DNA of 64,000 bases. It comes from an uncultured Chloroflexia bacterium. GTDB taxonomy: Bacteria > Chloroflexota > Anaerolineae > JAAYZQ01. The stretch covers positions 64,001 through 128,000 of the forward strand of contig CAVOXA010000006.1 in assembly GCA_963700285.1 (NCBI GenBank). The letters run 5' to 3'. Shown here piece after piece: positions 1 through 64,000 of the stretch. The notes beneath the pieces were generated by a model. The model ran no database searches, was not told where the DNA came from, and saw nothing but the letters and a program-made list of their open reading frames with translations. Made by a program: the position numbers and the translations under genes. Each line of letters starts with the position of its first letter. Position 1 is the stretch's first letter.

Positions 1-915
1 CCCGGGCACATAGATCTGCAAGCCTGTGGCCAGCCGCACATCGTCCAGGAGCCAGCCTGCGGCCCGGACAAGGATGCTAATGATGACAATATCGGTGATG
101 AGCGCCGCCAGCCGGGTCACGAAACCGGCGGTTCGCCCCCTCAGGTGTGCCGGTGGTACTGTGTCTCCCGAGAAAACGATCCTGCGCGGCGGCGGCGGGA
201 TCTCTGGCGCGGGGTGTCTCAGTACAGAGTGGATCAGATGCGCGACGTAAAGATCGGCGCTGACCGCTCGTCCCCGCACTTCGATAAAAACCCTCTGGCT
301 CAGGGCCAGGCTTTCGGCGGCTACCAGCTCATCCACCAGGCCCTGCACCTGCGGGCTGTCTACGACGTAGTCCAGAGTCGTGTCCACGCTATGATTCACA
401 GCCGTGCCCAGTAGCGCCCGGCCCTGCAGCTCCTCAGACACTCCCCGCGCCTGCCAGCGTTCCAGCCTGGCCGCACTGCGGGCCGCCAGCCTGTTGTAGC
501 TCCTGCGGGCGGGGGACAGGAGCCGGCTCTTCCGGGCCCAGTTCGTGGGCGGCGAGGCGAGTCGCCTGGCTCTGCCCAGTGCCGAGGACAGCCGCCGGTC
601 AACCCGGTCCCCGGCCTCAAAAACTGCCCCGATAAAGATGTGGCGCAAGGCGGGGTCGACTTGCTCCGGCCGGTCGTCAGGAGTGGGGCTGGCCTCGACC
701 CCGGACTGGTCTCGAGGCGCCGGACCGGACCGGTCCGGCGGTTCTGTGGCTGACTGGATTGCATTCAACGCCAGGGAAACGCCGCCCACCGCCAGGCGCA
801 TCAGCGTGCCCACGCCCATCATCTCTGGCTCGGTGCGTACTGGCGCCCGTGCGCTGGTAGCGGGATCGGGGCCGTTGGGATCAAATAGCTTGTCTGCCTC
901 GACGGGTTCGTTCAT
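1..915 (-). CDS. RDD-family membrane protein with long N-terminal extension (partial, runs off window start)
   Basis: Manual translation from ATG at 915 (MNEPVEADKLF...) stays open to position 1. It ends in ...RTAGFVTRLAALITDIVIISILVR..., the typical RDD start (AGF..RL.A..ID). Absent from the ORF track because there is no stop in the window. Confidence 0.65.
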   Translation of the reverse strand, partial: MNEPVEADKLFDPNGPDPATSARAPVRTEPEMMGVGTLMRLAVGGVSLALNAIQSATEPPDRSGPAPRDQSGVEASPTPDDRPEQVDPALRHIFIGAVFEAGDRVDRRLSSALGRARRLASPPTNWARKSRLLSPARRSYNRLAARSAARLERWQARGVSEELQGRALLGTAVNHSVDTTLDYVVDSPQVQGLVDELVAAESLALSQRVFIEVRGRAVSADLYVAHLIHSVLRHPAPEIPPPPRRIVFSGDTVPPAHLRGRTAGFVTRLAALITDIVIISILVRAAGWLLDDVRLATGLQIYVPG

Positions 916-1042
916 GGCTTGTCTTCCTCACGTGCCGCTGGCTGCGGGACTGTATCTGGAACGACGACGCCCGTCAATCATACCATATTTCCTTTGCCAA
1001 GCCAAATGGATGCGGGAAGGGCAGGCAGAGTTTCCACCCGAT

Positions 1043-1160
1043 CCTGTCATACCCGCACGATTCTCGCGGACATCCACTCTGCGGAGGTGACGGTTGCCGG
1101 TGGCGTCGATGCCCGCCCCCCCCCGGCTGCTCGGGGGCAAACATGTGCGGAAATGACAGG
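1043..1160. repeat. REP/MITE-like palindromic element, family A (CTGTCAT...ATGACAG ends)
   Basis: Terminal inverted repeat CCTGTCAT/ATGACAGG; the interior is near-identical to the reverse complement of 4371-4467. Confidence 0.8.
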
Positions 1161-1309
1161 TCAGCTTGGTGACCTTTCCACCGAAATTGATACGTTACCG
1201 CATTTGTGGTACAATCCAGTGAGCGTTCGCGCCTGTTTTGCTCGGGGTGGGGCGCAGCGCACGGATGACCAAGCAGAGTAGGATCGAGTGACAACAGGAG
1301 GTAAAAGAC

Positions 1310-2002
1310 ATGCAAGTCGAGGTTCGTTATGGTCCAGCCTACGCGCTGGCCATGGTCACGCTTGAACCCAGTGAGGCGATCCAGGTGGAGGGCGGGGCGA
1401 TGGTGGGCATGGCGCCCAGCCTCAAGATGGAAACAGGGGCCACGGGCGGCCTCTTGAAATCGCTCACTCGCAAGATGTTTGGCGGCGAGAGCTTTTTTCT
1501 GAACACCTTCACCGGCGTCAAGCAGGGGGATTCTCTTGCCCTGGCGCCTCCCTTGCCCGGCGATGTCTCGGTCATCGAGATGCACGGCGAAACGCTGATG
1601 GTGCAGTCAGGCTCCTATCTCGCCTCGTCGGAAGGGATCACGGTGGACACCAAGTGGGGCGGGGCCAAGTCCTTTTTCGGCAGCGAGGGCTTGATCATGC
1701 TCAGGATCAGCGGCAGCGGCACGCTGATCGTCTCCAGCTATGGGGCCATACACGCCGTGGAGCTGGCCGAAGGCCAGAGCTACGTGGTCGATACGGGGCA
1801 CCTGGTCACCTTTGATGACCATCTAAAGTTCAAGGTAAAGAAGGTGGCCGGCTGGAAGAGCACCCTGTTCAGCGGTGAGGGCCTGGTGGTCGAGCTGACC
1901 GGCCCGGGGAACCTGACGCTGCAGAGCCGCAGCCAGGACTCGTTCCTGTCCTGGCTCATCCCGCAGCTCCCCAAGCAGACAACCTACGTATCGAGTGACT
2001 AG
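1310..2002 (+). CDS. TIGR00266/AIM24-family protein
   Basis: Motifs GAMV.M, GGESFF.N.F, KWGG.K.FF..EGL, VVDTGHLV.F, SGEGLV...GPG...QSR; AGGAGG RBS upstream. Confidence 0.9.
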   Translation: MQVEVRYGPAYALAMVTLEPSEAIQVEGGAMVGMAPSLKMETGATGGLLKSLTRKMFGGESFFLNTFTGVKQGDSLALAPPLPGDVSVIEMHGETLMVQSGSYLASSEGITVDTKWGGAKSFFGSEGLIMLRISGSGTLIVSSYGAIHAVELAEGQSYVVDTGHLVTFDDHLKFKVKKVAGWKSTLFSGEGLVVELTGPGNLTLQSRSQDSFLSWLIPQLPKQTTYVSSD

Positions 2003-2040
2003 GACCTGCTAGGACCTGTTCAAGTTAGAAATGACGTATC

Positions 2041-2100
2041 TGTCATGGCGAGCGCAGCGTGGCAATCTCCACATGCTTGTGAGAAACCGACTGCTTGGCA
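2041..2100. repeat. Degenerate REP-like element, family B (TGTCA..GCGAG..GCAATCT)
   Basis: TGTCATGGCGAGCGCAGCGTGGCAATCTC resembles 16966-17080 and 10199-10326; lies between convergent genes. Confidence 0.5.
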
Positions 2101-2136
2101 CTGGTCGGCCCGGAGTCGCCAACCCGTGCCTGCCTT

Positions 2137-2910
2137 TCAAATTCTGGCGCTTTGGGGCAGGAAACGCCCGATGAACTGCGATCCCAGGTAGGCCGTCTGG
2201 TAGGGATTGCGGGGCCGGATCTCAAAGACGGCTGTGCCGTCAAAGTCGATCTCTTGTAGCGTGGCGGCCAGCAGCTCCCAATCCTCTTCTGGGATGCCGC
2301 CTGTCCCCGGAACATAGTGGTCTCGGCCCGGGTGGGGCAGCTCCTGTTCGGCCAGGGGCAGGATGTCCTGCAGGTGCACGTGGATGAGGTGAGGCTTGAG
2401 CGCGCTCAGAAAAGCGCTCAGGCCTTTGTCTGTGAAGTAGACGTGCCCGATGTCCAGGCAGAACTTGAGGCCCTCCACTTTCGAGATGGCCTGCTCCAGG
2501 AAGGCCAATTGCCCGTTTTCCAGCGCGATGCGCACCCCGCGCTCGGCCGCATAGGCCACCACGTCCCGGCAGAGCGCGACGTCGAGACGTCCCTCCTCGC
2601 CGCCGGCGAAAAACTCGTCGGGATGTACCACCAGAACGCTGGCGCCCAGGTCGCGGGCGGCATCGATCTGCACCTGCTGCTCGGCCAAGGTGTAGGCAAG
2701 GCCGGTGTGCAGGCTAACCGGCATCCCGGCCAGGGCGGCCTTGAGGCCGGCTCGTTCCGACCTGGCATAGAGGCTCTGCCTGCCCGGCCACCGGCTCCAC
2801 AGCTCGACGGCATAGCCCAGATCGCGGATCTGCGCCAGTTCTTGCTCCAAGCTGGCGACCTGGGCATAGTGACTGAAATTCCACAGGCTGATGGCATACT
2901 GGATCTTCAT
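2137..2910 (-). CDS. Sugar phosphate isomerase/epimerase (xylose-isomerase-like TIM barrel)
   Basis: IALEN, CLDIGH, HVHLQD, DH..PG.G.I and FEI metal-binding motifs; start set at MKIQ after an AAGGAG-like RBS. Confidence 0.85.
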   Translation of the reverse strand: MKIQYAISLWNFSHYAQVASLEQELAQIRDLGYAVELWSRWPGRQSLYARSERAGLKAALAGMPVSLHTGLAYTLAEQQVQIDAARDLGASVLVVHPDEFFAGGEEGRLDVALCRDVVAYAAERGVRIALENGQLAFLEQAISKVEGLKFCLDIGHVYFTDKGLSAFLSALKPHLIHVHLQDILPLAEQELPHPGRDHYVPGTGGIPEEDWELLAATLQEIDFDGTAVFEIRPRNPYQTAYLGSQFIGRFLPQSARI

Positions 2911-3045
2911 AGCTTCATCTTTCTCCGTCCGTGTAGGATCCCTCCGCACAGGGCACCCTTGGATGTAGAGCCCTCTCGAGTGTAGAGCCCTTTTGATGCT
3001 CCCGGCGAATCACGGATTCGCCGGCTTTCGACAGCAGAGCGCTGG

Positions 3046-4146
3046 TCACGGACCAGCGCGGAGCCGGGCCGGCTGGTCTGCCGATATCGGATAGCGCCCG
3101 TACTTGCGTGTTGCGCGTACCATGGCCTCGAAATTCTCCAGGGGTACATAGTGGGCCACGGTGTTGCTGGAGCCCACCGCGTACCCGCCGCCGGGCGCTA
3201 GCGTCCGGATGCGCTCCCGTACCTCGGCTTCGACGTCGGCTGGGCTGCCCAGGGTCAGCGTCTCTCCGATCTCGACGTTGCCCAGCAGGCAGAGCCGGTC
3301 GCCGGCGCGGGCTTTTAGCTCGCCGCTGTCCATGGCCTTGGGCTCCACGGGGTGCAGGGCGTTCAGGCCGCAGGCCAGCAGATCGGGCAGGATCTCCCAC
3401 AGGTTGCCGTCAGAATGCAGGATAAAGGGCAGGTCCCTGGTCCGGCAGATGGCGCCCATCTCTTCCATGTAGGGAAAGAGGTACTGCCGCAGCACCTTGG
3501 GGCTGACCATCGTGCCCGAATAGTAGGCCAGGTCGTCGCCGTACCACATGGCGCCGATGTCGTCCATCTCGACAATGCGCCGAAAGACTGCGAGCTGGGT
3601 CTCGCCCACTCTGCGGAAGAGTTCGGCGACCAGGTCGGGTTGGTCCACCAGGGCGAAGCAAAAAGTCTCAAAGCCCATGATGCGCCATACCCGGGTAAAG
3701 ATGCCGCCGACCCCAGAGATGATTTTCATGCCGGAGGGCAGGATGCGGGCGCAAGCCGCCAGGTTGGTAAAATCGATGGTCTCGGGATCGGGCCAGGGAT
3801 AGCGCGGGTAGTCGTCCCAACCGCTGATCAGGCTCGTCTCGTCGCCGGCCCAGGTGGTGACCTGCATGTCGCCGCCGTAGATGTGATCCTCGTCGCGGTG
3901 CCCGTCGCCTACCATGCGGTACTCATAGTTGGCCCGCAGGTGCACATAGTCGTAGCCGGCCCGGTGCCAGAAATCCACGTCGTCCTGGATGGTCTGGATG
4001 GGCCGGCCCAGGAATGCCTGTTTGACCTGCCAGTCCACGTGCAGCTCGGCGTTGGGTACTCGGTCGGGCTCGCCCTCCAGCATCAGTACGCGGCGAAGCC
4101 GTTCGAAATCGGGGTCCAGTGGGATGAATCTCTCTTGTACCAACAT
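3046..4146 (-). CDS. Uroporphyrinogen decarboxylase-like (URO-D/MtaA superfamily) protein
   Basis: EPDRVP, GDDLAY...MVSP, ILHSDGN, GNV, PGGGY..GSSN...VPLENF motifs; AGGAGG RBS before MLVQERF. Confidence 0.85.
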   Translation of the reverse strand: MLVQERFIPLDPDFERLRRVLMLEGEPDRVPNAELHVDWQVKQAFLGRPIQTIQDDVDFWHRAGYDYVHLRANYEYRMVGDGHRDEDHIYGGDMQVTTWAGDETSLISGWDDYPRYPWPDPETIDFTNLAACARILPSGMKIISGVGGIFTRVWRIMGFETFCFALVDQPDLVAELFRRVGETQLAVFRRIVEMDDIGAMWYGDDLAYYSGTMVSPKVLRQYLFPYMEEMGAICRTRDLPFILHSDGNLWEILPDLLACGLNALHPVEPKAMDSGELKARAGDRLCLLGNVEIGETLTLGSPADVEAEVRERIRTLAPGGGYAVGSSNTVAHYVPLENFEAMVRATRKYGRYPISADQPARLRAGP

Positions 4147-4370
4147 GGCAGGGTGTGTTCCTCCTGGGCAGAAGCCAACCTGTTCAATAGCATGGTCAAT
4201 TGGGCTGCGACAGCCCCCAGACCCATGATACATGGAGGCCAGTACCGTGGCAAATTTTCTTTTGCGCTGTGCCAGTACTCTCCTTTGGCCTACCCATGGC
4301 CCGACTGCTGCTCCTTGTGCGCGAGACCCTGGGGCATGTGCTCTCTGTTTCTGCACGGCACAAGCTCTTG

Positions 4371-4467
4371 GCTGACCTGTCATTCCCGCATGCCTTGGGC
4401 GGGAATCCACGCCACCGGCAACCGTCACCGTCGCAGAGTGGATGTCCGCGAGAATCGTGCGGGTATG
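4371..4467. repeat. REP/MITE-like element, family A (inverted copy of 1043-1165)
   Basis: Reverse complement shares CATACCCGCACGATTCTCGCGGACATCCACTCTGCG..GGTGACGGTTGCCGGTGGCGT with the 1043 copy. Confidence 0.8.
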
Positions 4468-4505
4468 CCCACCGAAACGCATACGCCATCTAGTTGACGA
4501 TCTAC

Positions 4506-4535
4506 TTGCCAAGAACGGGTCTGCTGATGTATACT
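4506..4535 (+). promoter_or_regulatory. Putative sigma70 promoter for bcp operon
   Basis: TTGCCA-N18-TATACT. Confidence 0.5.
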
Positions 4536-4711
4536 AGCGCTGAGAGCAACATGTGAGGATCGCACTCTGGAACGGAAGGACTGGCAGTCCTATGCAAGAG
4601 GCTTGCAGGAGGAAAATCTACTGTTTGGGACTGGATCTCGGCTGGCAAGCCCTGACAGAGGACTGCCAGTCCTGTTGAGGATTACATTCTGGAACGAGGA
4701 GGATTGAAGCG

Positions 4712-5182
4712 ATGCTAGCAGAAGGTACCCTTGCACCCGATTTTACGCTGGCCGCGGACGGTGGCGGAGAGGTCAGCTTGTCCGACTATCGCGGCCAGAA
4801 GGTGGTTCTGTACTTCTATCCCAAGGATGATACGCCGGGTTGTACCACCGAGGCCTGCAACTTTCGCGACGACTATTCAGAGATCCTGGCCGCCGGCGCG
4901 ACCGTCCTGGGCGTGAGCCCGGACAAGGTCAAGGCTCACGACAAATTCAAGCTGAAATATGAGCTGCCCTTCCCACTGCTCAGTGATCCGGAGCACAAGG
5001 TGGCCGAGATCTATGGCGCCTGGGGCGAAAAAACGAATTACGGCCGGACCTACATGGGCATTATCCGCTCCACCTATGTCATCAACGAGGAGGGGGTGAT
5101 CTTCAAGGTCTTTGCCAACGTGAGGCCCAAAAACCACAGCCAGGAGGTGCTGGAGGCCCTGAACGCCAATGACGCTGCCTAG
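4712..5182 (+). CDS. bcp: Thioredoxin-dependent thiol peroxidase (Bcp/PrxQ)
   Basis: LYFYPKDDTPGCTTEACNFRD signature and GIIRST. Confidence 0.95.
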   Translation: MLAEGTLAPDFTLAADGGGEVSLSDYRGQKVVLYFYPKDDTPGCTTEACNFRDDYSEILAAGATVLGVSPDKVKAHDKFKLKYELPFPLLSDPEHKVAEIYGAWGEKTNYGRTYMGIIRSTYVINEEGVIFKVFANVRPKNHSQEVLEALNANDAA

Positions 5183-6044
5183 CTGGCAGCAAGACGGGCT
5201 GCCCCCGGTACCCGCCGGAAAAGATCTGCCGGCGGTACTGGCGGCGGGTGGTTTTGCCATCACGGTGGAGGTACTGCCGCCCACCGGTCCCGACGCTGAG
5301 AGCCTGCTGGCGGCACTGGAAAACGTGGCTCACCTGCCTTTCCTGGGCTTTAGTGTGGCTACGAACCCGGTGGCCCGGCCCCACATGAGCGCCCTGGCCC
5401 TGAGCGCTCTGTTGCAGGCGCGAACCGGAAAACCGGCGACCCTGCACTGTAGCACCCGCGACCACAATCGCCTGAGCCTGCAGGGCCTGCTGTGGGGGGC
5501 GCTGGCGCTGGGTATCCGGTCGGTGCTGGTCACTACGGGAGATTATGTCGCCTTGGGGACCGATGTCAGGACGACGTCCGTACGCGACCTGGGAGTCTTG
5601 GACCTGGTGCGCATGGCCCGCGAGGCCGGCCATTTCACCGGTGTGGCGTTGGATCCGCGGCCCGAGGAGGGGCGGCTCGCCCAAGAGGTCCAGCGCCTGG
5701 AACAGAAAGCCAGGGCGGGCGCCCAGTTTGTCGTCACCCAGCCGGTCTTTGATGAGGCGGGAGCTGAAGCCCTGTACCAGGCCACCCGCCACATCGGCAT
5801 CCCCGTCCTCCTGGGCATTCTACCGCTGCGCACGGCGCGCCACGCGTCGTTCCTGCACCACAAGGTGGCCGGCATCTCCGTCCCGGAGGGCATCCGGGAG
5901 CGCCTGGAGCGGGCAGCCGATCCACTGTCTGAAGGCGTGGCCGGCGCTCGGGTGGTGCTAGAGATCGCCCGCCAGCGGTTCGCGGGGGCCTGCATCATGC
6001 CGCCATTTGGTCGTTACGAAACCCTGCCGGAAATTGTGGCCTGA
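5169..6044 (+). CDS. metF: Methylenetetrahydrofolate reductase family protein
   Basis: VEVLPP, H..TRD.NR..LQG.L.GA..LGI..VL..TGD, KARAGAQF.VTQPVFD motifs. Confidence 0.8.
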   Translation: MTLPSWQQDGLPPVPAGKDLPAVLAAGGFAITVEVLPPTGPDAESLLAALENVAHLPFLGFSVATNPVARPHMSALALSALLQARTGKPATLHCSTRDHNRLSLQGLLWGALALGIRSVLVTTGDYVALGTDVRTTSVRDLGVLDLVRMAREAGHFTGVALDPRPEEGRLAQEVQRLEQKARAGAQFVVTQPVFDEAGAEALYQATRHIGIPVLLGILPLRTARHASFLHHKVAGISVPEGIRERLERAADPLSEGVAGARVVLEIARQRFAGACIMPPFGRYETLPEIVA

Positions 6045-6904
6045 TGTCGACCCTCAGGCGTCGACTGAGGGCTGATCCCATGGTGGAACGAGGAGATATC
6101 GCTTTGAGAGAACTGAGCCGCCGCCAATTTGCCAGGTTGCTGTTGGGTGGGACCGCGGCCTCGTTGCTTGGCAACTGCGGGCCCGGGCGCGAGGCCGGAC
6201 CGCAGTCTCAGGCCACGGTGCCGCGCGCCAACCCACCGGCCCCTACGCCCGACCTGGGATCCCCAACGCCGTCTGCCACGCCGGCGCCAACCATCCTTTC
6301 CAGCAAGAACGTCGGCAAGTTCTATGTCCGCTACTACAGAAGGTTTGAGGCTCCGGATCCGGCGCGCTGGACGCTTTCGGTGGATGGGCTGGTCCGCCAC
6401 CCGCAGAGGCTATCCCTATCGAACGTGCTGGCCCTGCCCGCCATCTCGCAGGTGTCGCGCATGAAATGCGTGGAATGCTGGTCTGCGCCGGCGAAATGGG
6501 AGGGCTTTCATCTTAGCACCCTGATGGAGCTGGCAGACCCCGATCCCAGGGCGGCCTGGGTCCATTTCCGCTGCGCCGATGGCTACTATGAGTCGATGAG
6601 GATCGAAGCCCTGCTGCAAGAGCGCGTCGTCTTTGTCCATCACATGAACGATGAAATCCTGCCCGACATCTATGGCGCGCCGCTGCGGCTGATGGTACCC
6701 TTTCGCTACGGCTACAAGAGCGCCAAGGCCATTACCAGCATCGATTTTGTGGAGGATGAGGTCTATGGCTACTGGTCTACGGTGGGCTACTCTACCCATG
6801 GCAACATCCAGCCAGGCCGCGACAACCCGCTGGACCTTCCCGGCGTAGCGCCAGATAGAAGGCGGCGAAGAGATCTTTTACCCGGAGGGGATAGAGTCCA
6901 GTGA
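6044..6904 (+). CDS. Tat-exported molybdopterin-dependent oxidoreductase (sulfite oxidase/MsrP-like); C-terminus probably frameshifted, true stop near 6914
   Basis: LSRRQF Tat motif, Pro/Thr linker, CVECWS, GAPLRL.VP..YGYKSAK, GYW. Alternative start at 6080. Confidence 0.85.
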
Positions 6905-6928
6905 AGCGCTGTAGGAGGGCAGAAACAA

Positions 6929-6967
6929 CAAAGAGGGCTGGCTCTCGTCGAGAGCCAGCCCTCTTTG
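6929..6967. terminator. Perfect 18-bp-arm hairpin between convergent genes (likely bidirectional terminator)
   Basis: CAAAGAGGGCTGGCTCTC-GTC-GAGAGCCAGCCCTCTTTG. Confidence 0.85.
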
Positions 6968-6983
6968 CACCGCTTGACAGGAC

Positions 6984-7258
6984 TCAGGCCGCGTCGTAGC
7001 CGGGGCCCTCTGTGTAGAACGCTTCGGTTCTTGTCGATCGCCCCGGCATACTCGTCGGGGACCTCGTCGTCTGGGAAGATGGCGTCGGTCGGGCATTCCG
7101 GCGCGCAGGCCCCGCAGTCGATGCAGGTGTCGGGGTCGATCCAATAGGCCGATCCCCCACTCCTCATGATCCTCTGGGCCGGCGACGATGCACTCCACCG
7201 GGCAGACCTCTGCACAGGCACCATCGCGAATGCACAACTCTGTGATTACGTACGGCAT
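6984..7258 (-). CDS. Ferredoxin (7Fe/8Fe FdxA-like), frameshifted in this sequence
   Basis: [22 protein letters not shown] in one frame, then [22 protein letters not shown] in another, ending [11 protein letters not shown]. Confidence 0.9.
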
Positions 7259-7371
7259 GGCGATACCTCCTCTTTCTCATATGATACAAGTCTCGGACAG
7301 CGTGCGGCTATTGTACAACAAAACCCGGCCAGGTCCAAATTGGACCAGGGATTGGAGTGGCGCTGCAGCGG

Positions 7372-8245
7372 CTACAAAAACTCGGCCCGCAGGCTGGCGA
7401 CCTCAGCCTCGGAGAGCTTTTGTCAACTTGCGGGTGGCGACGGGACCCTCCTCCAGTCCCGGTACCTGTTCCTCGTAGGTGGGAAGCTCTGTCCGGTAGA
7501 TGATACCCAGTCGGTATGCGGTCGCCCCACTCCAGCGCCTTTTGGAAGGCTGCCACGCGGTCGCTGGGATCATGATCCGTCTCCTCCAGCTTGTACACCC
7601 GCTCGCGGTACCAGTCGTAGGTGTTCTTCCGGTTAAAGGTCACGCAGGGCTGGAGGATGTCCACCAGCGCATAGCCCTTGTGCTGGACCGCCTGGGCGAT
7701 CAGGCCGGCCAGGCCCTTGACGTCGCCGGCAAAACCCCGGGCGACGAAGGTCGCCGCCGGCGGCCAGCGCCAGCGCCAGCGGGATTGGCCGCCATCTCGA
7801 CTGACCCGTCGGGCGAGGTGCTGGTGATAAAACCGGGATCGCTGGTGGGCGAGTATTGGCCCTTGGTCAAGCCATAGATCTGGTTGTTCTGGATGAGGTC
7901 CACGATGTCCAGGTTGCGCCGGGCCGTGTGGATAAAGTGGCCCATGCCCAGGCCCATCGAGTCGCCGTCACCGTGGATGGTGATCACCTTCAGGCCGTGA
8001 TTGGCCAGCTTGGCGCCGGTGGCGACCGGCACCGGCCGGCCGTGCAGCGTCATGAAGCCGTTGACGTGGGCATAGTCGGGCAGCTTGCTGCCGCAGCCGA
8101 TGCCGCTGACGATGAGCACCTCGTGGGGCGCCAGGCCGGCCTGAACCAGCCCCTGCTTGACCGCGCTCAGAATGCCAAAGTCGCCGCAGCCAGGGCACCA
8201 GGTCGGCTTTACGGGGCTTGCATAGTCCTTTGCTGTAGCTGCCAT
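7372..8245 (-). CDS. 2-oxoacid:ferredoxin oxidoreductase beta subunit (frameshifted)
   Basis: PTWCPGCGDFGI, SGIGC, LHGR, GDGD, NNQIYGLTKGQ.SPT, DILQPCVTFN spread over several frames. Confidence 0.9.
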
Positions 8246-8246
8246 G

Positions 8247-10004
8247 TTATCGCACCTCCTTCAGGCCGGCCAGTACATCCTCAGGGGAAAAGGCCGCCCG
8301 TCGTAGCGCAGAATGGTCTGGTCGACCTGGATGCAGGTCTCGCTCTGGAGCAGGCGCTTGAACTGGCCCGTATAGTTGTTCTCGACCGACGACGAGCTTG
8401 CCGCCACGGAGCGCCTCCGCCGCGGCCTCGGCCGGGAAGGGCCACAGGTCGCGGAAATGGACCAGCCGCGCCTGCCCGTCCAGCCGGTCGACGACCTCGC
8501 GCAGTACGCCGTAGGTCGATCCCCAGCCGACCAGGACGATGGGCGCCTCGTCGGGGCCGTAGCGCGTGGGCGGCTTCGATGTCCCGGCGGGCCGTCTCCA
8601 GCTTCTGCATCCGCTTCTGCATCATCCTGCTGCGGTTGTCCATGTCCTCGGTGATGTGGCCGAACTCGTCGTGCTCGTCGCTGGCCGTGGCATAGACCGC
8701 CTTGGGATGGCCGGGCACCGCCCGCGGCGAGATGCCGTCGTCGGCAAACGAGATGGCGCTTGTACGGCTCGGTCCAGCGCGTCCAGATCTCTCTTGGCTC
8801 AGCAGCTTGCCCCGGTCGATCTCGACTCTGTCAAAGTCGATGGCGTCGACCTCGATGGTGCGCAGCGAGCCGGCCAGGAGCTGGTCGGTACAGGACAATG
8901 ACCGGGGTCTGGTACGTTTCGGCCAGGTTAAAGGCCCGCCAGCCGCACTCGAAGCACTCTTCGATGGTGCCGGGCGCCAGCACCAGCCGCGGGAAACTCG
9001 CCGTGGGAGGCGTTGAGCACAAAGAGCAGGTCGCTCTGCTCGGTGCGGGTCGGCAGGCCGGTGGAGGGCCCGCCGCGCTGCGCCTCGACCACGACCAGGG
9101 GCACCTCGCACATGCCCGGCCAGGCCCAGCGCTTCGACCATCAGCGAAAAGCCGCCGCCCGAGGTGGCCGTCATGGCCCGGGCGCCGACAAAGTTGGCGC
9201 CGATGGCCATGCACACGGCGGCGATCTCGTCCTCGGCGTGTTTGGTCACCACGCCGAACTCGTGCTCGTGCTTGGCCATCCACTCGATGATCGACGTCGC
9301 CGGCGTCATGGGATAGGCCGAGATGAAGCGGCAGCCGCCGGCCAGCGCGCCCAGGGCAAAGGCCTGGTTGCCGGCCATCACCATCCGCTGCGGCGCATCT
9401 GGCACCTCGTTGCAGCTTCCACTCAAAACCGGCGGCATAGTGCTCCTGGGCATAGCAGGTAGGCGGCCCGGGCCACGCGCAGGTTGGCGGCCACGACCTC
9501 GCCGCCCTTGCGCTTGAAAGTTCTGGCGGATGACGTCGGCCAGCCGCTCGTACGAATAGCTCGACCACGCCGGCAGCCGCCCCCAGCGCCGCCGTGTTGG
9601 CCATCACCCGCTCGCCGTGCTCCTTGGCGATCTCGACCAGGGGCACCGGCATGGCCTTGCGCCCGCCGCTCGGCGATGCGGCCGCCGATCCACCTTGAGG
9701 TCTGCGTCGTAGATGATGCCGCCACCCTTAACCACCTCATCCTGGTAGGCTTCCAGCGCCTCTTCGTTCAGGGGCAGAAGGATGTGGACCGCGTCTTCGT
9801 GGGTGTAGAGGGGCTTCTGCGTGGACGCGGATCTGGAAAAAGTTCAGACCCGCCCCGGATGCGCGACATATAGTCCTGGAGGCCAAAGAGGTGCAGGCCG
9901 CCCCTGGCCAGCGCCTGGGCAAAGCCAGCCCCGCTCGATTCGACACCCTGGCCGGCCGCTCCTGCGATCTTGAAGGTCATGTTGTTGGTTATCGTCATGG
10001 GCAT
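8247..10004 (-). CDS. 2-oxoacid:ferredoxin oxidoreductase alpha subunit with fused gamma-type domain (multiply frameshifted)
   Basis: [86 protein letters not shown] across frames. Confidence 0.9.
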
Positions 10005-10128
10005 TGCTCCTTGTCTGCTACAGTCACGGTTCGCTGTGGTCTCCCAAGGTTTCCACTGGGACTCAGGCATCGTACTCGTTGGGGCCAGAGTTGCAGCTTG
10101 CCCGGCCACGACCTCGGACCACTAGCTC

Positions 10129-10158
10129 AGTTTACCACCACTATACATCAGATGTCAA
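10129..10158 (-). promoter_or_regulatory. Putative sigma70 promoter for the oxidoreductase operon
   Basis: Minus strand TTGACA-N18-TAAACT with TG extension. Confidence 0.55.
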
Positions 10159-10198
10159 GTGCACGAACAACCTCTGGCAGGGCGATTGTATCTAAACC

Positions 10199-10326
10199 CG
10201 TCACTGACGGCGAAGGCGCTTCTGCTGAAGTGAAGCAATCTCACTCTTCTACAGGTGGGGATCGCGTCGCTGACGCTCGCGATGACTTTTACAGGTGGGG
10301 ATCGCTTCGCTGACACTCGCGATGAC
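10199..10326. repeat. REP-like element, family B, with tandem-duplicated right half
   Basis: GAAGCAATCTC followed by two copies of TACAGGTGGGGATCGC(G/T)TCGCTGAC(G/A)CTCGCGATGAC. Confidence 0.75.
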
Positions 10327-10363
10327 GGCTTTGCAACAGCCGTAGAGGTCGGCTACGATGATC

Positions 10364-10392
10364 TTGACACGCCTGTTGTTTTGAGTTATATT
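10364..10392 (+). promoter_or_regulatory. Putative sigma70 promoter, near-leaderless transcript
   Basis: TTGACA-N17-TATATT, 10 nt upstream of the ATG at 10403. Confidence 0.5.
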
Positions 10393-10402
10393 GTAGCCAA
10401 CT

Positions 10403-10834
10403 ATGAAGAAAAGTAAAAAGGCACGCACACCTATCATCGAGTACGACGACTACCTGGCCATTGAACTCCCTGGCGAACGGCCGCCCCAGGAACGCGATCG
10501 CCTGACAGACCAGGCCATGGTCGTGGCCTACGACCGGGTCCGGCAGCAAGAAGCCAAGTGGCGCCTGCGCGCCCTGCACTTTGACCGCGAGGAGTGGACG
10601 CGTACCGGTATCCGCCGCTGGTGGGCAGTCCACGAGGTCTGGTTTCTCGCCGCGGACCAGTTGGATCAGCCGATCCCCGAGATCTGCCGCAGCTACGATG
10701 GGCCCCAGGGAAACCTGCCCACCATCTTTCTCTGTCACCGCAATACGCCCATGTTGCCAGCACGCCAGCAGATGAACGCCCTGCGCAAAAAGTCCAGTAG
10801 CGGCGCCCAGCACAACCCGCACAGCATGGGCTAG
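10403..10834 (+). CDS. Hypothetical protein
   Basis: 143-aa ORF with GC-typical codon usage directly after a promoter; no recognised motif. Confidence 0.55.
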   Translation: MKKSKKARTPIIEYDDYLAIELPGERPPQERDRLTDQAMVVAYDRVRQQEAKWRLRALHFDREEWTRTGIRRWWAVHEVWFLAADQLDQPIPEICRSYDGPQGNLPTIFLCHRNTPMLPARQQMNALRKKSSSGAQHNPHSMG

Positions 10835-10874
10835 CGGCTCTGGCCTTGGCTCCCAACCATCTGGCATTCAGCCC

Positions 10875-11586
10875 ATGAAACAAGCCATCGTTATCATCGG
10901 TGGATACAATTCCATCTGGACGGCCTATCTGAAAATGGCCCGTGAGCTAGAGGCCCTGACGGGGCTGCCCGCTGTCGCCGTACCCCTCATGCCCTGGCAC
11001 TGGTGGCGCGCAGAACGGGCCAAGCAGGCTACGATCATTCTTCAAAGGCTCGACCAGACCGTGGCCTGGGCCCACCGCCGGCACCAGGCGCGCCGCTACA
11101 TCCTGATCGGCCATAGCGCCGGAGGCCTGATCGCCCGGCTCTACCTGAGCGACATGCCGGTCTGGAACAGGGTCTACCGGGGAGTGGAGCAGGTCTCTAT
11201 GATTGTGACGCTGGGCAGCCCCCACTCTGATTCCGGGGGGCACAGAACTGGCTGGTACCTGGCAGAGGCGGCCAATGAGCTGGCGCCAGGCGTGCCCTAT
11301 GCCGATCGCGTGCGCTATCACACGGTTGCCGGCCGGAGTGTTCTCGGAGATCCATCGGGAACGTGGCGGGAGCGCCGGGCCTACCGCTCCTACGCCTTTT
11401 TCTGCGGGCAGGGGGATACCTGGGGGGACGGTACGGTACCGCTGGTTAGCGCCGGCCTGGCTGGGGCTGAAGGTCGTGACTCTGCCCCAGGTTTTCCACT
11501 CGCAGAAATACGGCTCTGCCTGGTACGGCTCATCGGGCGAGATTATCCGCCGCTGGTGGCCCGACGGGGTGAGCGATGGCCGCTGA
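10875..11586 (+). CDS. Alpha/beta hydrolase (esterase/lipase, PGAP1-like), frameshift near the 3' end
   Basis: LIGHSAGG nucleophile elbow, VTLGSPH, GDG.VP; the catalytic His region (VFHS...WYGS) is in the adjacent frame. Confidence 0.85.
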
Positions 11587-13782
11587 GATTGTGTCTGCGC
11601 CCTTCACCGGCAACCACACCATCTTTCTCTCCGGCCCGCCCGGCGCCGGCAAGACGACGCTGGCCGTGCAGCGCCTGCGCTACCTGCTGGCCCAGGGCAT
11701 CCCGGCCGAGCAGATCCTGATCCTGGTCCCGCAGCGCACGCTGGCCACGCCCTACTACGAGGCCCTGGCCAGCGCCGGACGCTCCGGCCGGCGGCACAGG
11801 TGGACGTGGCGACCGTGGGCGGCCTGGCCCGGCGCACCCTCGAACTGTTCTGGCCCCTGGTGGCCGGAACCGGCCGGCTTTGCCCAGCCCGACCACCCGC
11901 CCCGCTTCCTGACCCTGGAGACGGCCCAGTACTACATGGATCGCATCGTCGAGCCCTTTGTCAGCCGGCGGCGCCTTTGACGGCATCACCATCCCCCGCG
12001 CCCGGCTGGTGAGCCAGATCATCGACAACCTGAACAAGGCCGCCGCCGTCGGTTTTCCGCCGGACGAGATTGCCGCGCGGCTCAAGAGCGCCTGGAGCGG
12101 CGAATCGGCCCGGCTGCGCATCTACGACCAGGTCCAGGCCGTGGCCCTCGCCTTCCGCCGCACCTGCCTGGAAGAGAACCTGCTCGACTGGTCGCTCCAG
12201 ATCGAGGTCTTTTGGCAGCACCTGCTGCCCCTGCCCCAGTTCCGCCGCTACCTGCTGGGCGGCTACCGCCACCTGATCGTCGACAACACCGAGGAGGATA
12301 TCCCCGCCGCCCACGACCTGCTGCGGGTCTGGCTGCCGCTGTGCGAGTCGGCGCTGGTCGTCCACGACACCGACGGCGGCTACCGCGTCTTTCTCGGCGC
12401 CGACCCGACAGGGCGCCCTGGCCCTGGGCACGCGTCTGCCGCGAGCAGCGTCGTGCTGCCCAAATCGCACGTCACCACGCCGAGGTGGCGGCGCTGGGCC
12501 AGGGCTTGGCCGACGCCCTGGTACTCGGCCGGCGAGGCGCCCGGCCCTGCCGTCGCGCCAGCGCCATCGGAAGGGCGCGGATGCGGTCAAGGACCCCGGC
12601 CCGGAGGCGCGGCAGGCCCTGATCGCTTTCACCCACGTCGCTGCCGCTTCCACCCCCAGATGCTCGACTGGGTGGCCGAGCAAGTCTCGCGCCTGGTGCA
12701 TGGAGGAGGGCATGCCGCCGGGCGAGATTGCCATCCTGGCCCCTTTTCTCAGCGACGCCCTGCGTTTCTCTCTGACCGAAAAGCTGACCCGGCTACGACA
12801 TCCCCGTCCGCACCCACCGCCCCTCGCGCCAACTTGCGCGAGGAGCCGGCGGCCCGCTGCCTGCTGACCCTGGCCAAGCTGGCCCATCCCGCCTGGCGTC
12901 GCCCGCCGCCCGCCGCCGACGTGGCCCACGCCTTCGCTGCTGTCCATCGACCGACCTGGACCCGGTGCGCGCCCGCCTGCTGACCGACATCGTCTACCGG
13001 ATCCGCGACGGCCAGCCGGACCTTGACGCCCTTTTCACCAGATCGTGCCCGAGATGCAGGAGCGGATCAGCTACCTGTTGGGCGGACGTTACGACGAGTT
13101 GTGGCAATGGCTCCAGGGTTACGTCGAGAGCAAGCTGACGAGGCAGAACGGCCTGGACCACTTTCTGAGCCGGCTGTTTGGTGAGATCCTGTCGCAGCCC
13201 GGCTTTGGCTTCCACCGCGATTTCGACGCCGGGGCCGTCGGCCGCCAACCTCATCGAATCGATGCAGAAATTCCGCCAGGGCTGCTCGCCTCTCGCCCAG
13301 AGAGAGGGCCCGAAGGCGCGCAGGCGCAGGCGATTCAACCTGGGCCTGGAGTACGTCGACCTGGTCGAGCGCGGCGTCGTGGCCGCCCAGTACGTGTCGA
13401 GCTGGAGGATCCAGCCTCCGAGGATGCCGTGCTGCTGGTGCCGGCCTACACCTTCCTGATGATGAACCAGCCGGTCACGGTCCAGTTCTGGCTCGACGCC
13501 GGCAGCCGGGCCTGGTTCGAGCGCATCTACCAACCCCTGACCCATCCCTACGTCCTGCGCCGCGACTGGGACCCGAGGACGAGGTCTGGGCCGACGAGGA
13601 CGAGGTCCGCGTCCGCGACGAGGCCCTGGGCCGCCTGGTCCTGGGCCTGACCCGTCGCTGCCGCCAGCGCGTCTACCTGGCCTACAGCGAGCTGAACGAG
13701 CGGGGCTACGAGCAGCAGGGCCCGCTGCTGCAGGCCGTGCAGCGCCTGCTGCGGCAGCAGCCAGAGGGAGGCCGGCCAGTGA
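11576..13782 (+). CDS. SF1 helicase-like protein with degenerate Walker B (AddB/AdnA-like partner subunit), multiply frameshifted
   Basis: Walker A GPPGAGKT, ILILVPQR, LIVDNTEED in place of DExQD, C-terminal LTR.R..VYL.YSEL...G.EQ.GPL. Confidence 0.7.
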
Positions 13783-16072
13783 CCGACTTCCGGCCCCGCC
13801 CCGGCCAGCAAGAGGTCCTGGCCTATACCGGCGGCAAGATGGGCATCTCGGCCGTGCCGGGCAGCGGCAAGACCCACACCCTGGCCGAGCTGGCCGCCCA
13901 ACTCGTCGCCGACAGCCGTGGGCGACGACCAGGAGGTCCTGGTCGTCACCCTGGTCAACTCGGCGGTGGACAATTTTAAGCAGCGCATCAACGAGCTCGA
14001 TCCAGGCAGCGCGGGCTGCTGCCCAACTTTGGCTACCGGGTGCGCACCCTGCACGGCCTGGCCCACGACATCGTCCGCGAGCGGCCCGGCCTGGTGGGCC
14101 TGTCCGAGGATTTTGGCATCATCGACGAGCGCGAGGCCGACGCCGTGCGCGAGGACGCCGTGCGAAGCCTGGCTCCGCGCCCATCCCGACGCCGCCGAGG
14201 CCTATCTCGCCCTGCGACCTGGAAGGCGAACCGCGCCGAGTGGGTCAAGCGCAGCCCGCTGGCCCTCCCTGGTCCGCAGCGTGGCCGCGGCCTTTATCAA
14301 GCGGGCCAAGGATCTGCAGCTCGCGCCCGAGGTGCTGCTGGAGCGCTTGCGCCTGCGCGACGAGCAGTCGCCGCGAGCCGGTGGGCCTGCCCGCCCTGCC
14401 CCTGGCCCGCATGGGCGCCGAGATCTATGCCGACTACCAGCGCAGCCTGGCCTACCGCGGCGTCGTCGACTTTGACGACCTGATCCGCCTGGCCCTGGAA
14501 GCCCTGCGCCGCGACGAGGACTACTTGGCGCGCCTGCGGCAGCGCTGGCCCTACGTGCTGGAGGACGAGGCCCAGGATTCCAGCGAGCTGCAGGAAAAGA
14601 TCCTGCGCCTGCTGGTCGGGCGAGGGCGGCAACTGGGTCCGCGTCGGCGACCCCAACCAGGCCATCTATGACACCTTTACCAACGCCAATCCCCGCTTCC
14701 TGCGCAACTTTCTGGAAGAAGCCGGCGTGCAGGCCGTCACCCTGCCCGAATCGGGGCGCTCCCAGCCGGCCATCATCGAGCTGGCCAACTACCTGGTGGA
14801 TTGGACCGTGGCCGAGCATCCCACGCCCGCGGCCCGCGGCGCCTTTCTGCCGCCAGCACATCGAGCCCACCGGCCCCGGCGACCCCCAGCCCAACCCGCC
14901 CGCCGAGCCGGCTGCCGTACACCTGGCCGACCGGGAGTTCACCCCCGAGCAGGAACTTGCAGGCCGTGGCCGACTCGCTGGCACGCTGGCTGCCCGACCA
15001 TCCCGATGCCAACGTGGCCGTACTGGCCCCCGCAACGAGCGCGGCTTTGAGTTGATCGAGCCTGCTCAAGCAGCGGGACATCCCCTACGTCGAACTGCTG
15101 CGCTCGACCAGCATCACCCGCCAGACGGCCGGCGCCCTGGGCAACCTGCTGCGCTGCCTGGCCGACCCGACCTCGGCCCGCAAGCTGTCGGTCGCCTTCC
15201 AGGTCTGGCGCCGCGACGACCGGGATGACCCCGAGGCCAAGGCCCTGATCGAAGCCGGCAGCCAAGCGGATCCGCGGCTGCCCGGCCGTCGAGGCCTACC
15301 TCTGGCCCCGGGCCGACCACGACTGGCTGGCGCCGCTCGAGTGCGCCGAGCTGCCGGGCGAGGAGCTGCGCCCTGCTGGTCGGTTTCCGCGAGGTGGCCC
15401 GGCGCTGGCACCGCGCCGCCATGCTGCCCATCGACCAACTCATCCTCACCCTGGCCAACGACCTGTTCCGGAACCGGCGGAGCTGGCCCTGGCCCACAAG
15501 CTGGCCGTGCTGCTGCGCGACGTCGCCGCGGCGCACCCCACCTACCGCCTGGCCGAGTTGGTGGAGGAACTGGCCGTCATCGCCCGCAACGAGCGGCGCT
15601 TCCTGGGCTTTTCCAGCGAGGACACCGGCTTTGAGCCGCCCACAGGCAAGGTCACCGTGGCGACCATGCACAAGGCCAAGGGGCTGGAGTGGGACCGCGT
15701 CTACCTGACTGTCGGTCAACAACTATGACTTTCCCTCGGGCCAGTCCCACGACACCTACATCGCCGAGCGCTGGTTCGTGCGCGACAGCCTGAACCTGGA
15801 GGCGGAGGCCCTGGCCCAACTGGAGGTACTGGCACGAAGCTCCCACGGGTGGTACTAGGTACGTTGAGGGTGAAGCCACCCGGGAGGCCCGCCTGGGCTA
15901 TGTGGCCGAGCGGCTGCGCCTGCTTTACGTGGGCATCACCCGGGCCAGGCGGGATCTGATCGTCACCTGGAACACGGGGCGCGGCCGGGTAAAGCGCCAG
16001 CCGTCGGCGCCCTTTGTCGCCCTCCATCAATACTGGCGCGAGGCGACGGGCCAGGACCCGGAGAGCGAATAG
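13779..16072 (+). CDS. UvrD/PcrA-like ATP-dependent SF1A DNA helicase, multiply frameshifted
   Basis: [57 protein letters not shown]. Confidence 0.9.
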
Positions 16073-16081
16073 GAGCCGAGG

Positions 16082-16905
16082 ATGTCACTGCCCGCTACGT
16101 TCCAGTTCAGCCAGGCAAAGCTGCAAGATTATGTCGACTGTCCGCGCCGCTTCCAACTGCGCCACGTGCTGATGCAGCCCTGGCCGGCGCTCATCGTCGA
16201 GCCGCCGGAGGAGGCGGAGCGGCACCGGGACCGCGGCCGCGATTTTCACCTGCTGGCCCACCAGTACACCCTGGGCCTCGACCCCCAGGAGCTGGAGGCG
16301 ACCATGGACGACCCGGTCCTGCTCCAGTGGTGGCAGACCTTCCTGGCCAACCCGCCGGCGGATCTGCCCGAGGCACTGCGCCGCTCGGAAGTGGTCCTCA
16401 CCGCCCCGCTGGGCAACTACCGGCTCGTCGCCAAGCTGGACCTGCTGGCCGTCGAGCCGGGCCAGCGCTTTCTGATCGTCGACTGGAAGACGGTGGCCAG
16501 AGTGCCGAGCGCGCCACCCTGGCCCGGCGGCTCCAGACCCGCGTCTATCGCTACCTGGCCGTCGAGGCGGGGGCAGCCTTCAACGAGGGGCGCAACCCGG
16601 ACCCGGAGAAGGTGGAGATGGTCTACTGGTTCGCCGAGGCCGGCGGCGAGTGCCAGCGCTTCCTCTACGACGCCGCCCAGCACGGGGCCGATGGCCAGTA
16701 CCTGGCCGGGCTCGTCCAGGGGATCGAGGCCCGCGACGAGGAACCCTGGCCCCTGACGCTGGATGATCGCTCCTGCCGCTTTTGCAACTACCGCTCCCTC
16801 TGCGACCGCGGCGTGGTGCCTGGCTTTCTGGAGGATCTGGCCGACGATCTGGAGCCGGACGAGGTAGAGATCGACCTGGAACAGATCGCCGAAATTGAGT
16901 TTTGA
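16082..16905 (+). CDS. Stand-alone PD-(D/E)XK (RecB/AddB/Cas4-like) nuclease with 4-Cys Fe-S motif; one frameshift near 16500
   Basis: FSQ..LQDY.DCPRRF, G..FH, KLDLL, IVDWKT, Q...Y, C-terminal CRFCNYRSLC. Confidence 0.85.
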
Positions 16906-16965
16906 TGCCACTTTGGCGTATAGTGGCTGTATCCACACCTCCTCAGGGCAATCGCATCTAAATCC

Positions 16966-17080
16966 TGTCATTGCGAGGGAACCGAAGCAATCTTCCCTTG
17001 AAAACGTAGAGATCGCTTTCCTGTCGCTTTGCTCAGGACAGGCTGTCGCTCGCAAGAGGCGCTCGCTTCTCGCGATGACA
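16966..17080. repeat. REP-like palindromic element, family B
   Basis: TGTCATTGCGAG...GAAGCAATCT...GAGATCGCTT...CTCGCGATGACA with inverted ends. Confidence 0.75.
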
Positions 17081-17161
17081 GGTGGCAAGTTCAGTGATTA
17101 TCACGCCTTTTCAGGTGCCTCAATTAAGATGCGATTGCCCTGCATACCTCCTGGGAATGTG

Positions 17162-17190
17162 TTGACACTGATGTGGGCCGGTGGTATAAT
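17162..17190 (+). promoter_or_regulatory. Consensus sigma70 promoter upstream of hicBA-recJ
   Basis: TTGACA-N17-TATAAT with TG extension. Confidence 0.8.
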
Positions 17191-17278
17191 CAGGCATAGG
17201 CTAGATGGCCTGCGTCGTATACGGTAGCGCGGACCGTCCCGCACATGCTGGTACAGGCTCGTCCAGGAGGTAGCCCAT

Positions 17279-17521
17279 ATGCACAAGAATTTTAAGATCA
17301 TCGTGGAAAAGCACGCTGATGGCTACATAGCCTATCCCCTCGGGATCATGGGCGTTGTCGTGGGCGAGGGTGATACGTACGAAGAAGCCCTGGCTGACGT
17401 GAAATCTGCGATCAAGTTCCACATCGAAACATTTGGGCCAGAGATACTCCAGGTTGATCCACCTGTCTTGGAGGCATTTGTGGCAGAGGCCGGGGTGGCG
17501 TATGCAGGAACTGCGGCCTGA
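17279..17521 (+). CDS. hicB: HicB-family antitoxin (short, no DNA-binding domain)
   Basis: IIVEK..DGY.A......V..GDTYEEALADVKSAI.FH.E; 80 aa. Confidence 0.85.
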   Translation: MHKNFKIIVEKHADGYIAYPLGIMGVVVGEGDTYEEALADVKSAIKFHIETFGPEILQVDPPVLEAFVAEAGVAYAGTAA

Positions 17522-17760
17522 TGTCCAGGTTTCCCGTTGATGCCCCCAAGCATCGGGTTGTCAGAGCATTCGAAAGCCTGGGCTTCCAAGTGGTTCGTGA
17601 AGGCAACCACATCGCCATGAGACGTGAGAACCCGGACGGAACAGAAACTCCTCTCACGATGCCCAACCATCGACGGATAAAAGGAGCAACACTGCGGGCG
17701 ATTTGCACGCGGGCCGGGATCGGTAGAGAGGATTTCTTGAGGGCCTATGATCTGACCTGA
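17521..17760 (+). CDS. hicA: HicA-family mRNA interferase toxin
   Basis: LGF...REGNHI.M....PLT.PNH..IKG.TL.AI; TGATG overlap with hicB. Confidence 0.85.
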   Translation: MSRFPVDAPKHRVVRAFESLGFQVVREGNHIAMRRENPDGTETPLTMPNHRRIKGATLRAICTRAGIGREDFLRAYDLT

Positions 17761-17786
17761 GGTGTCTCTATGCCCTTCAGCCCAAC

Positions 17787-20117
17787 ATGGTAGACCAACT
17801 CCGGACTCGGTGGCTCGATCCCCCAACCGTCGACGTGCCTGAAAGCCTGCGTGACGCCGTAGGCGGAATTCCGCTGGTGGCCGAGACGCTGGCCCGTCGC
17901 GGCCTCCTCACCCCTGAGGCAGCCCGGGCCTTCCTCGACCCGGCCTTCTACACGCCCGCCGATCCTGCCGACCTGCCCGATCTGGCCCTAGCCGTCGGGC
18001 ACTTGCGGGAGGCTGCCCGCAAGGGCGACCGCATCGCCATCTGGGGCGACTTTGACGCCGACGGCCAGACGGCGACGGCCCTGTTGTGGGAGACGCTGCT
18101 GGCCCTGGGCGCGGATGCCGTCTACCGCGTGCCGACCCGTCAGGAGGGGCACGGCCTGCACAGCGAGGGCCTGGAGCGGCTGATCGAGGAGGGCGCCCGC
18201 CTGATCCTGACCTGCGATACGGGCGTCACGGCCCACGATGCCATCGTCCATGCCCGCCGGCTGGGGGGCGAGGTGATTGTCACCGACCATCACGTGCCCG
18301 GCGAATCGCTGCCCGCGGCCCTGGCCGTCGTCAACCCCCACCGCCTGCCGCCCGGCCACCCTTTGGGTACGCTTCCCGGCGTGGGCGTGGCCTACCAGGT
18401 GGCCAGGGTCCTGGACACGGAGACAGCCGAGCGGGGGCTAGACTTGGTCGCCCTGGGAACCGTGGCCGACGTGGCGACGCTTACGGGCGACACCCGCTAC
18501 CTGGTCCAGCGCGGCATCGAGGCACTGCGGCAGACGCAGCGGCCCGGGCTGCAGGCCATCTACGAGGCCGCCGGCCTTCGAGCCGAGGGGATCACCGAGG
18601 AACATGTCGGCTTTGTGCTGGGTCCGCGCCTCAACGCGCTGGGCCGCCTGGCCGACGCCTCGCTCGGCGTGGAACTGCTGACCACAAAAGATCTGCTCCG
18701 CGCCCGGCTGCTGGCCACCGAAGTGGAGGGCCTGAATGCCCAGCGGCAGTGGCTGACCAAGCAGGTGACCGATGCCGCTCTGGCCCAGATCGAGCGTGAG
18801 CCGCGGCTGTTGAACGACTACCAGGCCCTGGTGCTCAGCCACCCTGCCTGGCCCGGTGGCATCATTGGTATCGTGGCCGGACGGCTGGCCGAGCGCTTTG
18901 GCAAGCCCGCTGTCCTCTTTTCCGAACCGCCTGGGGAAATCGCCCGGGGCTCGGGGCGCTCCATTCCCGGTTTGGACCTCATCGCGGCCATCACCGACTG
19001 CCAGGATCTGCTGCTGAGCTATGGCGGCCACGCCGGGGCGGCAGGGTGCAGCCTGGGGGCGGACCGGATCCCCGAGTTTCGCACCGCGCTTTCGCGGGCT
19101 GTCGGGGCGCGCATGGAAGGGGTCTCCGAACCGGCGCTCCTCATCGACGCCTACGTCGAATTGCCCGACCTGTCCCTGGAGCTGGTGGCCGAGATCAACC
19201 GCCTGGCGCCCTTTGGCGCGGGCAACCCGCCCCTGAACCTGGTCGCGCGCGACCTGGAAGTGCTGAGCCAGGCCACCATCGGGCGCAGAGACGAGCACCG
19301 CCGCGTCACGGTGCAGGACTCGCACGACCGTACGCAGACGGTCTTTTGGTGGCAGGGTGTGGACTGGCCACTGCCGCAGGGCCGTTTCGACCTGGCGCTC
19401 ACGCTTCGGGCCAACGATTATCGCGGCGCGGCCGAGGTTCAGGTCGAATGGTTGGCTGCCCGCGAGCTGGAAACGGCCCCCGTTGAGGTGAGGGCCACCA
19501 TCCCCGTGCGCGACCACCGCGACGCCACAGACCCGCTAGGGCTGCTGCGCGAGTTGGCAGCCGAGGGCGATCTCCAGGTATGGGCTGAGGACCTGCCCCC
19601 GGTGCGAGCCGGGGGTCAAAGTACGGCCGGCATCGACTCTCGGAGACGCCACGAGCTGGAGCCCGGGCCGCGGCTGGCCATCTGGACTGCGCCGCCGGGG
19701 CCCGGCGTATTGCGTGTCGCGCTGGAACGCGCCAGGCCGCAGGAGATCATCCTCTTTGCCCGTGATCCGCACCTGGACGAGGTACCGCTATTCCTGGAGA
19801 GGCTGGGCGGGCTGGTCAACTATTCGCTGGCTAGGCTTGGTGGGGAGATGGATCTGCAACGCGCGGCGGGGGCCACGGCGCAGAGGGTCAGCGCAGTGCA
19901 GGCGGGCCTGGAGCTGCTGGCCGCCCAGGGAAAGGTGGCTATCGTGGGCAGGGGCGAGGATGCCTGGCGGCTGGGCCCAGCCAGAACGGGGGACCTGGGT
20001 AGCTTGCAGGAGTCTGTACCGATTGCCCGGGCCCGTCTGGAGCGGGTATTGGACGAGACCGCTGCCTACCGTAGACACTTTCGGACCGCACCAGCAGAAT
20101 CGCTGGCCAGGCGCTGA
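17787..20117 (+). CDS. recJ: Single-stranded-DNA-specific exonuclease RecJ with C-terminal extension
   Basis: GDFDADG, TCDTG, TDHH, LGTVAD, PRLNA.GRL, GSGRS, GGH..AAG, PFG.GNP. Confidence 0.95.
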   Translation: MVDQLRTRWLDPPTVDVPESLRDAVGGIPLVAETLARRGLLTPEAARAFLDPAFYTPADPADLPDLALAVGHLREAARKGDRIAIWGDFDADGQTATALLWETLLALGADAVYRVPTRQEGHGLHSEGLERLIEEGARLILTCDTGVTAHDAIVHARRLGGEVIVTDHHVPGESLPAALAVVNPHRLPPGHPLGTLPGVGVAYQVARVLDTETAERGLDLVALGTVADVATLTGDTRYLVQRGIEALRQTQRPGLQAIYEAAGLRAEGITEEHVGFVLGPRLNALGRLADASLGVELLTTKDLLRARLLATEVEGLNAQRQWLTKQVTDAALAQIEREPRLLNDYQALVLSHPAWPGGIIGIVAGRLAERFGKPAVLFSEPPGEIARGSGRSIPGLDLIAAITDCQDLLLSYGGHAGAAGCSLGADRIPEFRTALSRAVGARMEGVSEPALLIDAYVELPDLSLELVAEINRLAPFGAGNPPLNLVARDLEVLSQATIGRRDEHRRVTVQDSHDRTQTVFWWQGVDWPLPQGRFDLALTLRANDYRGAAEVQVEWLAARELETAPVEVRATIPVRDHRDATDPLGLLRELAAEGDLQVWAEDLPPVRAGGQSTAGIDSRRRHELEPGPRLAIWTAPPGPGVLRVALERARPQEIILFARDPHLDEVPLFLERLGGLVNYSLARLGGEMDLQRAAGATAQRVSAVQAGLELLAAQGKVAIVGRGEDAWRLGPARTGDLGSLQESVPIARARLERVLDETAAYRRHFRTAPAESLARR

Positions 20118-20346
20118 AGCGCCTACTACGAACGGTTCGCGCTCCCAGGTACTTGCGCGTTCGTCTGCTTCGGACCGCACCAGCAGAATCGCTGGCCAGG
20201 CGCTGAAGCGCCTACTACGAACGGTTCGCGCTCCCAGGTACTTGCGCGTTCGTCTGCTTCGGACCGCACCAGCAGAATCGCTGGCCAGGCGCTGAAGCGC
20301 CTACTACGAACGGTTCGCGCTCCCAGGTACTTTCGCGTTCGTCTGC
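20080..20346 (+). repeat. Tandem repeat, 3 x 89 bp (recJ 3' end plus GTAG-type REP hairpin)
   Basis: TCGGACCGCA recurs at 20081, 20170 and 20259; each unit contains AGGCGCT-GA-AGCGCCT-ACTACGAAC. Confidence 0.95.
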
Positions 20347-20381
20347 AAAACTGCAAAAGTGCCGGCCACAGCCGAGGGCCT

Positions 20382-20406
20382 GTTCGTAGTGCGCGCTTCA
20401 GCGCGC
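20382..20406. repeat. Inverted GTAG-type REP copy overlapping the ackA stop codon
   Basis: GTTCGTAGTGCGCGCTTCAGCGCGC on the plus strand. Confidence 0.8.
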
Positions 20407-21624
20407 CTCTCCGGACACCAGGCCGTACGTATCGCGGGCAATGGCCAGCTCTTCGTTGGTGGGTACGATCAGCACCCTGACCCTGGATTCCGGCGCCGAT
20501 GCCTCGACCATCTCGCCCGCCGCCCTGCGCGCCCGGACGCCCTCTATGCCCAAGAATTCCAGGCCCTGGCACGACCACTCGCATACCTCGCAAAAGTTTT
20601 CGCCCACGCCGCCGGTGAATACAACACAGTCCAATCCGCCCATCGCCGCGGCATAGGCGCCAATGTAGCGTTTGATGCGGAAGGTATAGTGTTTCAGTAC
20701 GAGCAACGAGCGCTCATAGTTGGGGTGCTGCGGGCCGGCGTGGATGGCCTCCTCAAAGACGCGCATGTCGCTGGACAGTTCTGACAATCCCAGCACACCG
20801 CTCTCCTTGTTCAGCAGGCGGTTGATGCCCGCCGCGTCCAGGCCTTCTTCATCCATCAAGAAAGGGACAATGGCCGGATCGAGGTCGCCACAGCGCGTAC
20901 CCATGACCAGGCCCTCCAGCGGTGTGAAGCCCATGCTGGTCATGATTGACTGCCCGCGCTCCACTGCCGTGATGCTGGCCCCGTTGCCCAGGTGACAGGT
21001 CAAGATCTTGAGCTCCGCCAGAGGCCGGCCCAGGTACTCGGCCGCTCGCTGGGCCACGTACTTGTGCGACGTGCCGTGGAACCCATAGCGACGGATGCCA
21101 TATTCTCTGTAAAAGCGGTAAGGCAGGGCATAGAGGTAGGCGGGAGGCTCCATCGTTTGATGGAAGGCCGTGTCAAAGACGGCCACCTGGGGCAGATCGG
21201 GCAGCAGGCTGCGAATCGCCTCGATGCCCTGGATGTTGGGCGGATTGTGCAGCGGCGCCAAGGGGACGTTGGCATAGAGAGCTTTCATCACCTCGTCTGA
21301 GATCAGGACCGATTCGGCAAACTGCTCGCCGCCATGGACCACCCGATGGCCGACGGCGTCCAGGTCTGTGCCTCTGGTCAGCACCCCCTGGTCGGGGTCC
21401 ACCAACGTGTGCAGCACCACCTGGATAGCGTCCTTGTGGTCCTGTACGGGCAGCGCTGACCTGACCCATTTCTCATGACCGGGCCGCCTGTGGGTCATGC
21501 AAGGACTGCCCAGCCCGACCTCCTCAACGAGACCACTGGCAAGCACCGTCTCCTCCCTACCCTCCAGGTCAAAGAGTTGGTACTTGACCGACGAACTGCC
21601 GCAGTTTAGAACCAGGATCTTCAT
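20398..21624 (-). CDS. ackA: Acetate kinase
   Basis: MKILVLNCGSSSVKYQL, GHRVVHGG, APLHNP, FDTAFH, YGFHGTSH, HLGNGAS, SMGFTPLEG.VMGTRCGD, FTGGVGEN, TNEEL.IA. Confidence 0.97.
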   Translation of the reverse strand: MKILVLNCGSSSVKYQLFDLEGREETVLASGLVEEVGLGSPCMTHRRPGHEKWVRSALPVQDHKDAIQVVLHTLVDPDQGVLTRGTDLDAVGHRVVHGGEQFAESVLISDEVMKALYANVPLAPLHNPPNIQGIEAIRSLLPDLPQVAVFDTAFHQTMEPPAYLYALPYRFYREYGIRRYGFHGTSHKYVAQRAAEYLGRPLAELKILTCHLGNGASITAVERGQSIMTSMGFTPLEGLVMGTRCGDLDPAIVPFLMDEEGLDAAGINRLLNKESGVLGLSELSSDMRVFEEAIHAGPQHPNYERSLLVLKHYTFRIKRYIGAYAAAMGGLDCVVFTGGVGENFCEVCEWSCQGLEFLGIEGVRARRAAGEMVEASAPESRVRVLIVPTNEELAIARDTYGLVSGEAR

Positions 21625-21856
21625 TGTAAAACCGCCTTGTTTACTCCTCTTGTCCATGGCTGTCATAGCCGGCTATGTACCGGGCCGCAGGAACCCGCTG
21701 CGGTCGCAAAAATGACTGTGTAGAAAAAGACAGAGGAACACCCGAGCTGGTACCTGGTCGCCAGCCTCTGGCCTTCCTCTGTCAGTGCCTGAGTTCCGCT
21801 GACGCCGTTGTCGCTTCCCTCTCGGCGCTATAGTCTGAAAAAGACTGTAACAAGTC

Positions 21857-21898
21857 CGATTGTGCGCAGAGTGTAGCACAATCGCCTTTGGCTGTCAA
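21857..21898 (-). promoter_or_regulatory. ackA promoter with overlapping palindromic operator
   Basis: Minus strand TTGACA(21898-21893)-N17-TACACT(21875-21870); inverted repeat CGATTGTGC-N10-GCACAATCG straddles the -10 box. Confidence 0.65.
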
Positions 21899-22098
21899 AA
21901 TCTCATTCCGGAAAAACCAGTGCCGAGTGGTATCACGCCACCGCTTGTGCCGGGCCAGGGCTGACCACGCATATAACAACAGATCTCAGGATTGAGCGGA
22001 TTCTTCGCATAGCCTAAGCTTTGTCAAAGAAGCTGTTGTTTTCCGTGATCTTTTGTTGTACTGACTATGCGAAGTGGCCGGCGGGCCGGCGCTTTCTG

Positions 22099-22791
22099 TC
22101 AGGCCGTTCTGTGCTGATCCCTGGAGGTCAGGGCCAGGTAGGAGACGAGAAGAATGGCGGCTGAAAGGACGGTGACGACCAGAGCCCGCGGGTGTTCCAG
22201 AGGATTGGCCACCCTCACGATAATGTCAGTCAGGACCGCATGGGGACGAAGAACGAGATCCCAACTGTTCCAGCGTAGGAAACGCCCCAGATAAACACCT
22301 ACCCCGGCCAGGCCCACCGCCAGCAGGACAAAGAGCCAGGCTGTCAGGGGGCCGCCATAGATCTGGACCAGCCGCTGCATCGTGCGCAGAGAGAACACGG
22401 CGAGGAACAATCCTGCCAGGGCAAAGACCACCAACAGACTGCTGTCGTACCACAGTGGGATGGGCGGCCGCTCCTGAAGATGCCAGATGTCGGTCAAGAT
22501 GTAGGGCGCATTGGGAAAGAAGGCCAGCCAGAGAAGCCCTGGCACAATCAAGCGCGGCCACTGGCGAGGGTGACTTTCGTTTAGCCTATCGGCCCACAGG
22601 CTGCTCCAGTACGGGATCCAGGCTAGAAAGAGGTTCCACGTCATAAAGACAAAGGTGGCGGACTGGCTGCGGTACATGCGCCCGGCCAGGAGCGCGGCGG
22701 CCAAGGCTGAGACCAGCACACTGGCATACACGGCATGGGCGACCATATAGTGGTGAAGCCGCGCTAGGCGGCCTGTCCATGTCTGCATCAA
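22099..22791 (-). CDS. DUF1361-family membrane protein
   Basis: WNLFLAWIP, WL.FFPNAPY.LTD..HL, G.YLGRFLRWNSWD. Confidence 0.9.
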   Translation of the reverse strand: MMQTWTGRLARLHHYMVAHAVYASVLVSALAAALLAGRMYRSQSATFVFMTWNLFLAWIPYWSSLWADRLNESHPRQWPRLIVPGLLWLAFFPNAPYILTDIWHLQERPPIPLWYDSSLLVVFALAGLFLAVFSLRTMQRLVQIYGGPLTAWLFVLLAVGLAGVGVYLGRFLRWNSWDLVLRPHAVLTDIIVRVANPLEHPRALVVTVLSAAILLVSYLALTSRDQHRTA

Positions 22792-23954
22792 GAATCTCCT
22801 TTGGCATCGATAACTCTATCATAGACGGCCAGAGTCTCGGCCGCGGCCCGAGACCACGAGAAGCGGGCCGCCTGCTCGAGACCAGCCCTTGCCATCTCGG
22901 CCCGCAGCCCGGCGTCAGCCCACACGTCGCGGATACTGGCGGCCATGGCGGACACGTCATAGGGGTCAAAATAGCGGGCGGCCTCACCGCCCATCTCTGG
23001 CAGACTAGCCCGATTGGAAGCAAGCACAGGCGTCCCACAGGCCATCGACTCCAACACCGGCAGCCCAAAGCCCTCGTAGACAGAGGGCATGACCGTGGCC
23101 GTCGCCGCGCCGTACATCACCGCCAGGTCGTCGTCGGGCACAAAGCCGGGAAAGTGAAACGCATCGCCCATCTCCAGCCCTTCAAGGCGCCGGAAGAAAT
23201 CATCGTACAGCCAACCCTTGCTGCCTACGATGACAAGAGGGATGTTCAGGCCAGCATCGCGCAGGGCCTTCAGCGCCTCTGCCAGCCGCGAAAGGTTCTT
23301 TCGCGGCTCGATGGTGCCGACGTGGATCAGGAACCGCTCTGGCAAGCTGTAGCGGCTGCGTACCTGCTCCACGGCGCTCTGGGCAGCCGGCCGGAACTCG
23401 GGTGAGGCCGCCTCGTAGACGACCGTGATCTTGGCCGGGTCCAGCCCATAGTCGGCCACGATGTCACGCTTGCTGGCCTGGGAAACGGTGATGATGGCAT
23501 CGGCCCGCCGGCAGTAGAGGGGCATGGTGGCGTTCAGATACCAGAAGTTGAGGCGCTTCTGATGCTGGGGAAAGCGCTTAAAGATCATGTCGTGGACGGT
23601 GAGTACCGTGGGCAGGTCGCCCAAGGGGGGTAGGAGATGCTCGGTGGCGTGAAAGAGCTCGGCATCGGGGATCAGCCGGTTAAAGCCCAGGCCGGAGAGC
23701 TGGCCCAGCCAGACCGCCATGCGCCAGGGCTTGTATCCGGCCCGGATCGTCCGGGCCGGCGCCTCTTCCAACGCCGCCGGAAGCGCCGTCTCCCGCCCGC
23801 GGTTGTAGAAAACAGCCACGCGCCCGGGCCGATGTTCAACCAGGGCGCAAGCCAGGCTGCCCGCATAGCGGCCGATGCCCGCCTTGCCGTGCACCGCCGC
23901 GGACACGTCGACGTAAATCACAATGCGCCTTGCCCAATGACCAACATGGGCCAC
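22788..23954 (-). CDS. Glycosyltransferase family 4 (GT-B); true start may be GTG near 23921
   Basis: GIGRY, TVHD, VGTIEPRKN, PS.YEGFGLPVLE.MACGTPV, FSW..AA..T. Confidence 0.95.
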   Translation of the reverse strand: MAHVGHWARRIVIYVDVSAAVHGKAGIGRYAGSLACALVEHRPGRVAVFYNRGRETALPAALEEAPARTIRAGYKPWRMAVWLGQLSGLGFNRLIPDAELFHATEHLLPPLGDLPTVLTVHDMIFKRFPQHQKRLNFWYLNATMPLYCRRADAIITVSQASKRDIVADYGLDPAKITVVYEAASPEFRPAAQSAVEQVRSRYSLPERFLIHVGTIEPRKNLSRLAEALKALRDAGLNIPLVIVGSKGWLYDDFFRRLEGLEMGDAFHFPGFVPDDDLAVMYGAATATVMPSVYEGFGLPVLESMACGTPVLASNRASLPEMGGEAARYFDPYDVSAMAASIRDVWADAGLRAEMARAGLEQAARFSWSRAAAETLAVYDRVIDAKGDS

Positions 23955-24038
23955 ATTCTACCACGCCTCGCGCCAGACGGCAACCAGAAAAGCACCCTGG
24001 TAACGCATCAATTTCGGTGGTAATGCCACAAAGCTAGG

Positions 24039-24073
24039 CTGTCATTCCCGCTAGAACCATGCGGACATGACAG
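24039..24073. repeat. Short family-A palindromic element
   Basis: CTGTCATTCCCGC...GCGGACATGACAG. Confidence 0.55.
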
Positions 24074-24176
24074 GATCTTGGATTAGCCTCCTGGTGCAAA
24101 CCCTTGCCCCCCTTTTTTGCCCCTGGCTTCCGATTGGGCTATAATGACCCGGATCCGGGAACGCCAGGGGGACAGA

Positions 24177-24866
24177 ATGCAGCTATCAATCATCATGCCC
24201 GTATATAACGAACAGGACACGCTCCGCGAGATCCTGGGCCAGGTCCGGGCCGTAGACCTTGCCGGCATCGACAAGGAGATCCTGGTCATCGATGACGGCT
24301 CCACCGATGGTACCCGCGCCGTCCTGGCGAATGAGGCCGAGCAGGGCGACTTGCGGGTGTTCTACCACGAGCAGAACCGGGGTAAGGGTGCGGCTGTGCG
24401 GACGGGCATCGAAGCGGCGTCGGGCGACATGCTGCTGATCCAGGACGCCGACCTGGAGTACGATCCTCGCGACTATCCCGCGCTCGTCCGGCCCATCGTC
24501 GAGGGACGCGTGGCCGTCGTCTATGGCAGCCGCTTTCTGGGCCCGCGCAAGGCCATGCTTTTCTGGCACATGATGGGCAACAAGTTCCTGACCCTGACGA
24601 CAAACATCCTGTACAACACCATTCTCAGCGACATGGAGACCTGCTACAAATGTTTCCGCGCTGACGTCATCAAGGATATCCCCTTGCGCTCCCGCCGCTT
24701 CGAATTCGAGCCCGAGGTCACGGCCAAAGTACTCAAGCGCGGCCACCGGATTTTTGAGGTGCCCATCTCTTACTATGGCCGCGAGTACCACGAGGGCAAA
24801 AAGATCACCTGGCGCGACGCGCCCCTGGCCTTCTGGACGCTGATCAAGTACCGGTTTGTGGATTGA
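24177..24866 (+). CDS. Glycosyltransferase family 2 (polyprenol-phosphate glycosyltransferase, DPM1-like)
   Basis: SIIMPVYNE, DDGSTDGT, NRGKGAA, QDADLEYDP, VYGSRF, DMETCYK, F.FEPE.T.K. Confidence 0.95.
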   Translation: MQLSIIMPVYNEQDTLREILGQVRAVDLAGIDKEILVIDDGSTDGTRAVLANEAEQGDLRVFYHEQNRGKGAAVRTGIEAASGDMLLIQDADLEYDPRDYPALVRPIVEGRVAVVYGSRFLGPRKAMLFWHMMGNKFLTLTTNILYNTILSDMETCYKCFRADVIKDIPLRSRRFEFEPEVTAKVLKRGHRIFEVPISYYGREYHEGKKITWRDAPLAFWTLIKYRFVD

Positions 24867-24998
24867 CCCTCAACCTCCCGCAGGTTCGGAACCTGCAGAG
24901 GTTGGAGGACCGGGCGTATAGGCCAGGCCCGCCCCCTGCTCAGCGCTAGACTGGGCTGGGGCGGGCAACGGCCACGCAGATCGTATACAGGCTCGGCG

Positions 24999-26549
24999 AT
25001 GCCAGACAATGCAAGCCCTACAGTGCACCGCAGCAGTGACGGATCCAGATTGGACCAATCTGGGGCGTGGTCTGAGCGCGTGCGGAGGCAGCCCTGCGTC
25101 TACCTCATGATCCCCATCCTCCTCTTGGGCCTGGCCCTGCGGCTGGCGCCCTGGGGCCAGAACCGGTTCCTGGAGGACGAGGCGCTCTATGCCTACTGGG
25201 GGCTGCAGATCGCCTCCGGCGCGGATCCCATGCTCGATCTGGAGCCGGTGGACAAGCCGCCGCTCTATCCCTACACGCTGGGGCTCAGCGCCTGGCTGCT
25301 TGGTCCCACAGAGACGGCCGCCCGCCTGCCCAGCCTGCTGGCCAGCCTGACCGGAATCGCTCTGCTCTACGCCCTGGCGCGCGAGATCTATGGCGACGTG
25401 CGGGTTGGCCTGCTGGCGGCGCTGCTGCTGGCCCTGTCGCCCTTTGACATCCTCTTTGCCTCGACCGCCTTTACCGATCCGCTGATGGCGGCCCTGGTGC
25501 TGGCGGCGCTGCTGGCCGCGGCCAAAGGGCATCTGGGCGCGGCAGGGGTTCTGGCGGCCCTGGCCGCGGCCGCCAAGCAGCAGGGGCTCTTTTTCCTGCC
25601 TTTGGTGGTAGCGGTGGGTTGGCTTTCGTCCAGATCAAGACTTCCAAAGTCTGCGCGGGGGCTTCCCTGGCTGCGCTTTGTGCTGGGCTTTGCCATCGTC
25701 GCGGCCGGGGCGATCTGGTGGGATCTGGCGCGGGAGCAGCGGCCCGGGTTCCTGGAACAGAGCTTGCTCAGCTACGGGGGCCTGGGTCCGGCCCAGGCCG
25801 CGGCCCTGGGCGAGCGCGCGGCCGGTTGGCTGGCCCTGGCCGTCGCTTTCTGGGGCTCGCCCTGGTTCAGCGCACTGCTGGCCGGGATCCTGGCCCTGTG
25901 GATCGGCGGCAGCCTGGTCACCGCGCGTATTTCGCGGCCACGTGCGGTAGATCTGGTGATGTTGGTCTTTGTTGTCACCTTCTTGCTGTTCCACTGGCTG
26001 GTCGGCTTCCAGGTCTGGGACCGCTACCTGCTGGGCCTGGTTCCGCTGGCGGCCTTGCTGGCGGCGCGGGCCATCGTCGCGCTGGGCGATGCCCTCGACG
26101 GGGCCACCTGGCGCCGGGCCTACGCCGCCGGAATCGGCCTGGCCCTGGTCCTGATGCTGGCCCGGCCGGTGTGGCTGGCAACCCAGAGCGAGCTGCCCCT
26201 GGGCGGCGACCACGGCGCCTACGACGGCATCGATGCGGTAGCAGCCTATATGCGCAGCGAAGCGCCGCCCGGTTCGGTCCTCTACCACTATTGGCTGGGC
26301 TATCACTACCGGTTCTACCTGAACGGCGCGCCCCTGCGCCAGCATTGGTATCCTGATCTGGAGGATCTGGCCCGCGACGCGACCATCTATCGCCGCGAGC
26401 CCAGGTATATCGCCTTTCCGAGCTGGCGCGACGGCGTCCCGGCGCAGGCCGCCCTGGCCTCTGCGGGCATCAACCTGGCGCCGGTGCTAGAGACCACCCG
26501 GCGCGACGGCAGCGTATCGTTTCGACTGTACCGCCTGGAAGGACCTTGA
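24999..26549 (+). CDS. GT-C fold glycosyltransferase (ArnT/PMT family 39-like)
   Basis: LALRL...DEALYA..., DKPPLY, ARLP, multiple TM helices, RYLL; true start may be nearer 25107. Confidence 0.85.
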   Translation: MPDNASPTVHRSSDGSRLDQSGAWSERVRRQPCVYLMIPILLLGLALRLAPWGQNRFLEDEALYAYWGLQIASGADPMLDLEPVDKPPLYPYTLGLSAWLLGPTETAARLPSLLASLTGIALLYALAREIYGDVRVGLLAALLLALSPFDILFASTAFTDPLMAALVLAALLAAAKGHLGAAGVLAALAAAAKQQGLFFLPLVVAVGWLSSRSRLPKSARGLPWLRFVLGFAIVAAGAIWWDLAREQRPGFLEQSLLSYGGLGPAQAAALGERAAGWLALAVAFWGSPWFSALLAGILALWIGGSLVTARISRPRAVDLVMLVFVVTFLLFHWLVGFQVWDRYLLGLVPLAALLAARAIVALGDALDGATWRRAYAAGIGLALVLMLARPVWLATQSELPLGGDHGAYDGIDAVAAYMRSEAPPGSVLYHYWLGYHYRFYLNGAPLRQHWYPDLEDLARDATIYRREPRYIAFPSWRDGVPAQAALASAGINLAPVLETTRRDGSVSFRLYRLEGP

Positions 26550-26571
26550 ATGGGAGATTGGGGATTGTAGC

Positions 26572-29074
26572 TTGGGTATCGAGGCGCTAAAGCGGCTGGC
26601 CAGTCCGGAATACCTGGTCGTGACGGAGCCAGGTCCCATGGGCGGCCTATGGGTGCTGTACTTGGCCTTGGGCCTGCTCTTTGGCGCCGGCCTGGCCTCG
26701 GCGCTGTGGGTTCTGCTGGAGCCCGGCCGGCGGCAGCCCTCCCTGGCGTTGCGCGCCTGGGCCTGGTTCGAGCTGTGGATTTGTCTCGCGGGCCTGGGCG
26801 CGGTGGCGGGACGCGCCCTGGGCTGGCCCGGCTGGTCAGCCCGCATCTGGCCCTACACCCTGGCCGCGCTGGCCGTCGCCGGGACGCTGGCCTACGGCTG
26901 CCGGAAGTTGAAGGTGCCAGCCTGGCTGGAGGACCAGCTCCGCGTCCTGGCCCTGTCCCCCCGGCGCCAAGCCCCCAACTACGCCGGTGCCGCGGCGCGG
27001 CAGGCAGACCACGGCGCGGCAGACCACGGCGCGGCAGACCGCGGCGCGGCAGACCATGTGGCCGCAGACACTCTGGCTCCTCCTGGGGCTGGCCGTACAC
27101 CTGGCCGGCGTCGCCTTTGTGCTCGGAGCGCGCTATCGCTGGCCGCTGTGGACCGCGCCCCTGGTGCTGCTGCTCCTCCTGGCACCGCAGGCGCCGCTCC
27201 TGCTCCACAGGCAGCGCCCGCGCCTCATGGCCCTCACCCCCCTGTTCGGCGCCTATGCCGCCGTGGCCCTATGGCTGCTGTACCGCCAGGCCGGCATCAC
27301 CGTCATTGGCTGGCAGGGACTGGCTTTTCCCAATCCGATGACCTCCCTATTCTACGCCGACGCCGTGGTATTGGCCTCCGTCGCCTACGTTCTGTTATGT
27401 CACCTCGGAGTTCTGGCCGCCGCCTTTGCCAACCGGGCGATCCTCTGGCGCGGCGCGGCGGTCGCCTTGCTGGCGGCCAGCCTGGCCTGGGCTGGGGTCG
27501 TCTACCTGGGCAAGCGGACCCACGGCGCCACGGCCAGCGACCCCTATGCCTACGCCCAGATGGGGGTCGATCTGGCCGAACGCGGAACCTTCCTCCACCG
27601 CCTCTCGCTCTTTGAGGAGGTGATGCCCCTGGGCATCGCCTGGGCTCCCCTGCAGCCGGTGGGCTATCACATTCCCCGCAACGAACTGGGCGACAGCCCC
27701 AGTGTGTGGGCCACCGGCGCCTCGGTCCTGCTGGCCCTGGGCTACCGGCTCCTGGGCGAGACGGGCCTGTATGTCACCACGCCCATCGTCGCCCTGCTGG
27801 CCCTGGGCGCCACCTGGGCGCTGGTTCAGGAGACGCTGCGGGGTAAAGCCCGTTCGTCCCGCTATCTCGTGGGTGCGCTGGCCGTGGCCCTCACGGCGAC
27901 CTCAACCGAGCACGTGGATCGACTGCTGGTACCCATGGCCGACGCCTCGGCCCAGCTTTTCACGGTTCTGACCCTGGGCTTTGCCCTGCGGGGCATGCAC
28001 CAGCTCCAGGAGCAGAGGCGCAGCGCCTGGTCCTTCCTGCTGTCAGGCCTCTGTTTCGCCTGGGCCTACTGGACCCGCCATACCCAGCTCGTCCTGATCC
28101 TGCCCGTGATCCTGGCCGCACTGCTCGGCACGTGGGCCACAGAGCCCAACCGGTCGAGGTCCTCACGCCTATCCACGGCGCTGCGCTCGCTGCTGCTCTT
28201 TTCCGGCGCGGCCCTTGTGGCCGCCCTGCCTGACATTGTCTATCGCTGGCGCAATTTTGGCGGGCCGCTGGCCACCGAGACCACGGAGCTGCCGCTGATG
28301 GCCCTGCAGCATATCGGGCCCGTGGCCTGGCAGATGCTGCGCGACGCGCTGGTCGCCGGGGAATGGGGTTATCTCTTTCCCCTGGCCGTGTATGGCGGCT
28401 ACAGGCTTGTCCGCGACCGGCGGCGCGAGGCCATTGTCCTGGGCAGCGCCTTTTTGGCCGTGCTTGTGGTCCACCTGACCTACCGATCTCTGCGCCTCCG
28501 GGATCTGATATCGCTCTTTCCCCTGGTGAACTTGGCGGTCGCCTACGGGGCCGTGGCGCTGGCGCGCTGGGCGCGGGGCCTGCTGCCCGGCCCGGCGCAG
28601 CGGGCGCGGCTGGGCCGGGCGATGCTGCCAGCAGCGGCCATTGCCTGGGTGGTCCTCAGCCTGGCGATGGCCCGTTGGGCCATGGTGGACAATGCCTGGC
28701 GGCCAGGCTGGGCCTCTTTTGGCTATATGCGAGCCGAGCAGCGCGCCGCCTTTGACCGGCTGGCCGAGCTGACGCCGCCCAATGCCGTCATCGGCGCCTC
28801 GCTTAACGCGGGGGCGATCATGTTGTATACTGGCAGGGACGCCATCCGGCCCTACGATAGCTGGACCGGCGAGGAGTGGGCCATCTTTCTACGCGCGATG
28901 CAGGACAGCGGCCGCCCCGTCTACCTGCTGGACGACGGTGATCTGATGGCCGAGTTCATCGACCAGGACCGCGGCCGCCACCGGCTGACGGCCATTGAAG
29001 AACTGGAGACGCCCTTGTTCTACACCCGAGATCGAGACACAGGCTGGCTCTATCGCCTGGAGTGGGGCGGATGA
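26572..29074 (+). CDS. Large polytopic membrane protein (GT-C-like), interrupted by one +4 frameshift near 27003
   Basis: Hydrophobic N-terminal part in frame 26572 and C-terminal part (SDPYAY, TM helices, periplasmic tail) in frame 26987; deleting a duplicated GCAG joins them. Confidence 0.7.
26992..27070 (+). repeat. 15-bp tandem repeat (RCGGCGCGGCAGACC) x4 plus a degenerate copy, in a coding linker
   Basis: Read directly; encodes RQTTA/RQTAA repeats; the first unit carries an extra GCAG. Confidence 0.9.
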
Positions 29075-31944
29075 AGAATTCGAAGGACCCTCGTTCGGTG
29101 AACGGGATGAGCAGATCTATGACGAGGGATCTCCAGCCTGAAGGCAGAGAGGTCCCGGCCGATGTGGGTGCCGGAGCGCAGGAGGCCGCCGGTACGCCGC
29201 TGGGCTGGCCGGATCTGCTGGCCCTGGCCGCCCTGGCCGCGCTGACCCTCGTTTTCTTTTGGAAGATCGCCCTCACCAACCGGGTGCTGGCAGGCCTGGA
29301 TGTTTTTTCCTATTTCTATCCCTACCGGGATTTTGCCAGCGAGGCGCTGCGCGCCGGGCGCCTGCCCCTGTGGAACCCCTACCTGTTCATGGGCGCGCCC
29401 CTGCTGGCCAATTCACAGGCGGCGGTCCTTTATCCCTTGCACTGGCCGCTGGTCTGGCTGTCGACCCCCAAGCAGGTCTCCTGGAGCATCGTCCTCCACC
29501 TCTGGCTGGCGGGAGCAGGGACCTATCTCTTTGCCCGGCTGGCCCTGCGGCTGCGCCCCCTGGCGGCCTTTGTGGGGGGCGCCATCTTTGCCCTGGGCGG
29601 CTTTCTCGGAGCCCAGGTAGAACACCTGAACCAGCTCAACGCTTCGGCCTGGCTGCCCTGGCTGTTGCTCTGCCTGGAGGGCGCCATGGGCCAGGGGTCG
29701 CGCAGGTGGCTGGCCCTGCTGGGCGGTGGGGCTGTGGCCGGGCTGGCGCTGCTGGCCGGCCATACGCAGGCGGCCTATATCGTATTCTTTGGGGCGGCGG
29801 TTTACGCCCTCCTCAGGGGCTGGTGGGGCCCCTCCGGCTCGCGCTGGCGCGGAGCGCTGTGGGGCATCGGCGCCCTGGCTCTCATGGTCGTGGGGGGTGC
29901 GGCCCTGGCCGCCGGGCAACTGCTGCCCACGCTGGAGCTGTCGAGGCTGTCGGTCCGCAGCGGCGGATTGCCCTACAACGAAGCCGCATCCTTCTCCCTG
30001 AAACCGTCATTGGTGTTCAAAGCCTTTCTGCCCCCTTTTCTGTGGGAGCCACCGTTCAGCGAGTTCGTGGCCTACGTGGGGCTGGCCGGCCTGGCGCTGG
30101 CGGGCGCCGGCGCATGGGCAGTGCTGAAGCAAAAGGCGCCCGCAACCAGCCAGGGAGGCACCCTGGCCCAGAGCCGGGCCCTGCTGGTGCTGGGCCTGCT
30201 GGGCATTTTTCTGGCCTTTGGCGCCTACAATCCCGTCTACTACCTGCTGTACAAGATCGTACCCGGTTTTGACCTTTTTCGCGCCCCGGCCCGCTGGCTG
30301 CTGCTCTACGGCTTCAGTGCAGCAGGTCTGGCCGGCGTGGGGCTGGAAGCGATTGGCAGGTTGGCTGGCCGCGGAAAACAAGCCCCTGATCCCGACCAGG
30401 GCACGGCCGCCCAGGGGGCCAAGGCCGGGCCCGGCGCGTGGCAAGCGGCCATCGCCCTGCTGGTGGTTCTCGAGCTGTTTCTGGCAGGGAGGACCCTGGC
30501 CTACAACCAGCCCACGGCCCCGGCGGCCTTTGACTCGCTGAGGACTGCGCCAGCCCATCTGCTGGCCAGACAGGCGGCGACCCCGGCAGAGCCGTTCCGC
30601 TTTCTGAGCCTGTCGGACATTGGCTACGACCCGGGCGATCAGGCAGACCTGCAGGCCATGTACAGCTCAGAGCTGCCCGAAGAAGCGGTCTATGACCTCA
30701 TCGTGGCCACCAAAATGAAAGAGGTGCTCGCCTTCAACCTGCCGCTGCGCTACCGGCTGTCCAGCGTGGATGGCTACGATGGCGGGCTGCTGCCCATCGG
30801 GCGGTACCTCAACCTGGAACGGCTTTTCCTGCCGGAAGATGAGATCTGGCCCGACGGGCGGCTGCGCCAGCAGCTGCGGGCCATACCGCCGGCCCGATTG
30901 CTGTCCCTGCTCAACGTGGCATACGTCATCACCGACAAGACCCAAGACGTGTGGATCGATGACGTGTTCTATGATCTGCAGAACACAGTGCCCCTGGGCC
31001 AGGTCACTCTGACCGATTTGCCCGCCTTCGAAAGCACCCACCTGGGCATCGTTTCCTATCTCTCCGAATCCGCGGATCTGCCCGATGGAACGCCGGTGGC
31101 CAGGGTTATCGTCACCGACACACTGGGCAGCCAGGTCGTTCTTACCGTGCGCGCAGGAGAACACACGTCGGAAGGGCGGTACACGGCCCAGCCAGTAAGC
31201 CACCGGCAGGCTCGCATCGGCCACCCCTGGCGGGACAATGCCCAGGGAAACGACTATGCAAGCATGTTTGAGCTGGGCGAGCCCCTCCAGCCGGTCGCCA
31301 TCTCGGTGGAATCGCTCCTGCCCGGCCAGCGGGTACATCTGCGGGGCATCAGCCTCGTAGACGAGGGCAGCGGCACCAGCCGCAGCCTGTCTGTGGATCC
31401 CGCCTACCGGCTGGCCCACTCCGGAGACGTCAAGGTCTACGAACACCTGGGCGCGCTGCCCCGGGCTTTTGTCGTCTACCGCGCCCGAGTGGTTGAGGAT
31501 GACGAGGCAGCCCTGGCGATCCTGCGCGACCCGGCCTTTGAGCCGTCCAAGGAGGTGGTCCTGGCCGGCGGCGAGGCCCTGGTGGCTGCCACGGGACAGC
31601 CAGAGGCTGAGATCGATATACTTTCCTATGAACCCGAGGAGATCCAGCTCAAGGCGCACCTGGAGGCTCCCGGCTACCTGGTACTGACCGACACCTTCTA
31701 CCCGGGTTGGGCGGCCACCGTGGATGGCCAGCCTGCGCCCATCCGGCGCGCCAACCTCTATTTCCGCGCGGTTCCTCTGGAGGCTGGAGATCACCAGGTT
31801 GGCTTCCACTACAGGCCAGCCAGCGTCCGGCTGGGAGTGGGTATAGCGATTCTGGCCTGGATCGCCTGGCTGGCCGCGGCCGTTGCCCTGGCGGCTGCAA
31901 CCAGTGCGAGCCGTACTGGACGAAAAAAGATAACTGAGGTATAA
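29071..31944 (+). CDS. YfhO-family membrane glycosyltransferase
   Basis: D...YFYP, G.LPLWNPY.F.GAP.LAN.Q...LYP, FR.PARW, LPRAF, LVLTDTFYPGW.ATVDG, FRAV.L.AG.H.V...YRP; ATGA overlap with the upstream gene. Confidence 0.9.
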   Translation: MKNSKDPRSVNGMSRSMTRDLQPEGREVPADVGAGAQEAAGTPLGWPDLLALAALAALTLVFFWKIALTNRVLAGLDVFSYFYPYRDFASEALRAGRLPLWNPYLFMGAPLLANSQAAVLYPLHWPLVWLSTPKQVSWSIVLHLWLAGAGTYLFARLALRLRPLAAFVGGAIFALGGFLGAQVEHLNQLNASAWLPWLLLCLEGAMGQGSRRWLALLGGGAVAGLALLAGHTQAAYIVFFGAAVYALLRGWWGPSGSRWRGALWGIGALALMVVGGAALAAGQLLPTLELSRLSVRSGGLPYNEAASFSLKPSLVFKAFLPPFLWEPPFSEFVAYVGLAGLALAGAGAWAVLKQKAPATSQGGTLAQSRALLVLGLLGIFLAFGAYNPVYYLLYKIVPGFDLFRAPARWLLLYGFSAAGLAGVGLEAIGRLAGRGKQAPDPDQGTAAQGAKAGPGAWQAAIALLVVLELFLAGRTLAYNQPTAPAAFDSLRTAPAHLLARQAATPAEPFRFLSLSDIGYDPGDQADLQAMYSSELPEEAVYDLIVATKMKEVLAFNLPLRYRLSSVDGYDGGLLPIGRYLNLERLFLPEDEIWPDGRLRQQLRAIPPARLLSLLNVAYVITDKTQDVWIDDVFYDLQNTVPLGQVTLTDLPAFESTHLGIVSYLSESADLPDGTPVARVIVTDTLGSQVVLTVRAGEHTSEGRYTAQPVSHRQARIGHPWRDNAQGNDYASMFELGEPLQPVAISVESLLPGQRVHLRGISLVDEGSGTSRSLSVDPAYRLAHSGDVKVYEHLGALPRAFVVYRARVVEDDEAALAILRDPAFEPSKEVVLAGGEALVAATGQPEAEIDILSYEPEEIQLKAHLEAPGYLVLTDTFYPGWAATVDGQPAPIRRANLYFRAVPLEAGDHQVGFHYRPASVRLGVGIAILAWIAWLAAAVALAAATSASRTGRKKITEV

Positions 31945-32069
31945 TAGAATTGTCGGCTCTACCCGGCCAGTTAGCGAGCAAATCTCGGCATGATGTCATA
32001 GCTGGCAACTGGAACCACTTGAATCAAAGTGTTCTGAAACGAAGGAGCAAATCACAAGGAGGTTGTCCC

Positions 32070-32627
32070 GTGAACGTAATCAATCGACTACTTATTGTTC
32101 TGCTGCTGCTGGCCATCATTCTTCTGGCAGCCATCATCGTCATCGCGCCGAAGCAAACTGTCGATCTGGGAAGCATGGCTTTCGACGGAATGGGAAGCTG
32201 GATCGACCTGTGGCAGACCCCGAAATACTGGCCGCTCTTTGCCAGCGGCCGGGTCGTGATTGGCGGCGCGCTTGTGCTCTTGTGTCTCCTCCTCCTGTGG
32301 TTGGAGCTGCGGAAGCCAAAAAAGAAAACCATCCGCGTCCAGCAGGTTGCCGGTGGAGATGCGAGTATCTCGGTCGAGTCCATCGGCCAGCGCCTGGCCT
32401 ACAACCTCGACCAGTTGCCTGACGTCATCAAGGTCTCGCCCCGTATTACCGGCCGGTCTCGCGGGGTGGATGTGGAGTTGGTTCTGGAGACATCGCCCGA
32501 TGTCGATGTCCCCATGAAGACGGAAGAGGTGCTTCAGGTCACTCGGGAGGTTGTTGAGGACCGCATGGGGCTCAAGCTGGGCAAGGTTGAGGTCAAGATC
32601 AAACACGCGCCCTACCCCAAAGAGTAG
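32070..32627 (+). CDS. Alkaline shock response membrane anchor AmaP-like protein (Asp23-like C-domain)
   Basis: N-terminal NR.L followed by two TM helices and a soluble Asp23-like domain; AAGGAGG RBS with GTG start. Confidence 0.65.
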   Translation: MNVINRLLIVLLLLAIILLAAIIVIAPKQTVDLGSMAFDGMGSWIDLWQTPKYWPLFASGRVVIGGALVLLCLLLLWLELRKPKKKTIRVQQVAGGDASISVESIGQRLAYNLDQLPDVIKVSPRITGRSRGVDVELVLETSPDVDVPMKTEEVLQVTREVVEDRMGLKLGKVEVKIKHAPYPKE

Positions 32628-32711
32628 AGCGCGGCCACCTGGGACCTCGGGGGCTGTGAGGGGCACTGGGCTCTCACTCGGCTCCCGAGGTTGTGTGTCA
32701 GGGTATCGCGG

Positions 32712-33275
32712 CTATTGGCGCGTCCCCTGGACGATGGCCTCACCTTCCAGGATCTCCAGCGCAGTGACATCGACGCCCAGTTGGAGTTCGTCGACAGTCT
32801 GGCTGATACTCTGCGACAGCGTTTCCAGAGCACCGGCAGGAATGGGAACAGCGCCGGCTGTAACCTCCTCGATCTCGACGATGACCCTGCCGTCCTCGAC
32901 GCGTGCCGAGGCAACCACGAAAAAATCAGACTCGATGGGTAGGACATTGACTACGCGGCCTGACCCATAGATCTTGCCTTTCGTGAACCAAACTTGAGGC
33001 TCGCTGACAGGAGGCTCATCGTACTCGGCCAGCTTTGCGGCCAGCAAGGAAGTGACTTCGGCATCGGTCACGCGCAGGATGAATTCCTGCCCGCGTGCCC
33101 CACGCAGATTCTGGCCAAGGCGGGACTCGAGTTGCCCAGCGGACTCGGTCGACACAACGATAGGATGTGGCGGCGTTGGCGCAGTCTTGGACAATAGGTC
33201 ACACGGACCACAGGCCAGGCTCAGTAACACCAGCATGGGTACCATCAGGCGAACCACTAGGGGCCGCTTTTGCAT
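32712..33275 (-). CDS. Putative lipoprotein (LmeA/DUF2140-like fold possible)
   Basis: Basic N-terminus, hydrophobic stretch and LSLAC lipobox. Confidence 0.6.
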   Translation of the reverse strand: MQKRPLVVRLMVPMLVLLSLACGPCDLLSKTAPTPPHPIVVSTESAGQLESRLGQNLRGARGQEFILRVTDAEVTSLLAAKLAEYDEPPVSEPQVWFTKGKIYGSGRVVNVLPIESDFFVVASARVEDGRVIVEIEEVTAGAVPIPAGALETLSQSISQTVDELQLGVDVTALEILEGEAIVQGTRQ

Positions 33276-33421
33276 CTCGATCTGACCTCCCGGGAACTCT
33301 CATGCCGGCCTCAGTCGCGATTTTGACAGCGTGACACTCGGACTGTTGGGCCAGCGACCAGCGATTGGGATCTGTACGTCCGATTGTAACACAATATCTG
33401 GAGACGAGCGAATCTTGCGCA

Positions 33422-34081
33422 ATGGAAGGTGAAACAAGCGCCCAGCACGATGCAGGCCAAAACTTGAGTACAAACGCGGCCCGCGGGCTTGATCAGCCTG
33501 GCGGCCAGCTTGCGACCAGGCAAGGCGACATGGACAGCGTCCCTCCCAAGCTGTCCTCTTTGCCCGTCAAAGCCATGGTTGAAAGCCTGCTTTTTGTGGC
33601 CGACGAACCGGTGCAACCGCACAAGCTCGCCACGATCTTGGACGTGGGTGTGGAAGAGGTGCAGGCTGCCCTGACAGAGCTGGCCCAAGAGTATGAGCAG
33701 CAGCGCGGAATCCGCCTGCAGTTCACCAGGGGCCGGGTCCAGATGGTCACTGCACCCGAGTCCACAGAGATCATACGCCGCTATCTGGGCCTGGAGCTTG
33801 ACGGCAGGTTGTCCCCTGCCGCACTGGAGACCCTGGCCATCGTCGCCTACCGGCAGCCGGTCACACGGGCGCAGGTCGAAGCGATCCGGGGCGTGAATGC
33901 CGATAGCGTGATACGGACCCTGATCAACCGGGGACTCATCGAGGAACTGGGGCGGTTGGACCAGGCGGGCAGGCCGATCATCTATGGCACGAGTTTCGAG
34001 TTCCTCCAGCAATTCGGGCTGGCCAGCCTGGAACAGTTGCCAGCTCTGGATGACTCGGGGGTTCTAGAGGCTGTGACATGA
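33422..34081 (+). CDS. scpB: SMC-Scp complex subunit ScpB
   Basis: ESLLFVA.EP, LS.AALETLAIVAYRQPVTR..VE.IRGV, GRP..YGT..FL..FGL.SL..LP. Confidence 0.95.
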   Translation: MEGETSAQHDAGQNLSTNAARGLDQPGGQLATRQGDMDSVPPKLSSLPVKAMVESLLFVADEPVQPHKLATILDVGVEEVQAALTELAQEYEQQRGIRLQFTRGRVQMVTAPESTEIIRRYLGLELDGRLSPAALETLAIVAYRQPVTRAQVEAIRGVNADSVIRTLINRGLIEELGRLDQAGRPIIYGTSFEFLQQFGLASLEQLPALDDSGVLEAVT

Positions 34082-34169
34082 CCATTCCGCATACAGGCTC
34101 TGACCCCGCGCCCACCAGATCCCGGGCGCTCAGCGGAGAGATGGCGCATGCTCCAGCGGCAAGAGTCCC

Positions 34170-34301
34170 ATGAAAGCGCTGATTGACGCGTTCAGGCGTT
34201 TCTCCTGGCAGAAGAAGGTTGTGACGGCAGCCTTGGTCCTGCTTATCGTCCTAACCTGGCTGGCCGTCTGTCTTGTCCTAACCGGCGCCCTGGCCCCCTA
34301 G
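34170..34301 (+). CDS. Small single-pass membrane protein (43 aa)
   Basis: MKALIDAFRRFSWQKKVVTAALVLLIVLTWLAVCLVLTGALAP*; below the ORF-track cutoff; basic N-terminus then a clean TM helix. Confidence 0.55.
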   Translation: MKALIDAFRRFSWQKKVVTAALVLLIVLTWLAVCLVLTGALAP

Positions 34302-34306
34302 CCAAG

Positions 34307-34356
34307 AAAAAACGACCGGATCCCTCCCGGTCGCCCGACCGGAGCCTTCCCGGTCG
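34307..34356 (-). terminator. Tandem hairpin terminator
   Basis: Two CGACCGG-N7-CCGGTCG hairpins followed by T6 on the minus strand, between convergent genes. Confidence 0.7.
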
Positions 34357-34404
34357 TCCTTGCTCGGCGCGTTGTTTCCTCAGACCTGCTCACGGTCTAG
34401 TTGG

Positions 34405-34833
34405 CTAGCCCTTGTCAGCCTGCACCGGCTTGATGCCGTCGTATATGCGTAAACCGCCAATGGTCCGCAGGATCGTCGCTGCCGGCTTTCCCAACCGGGT
34501 TTCGAGATCCTTGGACGACAGTGGCTCGTTGCCATTGGCCAGAAATGTGCGAAACACAGCGGTCGACAAGGGCGTCGACTCGGTTATGTATTCCGGCTTC
34601 TTGCTGCAGCAGGTCCGCAGCGAATGCCACAGTCCATCTACACGGGTGACTTCGGCCGTCTCAGCATCGATCCAGTCTACAAGCTCGGCCGACTGATAGC
34701 TTTTGTAGCGGTCCTGACACTCTTCGCAGAGATGCGTTAGCAAGTGAACGCGAAAGTTGCGCTCAGTCTCTTCCCACCAATCAAAATCAATATGGAACTT
34801 GGTATCAACGGTCGGTCTTACCCACTTGGCCAT
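34405..34833 (-). CDS. Conserved hypothetical protein with Cys/His cluster and C-terminal HTH-like segment
   Basis: TKFHIDFDWW, HLCEEC, TCCS, VFR.FLANGN.PLS..L...LGKPA.TILRT. Confidence 0.75.
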   Translation of the reverse strand: MAKWVRPTVDTKFHIDFDWWEETERNFRVHLLTHLCEECQDRYKSYQSAELVDWIDAETAEVTRVDGLWHSLRTCCSKKPEYITESTPLSTAVFRTFLANGNEPLSSKDLETRLGKPAATILRTIGGLRIYDGIKPVQADKG

Positions 34834-34868
34834 AGGTGACTCTCACATTCGTTCTCGTCTCGTCAATA

Positions 34869-36473
34869 TTAGGGTATCAATGCCGGGTCGAAGGTCCAGT
34901 AGCCGCCGCCCATTGAAACGAACTCTGCCCGCTTGGACAAAAGCGCAAAAACGGGACCGGGCGCTACGCGCTTGAGCACATTCACAGCACTGTAGATGGT
35001 CTTGGCGTGTACCGTACCCTGGGGGCTGAGCTTGATGAGCGAGGGCATGATTTGGGTCATGATCTCCAACGGGCTGTCGCCCCGGGCCCTGGTCTCGGAC
35101 CAGATCTTGTCGATGGCAACCGGGTTGTCCTCGGCGATGGCCAGTCGCTCGTCAAAGTCGCAGGAGATGGGCAGCTTGCGCATCTGGAACAGAATCGCGT
35201 TGCCCTCTGCCCTGACCAGTGGGATCCATGTGGGCTGCAACCGCTGCCGCTCATAGTCCACGGTGATGACCCGGGGATCCCGGGTCCGTTCGAGCTTGAT
35301 GCGGGCGCCCACTGGAAGCTTGTTGTCTGAATACCACTTTTCGAGCCCGTAGACAAAGGATGCCGCATGGACGATCCAGCCCTGCATCTTGGCTCCAGTC
35401 TGGCCATCCAAGAGCACAATGGGAGTATGGTGGCGGGTCGCCTGCGGGAAAAGTGCCCGGGTCCGGAGGGTCAAAGGCAAGGTGCCACAGCGTCGATGGG
35501 GATATGTCAAGGCAATGGTCGTGTGGTAGATCCGCCGCCCTTCGCCCCACACCTCCCTGCCGCTACCCTCATCGTCGATATCCTGTTCAATCTCCAGGAG
35601 TTCGGGCGAGATATCATTGCGATTGTAAGCGACCCTGCTCAGAGCCAGCCTTGCAGGCGGCTCCACGACAGGATGGGGAATGAGGCGCCGCAGATACCAG
35701 ATGTCCCGGCCGCTATCGCCGATGTTATCAAAACGTTCGTCGCCTTCCAGGGCGTAATTCAGCGAGAGGATCTGCACGACCTCAGGAATCTCGGCAGGCA
35801 GGCCCAGGTCGGTGAGGAACTCGGCCGGCTGCATCGGCCTGCCTTGCACTTCGATCAAAGCCTCGGCAATGTGCAGGTGTCCGGTCTGAATGGATGCCAG
35901 CAGCTCTCGGAGGAACCAGTCCTCCTTGTACAGCACAAACTCTTTGTGCGCCGTCAGAACTTCTGCCATTTCATCTTTGACAATGTCCCCATAGGCATCA
36001 TACAGCTCGGCCAGTCCCTGAAGCTCGCCCGCTGCCAGCAAGTCCTCTTTGCCAGCCACCTGGTCCAGGGCATGCGGGCCTATGAGCCCAGATGCGAATT
36101 CGCGGGTCTCCACGCTCCCGCCAGCATCCTCGTGTAATTCCACTTGTATCACAGTGAAATCACCATATTCAGGGTTGCGGCCTGGACGGGAACCTTTTAC
36201 GGTTCCCCGGGCAAAGTCAAGCGCGGGAAAGATCAGCTCCTCGCCCTCCTGGTATTCTTCCCTAGGTCGATACAGCTGGCCTTCGCTCAGCCCGGCCCGG
36301 ATGCTCTCTTCCTCCTGGCGGCAGAGGCGCTCAATTTCCAGACGGGCCAACTCTTCTGAGGAAACCGGCCGCCCCAGATCCAGGATCTGATCATGTATCC
36401 GGCCCACGTCATTGGCGCCGAACTCGTATTCGTCTTCCCAGTAGGCTGCAGTCTGTGTTCTGCGTTGGATCAC
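34869..36473 (-). CDS. Conserved hypothetical protein (multi-domain, possible winged-helix repeats)
   Basis: Long ORF; GTG start after an AAGGAG RBS; upstream promoter. Confidence 0.8.
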   Translation of the reverse strand: MIQRRTQTAAYWEDEYEFGANDVGRIHDQILDLGRPVSSEELARLEIERLCRQEEESIRAGLSEGQLYRPREEYQEGEELIFPALDFARGTVKGSRPGRNPEYGDFTVIQVELHEDAGGSVETREFASGLIGPHALDQVAGKEDLLAAGELQGLAELYDAYGDIVKDEMAEVLTAHKEFVLYKEDWFLRELLASIQTGHLHIAEALIEVQGRPMQPAEFLTDLGLPAEIPEVVQILSLNYALEGDERFDNIGDSGRDIWYLRRLIPHPVVEPPARLALSRVAYNRNDISPELLEIEQDIDDEGSGREVWGEGRRIYHTTIALTYPHRRCGTLPLTLRTRALFPQATRHHTPIVLLDGQTGAKMQGWIVHAASFVYGLEKWYSDNKLPVGARIKLERTRDPRVITVDYERQRLQPTWIPLVRAEGNAILFQMRKLPISCDFDERLAIAEDNPVAIDKIWSETRARGDSPLEIMTQIMPSLIKLSPQGTVHAKTIYSAVNVLKRVAPGPVFALLSKRAEFVSMGGGYWTFDPALIP

Positions 36474-36528
36474 GGGGCTCTCCTTCTGAGGGCCGCCTTC
36501 CGGCATGGCCCATTCGCAAACGAGTGCT

Positions 36529-36557
36529 ATTATACCAGGTTTCACAGGCATTGACAA
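36529..36557 (-). promoter_or_regulatory. sigma70 promoter for the 36473-34405 gene pair
   Basis: Minus strand TTGTCA-N17-TATAAT with TG extension. Confidence 0.7.
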
Positions 36558-36677
36558 CTGGCTGTGCGCGCGCGGCAGTTCATTGCTTTCCAGAGCGCCT
36601 TGTGGTATACTGTGGCCAACATAGAAACGGTCGCTGGCAGCGACCGTTAGCAGCGGCGGCTGCTATGGGAGGCAACC

Positions 36678-37166
36678 TTGGGTCAATTACTCGTCAGCCT
36701 GTCTCAACTGGCGATAGCGCTCATCTTGAGCGCCATCTCCGCCTACCTGACTTTTTTCCTGTTCCAACTGTTCACCCGGGACCTCGATGAGTGGGAGGCC
36801 CTGCGCCAGGGGAATGCGGCGGTGGGCCTCGTCCTGGGGGCCATGCTGATCTCGGTGGCCATCGTCCTGCGACCGGCCATTGTCGTCGGTGCTTCCGTTT
36901 GGGATGTGGGCCGGGACTTTTTTTTCCGCGTCCTGCTGGCCCAGGCTCTGCAATTGGTGGTTGGCATGATCCTGGCCGTCATCACGCTGACAGTTGGGCT
37001 CTATTTGTTTTCCGCACTCACCAGAGGCATCGATGAGGTGGAAGAGCTCGGAAAGGGAAACCTGGCCATCGCCGGCCTGCTGGCCGGCGTCGTCATCGGT
37101 GTAGGCTTGATGGTAGCCCAGGCGGTGGGCCAGGTCATGGGCTGGGTTGCCTCGCTCGTATTCTGA
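36678..37166 (+). CDS. DUF350-family membrane protein
   Basis: Internal duplication of TR.LDE.E.L..GN.A plus TM hairpin. Confidence 0.85.
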   Translation: MGQLLVSLSQLAIALILSAISAYLTFFLFQLFTRDLDEWEALRQGNAAVGLVLGAMLISVAIVLRPAIVVGASVWDVGRDFFFRVLLAQALQLVVGMILAVITLTVGLYLFSALTRGIDEVEELGKGNLAIAGLLAGVVIGVGLMVAQAVGQVMGWVASLVF

Positions 37167-37179
37167 CGGAGGATTCTCT

Positions 37180-37470
37180 GTGACAGAAGAACCCAAACTG
37201 GTTTGTGTTCAAAAATGCTACGGCATGGATGTCGCCCAGATCTTTAAGGCCAAGCTGGAGGTCATGGATATCCCGGCGCTGCTGGAATATGACAGCGCCG
37301 GCAAGCTCTTTGGCCTGACCATCGATGGTCTGGGTGAAGTGCGGGTGATGGTACCGGAATCCTACGCCGCCGAGGCCGGTGCGCTGCTGTCTGATGCAGA
37401 AATCCCAGATGCGGACGCAACGGAAGACTCTGGGACTACCCTCGACGAAGGCGCTGCTACAGGTTCATAG
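37180..37470 (+). CDS. DUF2007/putative signal-transducing (PII-like) protein
   Basis: A.I.K..LE...IP.L, GLGEVRV.VP...A..A..LL; GGAGG RBS with GTG start. Confidence 0.8.
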   Translation: MTEEPKLVCVQKCYGMDVAQIFKAKLEVMDIPALLEYDSAGKLFGLTIDGLGEVRVMVPESYAAEAGALLSDAEIPDADATEDSGTTLDEGAATGS

Positions 37471-37892
37471 GGCAACGCTTTTGGCACCGTCGAAGCGCGC
37501 TGAAGCGCGCACTACGAACGAAGGCGCTGCTACAGGTTCATAGGGCAACGCTTTTGGCGCCGTCGAAGCGCGCTGAAGCGCGCACTACGAACGAAGGCGC
37601 TGCTACAGGTTCATAGGGCAACGCTTTTGGCGCCGTCGAAGCGCGCTGAAGCGCGCACTACGAACGAAGGCGCTGCTACAGGTTCATAGGGTAACGCTTT
37701 TGGCACCGTCGAAGCGCGCTGAAGCGCGCACTACGAACCAAGGCGCTGCTACAGGTTCATAGGGCAACGCTTTTGGCACCGTCGAAGCGCGCTGAAGCGC
37801 GCACTACGAACGAAGGCGCTGCTACAGGTTCATAGGGCAACGCTTTTGGCACCGTCGAAGCGCGCTGAAGCGCGCACTACGAACCAAGGCGC
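37445..37892 (+). repeat. Tandem repeat, 6 x 73 bp plus partial (3' end of DUF2007 gene plus GTAG-type REP hairpin)
   Basis: Unit starts at 37445, 37518, 37591, 37664, 37737 and 37810; each contains GCGCGCT-GA-AGCGCGC-ACTACGAAC; only a few single-base variants. Confidence 0.97.
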
Positions 37893-37894
37893 GT

Positions 37895-39238
37895 CTATGG
37901 CCGCGGGCCCAGGATCGCGTCGGCCGGCATGCCTGGCTTGAGCAGGTAGTCCGAGTTTGGCAATTGTACCTTTACCGCGAATACCATGTTCACTCGCTCT
38001 TTTTCCGTCTGCACGTTCTTTGGAGTGAATTCGGCCTGTTGGGCAATGTGCGAAACGGTTCCGGTGAACACCTGGCCGGGAAAAGAGTCGACGCTCACCT
38101 CCACCGCCTGCCCCAGGAACACCCGTCCCAACTCATCCTCGGGCACATAGATCGTCAGGTGGACCGGGTCCAGGTTGGCCACGGTCAGCAGCGTCGCCCC
38201 GGGCAGAGCGACCTCGGCCGCATGGGCGGAACGGCTTGTGATCAGCCCGTCTATCGGCGCGCGCAGGATCATTTTGGCGAGCTGGGCCTCCAGTGCTGAG
38301 ACGCCCGCCTGGGCCTGAACCACCAGGGCCTCTGCCACGGCCACGTCCTCCGGCGCGGGGCCGGCTTTCAGCTCGGCCACTCGAGCCTCTGCCACCTCTA
38401 CCCCCGACTCGGCGACCTGGGCGTTGGCCTCGGCCTGATCTACCAGGCTGGCGATGGCCAAGGGCTCATTCCTCAGCGCCCTGAGCGCCGCCAGCGTCTT
38501 TTCGGCGCCGGTCTTGTCGGCCTGGGCCACCTCCAGCCCCGCCTGCGCTGCCTGTACCTGAAAATCATAGACGCGGTACAGCCCTTTTTCCTCCATCGAG
38601 CCCTGGCCGTGGTAGGGGTATCTCATGGCCTCCGCCCTGGCGATCTCCGCCCGGGCCTGTTCGATCTGAGTCTCGGCCAGATCCACAGCGGCCCTGGCCT
38701 CCACGATCTGGGACTGGATCTCCTGGGGGTTATCGAGCAAGGTCCGGGCGTCCAGAACCGCCGAGCGGGCGGCGTCCCGTTCGGCCTCAGCCTGGAGCAG
38801 CATCGCCTCGGCTGCCAGGATCTGCGCGGGATGGACGCCAGCCTGGACATTGGCCAGGTTGGCCTGGGCCACTGCTACCGCCGCCCCAGCCTGGGCCAAC
38901 TGAGCCTGGAGCGAGCTGGTGTCCAATTCGACAAGCACCTCATGCTGTTCGACCGCGTCGCCTTCCTCGGCATCCAGGCGCACGATCCTGCCGCCAAACT
39001 CAGAGACAACGGCTACCTCGTCCCCCTCGATGCTGCCTGAGGCGATGAGGGCCTCGTCTTCCGCTGCCACAGCCTGCCCACCGATGGAGGCCACGAATGC
39101 CTCGGCCCGGCTGGCCTGCAAACCGCCGTCGATCAGGAACTGCGTAGCCTGCTCCGGCGCATTCTGCACCCACCACCAGCCCCCGGCTAAGGCTGCCACT
39201 ACAATGAGTATCGAAATGATAATGAGCCCACGTTTCAT
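37895..39238 (-). CDS. HlyD-family (YbhG-like) efflux membrane fusion protein
   Basis: N-terminal TM, ASGSIE, long Ala/Gln coiled coil, APIDG, AEFTPKNVQT..ER...VFAVKV, LKPGMPADA. Confidence 0.93.
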   Translation of the reverse strand: MKRGLIIISILIVVAALAGGWWWVQNAPEQATQFLIDGGLQASRAEAFVASIGGQAVAAEDEALIASGSIEGDEVAVVSEFGGRIVRLDAEEGDAVEQHEVLVELDTSSLQAQLAQAGAAVAVAQANLANVQAGVHPAQILAAEAMLLQAEAERDAARSAVLDARTLLDNPQEIQSQIVEARAAVDLAETQIEQARAEIARAEAMRYPYHGQGSMEEKGLYRVYDFQVQAAQAGLEVAQADKTGAEKTLAALRALRNEPLAIASLVDQAEANAQVAESGVEVAEARVAELKAGPAPEDVAVAEALVVQAQAGVSALEAQLAKMILRAPIDGLITSRSAHAAEVALPGATLLTVANLDPVHLTIYVPEDELGRVFLGQAVEVSVDSFPGQVFTGTVSHIAQQAEFTPKNVQTEKERVNMVFAVKVQLPNSDYLLKPGMPADAILGPRP

Positions 39239-39251
39239 GTTTTTCCCCTGC

Positions 39252-40652
39252 TCACTGCTCTGTCAGGATCACGGCATCGGCTGGCATACCCGGCTTGAGC
39301 GCGTGGTCGTCGTTTGGCAGTTTCACCTTTACGGCAAAAACCATGTTCACCCGCTCCTCACGGGTCTGCACGTTCTTGGGCGTAAACTCGGCCTGGCTGG
39401 CGATAAAGCCAACCGTACCCGGAAAGGTACGGTCCGGGTAGGCATCCACGGTGACCGAGACCGTCTGCCCAATCTGTACCAGGCCTACCTCGTCCTCTGG
39501 CACAAAGATGGTCAGCGTCATGTTTTCCAGGTCGGCCAGGGTCGCCAGAGGCGCCCCGGGGACAGCGAGTTCCCCGACGTGGGCAGGCATCTCCAGCACC
39601 AGGCCGGAGATGGGTGCTGGCAGCACCAGCTTTTCCACCTGCACCTCCAGCAGGTCCAGCGCGGCGCGCGCCACCTCGACCTGTGCACCAACGGCGGCGA
39701 TCTGCTCCGGCGTGGCCCCAATCTCCAAACCTTCAACCTGGGTCTCGGCCAATCGAACTCCCGAGGTGGCTATCTCGTACCAGGACTCGGCGGCATTTGC
39801 GGCGGCTTGCAGGGCCACCGGGTTGGCTCGCTGTCGCTGCAGTTCAGCCAGGTACTGCGCGGCGCCCTTTTGGGCCGCCTTGGCCTGGTCCAGCCCGGTC
39901 CAGGCCACCCAAGAGTCGTAGGTTGAGATGGCCTGCTGCTGTTCAGTCTTCAGCCTGACGTCGGCCGGCAGCTTGACGCGATACTCAGAGCCGCCTACGG
40001 GAATATTGAACGGCTCAAAATCCTCCACCATGCGAGCGGCCTGATCGGCCAGGTCACGGCCAGCCTGGGCCGAATTGGCCAGCGCCTCCACCTGCTTGGT
40101 GCGCAGGTTCAGGCTCGCGACGCGAGCCCGTGCCGCCGTAATGGCCAGATCCAGTTCCTGGGGATTGTCTCGCAAGCGTTGGGCATCCTCCCAGGCCACG
40201 AGGGCGGCCTGCTGGGCAGCCCGGGCCTGTTCCAACTGTGCCCGGGCGTGGGCCAGCGTCTCCTGGCGCACGCCAGCTTTCACCTGGGCCAGGGTTGCCG
40301 CCTTCACACCCAGATCCGCCTGGGCCATCTCAATCTGGGCCTGGAGCAACGCGTCATCCAGCTCCACCAGCGTGGCGCCCGCGGTAACCTCATCGCCTTC
40401 GCCGGCATAGAGGGCCACGATGCGCCCTGCTAGCTCGGTCGTCACCGAAGCCTCGTCGGCCTCCACGAAACCCGAGGCGACAATACCTGGCGGCTCTACT
40501 TCAGGCTCCAAACCCAGCTCTTGAACTGCGCCGTCCAATACTTCTCGAGCCTGGAGCAGTAGCGTGGGGTTTTCGTTGGCGTACCACCAACCTGCCGCCA
40601 CTGCAGCCGCCACTACGACACAGACAACCGCTATCACAATCGCACGTTTCAT
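39252..40652 (-). CDS. HlyD-family (YbhG-like) efflux membrane fusion protein, paralog 2
   Basis: Same motifs: ASGFVE, APISG, AEFTPKNVQTREERVNMVFAVKV, LKPGMPADA. Confidence 0.93.
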   Translation of the reverse strand: MKRAIVIAVVCVVVAAAVAAGWWYANENPTLLLQAREVLDGAVQELGLEPEVEPPGIVASGFVEADEASVTTELAGRIVALYAGEGDEVTAGATLVELDDALLQAQIEMAQADLGVKAATLAQVKAGVRQETLAHARAQLEQARAAQQAALVAWEDAQRLRDNPQELDLAITAARARVASLNLRTKQVEALANSAQAGRDLADQAARMVEDFEPFNIPVGGSEYRVKLPADVRLKTEQQQAISTYDSWVAWTGLDQAKAAQKGAAQYLAELQRQRANPVALQAAANAAESWYEIATSGVRLAETQVEGLEIGATPEQIAAVGAQVEVARAALDLLEVQVEKLVLPAPISGLVLEMPAHVGELAVPGAPLATLADLENMTLTIFVPEDEVGLVQIGQTVSVTVDAYPDRTFPGTVGFIASQAEFTPKNVQTREERVNMVFAVKVKLPNDDHALKPGMPADAVILTEQ

Positions 40653-40674
40653 GAGCTACCCCTACACAAGAGAG

Positions 40675-41643
40675 TTACCCCTCATCTTTTGGCGCTCGGA
40701 CACTGGAGATAAAGACGTCCTCCAGCGACGGCACAATCGCATCCATCGTTCGCACACCTACTCCTGCCCGGGCCAGCAAGCCCTCGATCTTGGGCATAAG
40801 CGGCACCACGTCAGGGGCGACAGCGTGGATCAGCGCGCCATACAGCGCCACTTCTTCAAAGACGCCCATGTCCCGCAGCACCGGAAGGGCCAGGGCGGGG
40901 TCGCTGCAGTCGATCTCTAGCACCTGCCCCCGCATCCTGGTCTCCTTGATCTCTGCGGGCGAGCCTTGAGCCACAATGCGGCCATGCTGGATAAAAGCCA
41001 GATTCTGGCAGTGTTCGGCCTCGTCCATATAGTGTGTCGTGACCATGATGGTCGTACCTTCTCCGGCCAGTTCGTACAGCAGGTCCCAAAAGGCGCGGCG
41101 GGAGATCGGGTCCACGCCGGCGGTTGGCTCATCCAGAAAGAGCATCTCCGGCTCGTGAATGATGGCTGAGCCCAGGGCCAGGCGCTGCTTCCATCCTCCT
41201 GACAGGTTTCGCGCCAGCTCCCGCCCGCGCCCTTCGAGGCCGGCCATCTCTAGCACAAACTGCTTGCGAACCCGAAGTTGCCTGCGCCCCAGGCCGTAGG
41301 TCCGCCCATAGAAGTTCAGGTTCTCGTCCACAGTCAGGTCGTCATACAGGCTAAAGCGCTGTGACATGTAGCCGATGCGCTTTTTCACCTCGCTGACCTG
41401 CCTCACGATGTCATAGCCCAGCACTGTCGCCCCGCCCGTTGTCGGCTTTAGCAGGCCCAGGAGCATCCGGATCGTCGTCGTCTTGCCCGCACCGTTGGGG
41501 CCCAGGAAACCAAAGATGGCGCCCCGCTCGATGGTAAAGCTGACGCGGTCCACAGCGACAAAGTCGCCGAACTCTTTTGTCAGTTCGACGGCCTGCACGG
41601 CGTGATCGTTGGCCCTTGCTTGTCCATTATCGTTCTGTGCCAT
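40675..41643 (-). CDS. ABC transporter ATP-binding protein
   Basis: GPNGAGKTT, GYMSQRFSLY, LSGGWKQR, DEPTAGVDP, THYMDEAE. Confidence 0.95.
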   Translation of the reverse strand: MAQNDNGQARANDHAVQAVELTKEFGDFVAVDRVSFTIERGAIFGFLGPNGAGKTTTIRMLLGLLKPTTGGATVLGYDIVRQVSEVKKRIGYMSQRFSLYDDLTVDENLNFYGRTYGLGRRQLRVRKQFVLEMAGLEGRGRELARNLSGGWKQRLALGSAIIHEPEMLFLDEPTAGVDPISRRAFWDLLYELAGEGTTIMVTTHYMDEAEHCQNLAFIQHGRIVAQGSPAEIKETRMRGQVLEIDCSDPALALPVLRDMGVFEEVALYGALIHAVAPDVVPLMPKIEGLLARAGVGVRTMDAIVPSLEDVFISSVRAPKDEG

Positions 41644-41702
41644 TGTGCATCGATCCTGGCGCCCATTGCCGGGCGCCGTCCGTTCTAACCAGGTACAAGC
41701 AC

Positions 41703-42725
41703 CTATTCCTGTGGCTCCTCTGGCTGCCCACCGTTGGGGGCAAGCACAGGTGCCAGATCGGGCGCATCCATCTCTTTGCGTACCAGCGAAATGAATGCCT
41801 CCTCCATCCGGGGCCTGGTCTGGCGAATGCCGATGACCCCGATGCCCTCCGCCTGGAGCGCGCCAAGCAATGGCTCCCGGCATTCGGCCGCGCTGTCCAC
41901 AAAGACGTGGAGCAGATCGCCGTAGGTCTGGACCTCCAGCACGCCATCTAGCTGACTGACCGCTTCCTCAGCCCGGCGCAGATCCAGAGTTCGTAGCTCC
42001 ATCAATTCGCCAGGTACCAGACTCTTGATCTGGGCCGGTGTGTCGCAGACAATGATCCTGCCCTCGTACATCAGGCCCACGCGCGAGCAGCGCTCCGCCT
42101 CATCCATGTAGGGCGTACTGACAAAGATGGTGATGCCCTGCAGGTGCAGGTCCGACAGAATGTCCCAGAATTCCCGGCGGCTCACCGGGTCCACGCCGGT
42201 GGTCGGCTCGTCCAGAAAGATCACCTCTGGCTCGTGAATGAGTGTGCAGGCCAGGGCCAGCTTTTTCTGCATACCACCGGACAGATGTGCCGCCCTTCTC
42301 TTTCGGAACTCGGTAAGATCTGCAAAGCGCAGCAAGCGTTCCTTGCGCTCCCGGCGCTCGCGGCCCCGTACCTGAAAGACATCGGCGAAAAAGTCCAGGT
42401 TCTCTGTCACCGACAGATCGCCGTAGAGGTTGAAGCGTTGGGCCATGTATCCAATGCGGCGCTTGATCTGCTCCGGTTCGGAGACTGTATCAAAGCCGGC
42501 CACCTTGGCCCAGCCCCCCGTGGGATCCATGATGGCGCACAACATGCGGATGGTGGTCGTTTTTCCGGCGCCATCAGGCCCGACCAGGCCAAAGATCTCG
42601 CCCCGCCTCACTGCCAGGCTTAACCCATCCACCGCCGTGACGCTCTTGAAGCGCCGGCTCAGATTGTCCATCTCGATGACCGGGTCGTCTATCGCCATTT
42701 CTGGTTCCACTGACAGGTTCTCCAT
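41703..42725 (-). CDS. ABC transporter ATP-binding protein
   Basis: GPDGAGKTT, LSGGMQKK, DEPTTGVDP, STPYMDEAE. Confidence 0.95.
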   Translation of the reverse strand: MENLSVEPEMAIDDPVIEMDNLSRRFKSVTAVDGLSLAVRRGEIFGLVGPDGAGKTTTIRMLCAIMDPTGGWAKVAGFDTVSEPEQIKRRIGYMAQRFNLYGDLSVTENLDFFADVFQVRGRERRERKERLLRFADLTEFRKRRAAHLSGGMQKKLALACTLIHEPEVIFLDEPTTGVDPVSRREFWDILSDLHLQGITIFVSTPYMDEAERCSRVGLMYEGRIIVCDTPAQIKSLVPGELMELRTLDLRRAEEAVSQLDGVLEVQTYGDLLHVFVDSAAECREPLLGALQAEGIGVIGIRQTRPRMEEAFISLVRKEMDAPDLAPVLAPNGGQPEEPQE

Positions 42726-42746
42726 TCGGCTATCGGCCCACAGCCC

Positions 42747-43883
42747 TCAAGGTGCCTCGATCTCTGCGGAAGCGAATATCCGGATGGGCGGCGACGCCAG
42801 GATCGCGCCTTCCGGGCACTGTTTCACGCAGGCCGTGCACTGCTCACAAGCTTCCGGATCCGCCACCCATGCCTTCTGGCGGCCGTCCAGATGGTACAAC
42901 TCAAAAACCGCCTTGGGACAGACCTCCACACAGGTCAGACAGCCTCTGCAAGCCGAACGATCCACCTGCAAGGCAAAATGCTCGTCCAGATCGTAGCCGA
43001 ACTTGGCCCAGATCTTGAGCACCCAGGGCCACTTGCGGCCCCAGAAGGCTACGGTGGAACCGGCGTACAGCGGGCTAGATCCGTCGAGGTCAAAACCCAG
43101 GATCAAAGCCACGGCCAGAATGGTCAGGCTCCAGCCCACGATACTTGCCGGCGTCCAGTTGCCAAGCAACAGCCCGTAGGCCGTGACGCCGGCAACGCCA
43201 ACAAGGCCCAGCAGCAACGTCTTGACCAGGCCCACCGCTCCCGGCACCAGGTGCATCACCGGTTCGTAGAAGACAAAAACGAGGAGCGTAAAACCCCATA
43301 TCACGGCCAGAACGCCGGGCAGCGAGCCCAGAGCAAAAATGGCCAGCGGGATAGCGGCCACGATGGACATGGGCGTGGCCCACATGACCGCCATCTCCAA
43401 CCTAGCGCCCAGGGGGTACCTGGCCTGGCGCATGGCCTCCGTTTTCTGATACCCGGCTGCCACATAGTCGGGGATATCCCGAGCGTAGGCCGGCCCAAAG
43501 CGGCACCGCCAGCCGGTCTCCTCCTCCACGCGCACCACGTCAATGCCCGGCGCCGAAAACTGGGGCAAGACCAGGGTCCTGTGCTCCACCTTCTCGGCGA
43601 TGCCGCTGGTCTTTAGGACTGACGTGACCGAATGGGCATTGAGCATGCCCCCACCGGAGGCGCACCAGACGTTGATGCCCTTGCTGGGCGCAACCAACAG
43701 ATAGCAGTCCAGCCCCTTGAGCGCCCGTGTGACACGGATGACCGTCAGCTCAAAATTGCAGGTGAGCAAGACGGGCGAGCCCGGTCCCGGCCGGCCAATG
43801 ACGCGCAGCCCGGTCTCGGTCGAAAACGGGAAGAAGCGGAACATGGTCTGAATGATCGTTTTGACAGCATCAGTTACTATCAC
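42747..43883 (-). CDS. Fused HgcAB-like protein: CdhD/HgcA-type corrinoid-binding domain, ~4 TM helices, 2x[4Fe-4S] ferredoxin
   Basis: SPVLLTCNFELT, cap helix GINVWCASGGG, HR.LVLPQ.SAPG, GW...FGP.YARDIP.Y; TM block; CRGCLTCVEVCP and CEQCTACVKQCP. GTG start after a GAAGGGAG RBS. Confidence 0.9.
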   Translation of the reverse strand: MIVTDAVKTIIQTMFRFFPFSTETGLRVIGRPGPGSPVLLTCNFELTVIRVTRALKGLDCYLLVAPSKGINVWCASGGGMLNAHSVTSVLKTSGIAEKVEHRTLVLPQFSAPGIDVVRVEEETGWRCRFGPAYARDIPDYVAAGYQKTEAMRQARYPLGARLEMAVMWATPMSIVAAIPLAIFALGSLPGVLAVIWGFTLLVFVFYEPVMHLVPGAVGLVKTLLLGLVGVAGVTAYGLLLGNWTPASIVGWSLTILAVALILGFDLDGSSPLYAGSTVAFWGRKWPWVLKIWAKFGYDLDEHFALQVDRSACRGCLTCVEVCPKAVFELYHLDGRQKAWVADPEACEQCTACVKQCPEGAILASPPIRIFASAEIEAP

Positions 43884-44601
43884 TTTGACGGCTCCCTTCT
43901 GGACCGCCCCGGTCGTGCGCCCGCCCTGCCTCGATGGCGCCGGCGGGTTGGGCGGGGACGGCAACAACCAAGGTCAGCGTCCCACCCAGATACTGCCTGC
44001 GGTCCGTGATTTGAAAGCCAGATCCTGCCAGTCTCACCGCCAGGCCCGAGACCTGGCGCGTCGTATTCTGTGTCAGCACAAAGGCCAGGGCCGCAAAGGG
44101 CAGGCGCAAAAGAAAGCTCCCCACGCGTCCTGGAAATGAATCGGGCAACACCTCGTCCGCAATCATGAGGCACCCGCCGGGTCGCAGGATGCGACGGCAC
44201 TGGGCCAGCGTGTAGCCAATCTCGTCCCCTGAGAGTTCACTGAAGACCAGAGAGCTGACGACAGCGTCGAAACTGCCATCGGCAAAGGCAGTATCCAGAT
44301 CGACAGCGCCCATCTCTCGCAGGGACACAAGGTCCGCCAGGCCCGCTTCCCGCACGCGCCGGCTCGCCTGGGCCAGCATCGCCGGCGAGACGTCGATGCC
44401 AGTGACCTGGCATCCCTGCCTGGCCAATCGGAGGGCCAGAGAGCCCGTGCCGCAGCCCACGTCCAGCACCCGGTCACCTGGATCTAGGCGGGCTGCTATG
44501 TCGCTGTATACCCGCTCCAGCCTACCGGCCGTCAGCAGCCGCATCCCCCGGTCGTACCGGTACGGAGCCGTCTCTAGGACTCTCATGTACACGTAGGACA
44601 T
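43870..44601 (-). CDS. Class I SAM-dependent methyltransferase, resembling the corrinoid-protein-associated (CpaM-like) type
   Basis: VLDVGCGTG, GIDVS..ML, FDAVVS, LRPGG..MIADE; N-terminus MSYVYMRVLE.AP.RYDRG; overlaps the hgcAB-like start by 14 nt. Confidence 0.85.
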   Translation of the reverse strand: MSYVYMRVLETAPYRYDRGMRLLTAGRLERVYSDIAARLDPGDRVLDVGCGTGSLALRLARQGCQVTGIDVSPAMLAQASRRVREAGLADLVSLREMGAVDLDTAFADGSFDAVVSSLVFSELSGDEIGYTLAQCRRILRPGGCLMIADEVLPDSFPGRVGSFLLRLPFAALAFVLTQNTTRQVSGLAVRLAGSGFQITDRRQYLGGTLTLVVAVPAQPAGAIEAGRAHDRGGPEGSRQSDSN

Positions 44602-44617
44602 CTCAGGAATGAATCTC

Positions 44618-45739
44618 CTAACCTAACCGCTTGCGAAACCGAGCCGCCGACAGGAGCAAGATCGCTACCCCAAAAACCATCATGGCTACCACCTGGGGAT
44701 ACAAGATCTCGAGTCCGACTCCTTTGAGAAATATACCCCGGATAACGACCAACATGTAGCGCAGTGGTACCACGTAGGCAAAGACCTGCAGCCAACCAGG
44801 CATGGCCTCAATGGGAAAGAAAAAGCCTGCCAGGAAGATGGCCGGAAGCATCGTGAGCCAGGTCAACAGCATCGCCTCCTGCTGCGTGTTGGCCACCGTC
44901 GAAATAAAGATGCCAATGCCCAAGGACGTCAGCAAAAAAAGAGCTGACAGACCCAGTAATAGCCCCAGGCTGCCGCGTATCGGCACCCCGAACCAATAGA
45001 CCCCCAGAGCCAGTACCTCCAGAACACCGATAAATGAGACCACAGCATAGGGCACGACCTTGCCTATGATCAGTTCCAGCGAACGAATGGGCGTCACGAT
45101 CAGTTGCTCGATGGTGCCATTCTCCCGTTCGCGGACGATAGCCTGCGCCGTAAAGAGTGCTGTCAGGAAATAGAGGATCATGCCAATGATACCCGGGATC
45201 ATGAAATTCGCACTCTTCATCTCCGGGTTGTACCAGACCCTGGGCCGGACCTGTACGCCGGGCATCGAGTCTGGCTCGATGCCCGTGGTTCGCTCCAGCA
45301 CCTCCATCGAGTAGGCCTGCCCCACCGCCTGCGAGGCGGAAAACACGGTGCTGGCCACACTGGGATCCGAGCCATCAATCACAAAAGCAATCTGGCTCTG
45401 GCCCCCGGCCGCCAGCTTCTCACCATAGCCCGCAGGGATGATCACGCCAGCCCGCACCTTGCCAGCGTCCACCAGGTAGGCCAGTTCGCGCTGTGACCCG
45501 GCGTCAGCGATCACATCAAAGTACTGTGAAGCCTTGTAGGCCTCGATGAGATCGCGGCTTGCCGCCGATTTGTCCTGATCCAGGACCGCCGTACGAAGCT
45601 GGGCGATGTCCGTGGTGGCGGCATAACCCATCAGAAGCAGTTGGATGATGGGCATCAGAAGCATCACGGCCAGGGTGCGCTTGTCGCGCACGATGTGCAA
45701 AAATTCTTTGCGCATGACGGACAGCGTCCGGACGATCAT
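44618..45739 (-). CDS. ABC-2 type permease (YbhR/YbhS-like)
   Basis: KEF.HI.RD, WYNP, PG, RERE.GT.EQLIVTP, GK..PY, GFFFPIE.MP, RG..LKG. Confidence 0.93.
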   Translation of the reverse strand: MIVRTLSVMRKEFLHIVRDKRTLAVMLLMPIIQLLLMGYAATTDIAQLRTAVLDQDKSAASRDLIEAYKASQYFDVIADAGSQRELAYLVDAGKVRAGVIIPAGYGEKLAAGGQSQIAFVIDGSDPSVASTVFSASQAVGQAYSMEVLERTTGIEPDSMPGVQVRPRVWYNPEMKSANFMIPGIIGMILYFLTALFTAQAIVRERENGTIEQLIVTPIRSLELIIGKVVPYAVVSFIGVLEVLALGVYWFGVPIRGSLGLLLGLSALFLLTSLGIGIFISTVANTQQEAMLLTWLTMLPAIFLAGFFFPIEAMPGWLQVFAYVVPLRYMLVVIRGIFLKGVGLEILYPQVVAMMVFGVAILLLSAARFRKRLG

Positions 45740-45742
45740 GGT

Positions 45743-46378
45743 CTATTCCCCACTTCCGGGCCGCAGGCCGTCAAACAGCAGTGTTGCCTGGACCTCGGGC
45801 ACCTCGTGCCACCTCGACCGGAGCGGCTCGTCGTCGAGGATGCGCAGGAAGAGCAAACCGATAATCATCGCCTGCACGACACGTACCGTCAAAGGCACAT
45901 CGACCGGCCGGATGTGCCCCAGGTCGATCTGCGCCTGAAAATAGGGTTCCAGGAGCGACGAAATGCGCGAAACGTACTGCTGGTAGAACTGCTGGCGCAG
46001 CTCGGCGTTGACGAAAACCTCCGGCAGGACCGCCTGAAGCATTTCCTGCCCTTCCTGCATACGACCCATGCGCTCCCGGAGCGCAGCGGCAAAGAACGTT
46101 TTGACGTCACCATGCAGAGATTGCATCAACTCGCCAGGCAACCGCTCTAGCTCGGCGATGCGGGACATGATGACCACGAGCAGATGGAGCTTGTTGTCGA
46201 AATAGTTATAGATGGTGCCATCGGCCACGTCGGCCAGCTCGGCGATATCGCGGATGGTGGCCTGGTGAAAGCCCTTCTGGGCAAAAACCGCGGCTGCTGC
46301 GTCGAGGATCCGGGCCTCACGCTCGCGCTTTTGCCGGTCCCGCCGCGACAACGACTGATCCTCCGCTGGATTGCTCAT
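45743..46378 (-). CDS. TetR/AcrR-family transcriptional regulator
   Basis: ILDAA..VF..KGFH.AT..DIA..A.VA.GTIYNYF.NK. Confidence 0.95.
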
Positions 46379-46400
46379 AGGAATTGTCCTCCGGCGCTTT

Positions 46401-46434
46401 ATGAATGCTCGTTCAATATTGAATGAACATTCAT
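46401..46434. promoter_or_regulatory. Palindromic operator (probable TetR site)
   Basis: ATGAATGCTCGTTCAAT/ATTGAATGAACATTCAT, 17-bp arms with 2 mismatches, just downstream of the -10 box. Confidence 0.8.
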
Positions 46435-46435
46435 T

Positions 46436-46464
46436 ATTGTACCACACATCAGGCCGGATGTCAA
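46436..46464 (-). promoter_or_regulatory. Internal sigma70 promoter
   Basis: Minus strand TTGACA-N17-TACAAT with TG extension. Confidence 0.8.
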
Positions 46465-46523
46465 GGACAATGCAACAGCGCATGCAGCAGAAGCTGATTC
46501 TTAATGTACAATCGAGCAGCCTC

Positions 46524-47651
46524 CTATTCGAGGCGTCTCCGAAGAAAAAGGACCGTGATCACCATAATCACAAAGCCCAAGGCGGCCAGGCTGAGCAGTT
46601 CCCTCCAAAAAACCTCCACCCCTGCCCCCTTGAGCAGGATACCGCGCAAGATCAACAGCCAGTGCTTGATGGGCACAAAGTTGGCGGCGCCCCGCAGGAG
46701 CGGGGGCATGTTCTCCACGGGAAACGCATAGCCGGAAAAGATCATCTCGACCATGATCAGGGAAAAGGCCAGCATCAGCGCCTGGACCTGGGTTCTGGAC
46801 ACGGCAGAAATCATCAGCCCCCATACCATCTCGATGAGCAGGTAGAAAAAGGCAATGAGCAGCAACAAGGACCACGAGCCGCGCATCGGTATCTTGAAGA
46901 CAAAGACGACCATGGCCAGCATGACCAGAAAGTTCAGGTAGGACAGCATCAAAACCGGCAGCGCCTTGCCCAGGATCAGTTCCAGGCTGCGCAGTGGCGT
47001 GACCATAAGCTGCTCCAGTGTGCCCAGCTCCCGCTCGCGGGCGATGCCCAGGGAAGCCAGCATCAGCGCCACGCCGGCCAGCATGAAGCCCAATTCCGAC
47101 GGTACTTCATAGAGGGAGGTCTTGAGTTCCTCATTGAACCAGACGCGGACGTCCAGGCCGATGACCTCTCCCGCTCCCGCTGCCATCGGCCCCAGGCGCT
47201 CCAGCGCGATGTTCTGAGAATAGGTGGCGATGGCCCCCTCGGCGCTCATTTGCACGGCCCGCGCGGCGCTGGGGTCGGCGCCATCCAGGAGGACCTGGAT
47301 CTGGGCCGGTTTGTCGGCGCTGCGCAGCCGCTCTTCAAAGTCTGGCGGGATCAAGATGGCCACCAGGGCCGCCCCACCGTCGACCAAGGCCCGCGCCTCT
47401 TCCTCCCTCTGGACGTAGAAATCGGCGTCAATGGTCTCTGTGTTCTCCAACGCTTGAACCAGCTCCCGGCTGGAGGCCGAAAGGTCGCGGTCCACGACGG
47501 CTGCCGGGATATGCTCGATGTCGCCCGAAGTAGCCCAGGCCACCAGGGTCAACTCGGATATGGGCCCCAACAGCACGAACAACAGGATCAGCTTGTCCCG
47601 CCACAGATGGATCAGCTCTTTGACTGACAGGGTCCAAATGCGCGTTAGCAT
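46524..47651 (-). CDS. ABC-2 type permease (YbhR-like)
   Basis: [39 protein letters not shown]. Confidence 0.93.
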
Positions 47652-47653
47652 GG

Positions 47654-48793
47654 TCAGGTGATCTTTTTCTTAAAGAGCAGGATCGCCAGCCCCATAAAGA
47701 GAAGGCCCATGACCAGCAAGGCCAGGGCAAAGGGCCAGAGGGCATCGATGCCCTGGCCCTTGAGCATCAAGCCCCGGCCGATCATCACAAAGTGCGTGGT
47801 CGGTACCATATAGGCTTCCATCTTCATCAGCGGTTGCATGCTCGCCAGCGGGTAAAAGATGCCCGACAAAAAGAAACCCGGAAAAAAGAAGATCAGAAAG
47901 GCGCCCAGTTGCGCCGCCTGCTGGGTTTTGACAAAGACCGACAGGACCAGGGCGATGGCCAGCGACGCCAGTAAAAAGACGACGGCCAGCACCATGTACA
48001 GGGCAAAACTCCCCTTAAAGGGGGAGCTAAACCAATACACGGCCACGATGACGCATAGGACAATGGCCAGCGTTCCGCTGAGCATATAGGGCAGCAGCTT
48101 GCCCACCAGCAGCTCGGTACGACGGATAGGCGTGGCGATCAACTGCTCCATGGTGCCGTGCTCTTTCTCCTTGGTGAGCGCCATGGTGGTCGTGACCGCC
48201 GGCATGGCCATGACCATGGCGATCAACGCCGGCAAGAAGCCAATGACAGCCTTGAGCGTCGGGTTGTACCAGGTGCGCAGCCGCAGGTCCACGGGTGTGA
48301 GCAAAGCCTCGTCGACGGGCAGCCCTGCCTTTGCCGCCGCCTCGCTGACGATCTCCAGGGCGAACTGCTGCGTGTATCCGCCGATGTGCTGCAGGGCCGT
48401 GTTGGCCGTGAGCGGCTCCGTGCCTTCAACCAGAACCTGCAAGCTGGCTTCGCGTCCGGCATTCAGGTCGGCCCCAAAGCCGGGCGGGATGACGATGGCC
48501 GCCTTGGCCTCGCTGGTCATCAGCCAGTGTTCCAGGTCGTCATAGTCATCGGCCACATACTTGAGCAACACGTCGCCGGTGCCGCCCAGCCCAGCCAGAT
48601 AGCGCCGGGAGAGGATGGTTCCGTCCCGGTCCATGACCGCGACGGCCACGTTCTTGATATCCACCGTGAACGTGTAGGCCATGATGAGAAGCAGCAGCAC
48701 CGGCGAAATGGCCACCAGGATCAAGGTACCCCGGTCACGCATGATGTGGCGCGCCTCTTTGCGGATCACAGCCCAGGTTCGAAGCAGATTCAT
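47654..48793 (-). CDS. ABC-2 type permease (YbhS-like)
   Basis: KE.RHI.RD, WYNP, KEKE.GTMEQLI.TP, GK..PY, LSG..YP..SM. Confidence 0.93.
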   Translation of the reverse strand: MNLLRTWAVIRKEARHIMRDRGTLILVAISPVLLLLIMAYTFTVDIKNVAVAVMDRDGTILSRRYLAGLGGTGDVLLKYVADDYDDLEHWLMTSEAKAAIVIPPGFGADLNAGREASLQVLVEGTEPLTANTALQHIGGYTQQFALEIVSEAAAKAGLPVDEALLTPVDLRLRTWYNPTLKAVIGFLPALIAMVMAMPAVTTTMALTKEKEHGTMEQLIATPIRRTELLVGKLLPYMLSGTLAIVLCVIVAVYWFSSPFKGSFALYMVLAVVFLLASLAIALVLSVFVKTQQAAQLGAFLIFFFPGFFLSGIFYPLASMQPLMKMEAYMVPTTHFVMIGRGLMLKGQGIDALWPFALALLVMGLLFMGLAILLFKKKIT

Positions 48794-48800
48794 GGCATCC

Positions 48801-49070
48801 TTAGGACTTGATCTTGCGCATCACCCACAGGCTGATCAGACCCAGCGCAAAGGGATCGAGGGTAGAGCCGAGCACCTTGATCCAGCCGTCCTCGAAGCCA
48901 AGCGCCGGCATGAGATAGTTCCAGGTCAGAAACGACACTACAACCGTGACGACCGTGCAGACCAGGATGTCGCCCACGAGTCCATAGGGGCGCTTGCTCT
49001 TGAAGAGCATGGGCACCAGCCAACCGCCCAGAACGCCCAGCACCAAGGTCACCAGCAGGATGATCAGCAT
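48801..49070 (-). CDS. Small membrane protein (GlsB/YeaQ/YmgE transglycosylase-associated-like)
   Basis: Three TM helices, G..GGWL...., G..GDI pattern; GAGGAG RBS. Confidence 0.6.
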   Translation of the reverse strand: MLIILLVTLVLGVLGGWLVPMLFKSKRPYGLVGDILVCTVVTVVVSFLTWNYLMPALGFEDGWIKVLGSTLDPFALGLISLWVMRKIKS

Positions 49071-49091
49071 CGTTCTCCTCCTATGTCTATC

Positions 49092-49715
49092 TTATGCTCT
49101 GGCCCCGGATTGGGCCAAGAGTCCCTGCAGCAGCGCATCGGTAAATGCCTGGCTGGCCCGGACCACGTCCAGGTCTGGCTTTAACATGGCATAGGCGGCC
49201 AAGCCGTCGTAGGCGGCCATGATGGCCCACACCACACCCTCCGCGTCGACCTGGCGAAACTCACCAGACCGGATGCCATCTTCAACCAGGCCGACAAAAA
49301 GGTCCTTGTACTCGGCGAGCAGATCCATCCACAGCGCAGCGGCTTCCTCGCGACGGGGGCTCGATGCCCAGAATTCGAGGAACATGGTAAAGAGGCGAGA
49401 TCCAGACTCGGCCAGGTCCTCCATGCTGGCGGCCAGGGCCCGCAGTTTGTCCGTGGCAGTTTCGCCCAGCTCGGTAACGGCCAGCGCGCTCTCTGCCAAT
49501 TCCTCCACAAAGGACAGGATGGCCGCCGAGATAAGCTCTTCCTTGCTCTCAAAGTACCAGTAGATGGTTCCCTGGCTGACTCCGGCCTGGGCCGCGACAT
49601 CGGACACGTTGGACGCGTAAAAGCCCTTCTCGCCGAACACGGCGAGGGCGGCATCCAGAATCTGCTTGCGGCGCTCTTCCCGCTGTTGCTCGCGTTTGGT
49701 CATGGATTCAGTCAT
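49092..49715 (-). CDS. TetR/AcrR-family transcriptional regulator
   Basis: RRKQILDAA..VF.EKGF...VSDVA.QAGVS.GTIYWYF.SKEEL. Confidence 0.95.
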   Translation of the reverse strand: MTESMTKREQQREERRKQILDAALAVFGEKGFYASNVSDVAAQAGVSQGTIYWYFESKEELISAAILSFVEELAESALAVTELGETATDKLRALAASMEDLAESGSRLFTMFLEFWASSPRREEAAALWMDLLAEYKDLFVGLVEDGIRSGEFRQVDAEGVVWAIMAAYDGLAAYAMLKPDLDVVRASQAFTDALLQGLLAQSGARA

Positions 49716-49741
49716 AGACGTCCCTCCGTGATTGGATCCAA

Positions 49742-49792
49742 ACTGACTGACTGGTCAATCAGTATTGTACCACGATCTTGTGCCGTTGTCAA
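49742..49792 (-). promoter_or_regulatory. sigma70 promoter with adjacent palindromic operator
   Basis: Minus strand TTGACA(49792-49787)-N17-TACAAT(49769-49764); ACTGACTGAC-TG-GTCAATCAGT palindrome at 49742-49763. Confidence 0.8.
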
Positions 49793-49904
49793 GTAGCTGG
49801 TATGCCTTGCGGCGTAGCGGTTTCGGTGGAAGTCAGGCTGAGAGGGGTGACCTAGAACCAGACTTCGGAATTCTTCCGAGAATTCGGAAGTCGTTCGGGG
49901 GCGA

Positions 49905-50669
49905 TCAGAGCCCTTGGGTGAGGATCAGCGCGAGCACCATGCAGGCGCAGGCCACCAGAAAAAGCAACAGCCCCAGCAGCAGCCAACTCGGCAGCAGCGC
50001 CCTGGCGGTGACCTCGCCGCGCAGGTCCTTGCGCTGCCTGGTCAGGGACTGAACCCGCAGCAGCAGGGGGTAGCTACGCTCGCCGCCAAGGTATGGGCGC
50101 TGGCGAGGCCAGGCCCGGAACTGGGCCGCGGCTTCCTGCCCAGGGGCCAAGGACAACGTCGGCGGCTGCGGCTGCTCAAAATCGAGTTCGTGATTCAGAC
50201 TCTGGCAGGTCAACGCAAAAACATCCTGCATATTCCCACGGTTCTGCACCGTCACCCGAAACGGCTGTCCTGCAGCCTGCCAGTCCGGGTACAAACGCGT
50301 TCCGAACTCGCAAAAGACTCCCACGGTCAGGACACAGTCCGCCGTCGCCGCCTGGCCGGGAGCGGCAGACTGGCTCTGCGCACGGATCGTGATGCTCCGC
50401 CGGCCAGCCTTGCTCGCAAAGTGGCGCGGCGGCTGGATGGTGAGGGAAGCCTCCCTCTGCTCCCCGGCCGGAACGACCACGAAAGGGGAAGGGGTTGAGA
50501 CCCAGCCCTCAGGCACACCCACCACCGAGAGGTTGTAGGCGTCATCAGCCGGGCCATTGTTGGCCACAATGGGTGCCAGGGTCGTACTGCCCCCCGGTTC
50601 CACCGTGTATTCGGTTGACACAAGGTGCAGGCCGATCCAGCCCGCCGGTGCTCTGCCAGCTTCCGCCAT
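49905..50669 (-). CDS. Hypothetical protein with two Ig-like (COG1470-type) repeats and a C-terminal TM anchor
   Basis: V.N.G...D.Y.L.V.G.P.GW and V.N.GN..D.F.L repeats; hydrophobic C-terminus. Confidence 0.65.
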   Translation of the reverse strand: MAEAGRAPAGWIGLHLVSTEYTVEPGGSTTLAPIVANNGPADDAYNLSVVGVPEGWVSTPSPFVVVPAGEQREASLTIQPPRHFASKAGRRSITIRAQSQSAAPGQAATADCVLTVGVFCEFGTRLYPDWQAAGQPFRVTVQNRGNMQDVFALTCQSLNHELDFEQPQPPTLSLAPGQEAAAQFRAWPRQRPYLGGERSYPLLLRVQSLTRQRKDLRGEVTARALLPSWLLLGLLLFLVACACMVLALILTQGL

Positions 50670-50770
50670 TGTGATCCCCTCTTGCGTTGTTCGGCCATGC
50701 GGCCCCGCATCATTTTATCACAGAGCGCCAAGCCTGTCAGATTGGACCACTGCCCGTTCCACAGCAGCCC

Positions 50771-50908
50771 TGGATAGCCGCCTACGCGGGAACGACAAGT
50801 TGCGGGACGGCGTTGGCCTGTCATGCCCGCGCAGGCGGGAATCCATTCTCGCCAAGCCGGTGGATTCCCGCCTGCGCGGGAACGACAAGTTGCGGGACGG
50901 CGTCGGCG
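50771..50908. repeat. Family-A REP-like cluster with duplicated unit
   Basis: Two copies of GGAT..CCGCCT.CGCGGGAACGACAAGTTGCGGGACGGCGT flanking an inverted GTCATGCCCGCGCAGGCGGGAATCCA. Confidence 0.85.
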
Positions 50909-50921
50909 AGCACAAAAACTC

Positions 50922-50971
50922 TTGACACGGCGTGGCATTCATGGTATAATGACCCTCAGTCAGTTACTGAC
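50922..50971 (+). promoter_or_regulatory. Consensus sigma70 promoter plus palindromic operator for the beta-oxidation operon
   Basis: TTGACA-N17-TATAAT (50922-50950) with TG extension; GTCAGT-T-ACTGAC at 50959-50971. Confidence 0.8.
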
Positions 50972-51009
50972 CGGTAGTTCGGTACCTGAGCGAAGGAGGG
51001 AGTGGAGGC

Positions 51010-51663
51010 GTGAGCACAGCGGAGCGACGAGCCCGTGACAAAGCTCGGCGCCGCCGGGAGATCCTTCAAGCCGCCCGGCTCGAGTTCTTTGAGCGCGGGT
51101 TTCACGATCCTACCGTGGACGACGTGGCGGCCCGGGCCCAGGTCAGCAAAGGCACCATCTACCTGTATTTTGTGAGCAAGGAGGAGATCCTTGCTCATTT
51201 GCTTTTGGAGGGCCTGGACCTGCTCCTGAACGACATGGAGGCCGCCCGCGAGCGCCAGCCTCCCCTGCCGCCCGAGCCCGCCCTGCGGTCCATGGCCGTC
51301 GCCTATCTGAGGTTCTGCCAGTCACATCCCAACTACTTCCGGCTTATCATGGCCTTTGATCGGGGACGATTCGAAGAATCGATCTCCGCCAAGCTGTACC
51401 AGCAGGTGCTGGATCAGAGCCTGCTGGGGCTCGAATTGGTGGCGCAGACCATCGAGGCCGGGTCGCTGTCCGGGACCTTCCGCACGGCCGATCCATGGCA
51501 GGCTGCCGGTTCCACTTGGGCCGCCCTGAACGGCGTCTTGGTCCTCATGGCCCACCCCTTGCGCCGGCAGCTGCTCAAGACCGATCTGGAAACCATGTTT
51601 CTGGCCACCCTGGACCTGGTGGTCACGGGGCTCAAGGCGGACCTTGGGGCGCCGTCAGGATAA
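51010..51663 (+). CDS. TetR-family regulator (probable fatty-acid degradation regulator)
   Basis: IL.AA...F.ERGF...TVDDVA.RA.VSKGTIYLYF.SKEE; heads the operon. Confidence 0.93.
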   Translation: MSTAERRARDKARRRREILQAARLEFFERGFHDPTVDDVAARAQVSKGTIYLYFVSKEEILAHLLLEGLDLLLNDMEAARERQPPLPPEPALRSMAVAYLRFCQSHPNYFRLIMAFDRGRFEESISAKLYQQVLDQSLLGLELVAQTIEAGSLSGTFRTADPWQAAGSTWAALNGVLVLMAHPLRRQLLKTDLETMFLATLDLVVTGLKADLGAPSG

Positions 51664-51684
51664 TCTCAGCAAGGAGGAGGGTAC

Positions 51685-52884
51685 ATGGAAAAAGTTGTCA
51701 TCGTCGGAGGCGTGCGGACGCCCATCGGCAGCCATGGGGGAGCCTTTCGCACACTCACAGCACAACACCTGGCCAGCCTTGTATTTCGAGAAGTGGTCAA
51801 CCGCGTTGGCATCGACGCCAACATCCTGGACGACGTGATCCTGGGCTGCATCGGCCAGCAGAGCGACGCGCCCAACATTGGCCGGGTGGCGGGCTTGCTG
51901 GCCGGCATTCCGGTACACGTGCCCGGCTACACCGTACAGCGCAACTGCGTGTCAGGCATGGTGGCCATCACCTCCGCCTGCCAGGCCATCCAGGCCGGCG
52001 ACGGCCAGGCTTTCCTCTGCGGCGGCGTCGAAAGCATGAGCACCTCGCCCTACGTCGTGCGTGGGGCCCGCTGGGGGCTCAAGCTGCGCCACGACACTTT
52101 TGTCGACACCCTGTGGGAAGGGCTGACCGATCCGGTCTGCGGCCTGATGATGGGCGCCACGGCGGAGAACCTGGCCATGATGTACAACATCAGCCAGCAG
52201 GAGCAGGACAAGTTCGCCGTCATGAGCCACAAGAAGGCATTCCGCGCGACGCGCATGGGTCGTTTTCGCGACGAGATTGTACCGGTACGGGTGAGCAAAA
52301 AGGTAGCCGGCCAGGAAGTCGCCTACGAGGACATTGTCCAGGACGAGTGCATCAACCCCACGCTCAATGAGCGCAAGGCCGCCTTGTATCCCACCGTCTT
52401 TAAGAAAGGCGGCTCGGTGACGCCGGCTAACGCCTGCCCCATCAGCGATGGGGCTGCGGCAGTCGTCGTCATGACCGCCGGCCGGGCCGAGGCGTTGGGG
52501 CTGGAACCACTGGCCAGCATCCGAAGCTATGCCTATGCCGCCCTTCCGCCAGAGATCATGGGCCTGGGACCGGCGGTCTCGGTACCCAAGGCGCTGCAGA
52601 AGGCCGGCCTCAAACTGGAGGACATCGACCTCATCGAACTGAACGAGGCATTTGCCGCCCAGGCCATTGCGGTGGGCATGGAACTGGAGAGCCAGGGGTG
52701 GGATTGGAACAAGGTGAACGTCAACGGCGGCGCCATCGCCCTGGGGCACCCGGTGGGCTGCACCGGCGCGCGGATCATGGTCACCCTGCTCAACGAGATG
52801 ATCAAGCGGGACGTGGCCCTGGGCCTGATTGCAGCCTGCGTGGGCGGCGGCATGGGCGGTACCATCATCGTCGAGCGGACATAG
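51685..52884 (+). CDS. Thiolase (acetyl-CoA C-acyltransferase)
   Basis: RTPIG, RNCVSG, GGVESMS, NEAFA, NGGAIALGHPVG.TG, CVGGGMG. Confidence 0.97.
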   Translation: MEKVVIVGGVRTPIGSHGGAFRTLTAQHLASLVFREVVNRVGIDANILDDVILGCIGQQSDAPNIGRVAGLLAGIPVHVPGYTVQRNCVSGMVAITSACQAIQAGDGQAFLCGGVESMSTSPYVVRGARWGLKLRHDTFVDTLWEGLTDPVCGLMMGATAENLAMMYNISQQEQDKFAVMSHKKAFRATRMGRFRDEIVPVRVSKKVAGQEVAYEDIVQDECINPTLNERKAALYPTVFKKGGSVTPANACPISDGAAAVVVMTAGRAEALGLEPLASIRSYAYAALPPEIMGLGPAVSVPKALQKAGLKLEDIDLIELNEAFAAQAIAVGMELESQGWDWNKVNVNGGAIALGHPVGCTGARIMVTLLNEMIKRDVALGLIAACVGGGMGGTIIVERT

Positions 52885-52894
52885 GGGGTGGGGG

Positions 52895-53155
52895 ATGGCA
52901 GACGTTGCAATGTGGCAGGACAAGCAGGTGCGAGCCGCCTTTGAAGCCAAGGCCCGGGCGCGCCTGGATGAGCTTCAGGGCGAAATAGAGGGCAAGGAAG
53001 GTATCGTGGCCATCGAGCCGGAGAGCGGCGACTTTGTTATCGGAGACACACTTTGCCAGGCAAACGCGGCCGCGTTTGTCCGCTACCCCGACACGTGGCT
53101 TTATTTCGCCCGGCTGGACAATACCGAGGCGGCCATCGCCCTGCCAACGTGGTAG
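52895..53155 (+). CDS. Small hypothetical protein (DUF5678-like)
   Basis: IVAIEPESGDF.IG......A...YPD...YF.R pattern; 86 aa. Confidence 0.55.
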   Translation: MADVAMWQDKQVRAAFEAKARARLDELQGEIEGKEGIVAIEPESGDFVIGDTLCQANAAAFVRYPDTWLYFARLDNTEAAIALPTW

Positions 53156-53281
53156 ACGGGACTCGACGTGGCGTTTGGGTTGTACGCTGAATATCTGATC
53201 CCTTGGGAGCCAAGTGGGACGTGTTGCGTGTTGCGTACTTTGTTCAGGCTCACCTACTAGAAAGCAGATAGGGAGGACAGC

Positions 53282-54526
53282 ATGTGGATTTTCAAGGTAG
53301 GCGTGGTCGGCGCCGGGGCTATGGGCGGTGGGATCGGCCAGGTGGTCACCTACGCCGGGCTGCCTGTGGTGATCAAGGATATTGACCAGGGCCAGCTCGA
53401 CGTGGCCCGCAAGCACGTCGAGGGCATCTACCAGAGCCGTGTCGACAAGGGCAAAATGACCGCCGGCCAGGTCCAGGAAAAGCTGGACCTCGTCGAGTAT
53501 ACGCTGGATTACGATGACTTTGCCGACGTGGACATTGTCATCGAGGCCGTTCCCGAGGTGATGGAGATCAAACAGCGGGTGTTCCGAGAGCTAGACGGAA
53601 TCTGTCCGCCGGACACCATCTTTGCCTCCAACACCTCGGCCCTGTCCATCACCGAAATCGGCGCGGCCACCGGCCGCCCACAGCGGATGATCGGCATGCA
53701 CTTTTTCAACCCGGCCCACGTCATGAAACTCGTAGAGATCATCCCCGGGGCCGATACGGACCAGGACACCCTGGACACGGTAGAGCAGTTTGCCCAGGAA
53801 CTGCGCAAGATCCCCGTCATCGTCCAAGAATGCCCAGGATTCCTTGTGAACCGCCTGCTAATGCCCTACCTGAACGAGGCGGCCCTCACCGTGGAACAGG
53901 GCGCGGCCAGCGCCCAGGAGGTGGACGAAGCCATGGGGCGCGGCGGCTTTGGCTGGCCCATGGGCCCCTTTTTCCTGATGGACATGCTGGGCATCGACGT
54001 CTGCACCCACGTTGGCGAATACCTTTATTCCCAATACGGGGATCGGGTCGCGCCGGCCAAGCTCTTCCGCGAGTTGTTGACAGCGGGCCGTCTTGGTGAA
54101 AAATCGGGCGCAGGCTTTTATGTCTACTCCAGTCCCGACGCTGAGCCTCTGGAGGAGATCGTCCAACGCATGCAGGACACCGGCGAGGTCGAGACCGGTT
54201 CCGCCTACAGCCCGGAGCGCCTGATCATGCCCTTTCTCAACGAAGCAGCCCTCTGTGTGGAGGAAGAGATCGCCAACGTCAACGACATCGACATGGCTTG
54301 CATCGCCGGGCTTGGCATGCAGGTGGCTCAAGACGGCGAACTCGTGCGCATGGGCCCGCTGGAGTACATGGACGAGCTGGGCCTGGATGCCGTTCTGGAA
54401 AAGTTGGAGGAGCTGGAGGCGGAGCTGGGTTCGCGCTTCCACCCCGTCGACATCCTGATCCAGAAGGTGCGCGCCGGGCATCTGGGGAAAAAGACCGGGC
54501 TGGGGTTCAAGGAGTATAGTGTGTAG
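53282..54526 (+). CDS. 3-hydroxyacyl-CoA dehydrogenase with duplicated C-terminal domain
   Basis: GAGAMGGGI, IEAVPE...K, SNTS.LSI, GMHFFNP, PGFLVNRL; two PMGP/MGP...G.K.G.GF C-domains. Confidence 0.95.
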   Translation: MWIFKVGVVGAGAMGGGIGQVVTYAGLPVVIKDIDQGQLDVARKHVEGIYQSRVDKGKMTAGQVQEKLDLVEYTLDYDDFADVDIVIEAVPEVMEIKQRVFRELDGICPPDTIFASNTSALSITEIGAATGRPQRMIGMHFFNPAHVMKLVEIIPGADTDQDTLDTVEQFAQELRKIPVIVQECPGFLVNRLLMPYLNEAALTVEQGAASAQEVDEAMGRGGFGWPMGPFFLMDMLGIDVCTHVGEYLYSQYGDRVAPAKLFRELLTAGRLGEKSGAGFYVYSSPDAEPLEEIVQRMQDTGEVETGSAYSPERLIMPFLNEAALCVEEEIANVNDIDMACIAGLGMQVAQDGELVRMGPLEYMDELGLDAVLEKLEELEAELGSRFHPVDILIQKVRAGHLGKKTGLGFKEYSV

Positions 54527-54604
54527 GTCGTGGTACGTGTATCGCAGCGCGCAACTCGTGGTACGTGGTGCGTGTTGCGTGGTGCGTCTGAAAAGGAGAG
54601 AAGC

Positions 54605-55390
54605 GTGAGCGACTACCAGAACGTCAAATGGAACATCGAGGGGCGTACCGGGATCATTACCATCGATCACCCGCCGGCCAATGCCCTGGACCGTCAGACC
54701 GTAGAAGAACTGTCGGCCCTGTTTTCCACAGCGATGGAGGAGGCCCAGGTCAAGGTGATCATTATCACCGGGGCGGGTCAGTTTTTTGGCGCCGGCGCCG
54801 ACATCAACGAGATTGTCGAGCTCAAGGCCTACGATCAGGCCTACGAAATCGTGCGCGAGGGGCAGGTGTTCTTCTCAAGGATCGAAAAGGCGCCCAAGCC
54901 CGTGATCGCTGCCATCAACGGCCGCTTTTGCCTGGGCGGCCTGAACGAACTGGCCATGGCCTGCCATCTCCGGCTGGCAGAGGACAGCGTGCAATTTGGC
55001 CAGCCGGAGATCAAGCTGGGCATCATGCCCGGCTTTGGGGGAACGCAGAGGCTGCCCCGCCTGGTGGGCAAGGGCAGGGCCCTGGAGATCCTGCTCGGCG
55101 GCGGCAATATCAAGGCCCAGGAAGCCTATCGTATCGGCCTGGTGAACAAGGTGGTTCCGGTTGGTACCGTGCTCCGGGAGGCCAAGCGCTGGGCCAAGGC
55201 TCTGTCCATGTGGGGCGGCGTGGCCATGGCCACCATCCTCCAGGCTGTGAATGAAGGGCTGGAGATGACACTGGACGAGGGGCTGGAGCGGGAGGCAGAG
55301 CTTTTTGCCGGCCTGACGGATACCGAGGACATGTACGAGGGCCTGGCCGCGTTCCTGGAAAAGCGCCGGCCCCAGTTTCAGGACAAGTAA
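54605..55390 (+). CDS. Enoyl-CoA hydratase/isomerase (crotonase)
   Basis: PPANAL, AGADI.E, KPVIAAING...GG..ELAMAC, FGQPEI.LG..PG.GGTQRLPRLVG. Confidence 0.95.
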   Translation: MSDYQNVKWNIEGRTGIITIDHPPANALDRQTVEELSALFSTAMEEAQVKVIIITGAGQFFGAGADINEIVELKAYDQAYEIVREGQVFFSRIEKAPKPVIAAINGRFCLGGLNELAMACHLRLAEDSVQFGQPEIKLGIMPGFGGTQRLPRLVGKGRALEILLGGGNIKAQEAYRIGLVNKVVPVGTVLREAKRWAKALSMWGGVAMATILQAVNEGLEMTLDEGLEREAELFAGLTDTEDMYEGLAAFLEKRRPQFQDK

Positions 55391-55496
55391 CGGGCACAGG
55401 TAGGGGACTTGCAGGCTTGTTGCCGCCGGCCACGGGCTGGCTGCGAGCACCGAGGAAGCGGAGTCAGGGCGAGGGCTCCAGCGCAAGGAGGGACCC

Positions 55497-56645
55497 GTGG
55501 ATTTTACCTTGAACGAAGACCAACAGATGTTCCGCAAGATGTTTGTCGATTTTTGTACCAAGGAGATCCGGCCCCAGGGCGAGCAGATCGACCAGAGCGA
55601 GGAGCCGCCCCTCGACCTCCTAGACAAGGCCGTCGATCAGGGATTCTGGGCGGCCCTTGTCCCTGAAGAGCTGGACGGTGCGGGCCTCGACGTCTACACC
55701 TATATGCTCATGCTGGAAGAGCTGGCCCGGGCGGACCTATCCACGGCCATGATCCTCAGCGTACACAACAGCCTGGTGGTAAAGCCGCTTCTGGAACATG
55801 GCAGCGAGAGCCAGAAAGACTACTACCTGGAGGCGCTGGCCTTTGGCACAATGCTGGGCGCCTTTGCCCTGACCGAGCCGGGAGCGGGTTCGGACGCTTT
55901 GGCTATTCAGGCCACAGCCAGCCGGCAGAACGGCGACTATTCGCTGGACGGGACCAAGATCTGGGTCTGCAATGGCGCCCATGCCGGCCTCATCCTGCTC
56001 ATCGCCCGGGCCGAGGGCGGCGCGACTGCCTTTCTGCTCGAAGCGGGCATGCCCGGCCTGAAAATCGGCTATCGAGAGAAAACGCTGGGCTTGCGGGGCG
56101 TATCCTGCAACACCCTGTACCTGGACGCCGTGCGGGTGCCGGCTGCCAATCGCCTGGGCGAGGAGGGACAGGGCCTGACCATCGCCTGCCAGGCGCTGGA
56201 CCTGAGCCGGCTGGGCATGGCGGCCCTGGCGCTGGGCGCCTCGGAACGCGCCCTGGAGGAAGCCGTGCAGTTCTCCCTGGAGCACGTGCAATTCGGTGTA
56301 CCCATTGCCCAGAAGCAAGCGATCCAGAACTATGTCGCCGATGCCAAGGTCCAGATCGAGGCCCTGCGCTGCCTGGTGGCTCACACCGCCTGGCTGGCCC
56401 AGTCGGGACAGGCTTTCTCGGTCCAGGCGTCCATCGCCAAACTGTTTGGCTCTCGAACCGCCCGCGCCATCACCGACAGGATGCTCCAGGTTCACGGCGG
56501 CTACGGCTACATGAAAGAGTATGCCATCGAACGCTACTACCGCGACTGCCGCGCCCTGGAGATCGTAGAAGGCTCCAGCCAGATCCAGCAGTTCCTCATT
56601 GCCCGCGACCTGTACCGAGCCGAGGGGCTAGAGATCAAGCCCTAG
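55497..56645 (+). CDS. Acyl-CoA dehydrogenase
   Basis: FALTEPGAGSD, GTK.WV.N, LGLRG, QVHGGYGY..EY.IERYYRD, EIVEGSS.IQ. Confidence 0.95.
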   Translation: MDFTLNEDQQMFRKMFVDFCTKEIRPQGEQIDQSEEPPLDLLDKAVDQGFWAALVPEELDGAGLDVYTYMLMLEELARADLSTAMILSVHNSLVVKPLLEHGSESQKDYYLEALAFGTMLGAFALTEPGAGSDALAIQATASRQNGDYSLDGTKIWVCNGAHAGLILLIARAEGGATAFLLEAGMPGLKIGYREKTLGLRGVSCNTLYLDAVRVPAANRLGEEGQGLTIACQALDLSRLGMAALALGASERALEEAVQFSLEHVQFGVPIAQKQAIQNYVADAKVQIEALRCLVAHTAWLAQSGQAFSVQASIAKLFGSRTARAITDRMLQVHGGYGYMKEYAIERYYRDCRALEIVEGSSQIQQFLIARDLYRAEGLEIKP

Positions 56646-56682
56646 AGCAAGCCAGCAGGCAGATTCAGAAGGAGCCGGGACC

Positions 56683-57849
56683 ATGGATTTCTCATTCCCG
56701 AAAGAGTACGAGCTTTTCCGCCGCATGGTGCGCCGCTTTGCGGAGAACGAGGTCAAGCCCCTGGCCAAGACAATCGACCGCGAGCACCGCGTACCCCACG
56801 AAACCATCGCCAAGGCCGCCAGCCTGGGCCTGATGGGCGTACCCTTTCCCCAGGAATACGGCGGCATGGGCGGAGGCGAGATCGGCTACTGCATCCTGGC
56901 CGAGGAACTGGGCCGCGCCTGCAGCAGCACAGCGACCGTCATCGGCGCCCACATCGGCATCGCCGCCATGGCCATCTACCTGGACGGTACCGAAGAACAG
57001 AAACAGCGCTACCTGGTACCGATGGCCCAGGGCACGGCCATCGGCGCTTTTGGACTCACCGAAGCGGAGGCCGGCTCCGATGCGGCGGCCATCAAGACTA
57101 CAGCCGTGCGCGATGGCGACCACTTTGTCCTCAACGGGGCCAAGGTATTCATCACCAACGGCGACATTGCCAGCGTCATCGTCATCATGGCCGTCACCGA
57201 CCCGGCGCTGGGCGCCTACGGCGGGATCACCGCCTTTATCGTCGACTGCGATGCGCCGGGGTACAGCATCGGCAGTCTGGAGAACAAGATGGGCATCCGG
57301 GGCAGCTCGACCGCCGAGTGCGTCCTGCAGGACGTGCGGGTGCCGGCGGGCAATGTGCTGGGCCAGTTTGGCGCCGGGTTCCTGACCTTTATGAAGTCAT
57401 TGGATATCGGGCGCGCGAGTCTGGGAGCGGCTGCCCTGGGAGGCGCCCAGGCCGCCCTGGAGGCCAGCATCCAGTGGGCAATGGCGCGTGAGCAGTTTGG
57501 GGCGCCCGTGGCCACCAGACAGTCGGTGCACTTTATGATCGCCGACATGGCCGCCGAGATCGAGGCCCTGCGCTCGCTCGTCTACCGTACCGCCTGGTTG
57601 ATCGACACGGGCCAGCCGCATGTCCTGGAAGCGGCGGCCTGCAAGCTCTTTGGATCCGAGGTCTCACACCGGGCCATTGACAGCGCCCTGCAGATCCACG
57701 GCGCGCTTGGCTACAGCCGCGATCACTGGATCGAGCTTGCCTGGCGCGACCAGCGCATTACCGAGATCTATGAGGGCACCAACGAGATCCAGCGGATCGT
57801 GATTGCCGCCAATCTGTTCCGGCCAGAAGGCCTGCGCATCCCTACATAA
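56683..57849 (+). CDS. Acyl-CoA dehydrogenase (butyryl-CoA dehydrogenase-like)
   Basis: FGLTE.EAGSD, NG.K.FITNG, KMGIRGS, REQFG, QIHG..GY, IYEGTNEIQR. Confidence 0.95.
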   Translation: MDFSFPKEYELFRRMVRRFAENEVKPLAKTIDREHRVPHETIAKAASLGLMGVPFPQEYGGMGGGEIGYCILAEELGRACSSTATVIGAHIGIAAMAIYLDGTEEQKQRYLVPMAQGTAIGAFGLTEAEAGSDAAAIKTTAVRDGDHFVLNGAKVFITNGDIASVIVIMAVTDPALGAYGGITAFIVDCDAPGYSIGSLENKMGIRGSSTAECVLQDVRVPAGNVLGQFGAGFLTFMKSLDIGRASLGAAALGGAQAALEASIQWAMAREQFGAPVATRQSVHFMIADMAAEIEALRSLVYRTAWLIDTGQPHVLEAAACKLFGSEVSHRAIDSALQIHGALGYSRDHWIELAWRDQRITEIYEGTNEIQRIVIAANLFRPEGLRIPT

Positions 57850-57878
57850 CCAGCGCGAGTTCGAAGGAGGGCGGGCAT

Positions 57879-58682
57879 ATGAGAATCGTCGTTCCCATCA
57901 AACAGACCCTCGATCTCGGCGGGATCACCATCCGCCGCGACAAGGAACGCATCTTCATCAACCGTGAGGACTATATCATCGGCTCAGGCAGCAGCGCGGC
58001 GATAGAAGCGGCGCTGCGCATCAAGGACAAGCAGATGGGGGGAATTCAAGTCCTGGCCCTCAGCCTGGGCCCGGCTCGGATCGATGATGCCCTGCGCGAG
58101 GCCCTGGCCCTGGGCTGTGACGCTGCCTACCGCATAACCGACGAGGCTTTCCGGGAGGCGGACAGTTCAGCCACAGCGCGCATCCTGACCGCGGCCATAC
58201 AAGGGCTGGGCGGCGCAGACCTGATCGTTGCTGGCCGCGCATCGGGCGACACAGGTTCAGGCCAGCTCGGTCCGCGGCTGGCCGCAGCGCTGGGCTACAG
58301 CCAGGTGACGGATGTCTATGGCCTGCAGGTCGTGGAAAGCGAGATCCAGGCCATCAGACGCTGGCGTGGTCGTTTCGCCTCGGTGAGAAGCCCACTGCCG
58401 GCCGTGGTCACGGTGGCGCCGGAGGCGTTTCCCGCTCGCTATGCCCATGGCGCCCGCATCATGAACGCCTACCGCGAATGGGACGTTGCTATCTGGGATG
58501 CCCGCGATCTGGGCATGGACGACGCGGACCTGGAGCCGCTGCTGGTCGCCCGCGGCGAGAGCTACCCCCCACCGTTGGACACCGGGGAACAGTACCGTGG
58601 CGAGCCCGCAGCCATGGCGCAGGAAGTCGTCATGGCCTTGCGCTTGCAGCGGCTCTTCCAAGGAGCAGATCATGGACTTTAG
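57879..58682 (+). CDS. etfB: Electron transfer flavoprotein beta subunit (divergent)
   Basis: MRI.V.IKQ, A.EAALR.K, SLGP, REALA.G.D, DLI.AG..S.D...GQ.GP.LA, LPAVVTV. Confidence 0.9.
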   Translation: MRIVVPIKQTLDLGGITIRRDKERIFINREDYIIGSGSSAAIEAALRIKDKQMGGIQVLALSLGPARIDDALREALALGCDAAYRITDEAFREADSSATARILTAAIQGLGGADLIVAGRASGDTGSGQLGPRLAAALGYSQVTDVYGLQVVESEIQAIRRWRGRFASVRSPLPAVVTVAPEAFPARYAHGARIMNAYREWDVAIWDARDLGMDDADLEPLLVARGESYPPPLDTGEQYRGEPAAMAQEVVMALRLQRLFQGADHGL

Positions 58683-59748
58683 CTATCTCGACGACTGGAC
58701 GGATGAGGAACCCGTCGCAGAGATCCAGGTTCTGGCCGAGGGCCATCGCCATATCTGGGTCCTGGCCGACGTAGAGGGGGGAGCCCTCCATCCCGCCGCA
58801 CTGGAAGCCATGGGCCAGGCGCGCGAATTGGCCGACCAGATCGGCGTCTATGTCTTTGGGCTGCTCCTGGGCGATGGCGTGGAAGCCCTGGGCGAGCCGC
58901 TTGTTCACAACGGCGCGGACAGGGTGCTCGTCGTCGACTGGCCGGAGCTGGCCCAGTACCAGCCAGGTACCTTTGCGCAGGTAGTGGCCATCCTGGTGGA
59001 GGAGCATCGCCCCGAGATCCTGCTGCTGCCCGCCACAGAGATGGGCAGCGACCTGGCGCCCAGGTTGGCCCAGCAACTGAGTACCGGCCTGATGAGCCAC
59101 TGCACGAAACTGGAGATGGACATGTCCGAGCGGCTGCTGCTGGGCACCTTTCCCGTTCTGGGAGGCGAGATGTACCACACGGTCGCCTGCCCCCAAGCCA
59201 GGCCCCAGATGGCCACCTTGCAGCCCGGCGCCTTTCCCCCGCCCTATCCGGACCCGTACCGTTCCGGCGATGTGCAGCGGGTGGACGTCGGTGCGGAGAC
59301 CTTTGCGGAAACACTCACCGGAAGTCTGACCTGGCTCTGCCTGGACGAGCCGTTCGACCTGCCGCCGACGCCTCTTTCCAAAGCCAACGTCGTCGTCGCC
59401 GCGGGGCGGGGCATGGGCGATGCCGGCGGCTTTGCCCTGGTGCAGCAACTGGCCGAGGCGCTGGGCGGCGCCGTCGCCGGCTCCCGGGGGGCCTTTGACG
59501 AGGGATGGATTGCTGAAGAGCAGATTGTGGGTGTGGGGGGCGCCTCCATTGCCCCCGACCTCTACGTAGCCTGTGGCCTGTCGGGCGACGTCTACCATAC
59601 CTTTGGCCTGCAGGGGACAAGGTTCGTCGTGGCCATCAACACCGACGAGAAGGCGCCCATCATGCAAAAGGCCAACCTGGCCGTGGTGGGCGATGCCCGG
59701 GAGGTGATCCCGGCCATGCTGGAGGCGCTGGGGCATTTCCGTTTGTAG
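58672..59748 (+). CDS. etfA: Electron transfer flavoprotein alpha subunit (divergent)
   Basis: GAD.V, P...L.PAT..G.DLAPRLA, RPQMAT, VV..GRG, GSR.A.D.GW, P.LY.A.G.SG, VAIN.D..API. Confidence 0.9.
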   Translation: MDFSYLDDWTDEEPVAEIQVLAEGHRHIWVLADVEGGALHPAALEAMGQARELADQIGVYVFGLLLGDGVEALGEPLVHNGADRVLVVDWPELAQYQPGTFAQVVAILVEEHRPEILLLPATEMGSDLAPRLAQQLSTGLMSHCTKLEMDMSERLLLGTFPVLGGEMYHTVACPQARPQMATLQPGAFPPPYPDPYRSGDVQRVDVGAETFAETLTGSLTWLCLDEPFDLPPTPLSKANVVVAAGRGMGDAGGFALVQQLAEALGGAVAGSRGAFDEGWIAEEQIVGVGGASIAPDLYVACGLSGDVYHTFGLQGTRFVVAINTDEKAPIMQKANLAVVGDAREVIPAMLEALGHFRL

Positions 59749-59888
59749 TGCGCACTTGGCGCTCTCTGGCGCTAAAGCGCCTACTACGAACCTGGCCGTC
59801 CTTGCCAAGGTCCCCCAGCGGTAGCCATTGATCGGCTATCACACCACAGCGCCTACTACGAACCTGGCCGTCCTTGCCAAGGTCCCCC
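59740..59888. repeat. GTAG-type REP pair with ~40-bp direct duplication
   Basis: Degenerate inverted copy TTTGTAGTGCGCAC.., then GGCGCT-AA-AGCGCC-TACTACGAAC; AGCGCCTACTACGAACCTGGCCGTCCTTGCCAAGGTCCCCC occurs twice. Confidence 0.8.
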
Positions 59889-59968
59889 TGCTGTGCTATG
59901 ATTGGGTCGCAGCCAGGCGAGGAATGGCAGCAATCCTACCCACAAGGAACAAGGAAGTAGAGTCCGGA

Positions 59969-60958
59969 ATGACTCCACTCACCATGGCCAGCGTGCTGGC
60001 CGCCCAAAAGTTGATACAGCCCTATCTATGGCGAACGCCGCTGCTGCCCTCGGCTGCGCTGAGCAGCCTGTCCGGCACCGACGTACACCTCAAGCTGGAA
60101 TGCTGGCAGCGCACCGGCTCGTTCAAGGAACGCGGGGCGCTCTACAAGCTGGCTTCCTTGTTCCCCCAGGACCTGGCCCGCGGCGTAGTCACCGCTTCGG
60201 CCGGGAACCATGGCCTGGGCGTGGCCTACGCCTGCCAGTTGCTGGGCCTTCCTCCGGCGACGGTCTTTGTCCCCGAAACCGCTCCGGAGAGCAAGGTCAA
60301 TCGCCTAAGGACTTTCGACTGCGACCTGCGCCGCGCCGGAGCCGACTATGACACCTGCCATGCCATCGCCGATGCCTACGCGCAAGAGCAAGGCGCACTC
60401 TATCTCTCTGCCTACGATGATCCCGTGGTCATTGCGGGTCAGGGCACAGCCGGCCTGGAGCTGATCCAGGATCTGCCCGACGTGGATGCCATCCTGGTGC
60501 CCGTTGGGGGTGGAGGCCTGATCGCCGGGGTGGCCGTGGTCGCCAAGGCCGTGAATCCCAAGATCCGCGTCGTGGGCGTGCAGCCCGAAGCTTCCCCGGC
60601 CGCCTACCTGTCCTTGCGCGACGGAAGAGCCTACGAGACTTACGACGCCGGGCCCACCATCTGCGACGGCCTGGCCGGCGGCTTTGGCCGGGTTCCCTTT
60701 GAGCTTGCCGGCGACCTCATCGACGAGATCCTCGTCGTCCCCGAGGCTGATGTGCGCCGGGCGGTGGCCTGGCTCGTGGCCCAGGAGCAAATGGTCGTCG
60801 AGGGCGCAGGCGCCATCGCGGTGGCGCCCCTGCTTAGTGGCCAATTCCAGGCGCCGGGAGGACAGGTGGCCGCCGTGCTTTCCGGGCGGAATCTGGACAC
60901 AGAGGTCCTGCGCGAGATTCTGGAAGAGGCAAGCGCAGGAGAGGCTTCAAGCGGATGA
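59969..60958 (+). CDS. Threonine/serine dehydratase family PLP enzyme
   Basis: KLE..Q.TGSFK.RGA, ASAGNHG, IAGQGT.GLE, VPVGGGGLI, EGAGA, SG.N. Confidence 0.93.
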   Translation: MTPLTMASVLAAQKLIQPYLWRTPLLPSAALSSLSGTDVHLKLECWQRTGSFKERGALYKLASLFPQDLARGVVTASAGNHGLGVAYACQLLGLPPATVFVPETAPESKVNRLRTFDCDLRRAGADYDTCHAIADAYAQEQGALYLSAYDDPVVIAGQGTAGLELIQDLPDVDAILVPVGGGGLIAGVAVVAKAVNPKIRVVGVQPEASPAAYLSLRDGRAYETYDAGPTICDGLAGGFGRVPFELAGDLIDEILVVPEADVRRAVAWLVAQEQMVVEGAGAIAVAPLLSGQFQAPGGQVAAVLSGRNLDTEVLREILEEASAGEASSG

Positions 60959-61779
60959 TCCGCACCATTCTCTTTGACCTGGATGATACCCTCTACCCGC
61001 CTGAAGCAGGCATCATGGGCGAGATACGGAAGAGGATCCTGAGCTTCACCATGACCCGGCTCAATCTGCCCGAGGCGGAGGCTGAGGCCCTGCGGCGCAG
61101 ATACTTTTTGGAGTATGGTACATCGATGCGTGGGCTGCAGCTCAACCACCAGATCGATCCCGACGACTTTTTGTACCATGTCCACGACATCCCCATCCAC
61201 GAGCACCTGAAACCCAATGCGGAACTCGACGCCATGCTGTCCACCATCGACCAGGACAAGGTAATCTTTACCAATGCGTCGCGCGAGCACGCCGAACGGG
61301 TCCTGGACGTGCTGGGGGTACGCCATCATTTTTCCCGCATCATTGACGTCCGGGACATGGACTATGAGAGCAAGCCCCAGCCATCCGCCTACCGGCGCAT
61401 CTGCGAGCTACTGGAGGTCCGGCCAGAAGAGTGCATGCTCGTCGAGGACAACATGCGCAACCTGCAACCGGCCAAAGCCCTGGGCATGACAACGGTTCTG
61501 GTCCTGGATGGCCAGTCGCCCCCTGACGAAACGGCGGACTATGCCCTGCGGCGAGTGGAGGAGATGGGAGCGTTGTTCACCGAGTTTGCCAGCCTCCGGC
61601 TTGGTCCGGAGGGGAGCGCTATAGGGCTTGATCTGGAGGCATCGGATCAGGCCCTGTTCTTTTGTGTGGTCAGCACACCAGGAAACAAGGAGGTTTTCAG
61701 ATGGTCGATCAGAGCAGGTTCGATGGCCAGTGGACCACAGACTGGCAAAAAGTACTCTCGACACGGGCAACCCGGATGA
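60955..61779 (+). CDS. HAD-family pyrimidine 5'-nucleotidase-like hydrolase (C-terminal end uncertain)
   Basis: FDLDDTLYP, YGTS..GL, IFTNA, KP, VED...NL..AK.LGM.TV; the ORF overlaps the next gene by 79 nt. Confidence 0.88.
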   Translation: MIRTILFDLDDTLYPPEAGIMGEIRKRILSFTMTRLNLPEAEAEALRRRYFLEYGTSMRGLQLNHQIDPDDFLYHVHDIPIHEHLKPNAELDAMLSTIDQDKVIFTNASREHAERVLDVLGVRHHFSRIIDVRDMDYESKPQPSAYRRICELLEVRPEECMLVEDNMRNLQPAKALGMTTVLVLDGQSPPDETADYALRRVEEMGALFTEFASLRLGPEGSAIGLDLEASDQALFFCVVSTPGNKEVFRWSIRAGSMASGPQTGKKYSRHGQPG

Positions 61780-62942
61780 AGAGTTCTGCCATCCGCGAGC
61801 TGCTGAAGGTTACGATGATGCCCGACGTCATCTCCTTCGCCGGTGGCTTGCCCGCCCCCGAGGCGTTTCCCGTCCGGGACTTTCGCGACGCCTGCGAATG
61901 GGTCCTGGCTCACCATGCGCACCAAGCCCTTCAATATGGGCCCACCGAGGGCTACCCTCCCTTGAAGGACTATCTCATCGAGGCCATGGCCAAGTACGAG
62001 ATTCCAGCGGTACAGGGTAACATCCTGTTTACAAATGGCTCGCAGCAGGCACTGGATCTGCTGGGCCGAGCCTTCATCGAGGTGGGAGGCACGATCGTTA
62101 CCGGCCGCCCCACCTATTTGGGCGCCATCCAGGCCTGGGACGCCTATGGGCCGCGCTACGCTACGGTCCCGCTGGATGACCATGGCATGCGCATGGACAA
62201 GCTCGAAGAGACCTTGAGGGACAACCCGGGGGCCAAGTTCATCTATGTCATGCCGAATTTCCACAACCCGGCAGGAACCACCATGCCCCTGGAGCGGCGC
62301 CTACGTCTGGTAGAATTGGCCGCCGAGTATGGCGCTTTTATCGTCGAGGACGACCCTTACGGCGAGCTGCGTTATGAGGGCCAGGATGTCACGCCCATCT
62401 ATGCGCTGCACAAAGAGAATACCATCTATATGAGTACCTTCTCCAAGACCCTGGCGCCAGGCTTGCGATTGGGTTGGATTGTGGCGCCCGAGCGGGCCAT
62501 GACCAAGTTGATCCACGCCAAGCAGGGTATGGACCTTCATACCAGCAGTCTGATCCAGTACCTGGTCTATGATATCTGCCAGCGGGGCCTGTTGCGGGCC
62601 CACGTGCGCACGATACGCAAGCTTTACCGGGAGCGCCGGGACCTGATGCTGCAATGCATGGAGGAGCATCTTCCACCCGAAGCCAGATGGACGCGCCCGC
62701 AAGGCGGCCTGTTTCTTTGGGCGCGACTGCCGGACTATATGAACACGCAGGAACTGCTCAAGTTTGCCATTGAGGAGAAGGTCGCCTTTGTCCCTGGCTA
62801 CGCTTTCTATCCAGGCGGCGCCGACGGGCATTGCTGCATGCGTCTCAATTTCTCCAACGCCAGGCCAGAGATGATAGAAGAAGGAATCAAGAGGCTGGGG
62901 CGCGCGATTCGGCGGTACGCGGCCGTGGAGAGGGAAGGCTAG
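61701..62942 (+). CDS. PLP-dependent class I/II aminotransferase (LysN/Aro8-like)
   Basis: SAIRELLK, ISFAGGLP, LQYG.TEG, GSQQALDL, PNFHNP.G, EDDPYG.L, TFSKTLAPGLRLGW, RLNFS. Confidence 0.93.
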   Translation: MVDQSRFDGQWTTDWQKVLSTRATRMKSSAIRELLKVTMMPDVISFAGGLPAPEAFPVRDFRDACEWVLAHHAHQALQYGPTEGYPPLKDYLIEAMAKYEIPAVQGNILFTNGSQQALDLLGRAFIEVGGTIVTGRPTYLGAIQAWDAYGPRYATVPLDDHGMRMDKLEETLRDNPGAKFIYVMPNFHNPAGTTMPLERRLRLVELAAEYGAFIVEDDPYGELRYEGQDVTPIYALHKENTIYMSTFSKTLAPGLRLGWIVAPERAMTKLIHAKQGMDLHTSSLIQYLVYDICQRGLLRAHVRTIRKLYRERRDLMLQCMEEHLPPEARWTRPQGGLFLWARLPDYMNTQELLKFAIEEKVAFVPGYAFYPGGADGHCCMRLNFSNARPEMIEEGIKRLGRAIRRYAAVEREG

Positions 62943-63070
62943 ACGACCAAAGCCCGAGCTACAGCGTGAGCCGCGCGGAAAGCGGCGAAACCCTGGCCAC
63001 GGGCTGGACCAAGCACCTGTGCGTTGACAGGTATTTCCTGGGGGTTACGTCAAGCATTCCCCAGACTCAC

Positions 63071-63099
63071 TTGACAAAAAGAAAACACTCCTGTATACT
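63071..63099 (+). promoter_or_regulatory. sigma70 promoter for fadD
   Basis: TTGACA-N17-TATACT. Confidence 0.75.
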
Positions 63100-63175
63100 G
63101 GTGCGTGGGCAGCCGCGCAGCACGTGCATCCGCCACGTTGCGGGCGAACCAGGTATTCACCGGAGGAGGAGAGCG

Positions 63176-64000
63176 ATGAAAAAGCCCTGGTTAAAAGAGT
63201 ACGATACTGGCGTGCCGGCCACCATCAATTACCCGGACGTGCCCCTCCAGCAGTTCCTGCTCGATACGGCCGCCAAACACCCGGACAAGACGGCAACGAT
63301 TTTCGGCGCCGTCGTGGAACCTCTCGGCAACGCGTTGATGGATACCGCCCTCTCCTACGCCCAACTCCTGGCTCTGACCCAGCAGTTTGCGGCGGCCCTG
63401 CAAGCGCTGGGCGTCGGCAAGGGCGACAGGGTGGCCGTTCACCTGCCCAACTGCCCCCAGTTCATCATCGCCTACTATGCCACGCTCATGACCGGCGGCA
63501 TCGTGGTGCCCTGCAACCCCCAGTACGTGGCCCGCGAGATCCGGCACCAGCTCGTCGATTCGGGGGCCAAGGTGGCCGTCACCCTGAGCCTGACCTATCC
63601 CCTGGTCAAGCAGGTGCGGGCCGACACCCAGTTGGAGCACGTCGTGGTCGCCAACATCAAGGAGTACTTTCCCGGGGCGCTCAAGTTCTTGTTTGGGGTC
63701 GCCAAGGAAAAGAAGGAGGGCCACTACCAGGACATCTCGGGCGACCCTGCGACCTACTGGTTCCAGGATCTGCTGGCCCAGGCACCGGCCCAACCAGAAC
63801 CGGTGGAGATTAACCCGGACGACACCGGCGTCCTGATGTACACCGGTGGTACGACGGGTGTTTCCAAGGGGGCCCAGCTCACCCACCGCAACCTGGTGGC
63901 CAACGCCATCCAGGCCCGGTGGTGGATGTTCGACTCCAAGGAGGGACAAGAGGTCATGATGACCGCCCTACCCCTCTACCACAGCTATGCCATGACCGTG
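63176..64000 (+). CDS. fadD: Long-chain fatty acid--CoA ligase (partial, runs off window end)
   Basis: MKKPWLKEYD.GVP..I.YP, KGDRVA..LPNCPQF, YTGGTTGVSKG..LTH.NL; GGAGGAG RBS. Confidence 0.93.
   Translation, partial: MKKPWLKEYDTGVPATINYPDVPLQQFLLDTAAKHPDKTATIFGAVVEPLGNALMDTALSYAQLLALTQQFAAALQALGVGKGDRVAVHLPNCPQFIIAYYATLMTGGIVVPCNPQYVAREIRHQLVDSGAKVAVTLSLTYPLVKQVRADTQLEHVVVANIKEYFPGALKFLFGVAKEKKEGHYQDISGDPATYWFQDLLAQAPAQPEPVEINPDDTGVLMYTGGTTGVSKGAQLTHRNLVANAIQARWWMFDSKEGQEVMMTALPLYHSYAMTV

Follow-up and report, generated by a model that had tools for sequence, protein, structure and literature searches.

A catalogued CpaM and HgcAB-like methylase pair within an ABC-2/HlyD exporter operon of Anaerolineae, a candidate methylate-and-export system

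The closest described relatives of the locus analysed here include corrinoid-based methylation systems. CpaM, a corrinoid protein-associated SAM methyltransferase, and the HgcAB-like fusion protein, known as 'fused HgcAB' (Podar et al. 2015) and found for example in Pyrococcus furiosus, form a pair that is already curated in NCBIfam (NF043040 and NF043039, respectively); according to the available text of PMC4646819 and PMC10087281, none of the tested carriers of fused HgcAB produced methylmercury. HgcA and HgcB, the corrinoid protein and ferredoxin that methylate mercury, are two chains; their corrinoid domain is homologous and carries a cysteine in its cap helix, and they likewise combine a membrane domain with a 2x[4Fe-4S] partner that reduces cobalt. 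CFeSP (AcsC/AcsD), which is soluble, acts together with MeTr, drawing on methyl-tetrahydrofolate as donor via a TIM-barrel enzyme and feeding acetyl-CoA synthase. On the export side, E. coli CecR (YbiH)-YbhGFSR is an ABC-2 efflux system with a TetR repressor, an HlyD-family adaptor and a double-domain ATPase, YbhF. In the ArsM/ArsP system, arsenite is methylated with SAM and methylarsenite is exported by a dedicated transporter encoded nearby, a precedent for the methylate-then-export logic proposed below.

We analysed a 64,000-nucleotide stretch of DNA (the window) from an uncultured Anaerolineae bacterium, in which an ORF listing and Pfam scan revealed twelve co-directional ORFs on the minus strand between positions 37895 and 49792. 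A CpaM and HgcAB-like pair lies inside this exporter operon, with a permease gene on one side and an ATPase gene on the other. In the direction of transcription, the features are:

49764..49792, minus strand: P1, sigma-70-like promoter before tetR1 (TTGACA-17-TACAAT with TG; 11/12 consensus matches)
49742..49763, minus strand: O1, operator-like palindrome ACTGATTGACCAGTCAGTCAGT immediately past the -10 box, predicted TetR1 site
49092..49715, minus strand: tetR1, TetR-family repressor, 207 aa (TetR_N 1.8e-19, TetR_C_6 1.3e-10; BetI/FadR-type curated matches, all sub-threshold)
48801..49070, minus strand: small hydrophobic protein, 89 aa (no Pfam or NCBIfam family match)
47654..48793, minus strand: permA, ABC-2 permease, 379 aa (ABC2_membrane_3 1.2e-50; RbbA permease part 246 bits, below cut-off)
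46524..47651, minus strand: permB, ABC-2 permease, 375 aa (ABC2_membrane_3 1.9e-40)
46436..46464, minus strand: P2, second sigma-70-like promoter, in the 145-nt gap before tetR2 (TTGACA-17-TACAAT with TG; 11/12 matches)
46401..46435, minus strand: O2, two tandem TGAAT-N5-ATTCA-type inverted repeats past the -10 box, predicted TetR2 site
45743..46378, minus strand: tetR2, TetR-family repressor, 211 aa from ATG 46378 (TetR_N 1.9e-16)
44618..45739, minus strand: permC, third ABC-2 permease, 373 aa (ABC2_membrane_3 3.4e-55; RbbA permease part 259 bits, below cut-off)
43870..44601, minus strand: cpaM, class-I SAM methyltransferase, 243 aa (best Pfam match Methyltransf_25, 1.4e-24)
42747..43883, minus strand: HgcAB-like fusion, 378 aa (CdhD-type corrinoid domain 2.8e-18, plus Fer4)
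41703..42725, minus strand: atpA, ABC ATPase with a single nucleotide-binding domain, 340 aa (ABC_tran 7.8e-29; DrrA subfamily model 273.8 bits, cut-off 312)
40675..41643, minus strand: atpB, second ABC ATPase, 322 aa from ATG 41643 (ABC_tran 5e-30; DrrA subfamily model 280.9 bits)
39252..40652, minus strand: hlyD1, HlyD-family membrane-fusion adaptor, 466 aa (HlyD_D23 6.8e-25; PRK03598 'secretion protein HlyD' 149 bits, below cut-off)
37895..39238, minus strand: hlyD2, second HlyD-family adaptor, 447 aa (HlyD_D23 3.1e-19; PRK03598 174 bits, below cut-off)

The first-pass annotation had read this gene order from tetR to hlyD on one strand, and all twelve genes stand as it gave them, with Pfam backing the assignments. 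Its three spacings also proved exact on re-measurement, namely 16 nt from the permC stop to the cpaM start, a 14-nt overlap between cpaM and the HgcAB-like gene, and 21 nt from the HgcAB-like stop to the atpA start. Intergenic distances in the operon range from -14 to 59 nt, except for the 145-nt promoter gap before tetR2. The HgcAB-like gene starts at GTG 43883, preceded by GAAGGGAG. Translation of tetR2 most likely begins at ATG 46378, which lies behind GGAGGA and displaced the first ATG of the ORF (46483), and comparison of candidate starts makes ATG 41643 the most likely start of atpB, in place of 41883.

Both proteins of the pair exceed their curated cut-offs, CpaM with 282.5 bits against NF043040 (cut-off 180) and the HgcAB-like protein with 393.5 bits against NF043039 (cut-off 285), which bears out the identity proposed for the latter. 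The first-pass annotation knew of no description of the coupling to a pump; the module itself is not new, as both families are already in NCBIfam, and the window shares with them the two-gene layout, the overlapping stop and start, the domain order and the invariant residues. Among 24 CpaM sequences these are the GCGTG SAM motif, D70 and the D149-E150 pair, and among 30 diverse HgcAB-like sequences they are N71, W73, the cap-helix C74 and the eight cluster cysteines. What sets the window pair apart from its family is that it lacks a TetR gene directly upstream and sits inside an exporter operon, an arrangement that we did not find described in the literature searched.

The HgcAB-like protein comprises a corrinoid domain with Cys74, four membrane helices (158-183, 185-204, 218-240 and 245-264 in a predicted model with pLDDT 91.8) and a 2x[4Fe-4S] ferredoxin domain, all in one chain. 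In fold, this model comes nearest to the HgcAB model 9a0b_A and to the corrinoid domains of CFeSP (rmsd 1.6 Å over 126 columns), CFeSP being the closest experimentally solved fold to the window corrinoid domain (4djd_C and 2ycl_A; rmsd 1.6-1.9 Å). With CFeSP and MeTr the window shares a corrinoid carrier, a separate methyltransferase and iron-sulfur-cluster reactivation, but the window protein is membrane-bound and its partner is a class-I SAM methyltransferase.

CpaM accompanies HgcAB-like proteins almost everywhere, and the pump does not. Of 79 HgcAB-like genome loci across Bacteria and Archaea, 77 have CpaM adjacent or fused, as do 29 of 33 metagenome loci, the remaining four of which end at a contig edge. 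Moreover, 11 of the 19 longer representatives scanned are single chains, CpaM-HgcAB-like or CpaM-HgcA-like, with a near-complete CpaM part. The proposed functional pairing with a SAM methyltransferase is upheld by this adjacency and by these natural single chains.

The exporter genes resemble CecR-YbhGFSR in their TetR, HlyD adaptor, ABC-2 permeases, DrrA-like ATPase domains and co-directional clustering. In the window, however, the ATPase domains are split over two genes, each with a single domain, where E. coli has the double-domain YbhF. The window also encodes three permeases, two adaptors, a small membrane protein and two repressors, each repressor with its own promoter, and the methylase pair lies inside; the curated-model matches of the exporter genes are all below cut-off. 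The 89-aa protein belongs to the pump and not to the methylase pair, because its homologues adjoin permease genes with or without the pair; in pump regions without the pair they do so in 6/8 cases.

The twelve genes are probably two TetR-controlled units rather than one simple operon, since the 145-nt gap has its own strong promoter-like site and operator-like palindromes. The P2 unit contains the cpaM/HgcAB-like pair, permC, the two ATPase genes and the two adaptor genes. Upstream, the P1 region holds nine promoter-like sites versus 2.8 expected, P1 is kept in four relatives (L197, L201, L202 and L009), and O1 is near-identical and at the same position in these four. P2 is kept in L197, L201, L203, L009, L200, L227 and L204, and the O2 repeat pattern is kept in relatives and also before tetR2 in genome G019, whose operon has the methylase pair at another place. 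We infer that O1 is bound by TetR1 and O2 by TetR2.

Beyond this genome, the window's clade of the pair is monophyletic (SH-aLRT support 99), and in 11 of its 12 sampled genomes, in three gene orders (A, B and C), the pair is flanked by same-strand pump genes. These pump-embedded genomes come from at least three families, and identity between their HgcAB-like proteins falls as low as 53%; another member of the clade, G193 (L205), has a stand-alone tetR-cpaM-hgcAB-like cassette. A distant form of the pair, consisting of a CpaM::HgcA-like fusion and a separate HgcB-like gene, is contiguous in G019 with a pump orthologous to the window's; there it occupies another position in the operon, and the permA is 59% identical to that of the window. 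The same form is joined to this pump type in L053 and L072, with genes for an F420H2-dependent quinone reductase and a patatin-like phospholipase between pair and pump, and lies 3 kb away from it in G386. The pump-embedded arrangement is not unique to one genome, and the linkage in 11 of 12 clade genomes, across three gene orders, together with G019, L053 and L072, carries the proposed embedding beyond a one-genome chance insertion.

The linkage is nevertheless restricted. Among other Anaerolineae forms, the pump stands beside the pair in 0/11 cases for another two-gene subclade and 2/17 for the CpaM::HgcA-like form, whose pump-linked loci make up one shallow subclade interspersed with unlinked loci. 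In a census of exporter and TetR neighbours, as suggested in the first-pass annotation, ABC-2 permease genes occur in only 6 of the 79 HgcAB-like loci. The commonest other neighbour is a TetR gene, which lies immediately upstream of cpaM in 21 of the 68 loci, spread over many phyla, where this could be assessed. Among the 79 loci, this pump type adjoins the pair nowhere outside Anaerolineae, and over these loci and the genomes of the class the context between permease and ATPase genes was found in Anaerolineae only. A small ABC-2 pair of an unrelated kind occurs with the methylase pair at one Actinomycetota locus.

The pump does without the pair and greatly outnumbers it: of the 401 genomes of the class, 222 encode a permA homologue and 27 an HgcAB-like protein over cut-off. 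In G005 (L241), a 96% complete genome from which any HgcAB-like match is absent, the order is tetR1-small-permA-permB-tetR2-permC-atpA-atpB-hlyD-hlyD, with permC running directly to atpA. Four whole pump operons without the pair occur among eight fetched pump regions, and G388, G218 and G243 carry pump and pair unlinked, on separate contigs. The first-pass annotation had held that efflux operons of relatives lacking the pair would count against it, and they do so in part, G005 being one such relative with exactly the gene order of the window.

Taken as a whole, we read the locus, with a probability of about 0.5, as a catalogued pair in an ABC-2/HlyD exporter operon that transfers methyl groups from SAM through a corrinoid to an acceptor, with export following. 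CpaM would use SAM to methylate Co(I) of the cysteine-ligated corrinoid, the corrinoid would pass the methyl group to an acceptor compound, and the ferredoxin domain would re-reduce the cobalt. Methylase and pump would act on one substrate, the pump expelling the acceptor compound or its methylated product, and the system would serve protection from a toxic compound, not biosynthesis. The genes would be induced by a ligand of the TetR repressors, and the TetR gene upstream of cpaM across phyla fits small-molecule induction. TetR regulators rarely sense metals, which weakens the metal and metalloid part of the substrate list first proposed. The proposal differs from ArsM, which methylates straight from SAM with no corrinoid; CpaM reaches 53-67 bits against ArsM-type models (cut-offs 263-575), ars genes are absent, and the regulators are TetR, not ArsR.

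A competing explanation, doubtful but to be taken seriously, is that a single insertion in an ancestor of this clade placed the pair in a widespread exporter operon, where it was kept for the TetR-controlled expression that it gained, sharing no substrate with the pump, and that the second association reflects descent or chance. The identical gene order without the pair in L241, the other pair-free operons, the confinement of pump-linked CpaM::HgcA-like loci to a shallow, mixed subclade and the many lineages (most of them) that have the pair without any pump all fit this explanation. With the clade monophyletic, embedding may also derive from a single ancestral insertion that was vertically inherited, so the 11 genomes are not 11 independent events. 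Such a history accounts less well for the retention of the pair between pump genes through three gene orders and at least three families, or for the contiguity of a deeply divergent pair form with an orthologous pump at another operon position in G019; by a rough estimate, the chance of a 2-kb pair falling in one of about two 10-kb pump operons of a 7-Mb genome is well below 1%.

Less likely still, the pair could methylate a product of the cell itself, either a membrane compound or a secreted metabolite (for example a quinone, lipid or natural product), that the exporter delivers to the envelope or outside. UbiE/MenG quinone methyltransferases are among the nearest named relatives of CpaM (TIGR01934 59.7 bits, far below cut-off), the genes between pair and pump in L053 and L072 point the same way, and in some relatives hgcAB-like is followed by a second methyltransferase gene of UbiE-like type. 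However, there are no biosynthetic genes beside the pair in the window and no recurrent biosynthetic neighbour family across the 79 loci, and two TetR repressors, each with an operator at its own promoter, are a typical inducible efflux or detoxification layout. Mercury is an unlikely acceptor, and a fusion protein that methylates Hg(II) like HgcAB, with the pump removing methylmercury, is the least credible of these explanations by a wide margin. The corrinoid domain does retain the cap-helix N-V-W-C core, HgcAB is the best fold match, and the negative result for P. furiosus is, in the available text of Podar et al. (PMC4646819), no proof of catalytic inability. Against this stand the negative results for all tested carriers cited above, a score of 151.9 bits against the HgcA model NF040863 (cut-off 275), and a cap helix, NVWCASGG, that ends in GG, whereas the accepted HgcA motifs in the available text of PMC10087281 all end in GK. 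Nor does any cysteine follow the protein's second cluster, and it lacks the C-terminal cysteine pair, which is present in this genome's own canonical HgcB (ending in CCG). That HgcB belongs to a canonical hgcA-hgcB pair at another locus, whose HgcA scores 442.9 bits against NF040863 and has the cap helix NVWCAAGK. Finally, canonical hgcA loci come without a dedicated SAM methyltransferase, CpaM adjoining 0 of 47 of them.

Methylation followed by export is plausible for this class, and the pump context offers a route to learning the function of the unexplained HgcAB-like family.

The gene order first read from the window, twelve ORFs on the minus strand between 37895 and 49792, was borne out by ORF calling, and Pfam upheld the gene assignments, with the 89-residue hydrophobic protein remaining without a family. 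The operon opens with a TetR gene (tetR1), the gene for the small hydrophobic protein, two ABC-2 permease genes (permA, permB), a second TetR gene (tetR2) and a further ABC-2 permease gene (permC), followed by the methylase pair and, 3' of it, two single-domain ABC ATPase genes (atpA, atpB) and two HlyD-family adaptor genes (hlyD1, hlyD2). By Pfam, the central pair encodes a class-I SAM methyltransferase (cpaM) and then a protein with CdhD-type corrinoid and 2x[4Fe-4S] ferredoxin domains (hgcAB-like).

Features of the operon (window positions)
49792-49764, minus strand: sigma-70-like promoter P1, before tetR1
49742-49763: operator-like palindrome O1, ACTGATTGACCAGTCAGTCAGT, directly after P1
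46464-46436, minus strand: sigma-70-like promoter P2, before tetR2
46401-46435: operator-like O2, two TGAAT-N5-ATTCA-type repeats directly after P2
43870-44601, minus strand: cpaM
42747-43883, minus strand: hgcAB-like

The spacings claimed around the pair were exact, with a 16-nt gap between permC and cpaM, a 14-nt overlap within the pair and a 21-nt gap to atpA. The hgcAB-like gene starts at GTG 43883 behind GAAGGGAG, and the starts of tetR2 and of the second ATPase gene probably need correcting to ATG 46378 and ATG 41643, respectively. Remaining intergenic gaps measure 2-59 nt, with the exception of 145 nt upstream of tetR2. The G+C content around the pair (0.60-0.62, compared to 0.59-0.65 nearby) shows no anomaly, and a recent foreign insertion of the pair is therefore not indicated. 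A listing of sequencing runs for positions 42000-47000 of the window contained 15 DNA runs (shares ≤0.23) and no RNA run. On the plus strand, a separate TetR gene followed by thiolase and 3-hydroxyacyl-CoA dehydrogenase genes (51010-54526) forms a fatty-acid oxidation cluster that is unrelated to the methylase-pump operon.

A promoter scan of the region returned nine promoter-like sites compared to 2.8 expected, with P1 and P2 both near-perfect (TTGACA-17-TACAAT with an extended TG). Both promoters and their operator-like sequences keep their positions in relatives with protein identities of only 60-80%, and P2/O2 also lies upstream of tetR2 in two genomes, G019 and G006, whose pair sits elsewhere in the operon. 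To look for these operators in pump-only operons, P1/O1 and P2/O2 were searched for with strict regular expressions; loci L227 and L204 alone matched, but the patterns were so narrow that a missing match elsewhere carries little weight. Since both promoters and palindromes recur in relatives, the cluster probably consists of two TetR-controlled units, with the TetR proteins presumed from sequence to bind at the palindromes; the pair probably falls in the second (P2) unit, together with permC, both ATPases and both adaptors.

The 378-residue hgcAB-like product matched the NCBIfam "HgcAB-like fusion protein" (NF043039) with 393.5 bits against a curated cut-off of 285 (residues 8-361 aligning to positions 2-349 of the 350-position profile), which supports its HgcAB-like identity. 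A single chain holds the corrinoid, membrane and 2x[4Fe-4S] ferredoxin domains, with the CdhD domain at 47-168 (long-ORF numbering) alongside Fer4 domains in Pfam. In an AlphaFold model (pLDDT 91.8, pTM 0.89), a Rossmann-like corrinoid domain is followed by four long helices within residues 158-264 and then by a ferredoxin fold at 304-364; the model's best fold matches were the published HgcAB model and CFeSP corrinoid domains (rmsd 1.6 A over 126 columns), and a sequence search of solved structures returned no match to an experimentally solved HgcA. In an alignment of 30 diverse HgcAB-like sequences, cap-helix residues N71, W73 and C74 and all eight cluster cysteines are invariant, and C74 is the predicted cobalt ligand. 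Seven representative proteins (P0167, P0190, P0206, P0213, P0217, P0253 and P0266) are extended at the N-terminus by about 120-190 residues; searches of this extension gave nothing in NCBIfam at E ≤ 1e-10 and, for the six proteins other than P0167, nothing in Pfam at E ≤ 1e-5.

Canonical HgcB is a separate protein with a C-terminal cysteine pair, which is missing here, as no cysteine follows the second cluster motif of the window protein. Nor is the protein a canonical HgcA, scoring 151.9 bits against a cut-off of 275 with the HgcA model NF040863 and carrying NVWCASGG, with no terminal GK, in place of the cap-helix motif N(V/I)WC(A/S)(A/G/S)GK accepted in a passage of PMC10087281. Passages of Podar 2015 (PMC4646819), Capo 2022 (PMC10087281) and Lin 2023 (bioRxiv 10.1101/2022.11.21.517362) place fused HgcAB in a separate clade, and report that the carriers tested make no methylmercury. 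Another contig of the window's own genome encodes a canonical HgcA (cap helix NVWCAAGK; 442.9 bits with NF040863) and, after it, an HgcB-like ferredoxin whose C-terminus reads ...TCGGRETCCG (L002:1387-2397 and L002:2382-2684, corresponding to G000:C22 about 135115-136412). Since its genome carries canonical hgcA and an hgcB-like gene, the organism is a candidate for mercury methylation whatever the fused paralogue does.

The methyltransferase encoded directly upstream of hgcAB-like, with a 14-nt overlap, matched the NCBIfam "corrinoid protein-associated methyltransferase CpaM" (NF043040, whose model type is 'hypoth_equivalog') with 282.5 bits against a cut-off of 180, residues 2-215 aligning to profile positions 1-215 of 216. 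It carries the SAM-binding motif GCGTG along with acidic residues, and would be expected to pass a methyl group from SAM to the corrinoid. A search of solved structures matched generic class-I methyltransferases only, and predicted binding between CpaM (residues 1-218, 24-row alignment) and the corrinoid domain (1-172, 30-row alignment) scored at best 0.21, the mark being 0.32, a value taken neither for nor against an interaction. CpaM was rejected as an ArsM, scoring 53.3 bits against 263 with PRK11873 and 55-67 bits against cut-offs of 510-575 with the selenoprotein ArsM models.

A pattern scan, limited to one genome per species, yielded 79 loci spread over many phyla of Bacteria and Archaea; we called their ORFs and searched these using the window's twelve proteins as well as profiles derived from the matches. 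A CpaM domain lies directly upstream of, or within the same ORF as, the HgcAB-like protein in 77 of these loci, the exceptions being L010, which has a 1.8-kb insert, and L065, at a contig end; in 14 of the 79, cpaM and hgcAB-like are one ORF. Among 19 longer representatives scanned, 11 have a near-complete CpaM fused ahead of the HgcAB-like or HgcA-like part. In a metagenome scan, CpaM accompanied HgcAB-like proteins at 29 of 33 further loci, the other four being cut at a contig end, compared to none of 47 canonical split hgcA loci, which served as a built-in negative control. The constant partner of the HgcAB-like protein is thus CpaM, not the pump. In some relatives of the window's clade, a second SAM methyltransferase gene of UbiE/Methyltransf_11 type sits between hgcAB-like and the first ATPase gene (L201:7273-7920, L198:4722-5219 and L197:8565-8957), an interval of only 21 nt in the window.

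The first-pass annotation had placed the pair in an ABC-2/HlyD/TetR setting; across the 79 loci, TetR genes recur beside the pair and ABC-2 and HlyD genes are few. Within 10 kb, we found an ABC-2 permease at 6 loci, HlyD at 4 and an ABC ATPase at 13 (5, 4 and 7, respectively, when only the 32 loci with 5 kb or more on each side are counted), and a same-strand TetR gene ends no more than 300 nt from the cpaM start in 21 of 68 assessable loci. When the 2092 flank ORFs of the 79 loci were clustered all against all, TetR (22 loci) was the only recurrent neighbour besides CpaM, the next clusters being ABC ATPases (10 loci), other methyltransferases (10 of the 79 loci, no more than a few kb from the pair), histidine kinases (7) and ArsR-type HTH proteins (6). 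The flanks of these loci held no recurring transporter or ars/mer gene, and none hinting at a substrate.

Every pump-linked locus belongs to Anaerolineae. Of 401 sampled genomes of this class, 27 have an HgcAB-like match above the cut-off, and 40 regions from the sample were fetched and annotated. In a maximum-likelihood tree (quick IQ-TREE search), the window groups with L009, L010, L011 and L088 in one clade (SH-aLRT 99). This clade comprises 12 genomes of the sample, in 11 of which same-strand pump genes flank the pair, in three gene orders; the twelfth, G193, has a stand-alone tetR-cpaM-hgcAB-like cassette.

Gene orders around the pair in the window's clade (small, gene for the hydrophobic protein)
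Order A, window's family: tetR1-small-permA-permB-tetR2-permC-[pair]-atpA-atpB-hlyD-hlyD
Order B, G239 and G161: tetR2-permC-tetR1-permA-permB-[pair]-atpA...
Order C, G006: small-permA-permB-[pair]-tetR2-permC-atpA...

Several loci of this clade depart from the plain arrangement. L197 (G263:C4:197500-217400), from the window's genus, has the whole operon in the window's order, with tetR1, tetR2, permC, cpaM and hlyD2 whole and permA, permB, hgcAB-like, both ATPase genes and hlyD1 each split into 2-4 ORF pieces, reflecting either decay or assembly indel errors. Foreign-looking sequence occurs at L010/L216:6921-8697, where a 1.8-kb insert with a DUF3368 ORF separates cpaM from hgcAB-like, and at L009:10600-12612, where a 670-residue ORF with no Pfam match lies between hgcAB-like and atpA.

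A second, distant form of the pair consists of a CpaM::HgcA-like fusion (about 530-600 aa) and a separate small HgcB-like ferredoxin gene; it branches beside canonical HgcA in the quick tree and scores just under the NF043039 cut-off. This form is common in Chloroflexota (L053:6190-8078, L072, L219-L235). In G019 it directly adjoins an orthologous pump (tetR-[pair]-small-permA-permB-tetR2-permC-atpA-atpB-hlyD), with a permA 59% identical to that of the window. It lies upstream of the pump with intervening gene(s) in L053 and L072, and 3 kb from a divergently oriented pump in G386. The intervening genes encode an F420H2-dependent quinone reductase and a patatin-like phospholipase in L053 (8071-9497); in L072 (11662-12579) a patatin-like gene was confirmed. 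The pump-linked loci of this form fall in one shallow subclade, intermixed with unlinked ones. Taken together, the two forms show at least two associations of pair and pump, and because the genomes are related, the counts overstate the independent support.

The pump also occurs by itself. Homologues of permA are present in 222 of the 401 genomes, and none of eight regions around good homologues away from HgcAB-like matches contains cpaM or hgcAB-like, four of the eight being whole pump operons. G005, which is 96% complete and has no HgcAB-like match, shows exactly the window's order minus the pair, with permC overlapping atpA, and in G388, G218 and G243 pump and pair lie on different contigs. 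Conversely, the pump is absent from all 11 loci of another two-gene subclade of the pair in the class, and no pump of the window's type stands beside the CpaM::HgcA-like form in 15 of 17 loci, one of which (L223) has two weak ATPase matches on the opposite strand. Larger pump operons without the pair, with six ABC-2 permeases, two TetR proteins, two ATPases and two HlyD adaptors encoded co-directionally, were seen at L237, L238 and L242 (G096, G388 and G218). Since relatives carry the pump without the pair, or both unlinked, the pump is an exporter complete in itself, to which the pair is an accessory in certain lineages. The first-pass annotation had held that efflux operons lacking the pair in relatives would speak against its coupling; homologous operons without the pair, that of G005 among them, bear out this objection in part.

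Like the YbhGFSR/CecR-type systems, the window clusters a TetR repressor, HlyD adaptor and ABC-2 permeases; unlike them, it has two ATPase genes with one ABC_tran domain each, YbhF being a single ATPase protein with two nucleotide-binding domains. All matches of the pump to curated models fell below their cut-offs, and it is a putative drug efflux system. The CpaM/HgcAB-like pair is already catalogued in NCBIfam; in full-text searches of the literature we found no description of CpaM or of a methyltransferase partner of fused HgcAB, and none linking fused HgcAB to ABC-2/HlyD pumps. The locus is thus a known module within a conserved, class-restricted efflux context, and no new kind of machine: both parts are of known kinds, and their coupling is limited to one bacterial class.

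From established corrinoid-protein chemistry and the CpaM fusions, we propose that CpaM would bind SAM and methylate Co(I) at the cap-helix face of the corrinoid domain, that electrons from the built-in ferredoxin domain would reduce inactive Co(II) back to Co(I), and that the methyl group would pass to an acceptor at the membrane. SAM alone is already able to methylate nucleophiles; because a cysteine-ligated corrinoid would be used nonetheless, one may speculate that the acceptor calls for another type of methyl transfer. An inducible response to some harmful small molecule would be consistent with how often TetR control occurs across phyla and with the pair's insertion, here, into an exporter under TetR control. 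Metals are seldom sensed by TetR repressors. That pair and pump share one substrate has about an even chance; detoxification by methylation with subsequent export, as the first-pass annotation proposed, is a tentative and less likely reading. For the full reading, in which HgcAB-like/CpaM is an inducible corrinoid methylase for toxic small molecules, wired at least twice in Anaerolineae to a dedicated ABC-2/HlyD pump for methylate-and-export resistance, we estimate a probability of roughly 0.3.

The pair's repeated linkage to an exporter under repressor control suggests a function class, the handling of an inducing small molecule at the membrane. The function of fused HgcAB has been in question since 2015, and these proteins confuse mercury-methylation surveys of environments, though the carriers tested make no methylmercury. 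Screenable ligands of TetR1 and TetR2 and the substrate range of the pump should narrow the search for the methyl acceptor. If true, the full reading would give the mercury methylase's sister family its first assigned function, and would be the first case of an efflux pump that has a B12-dependent modifying enzyme built into it.
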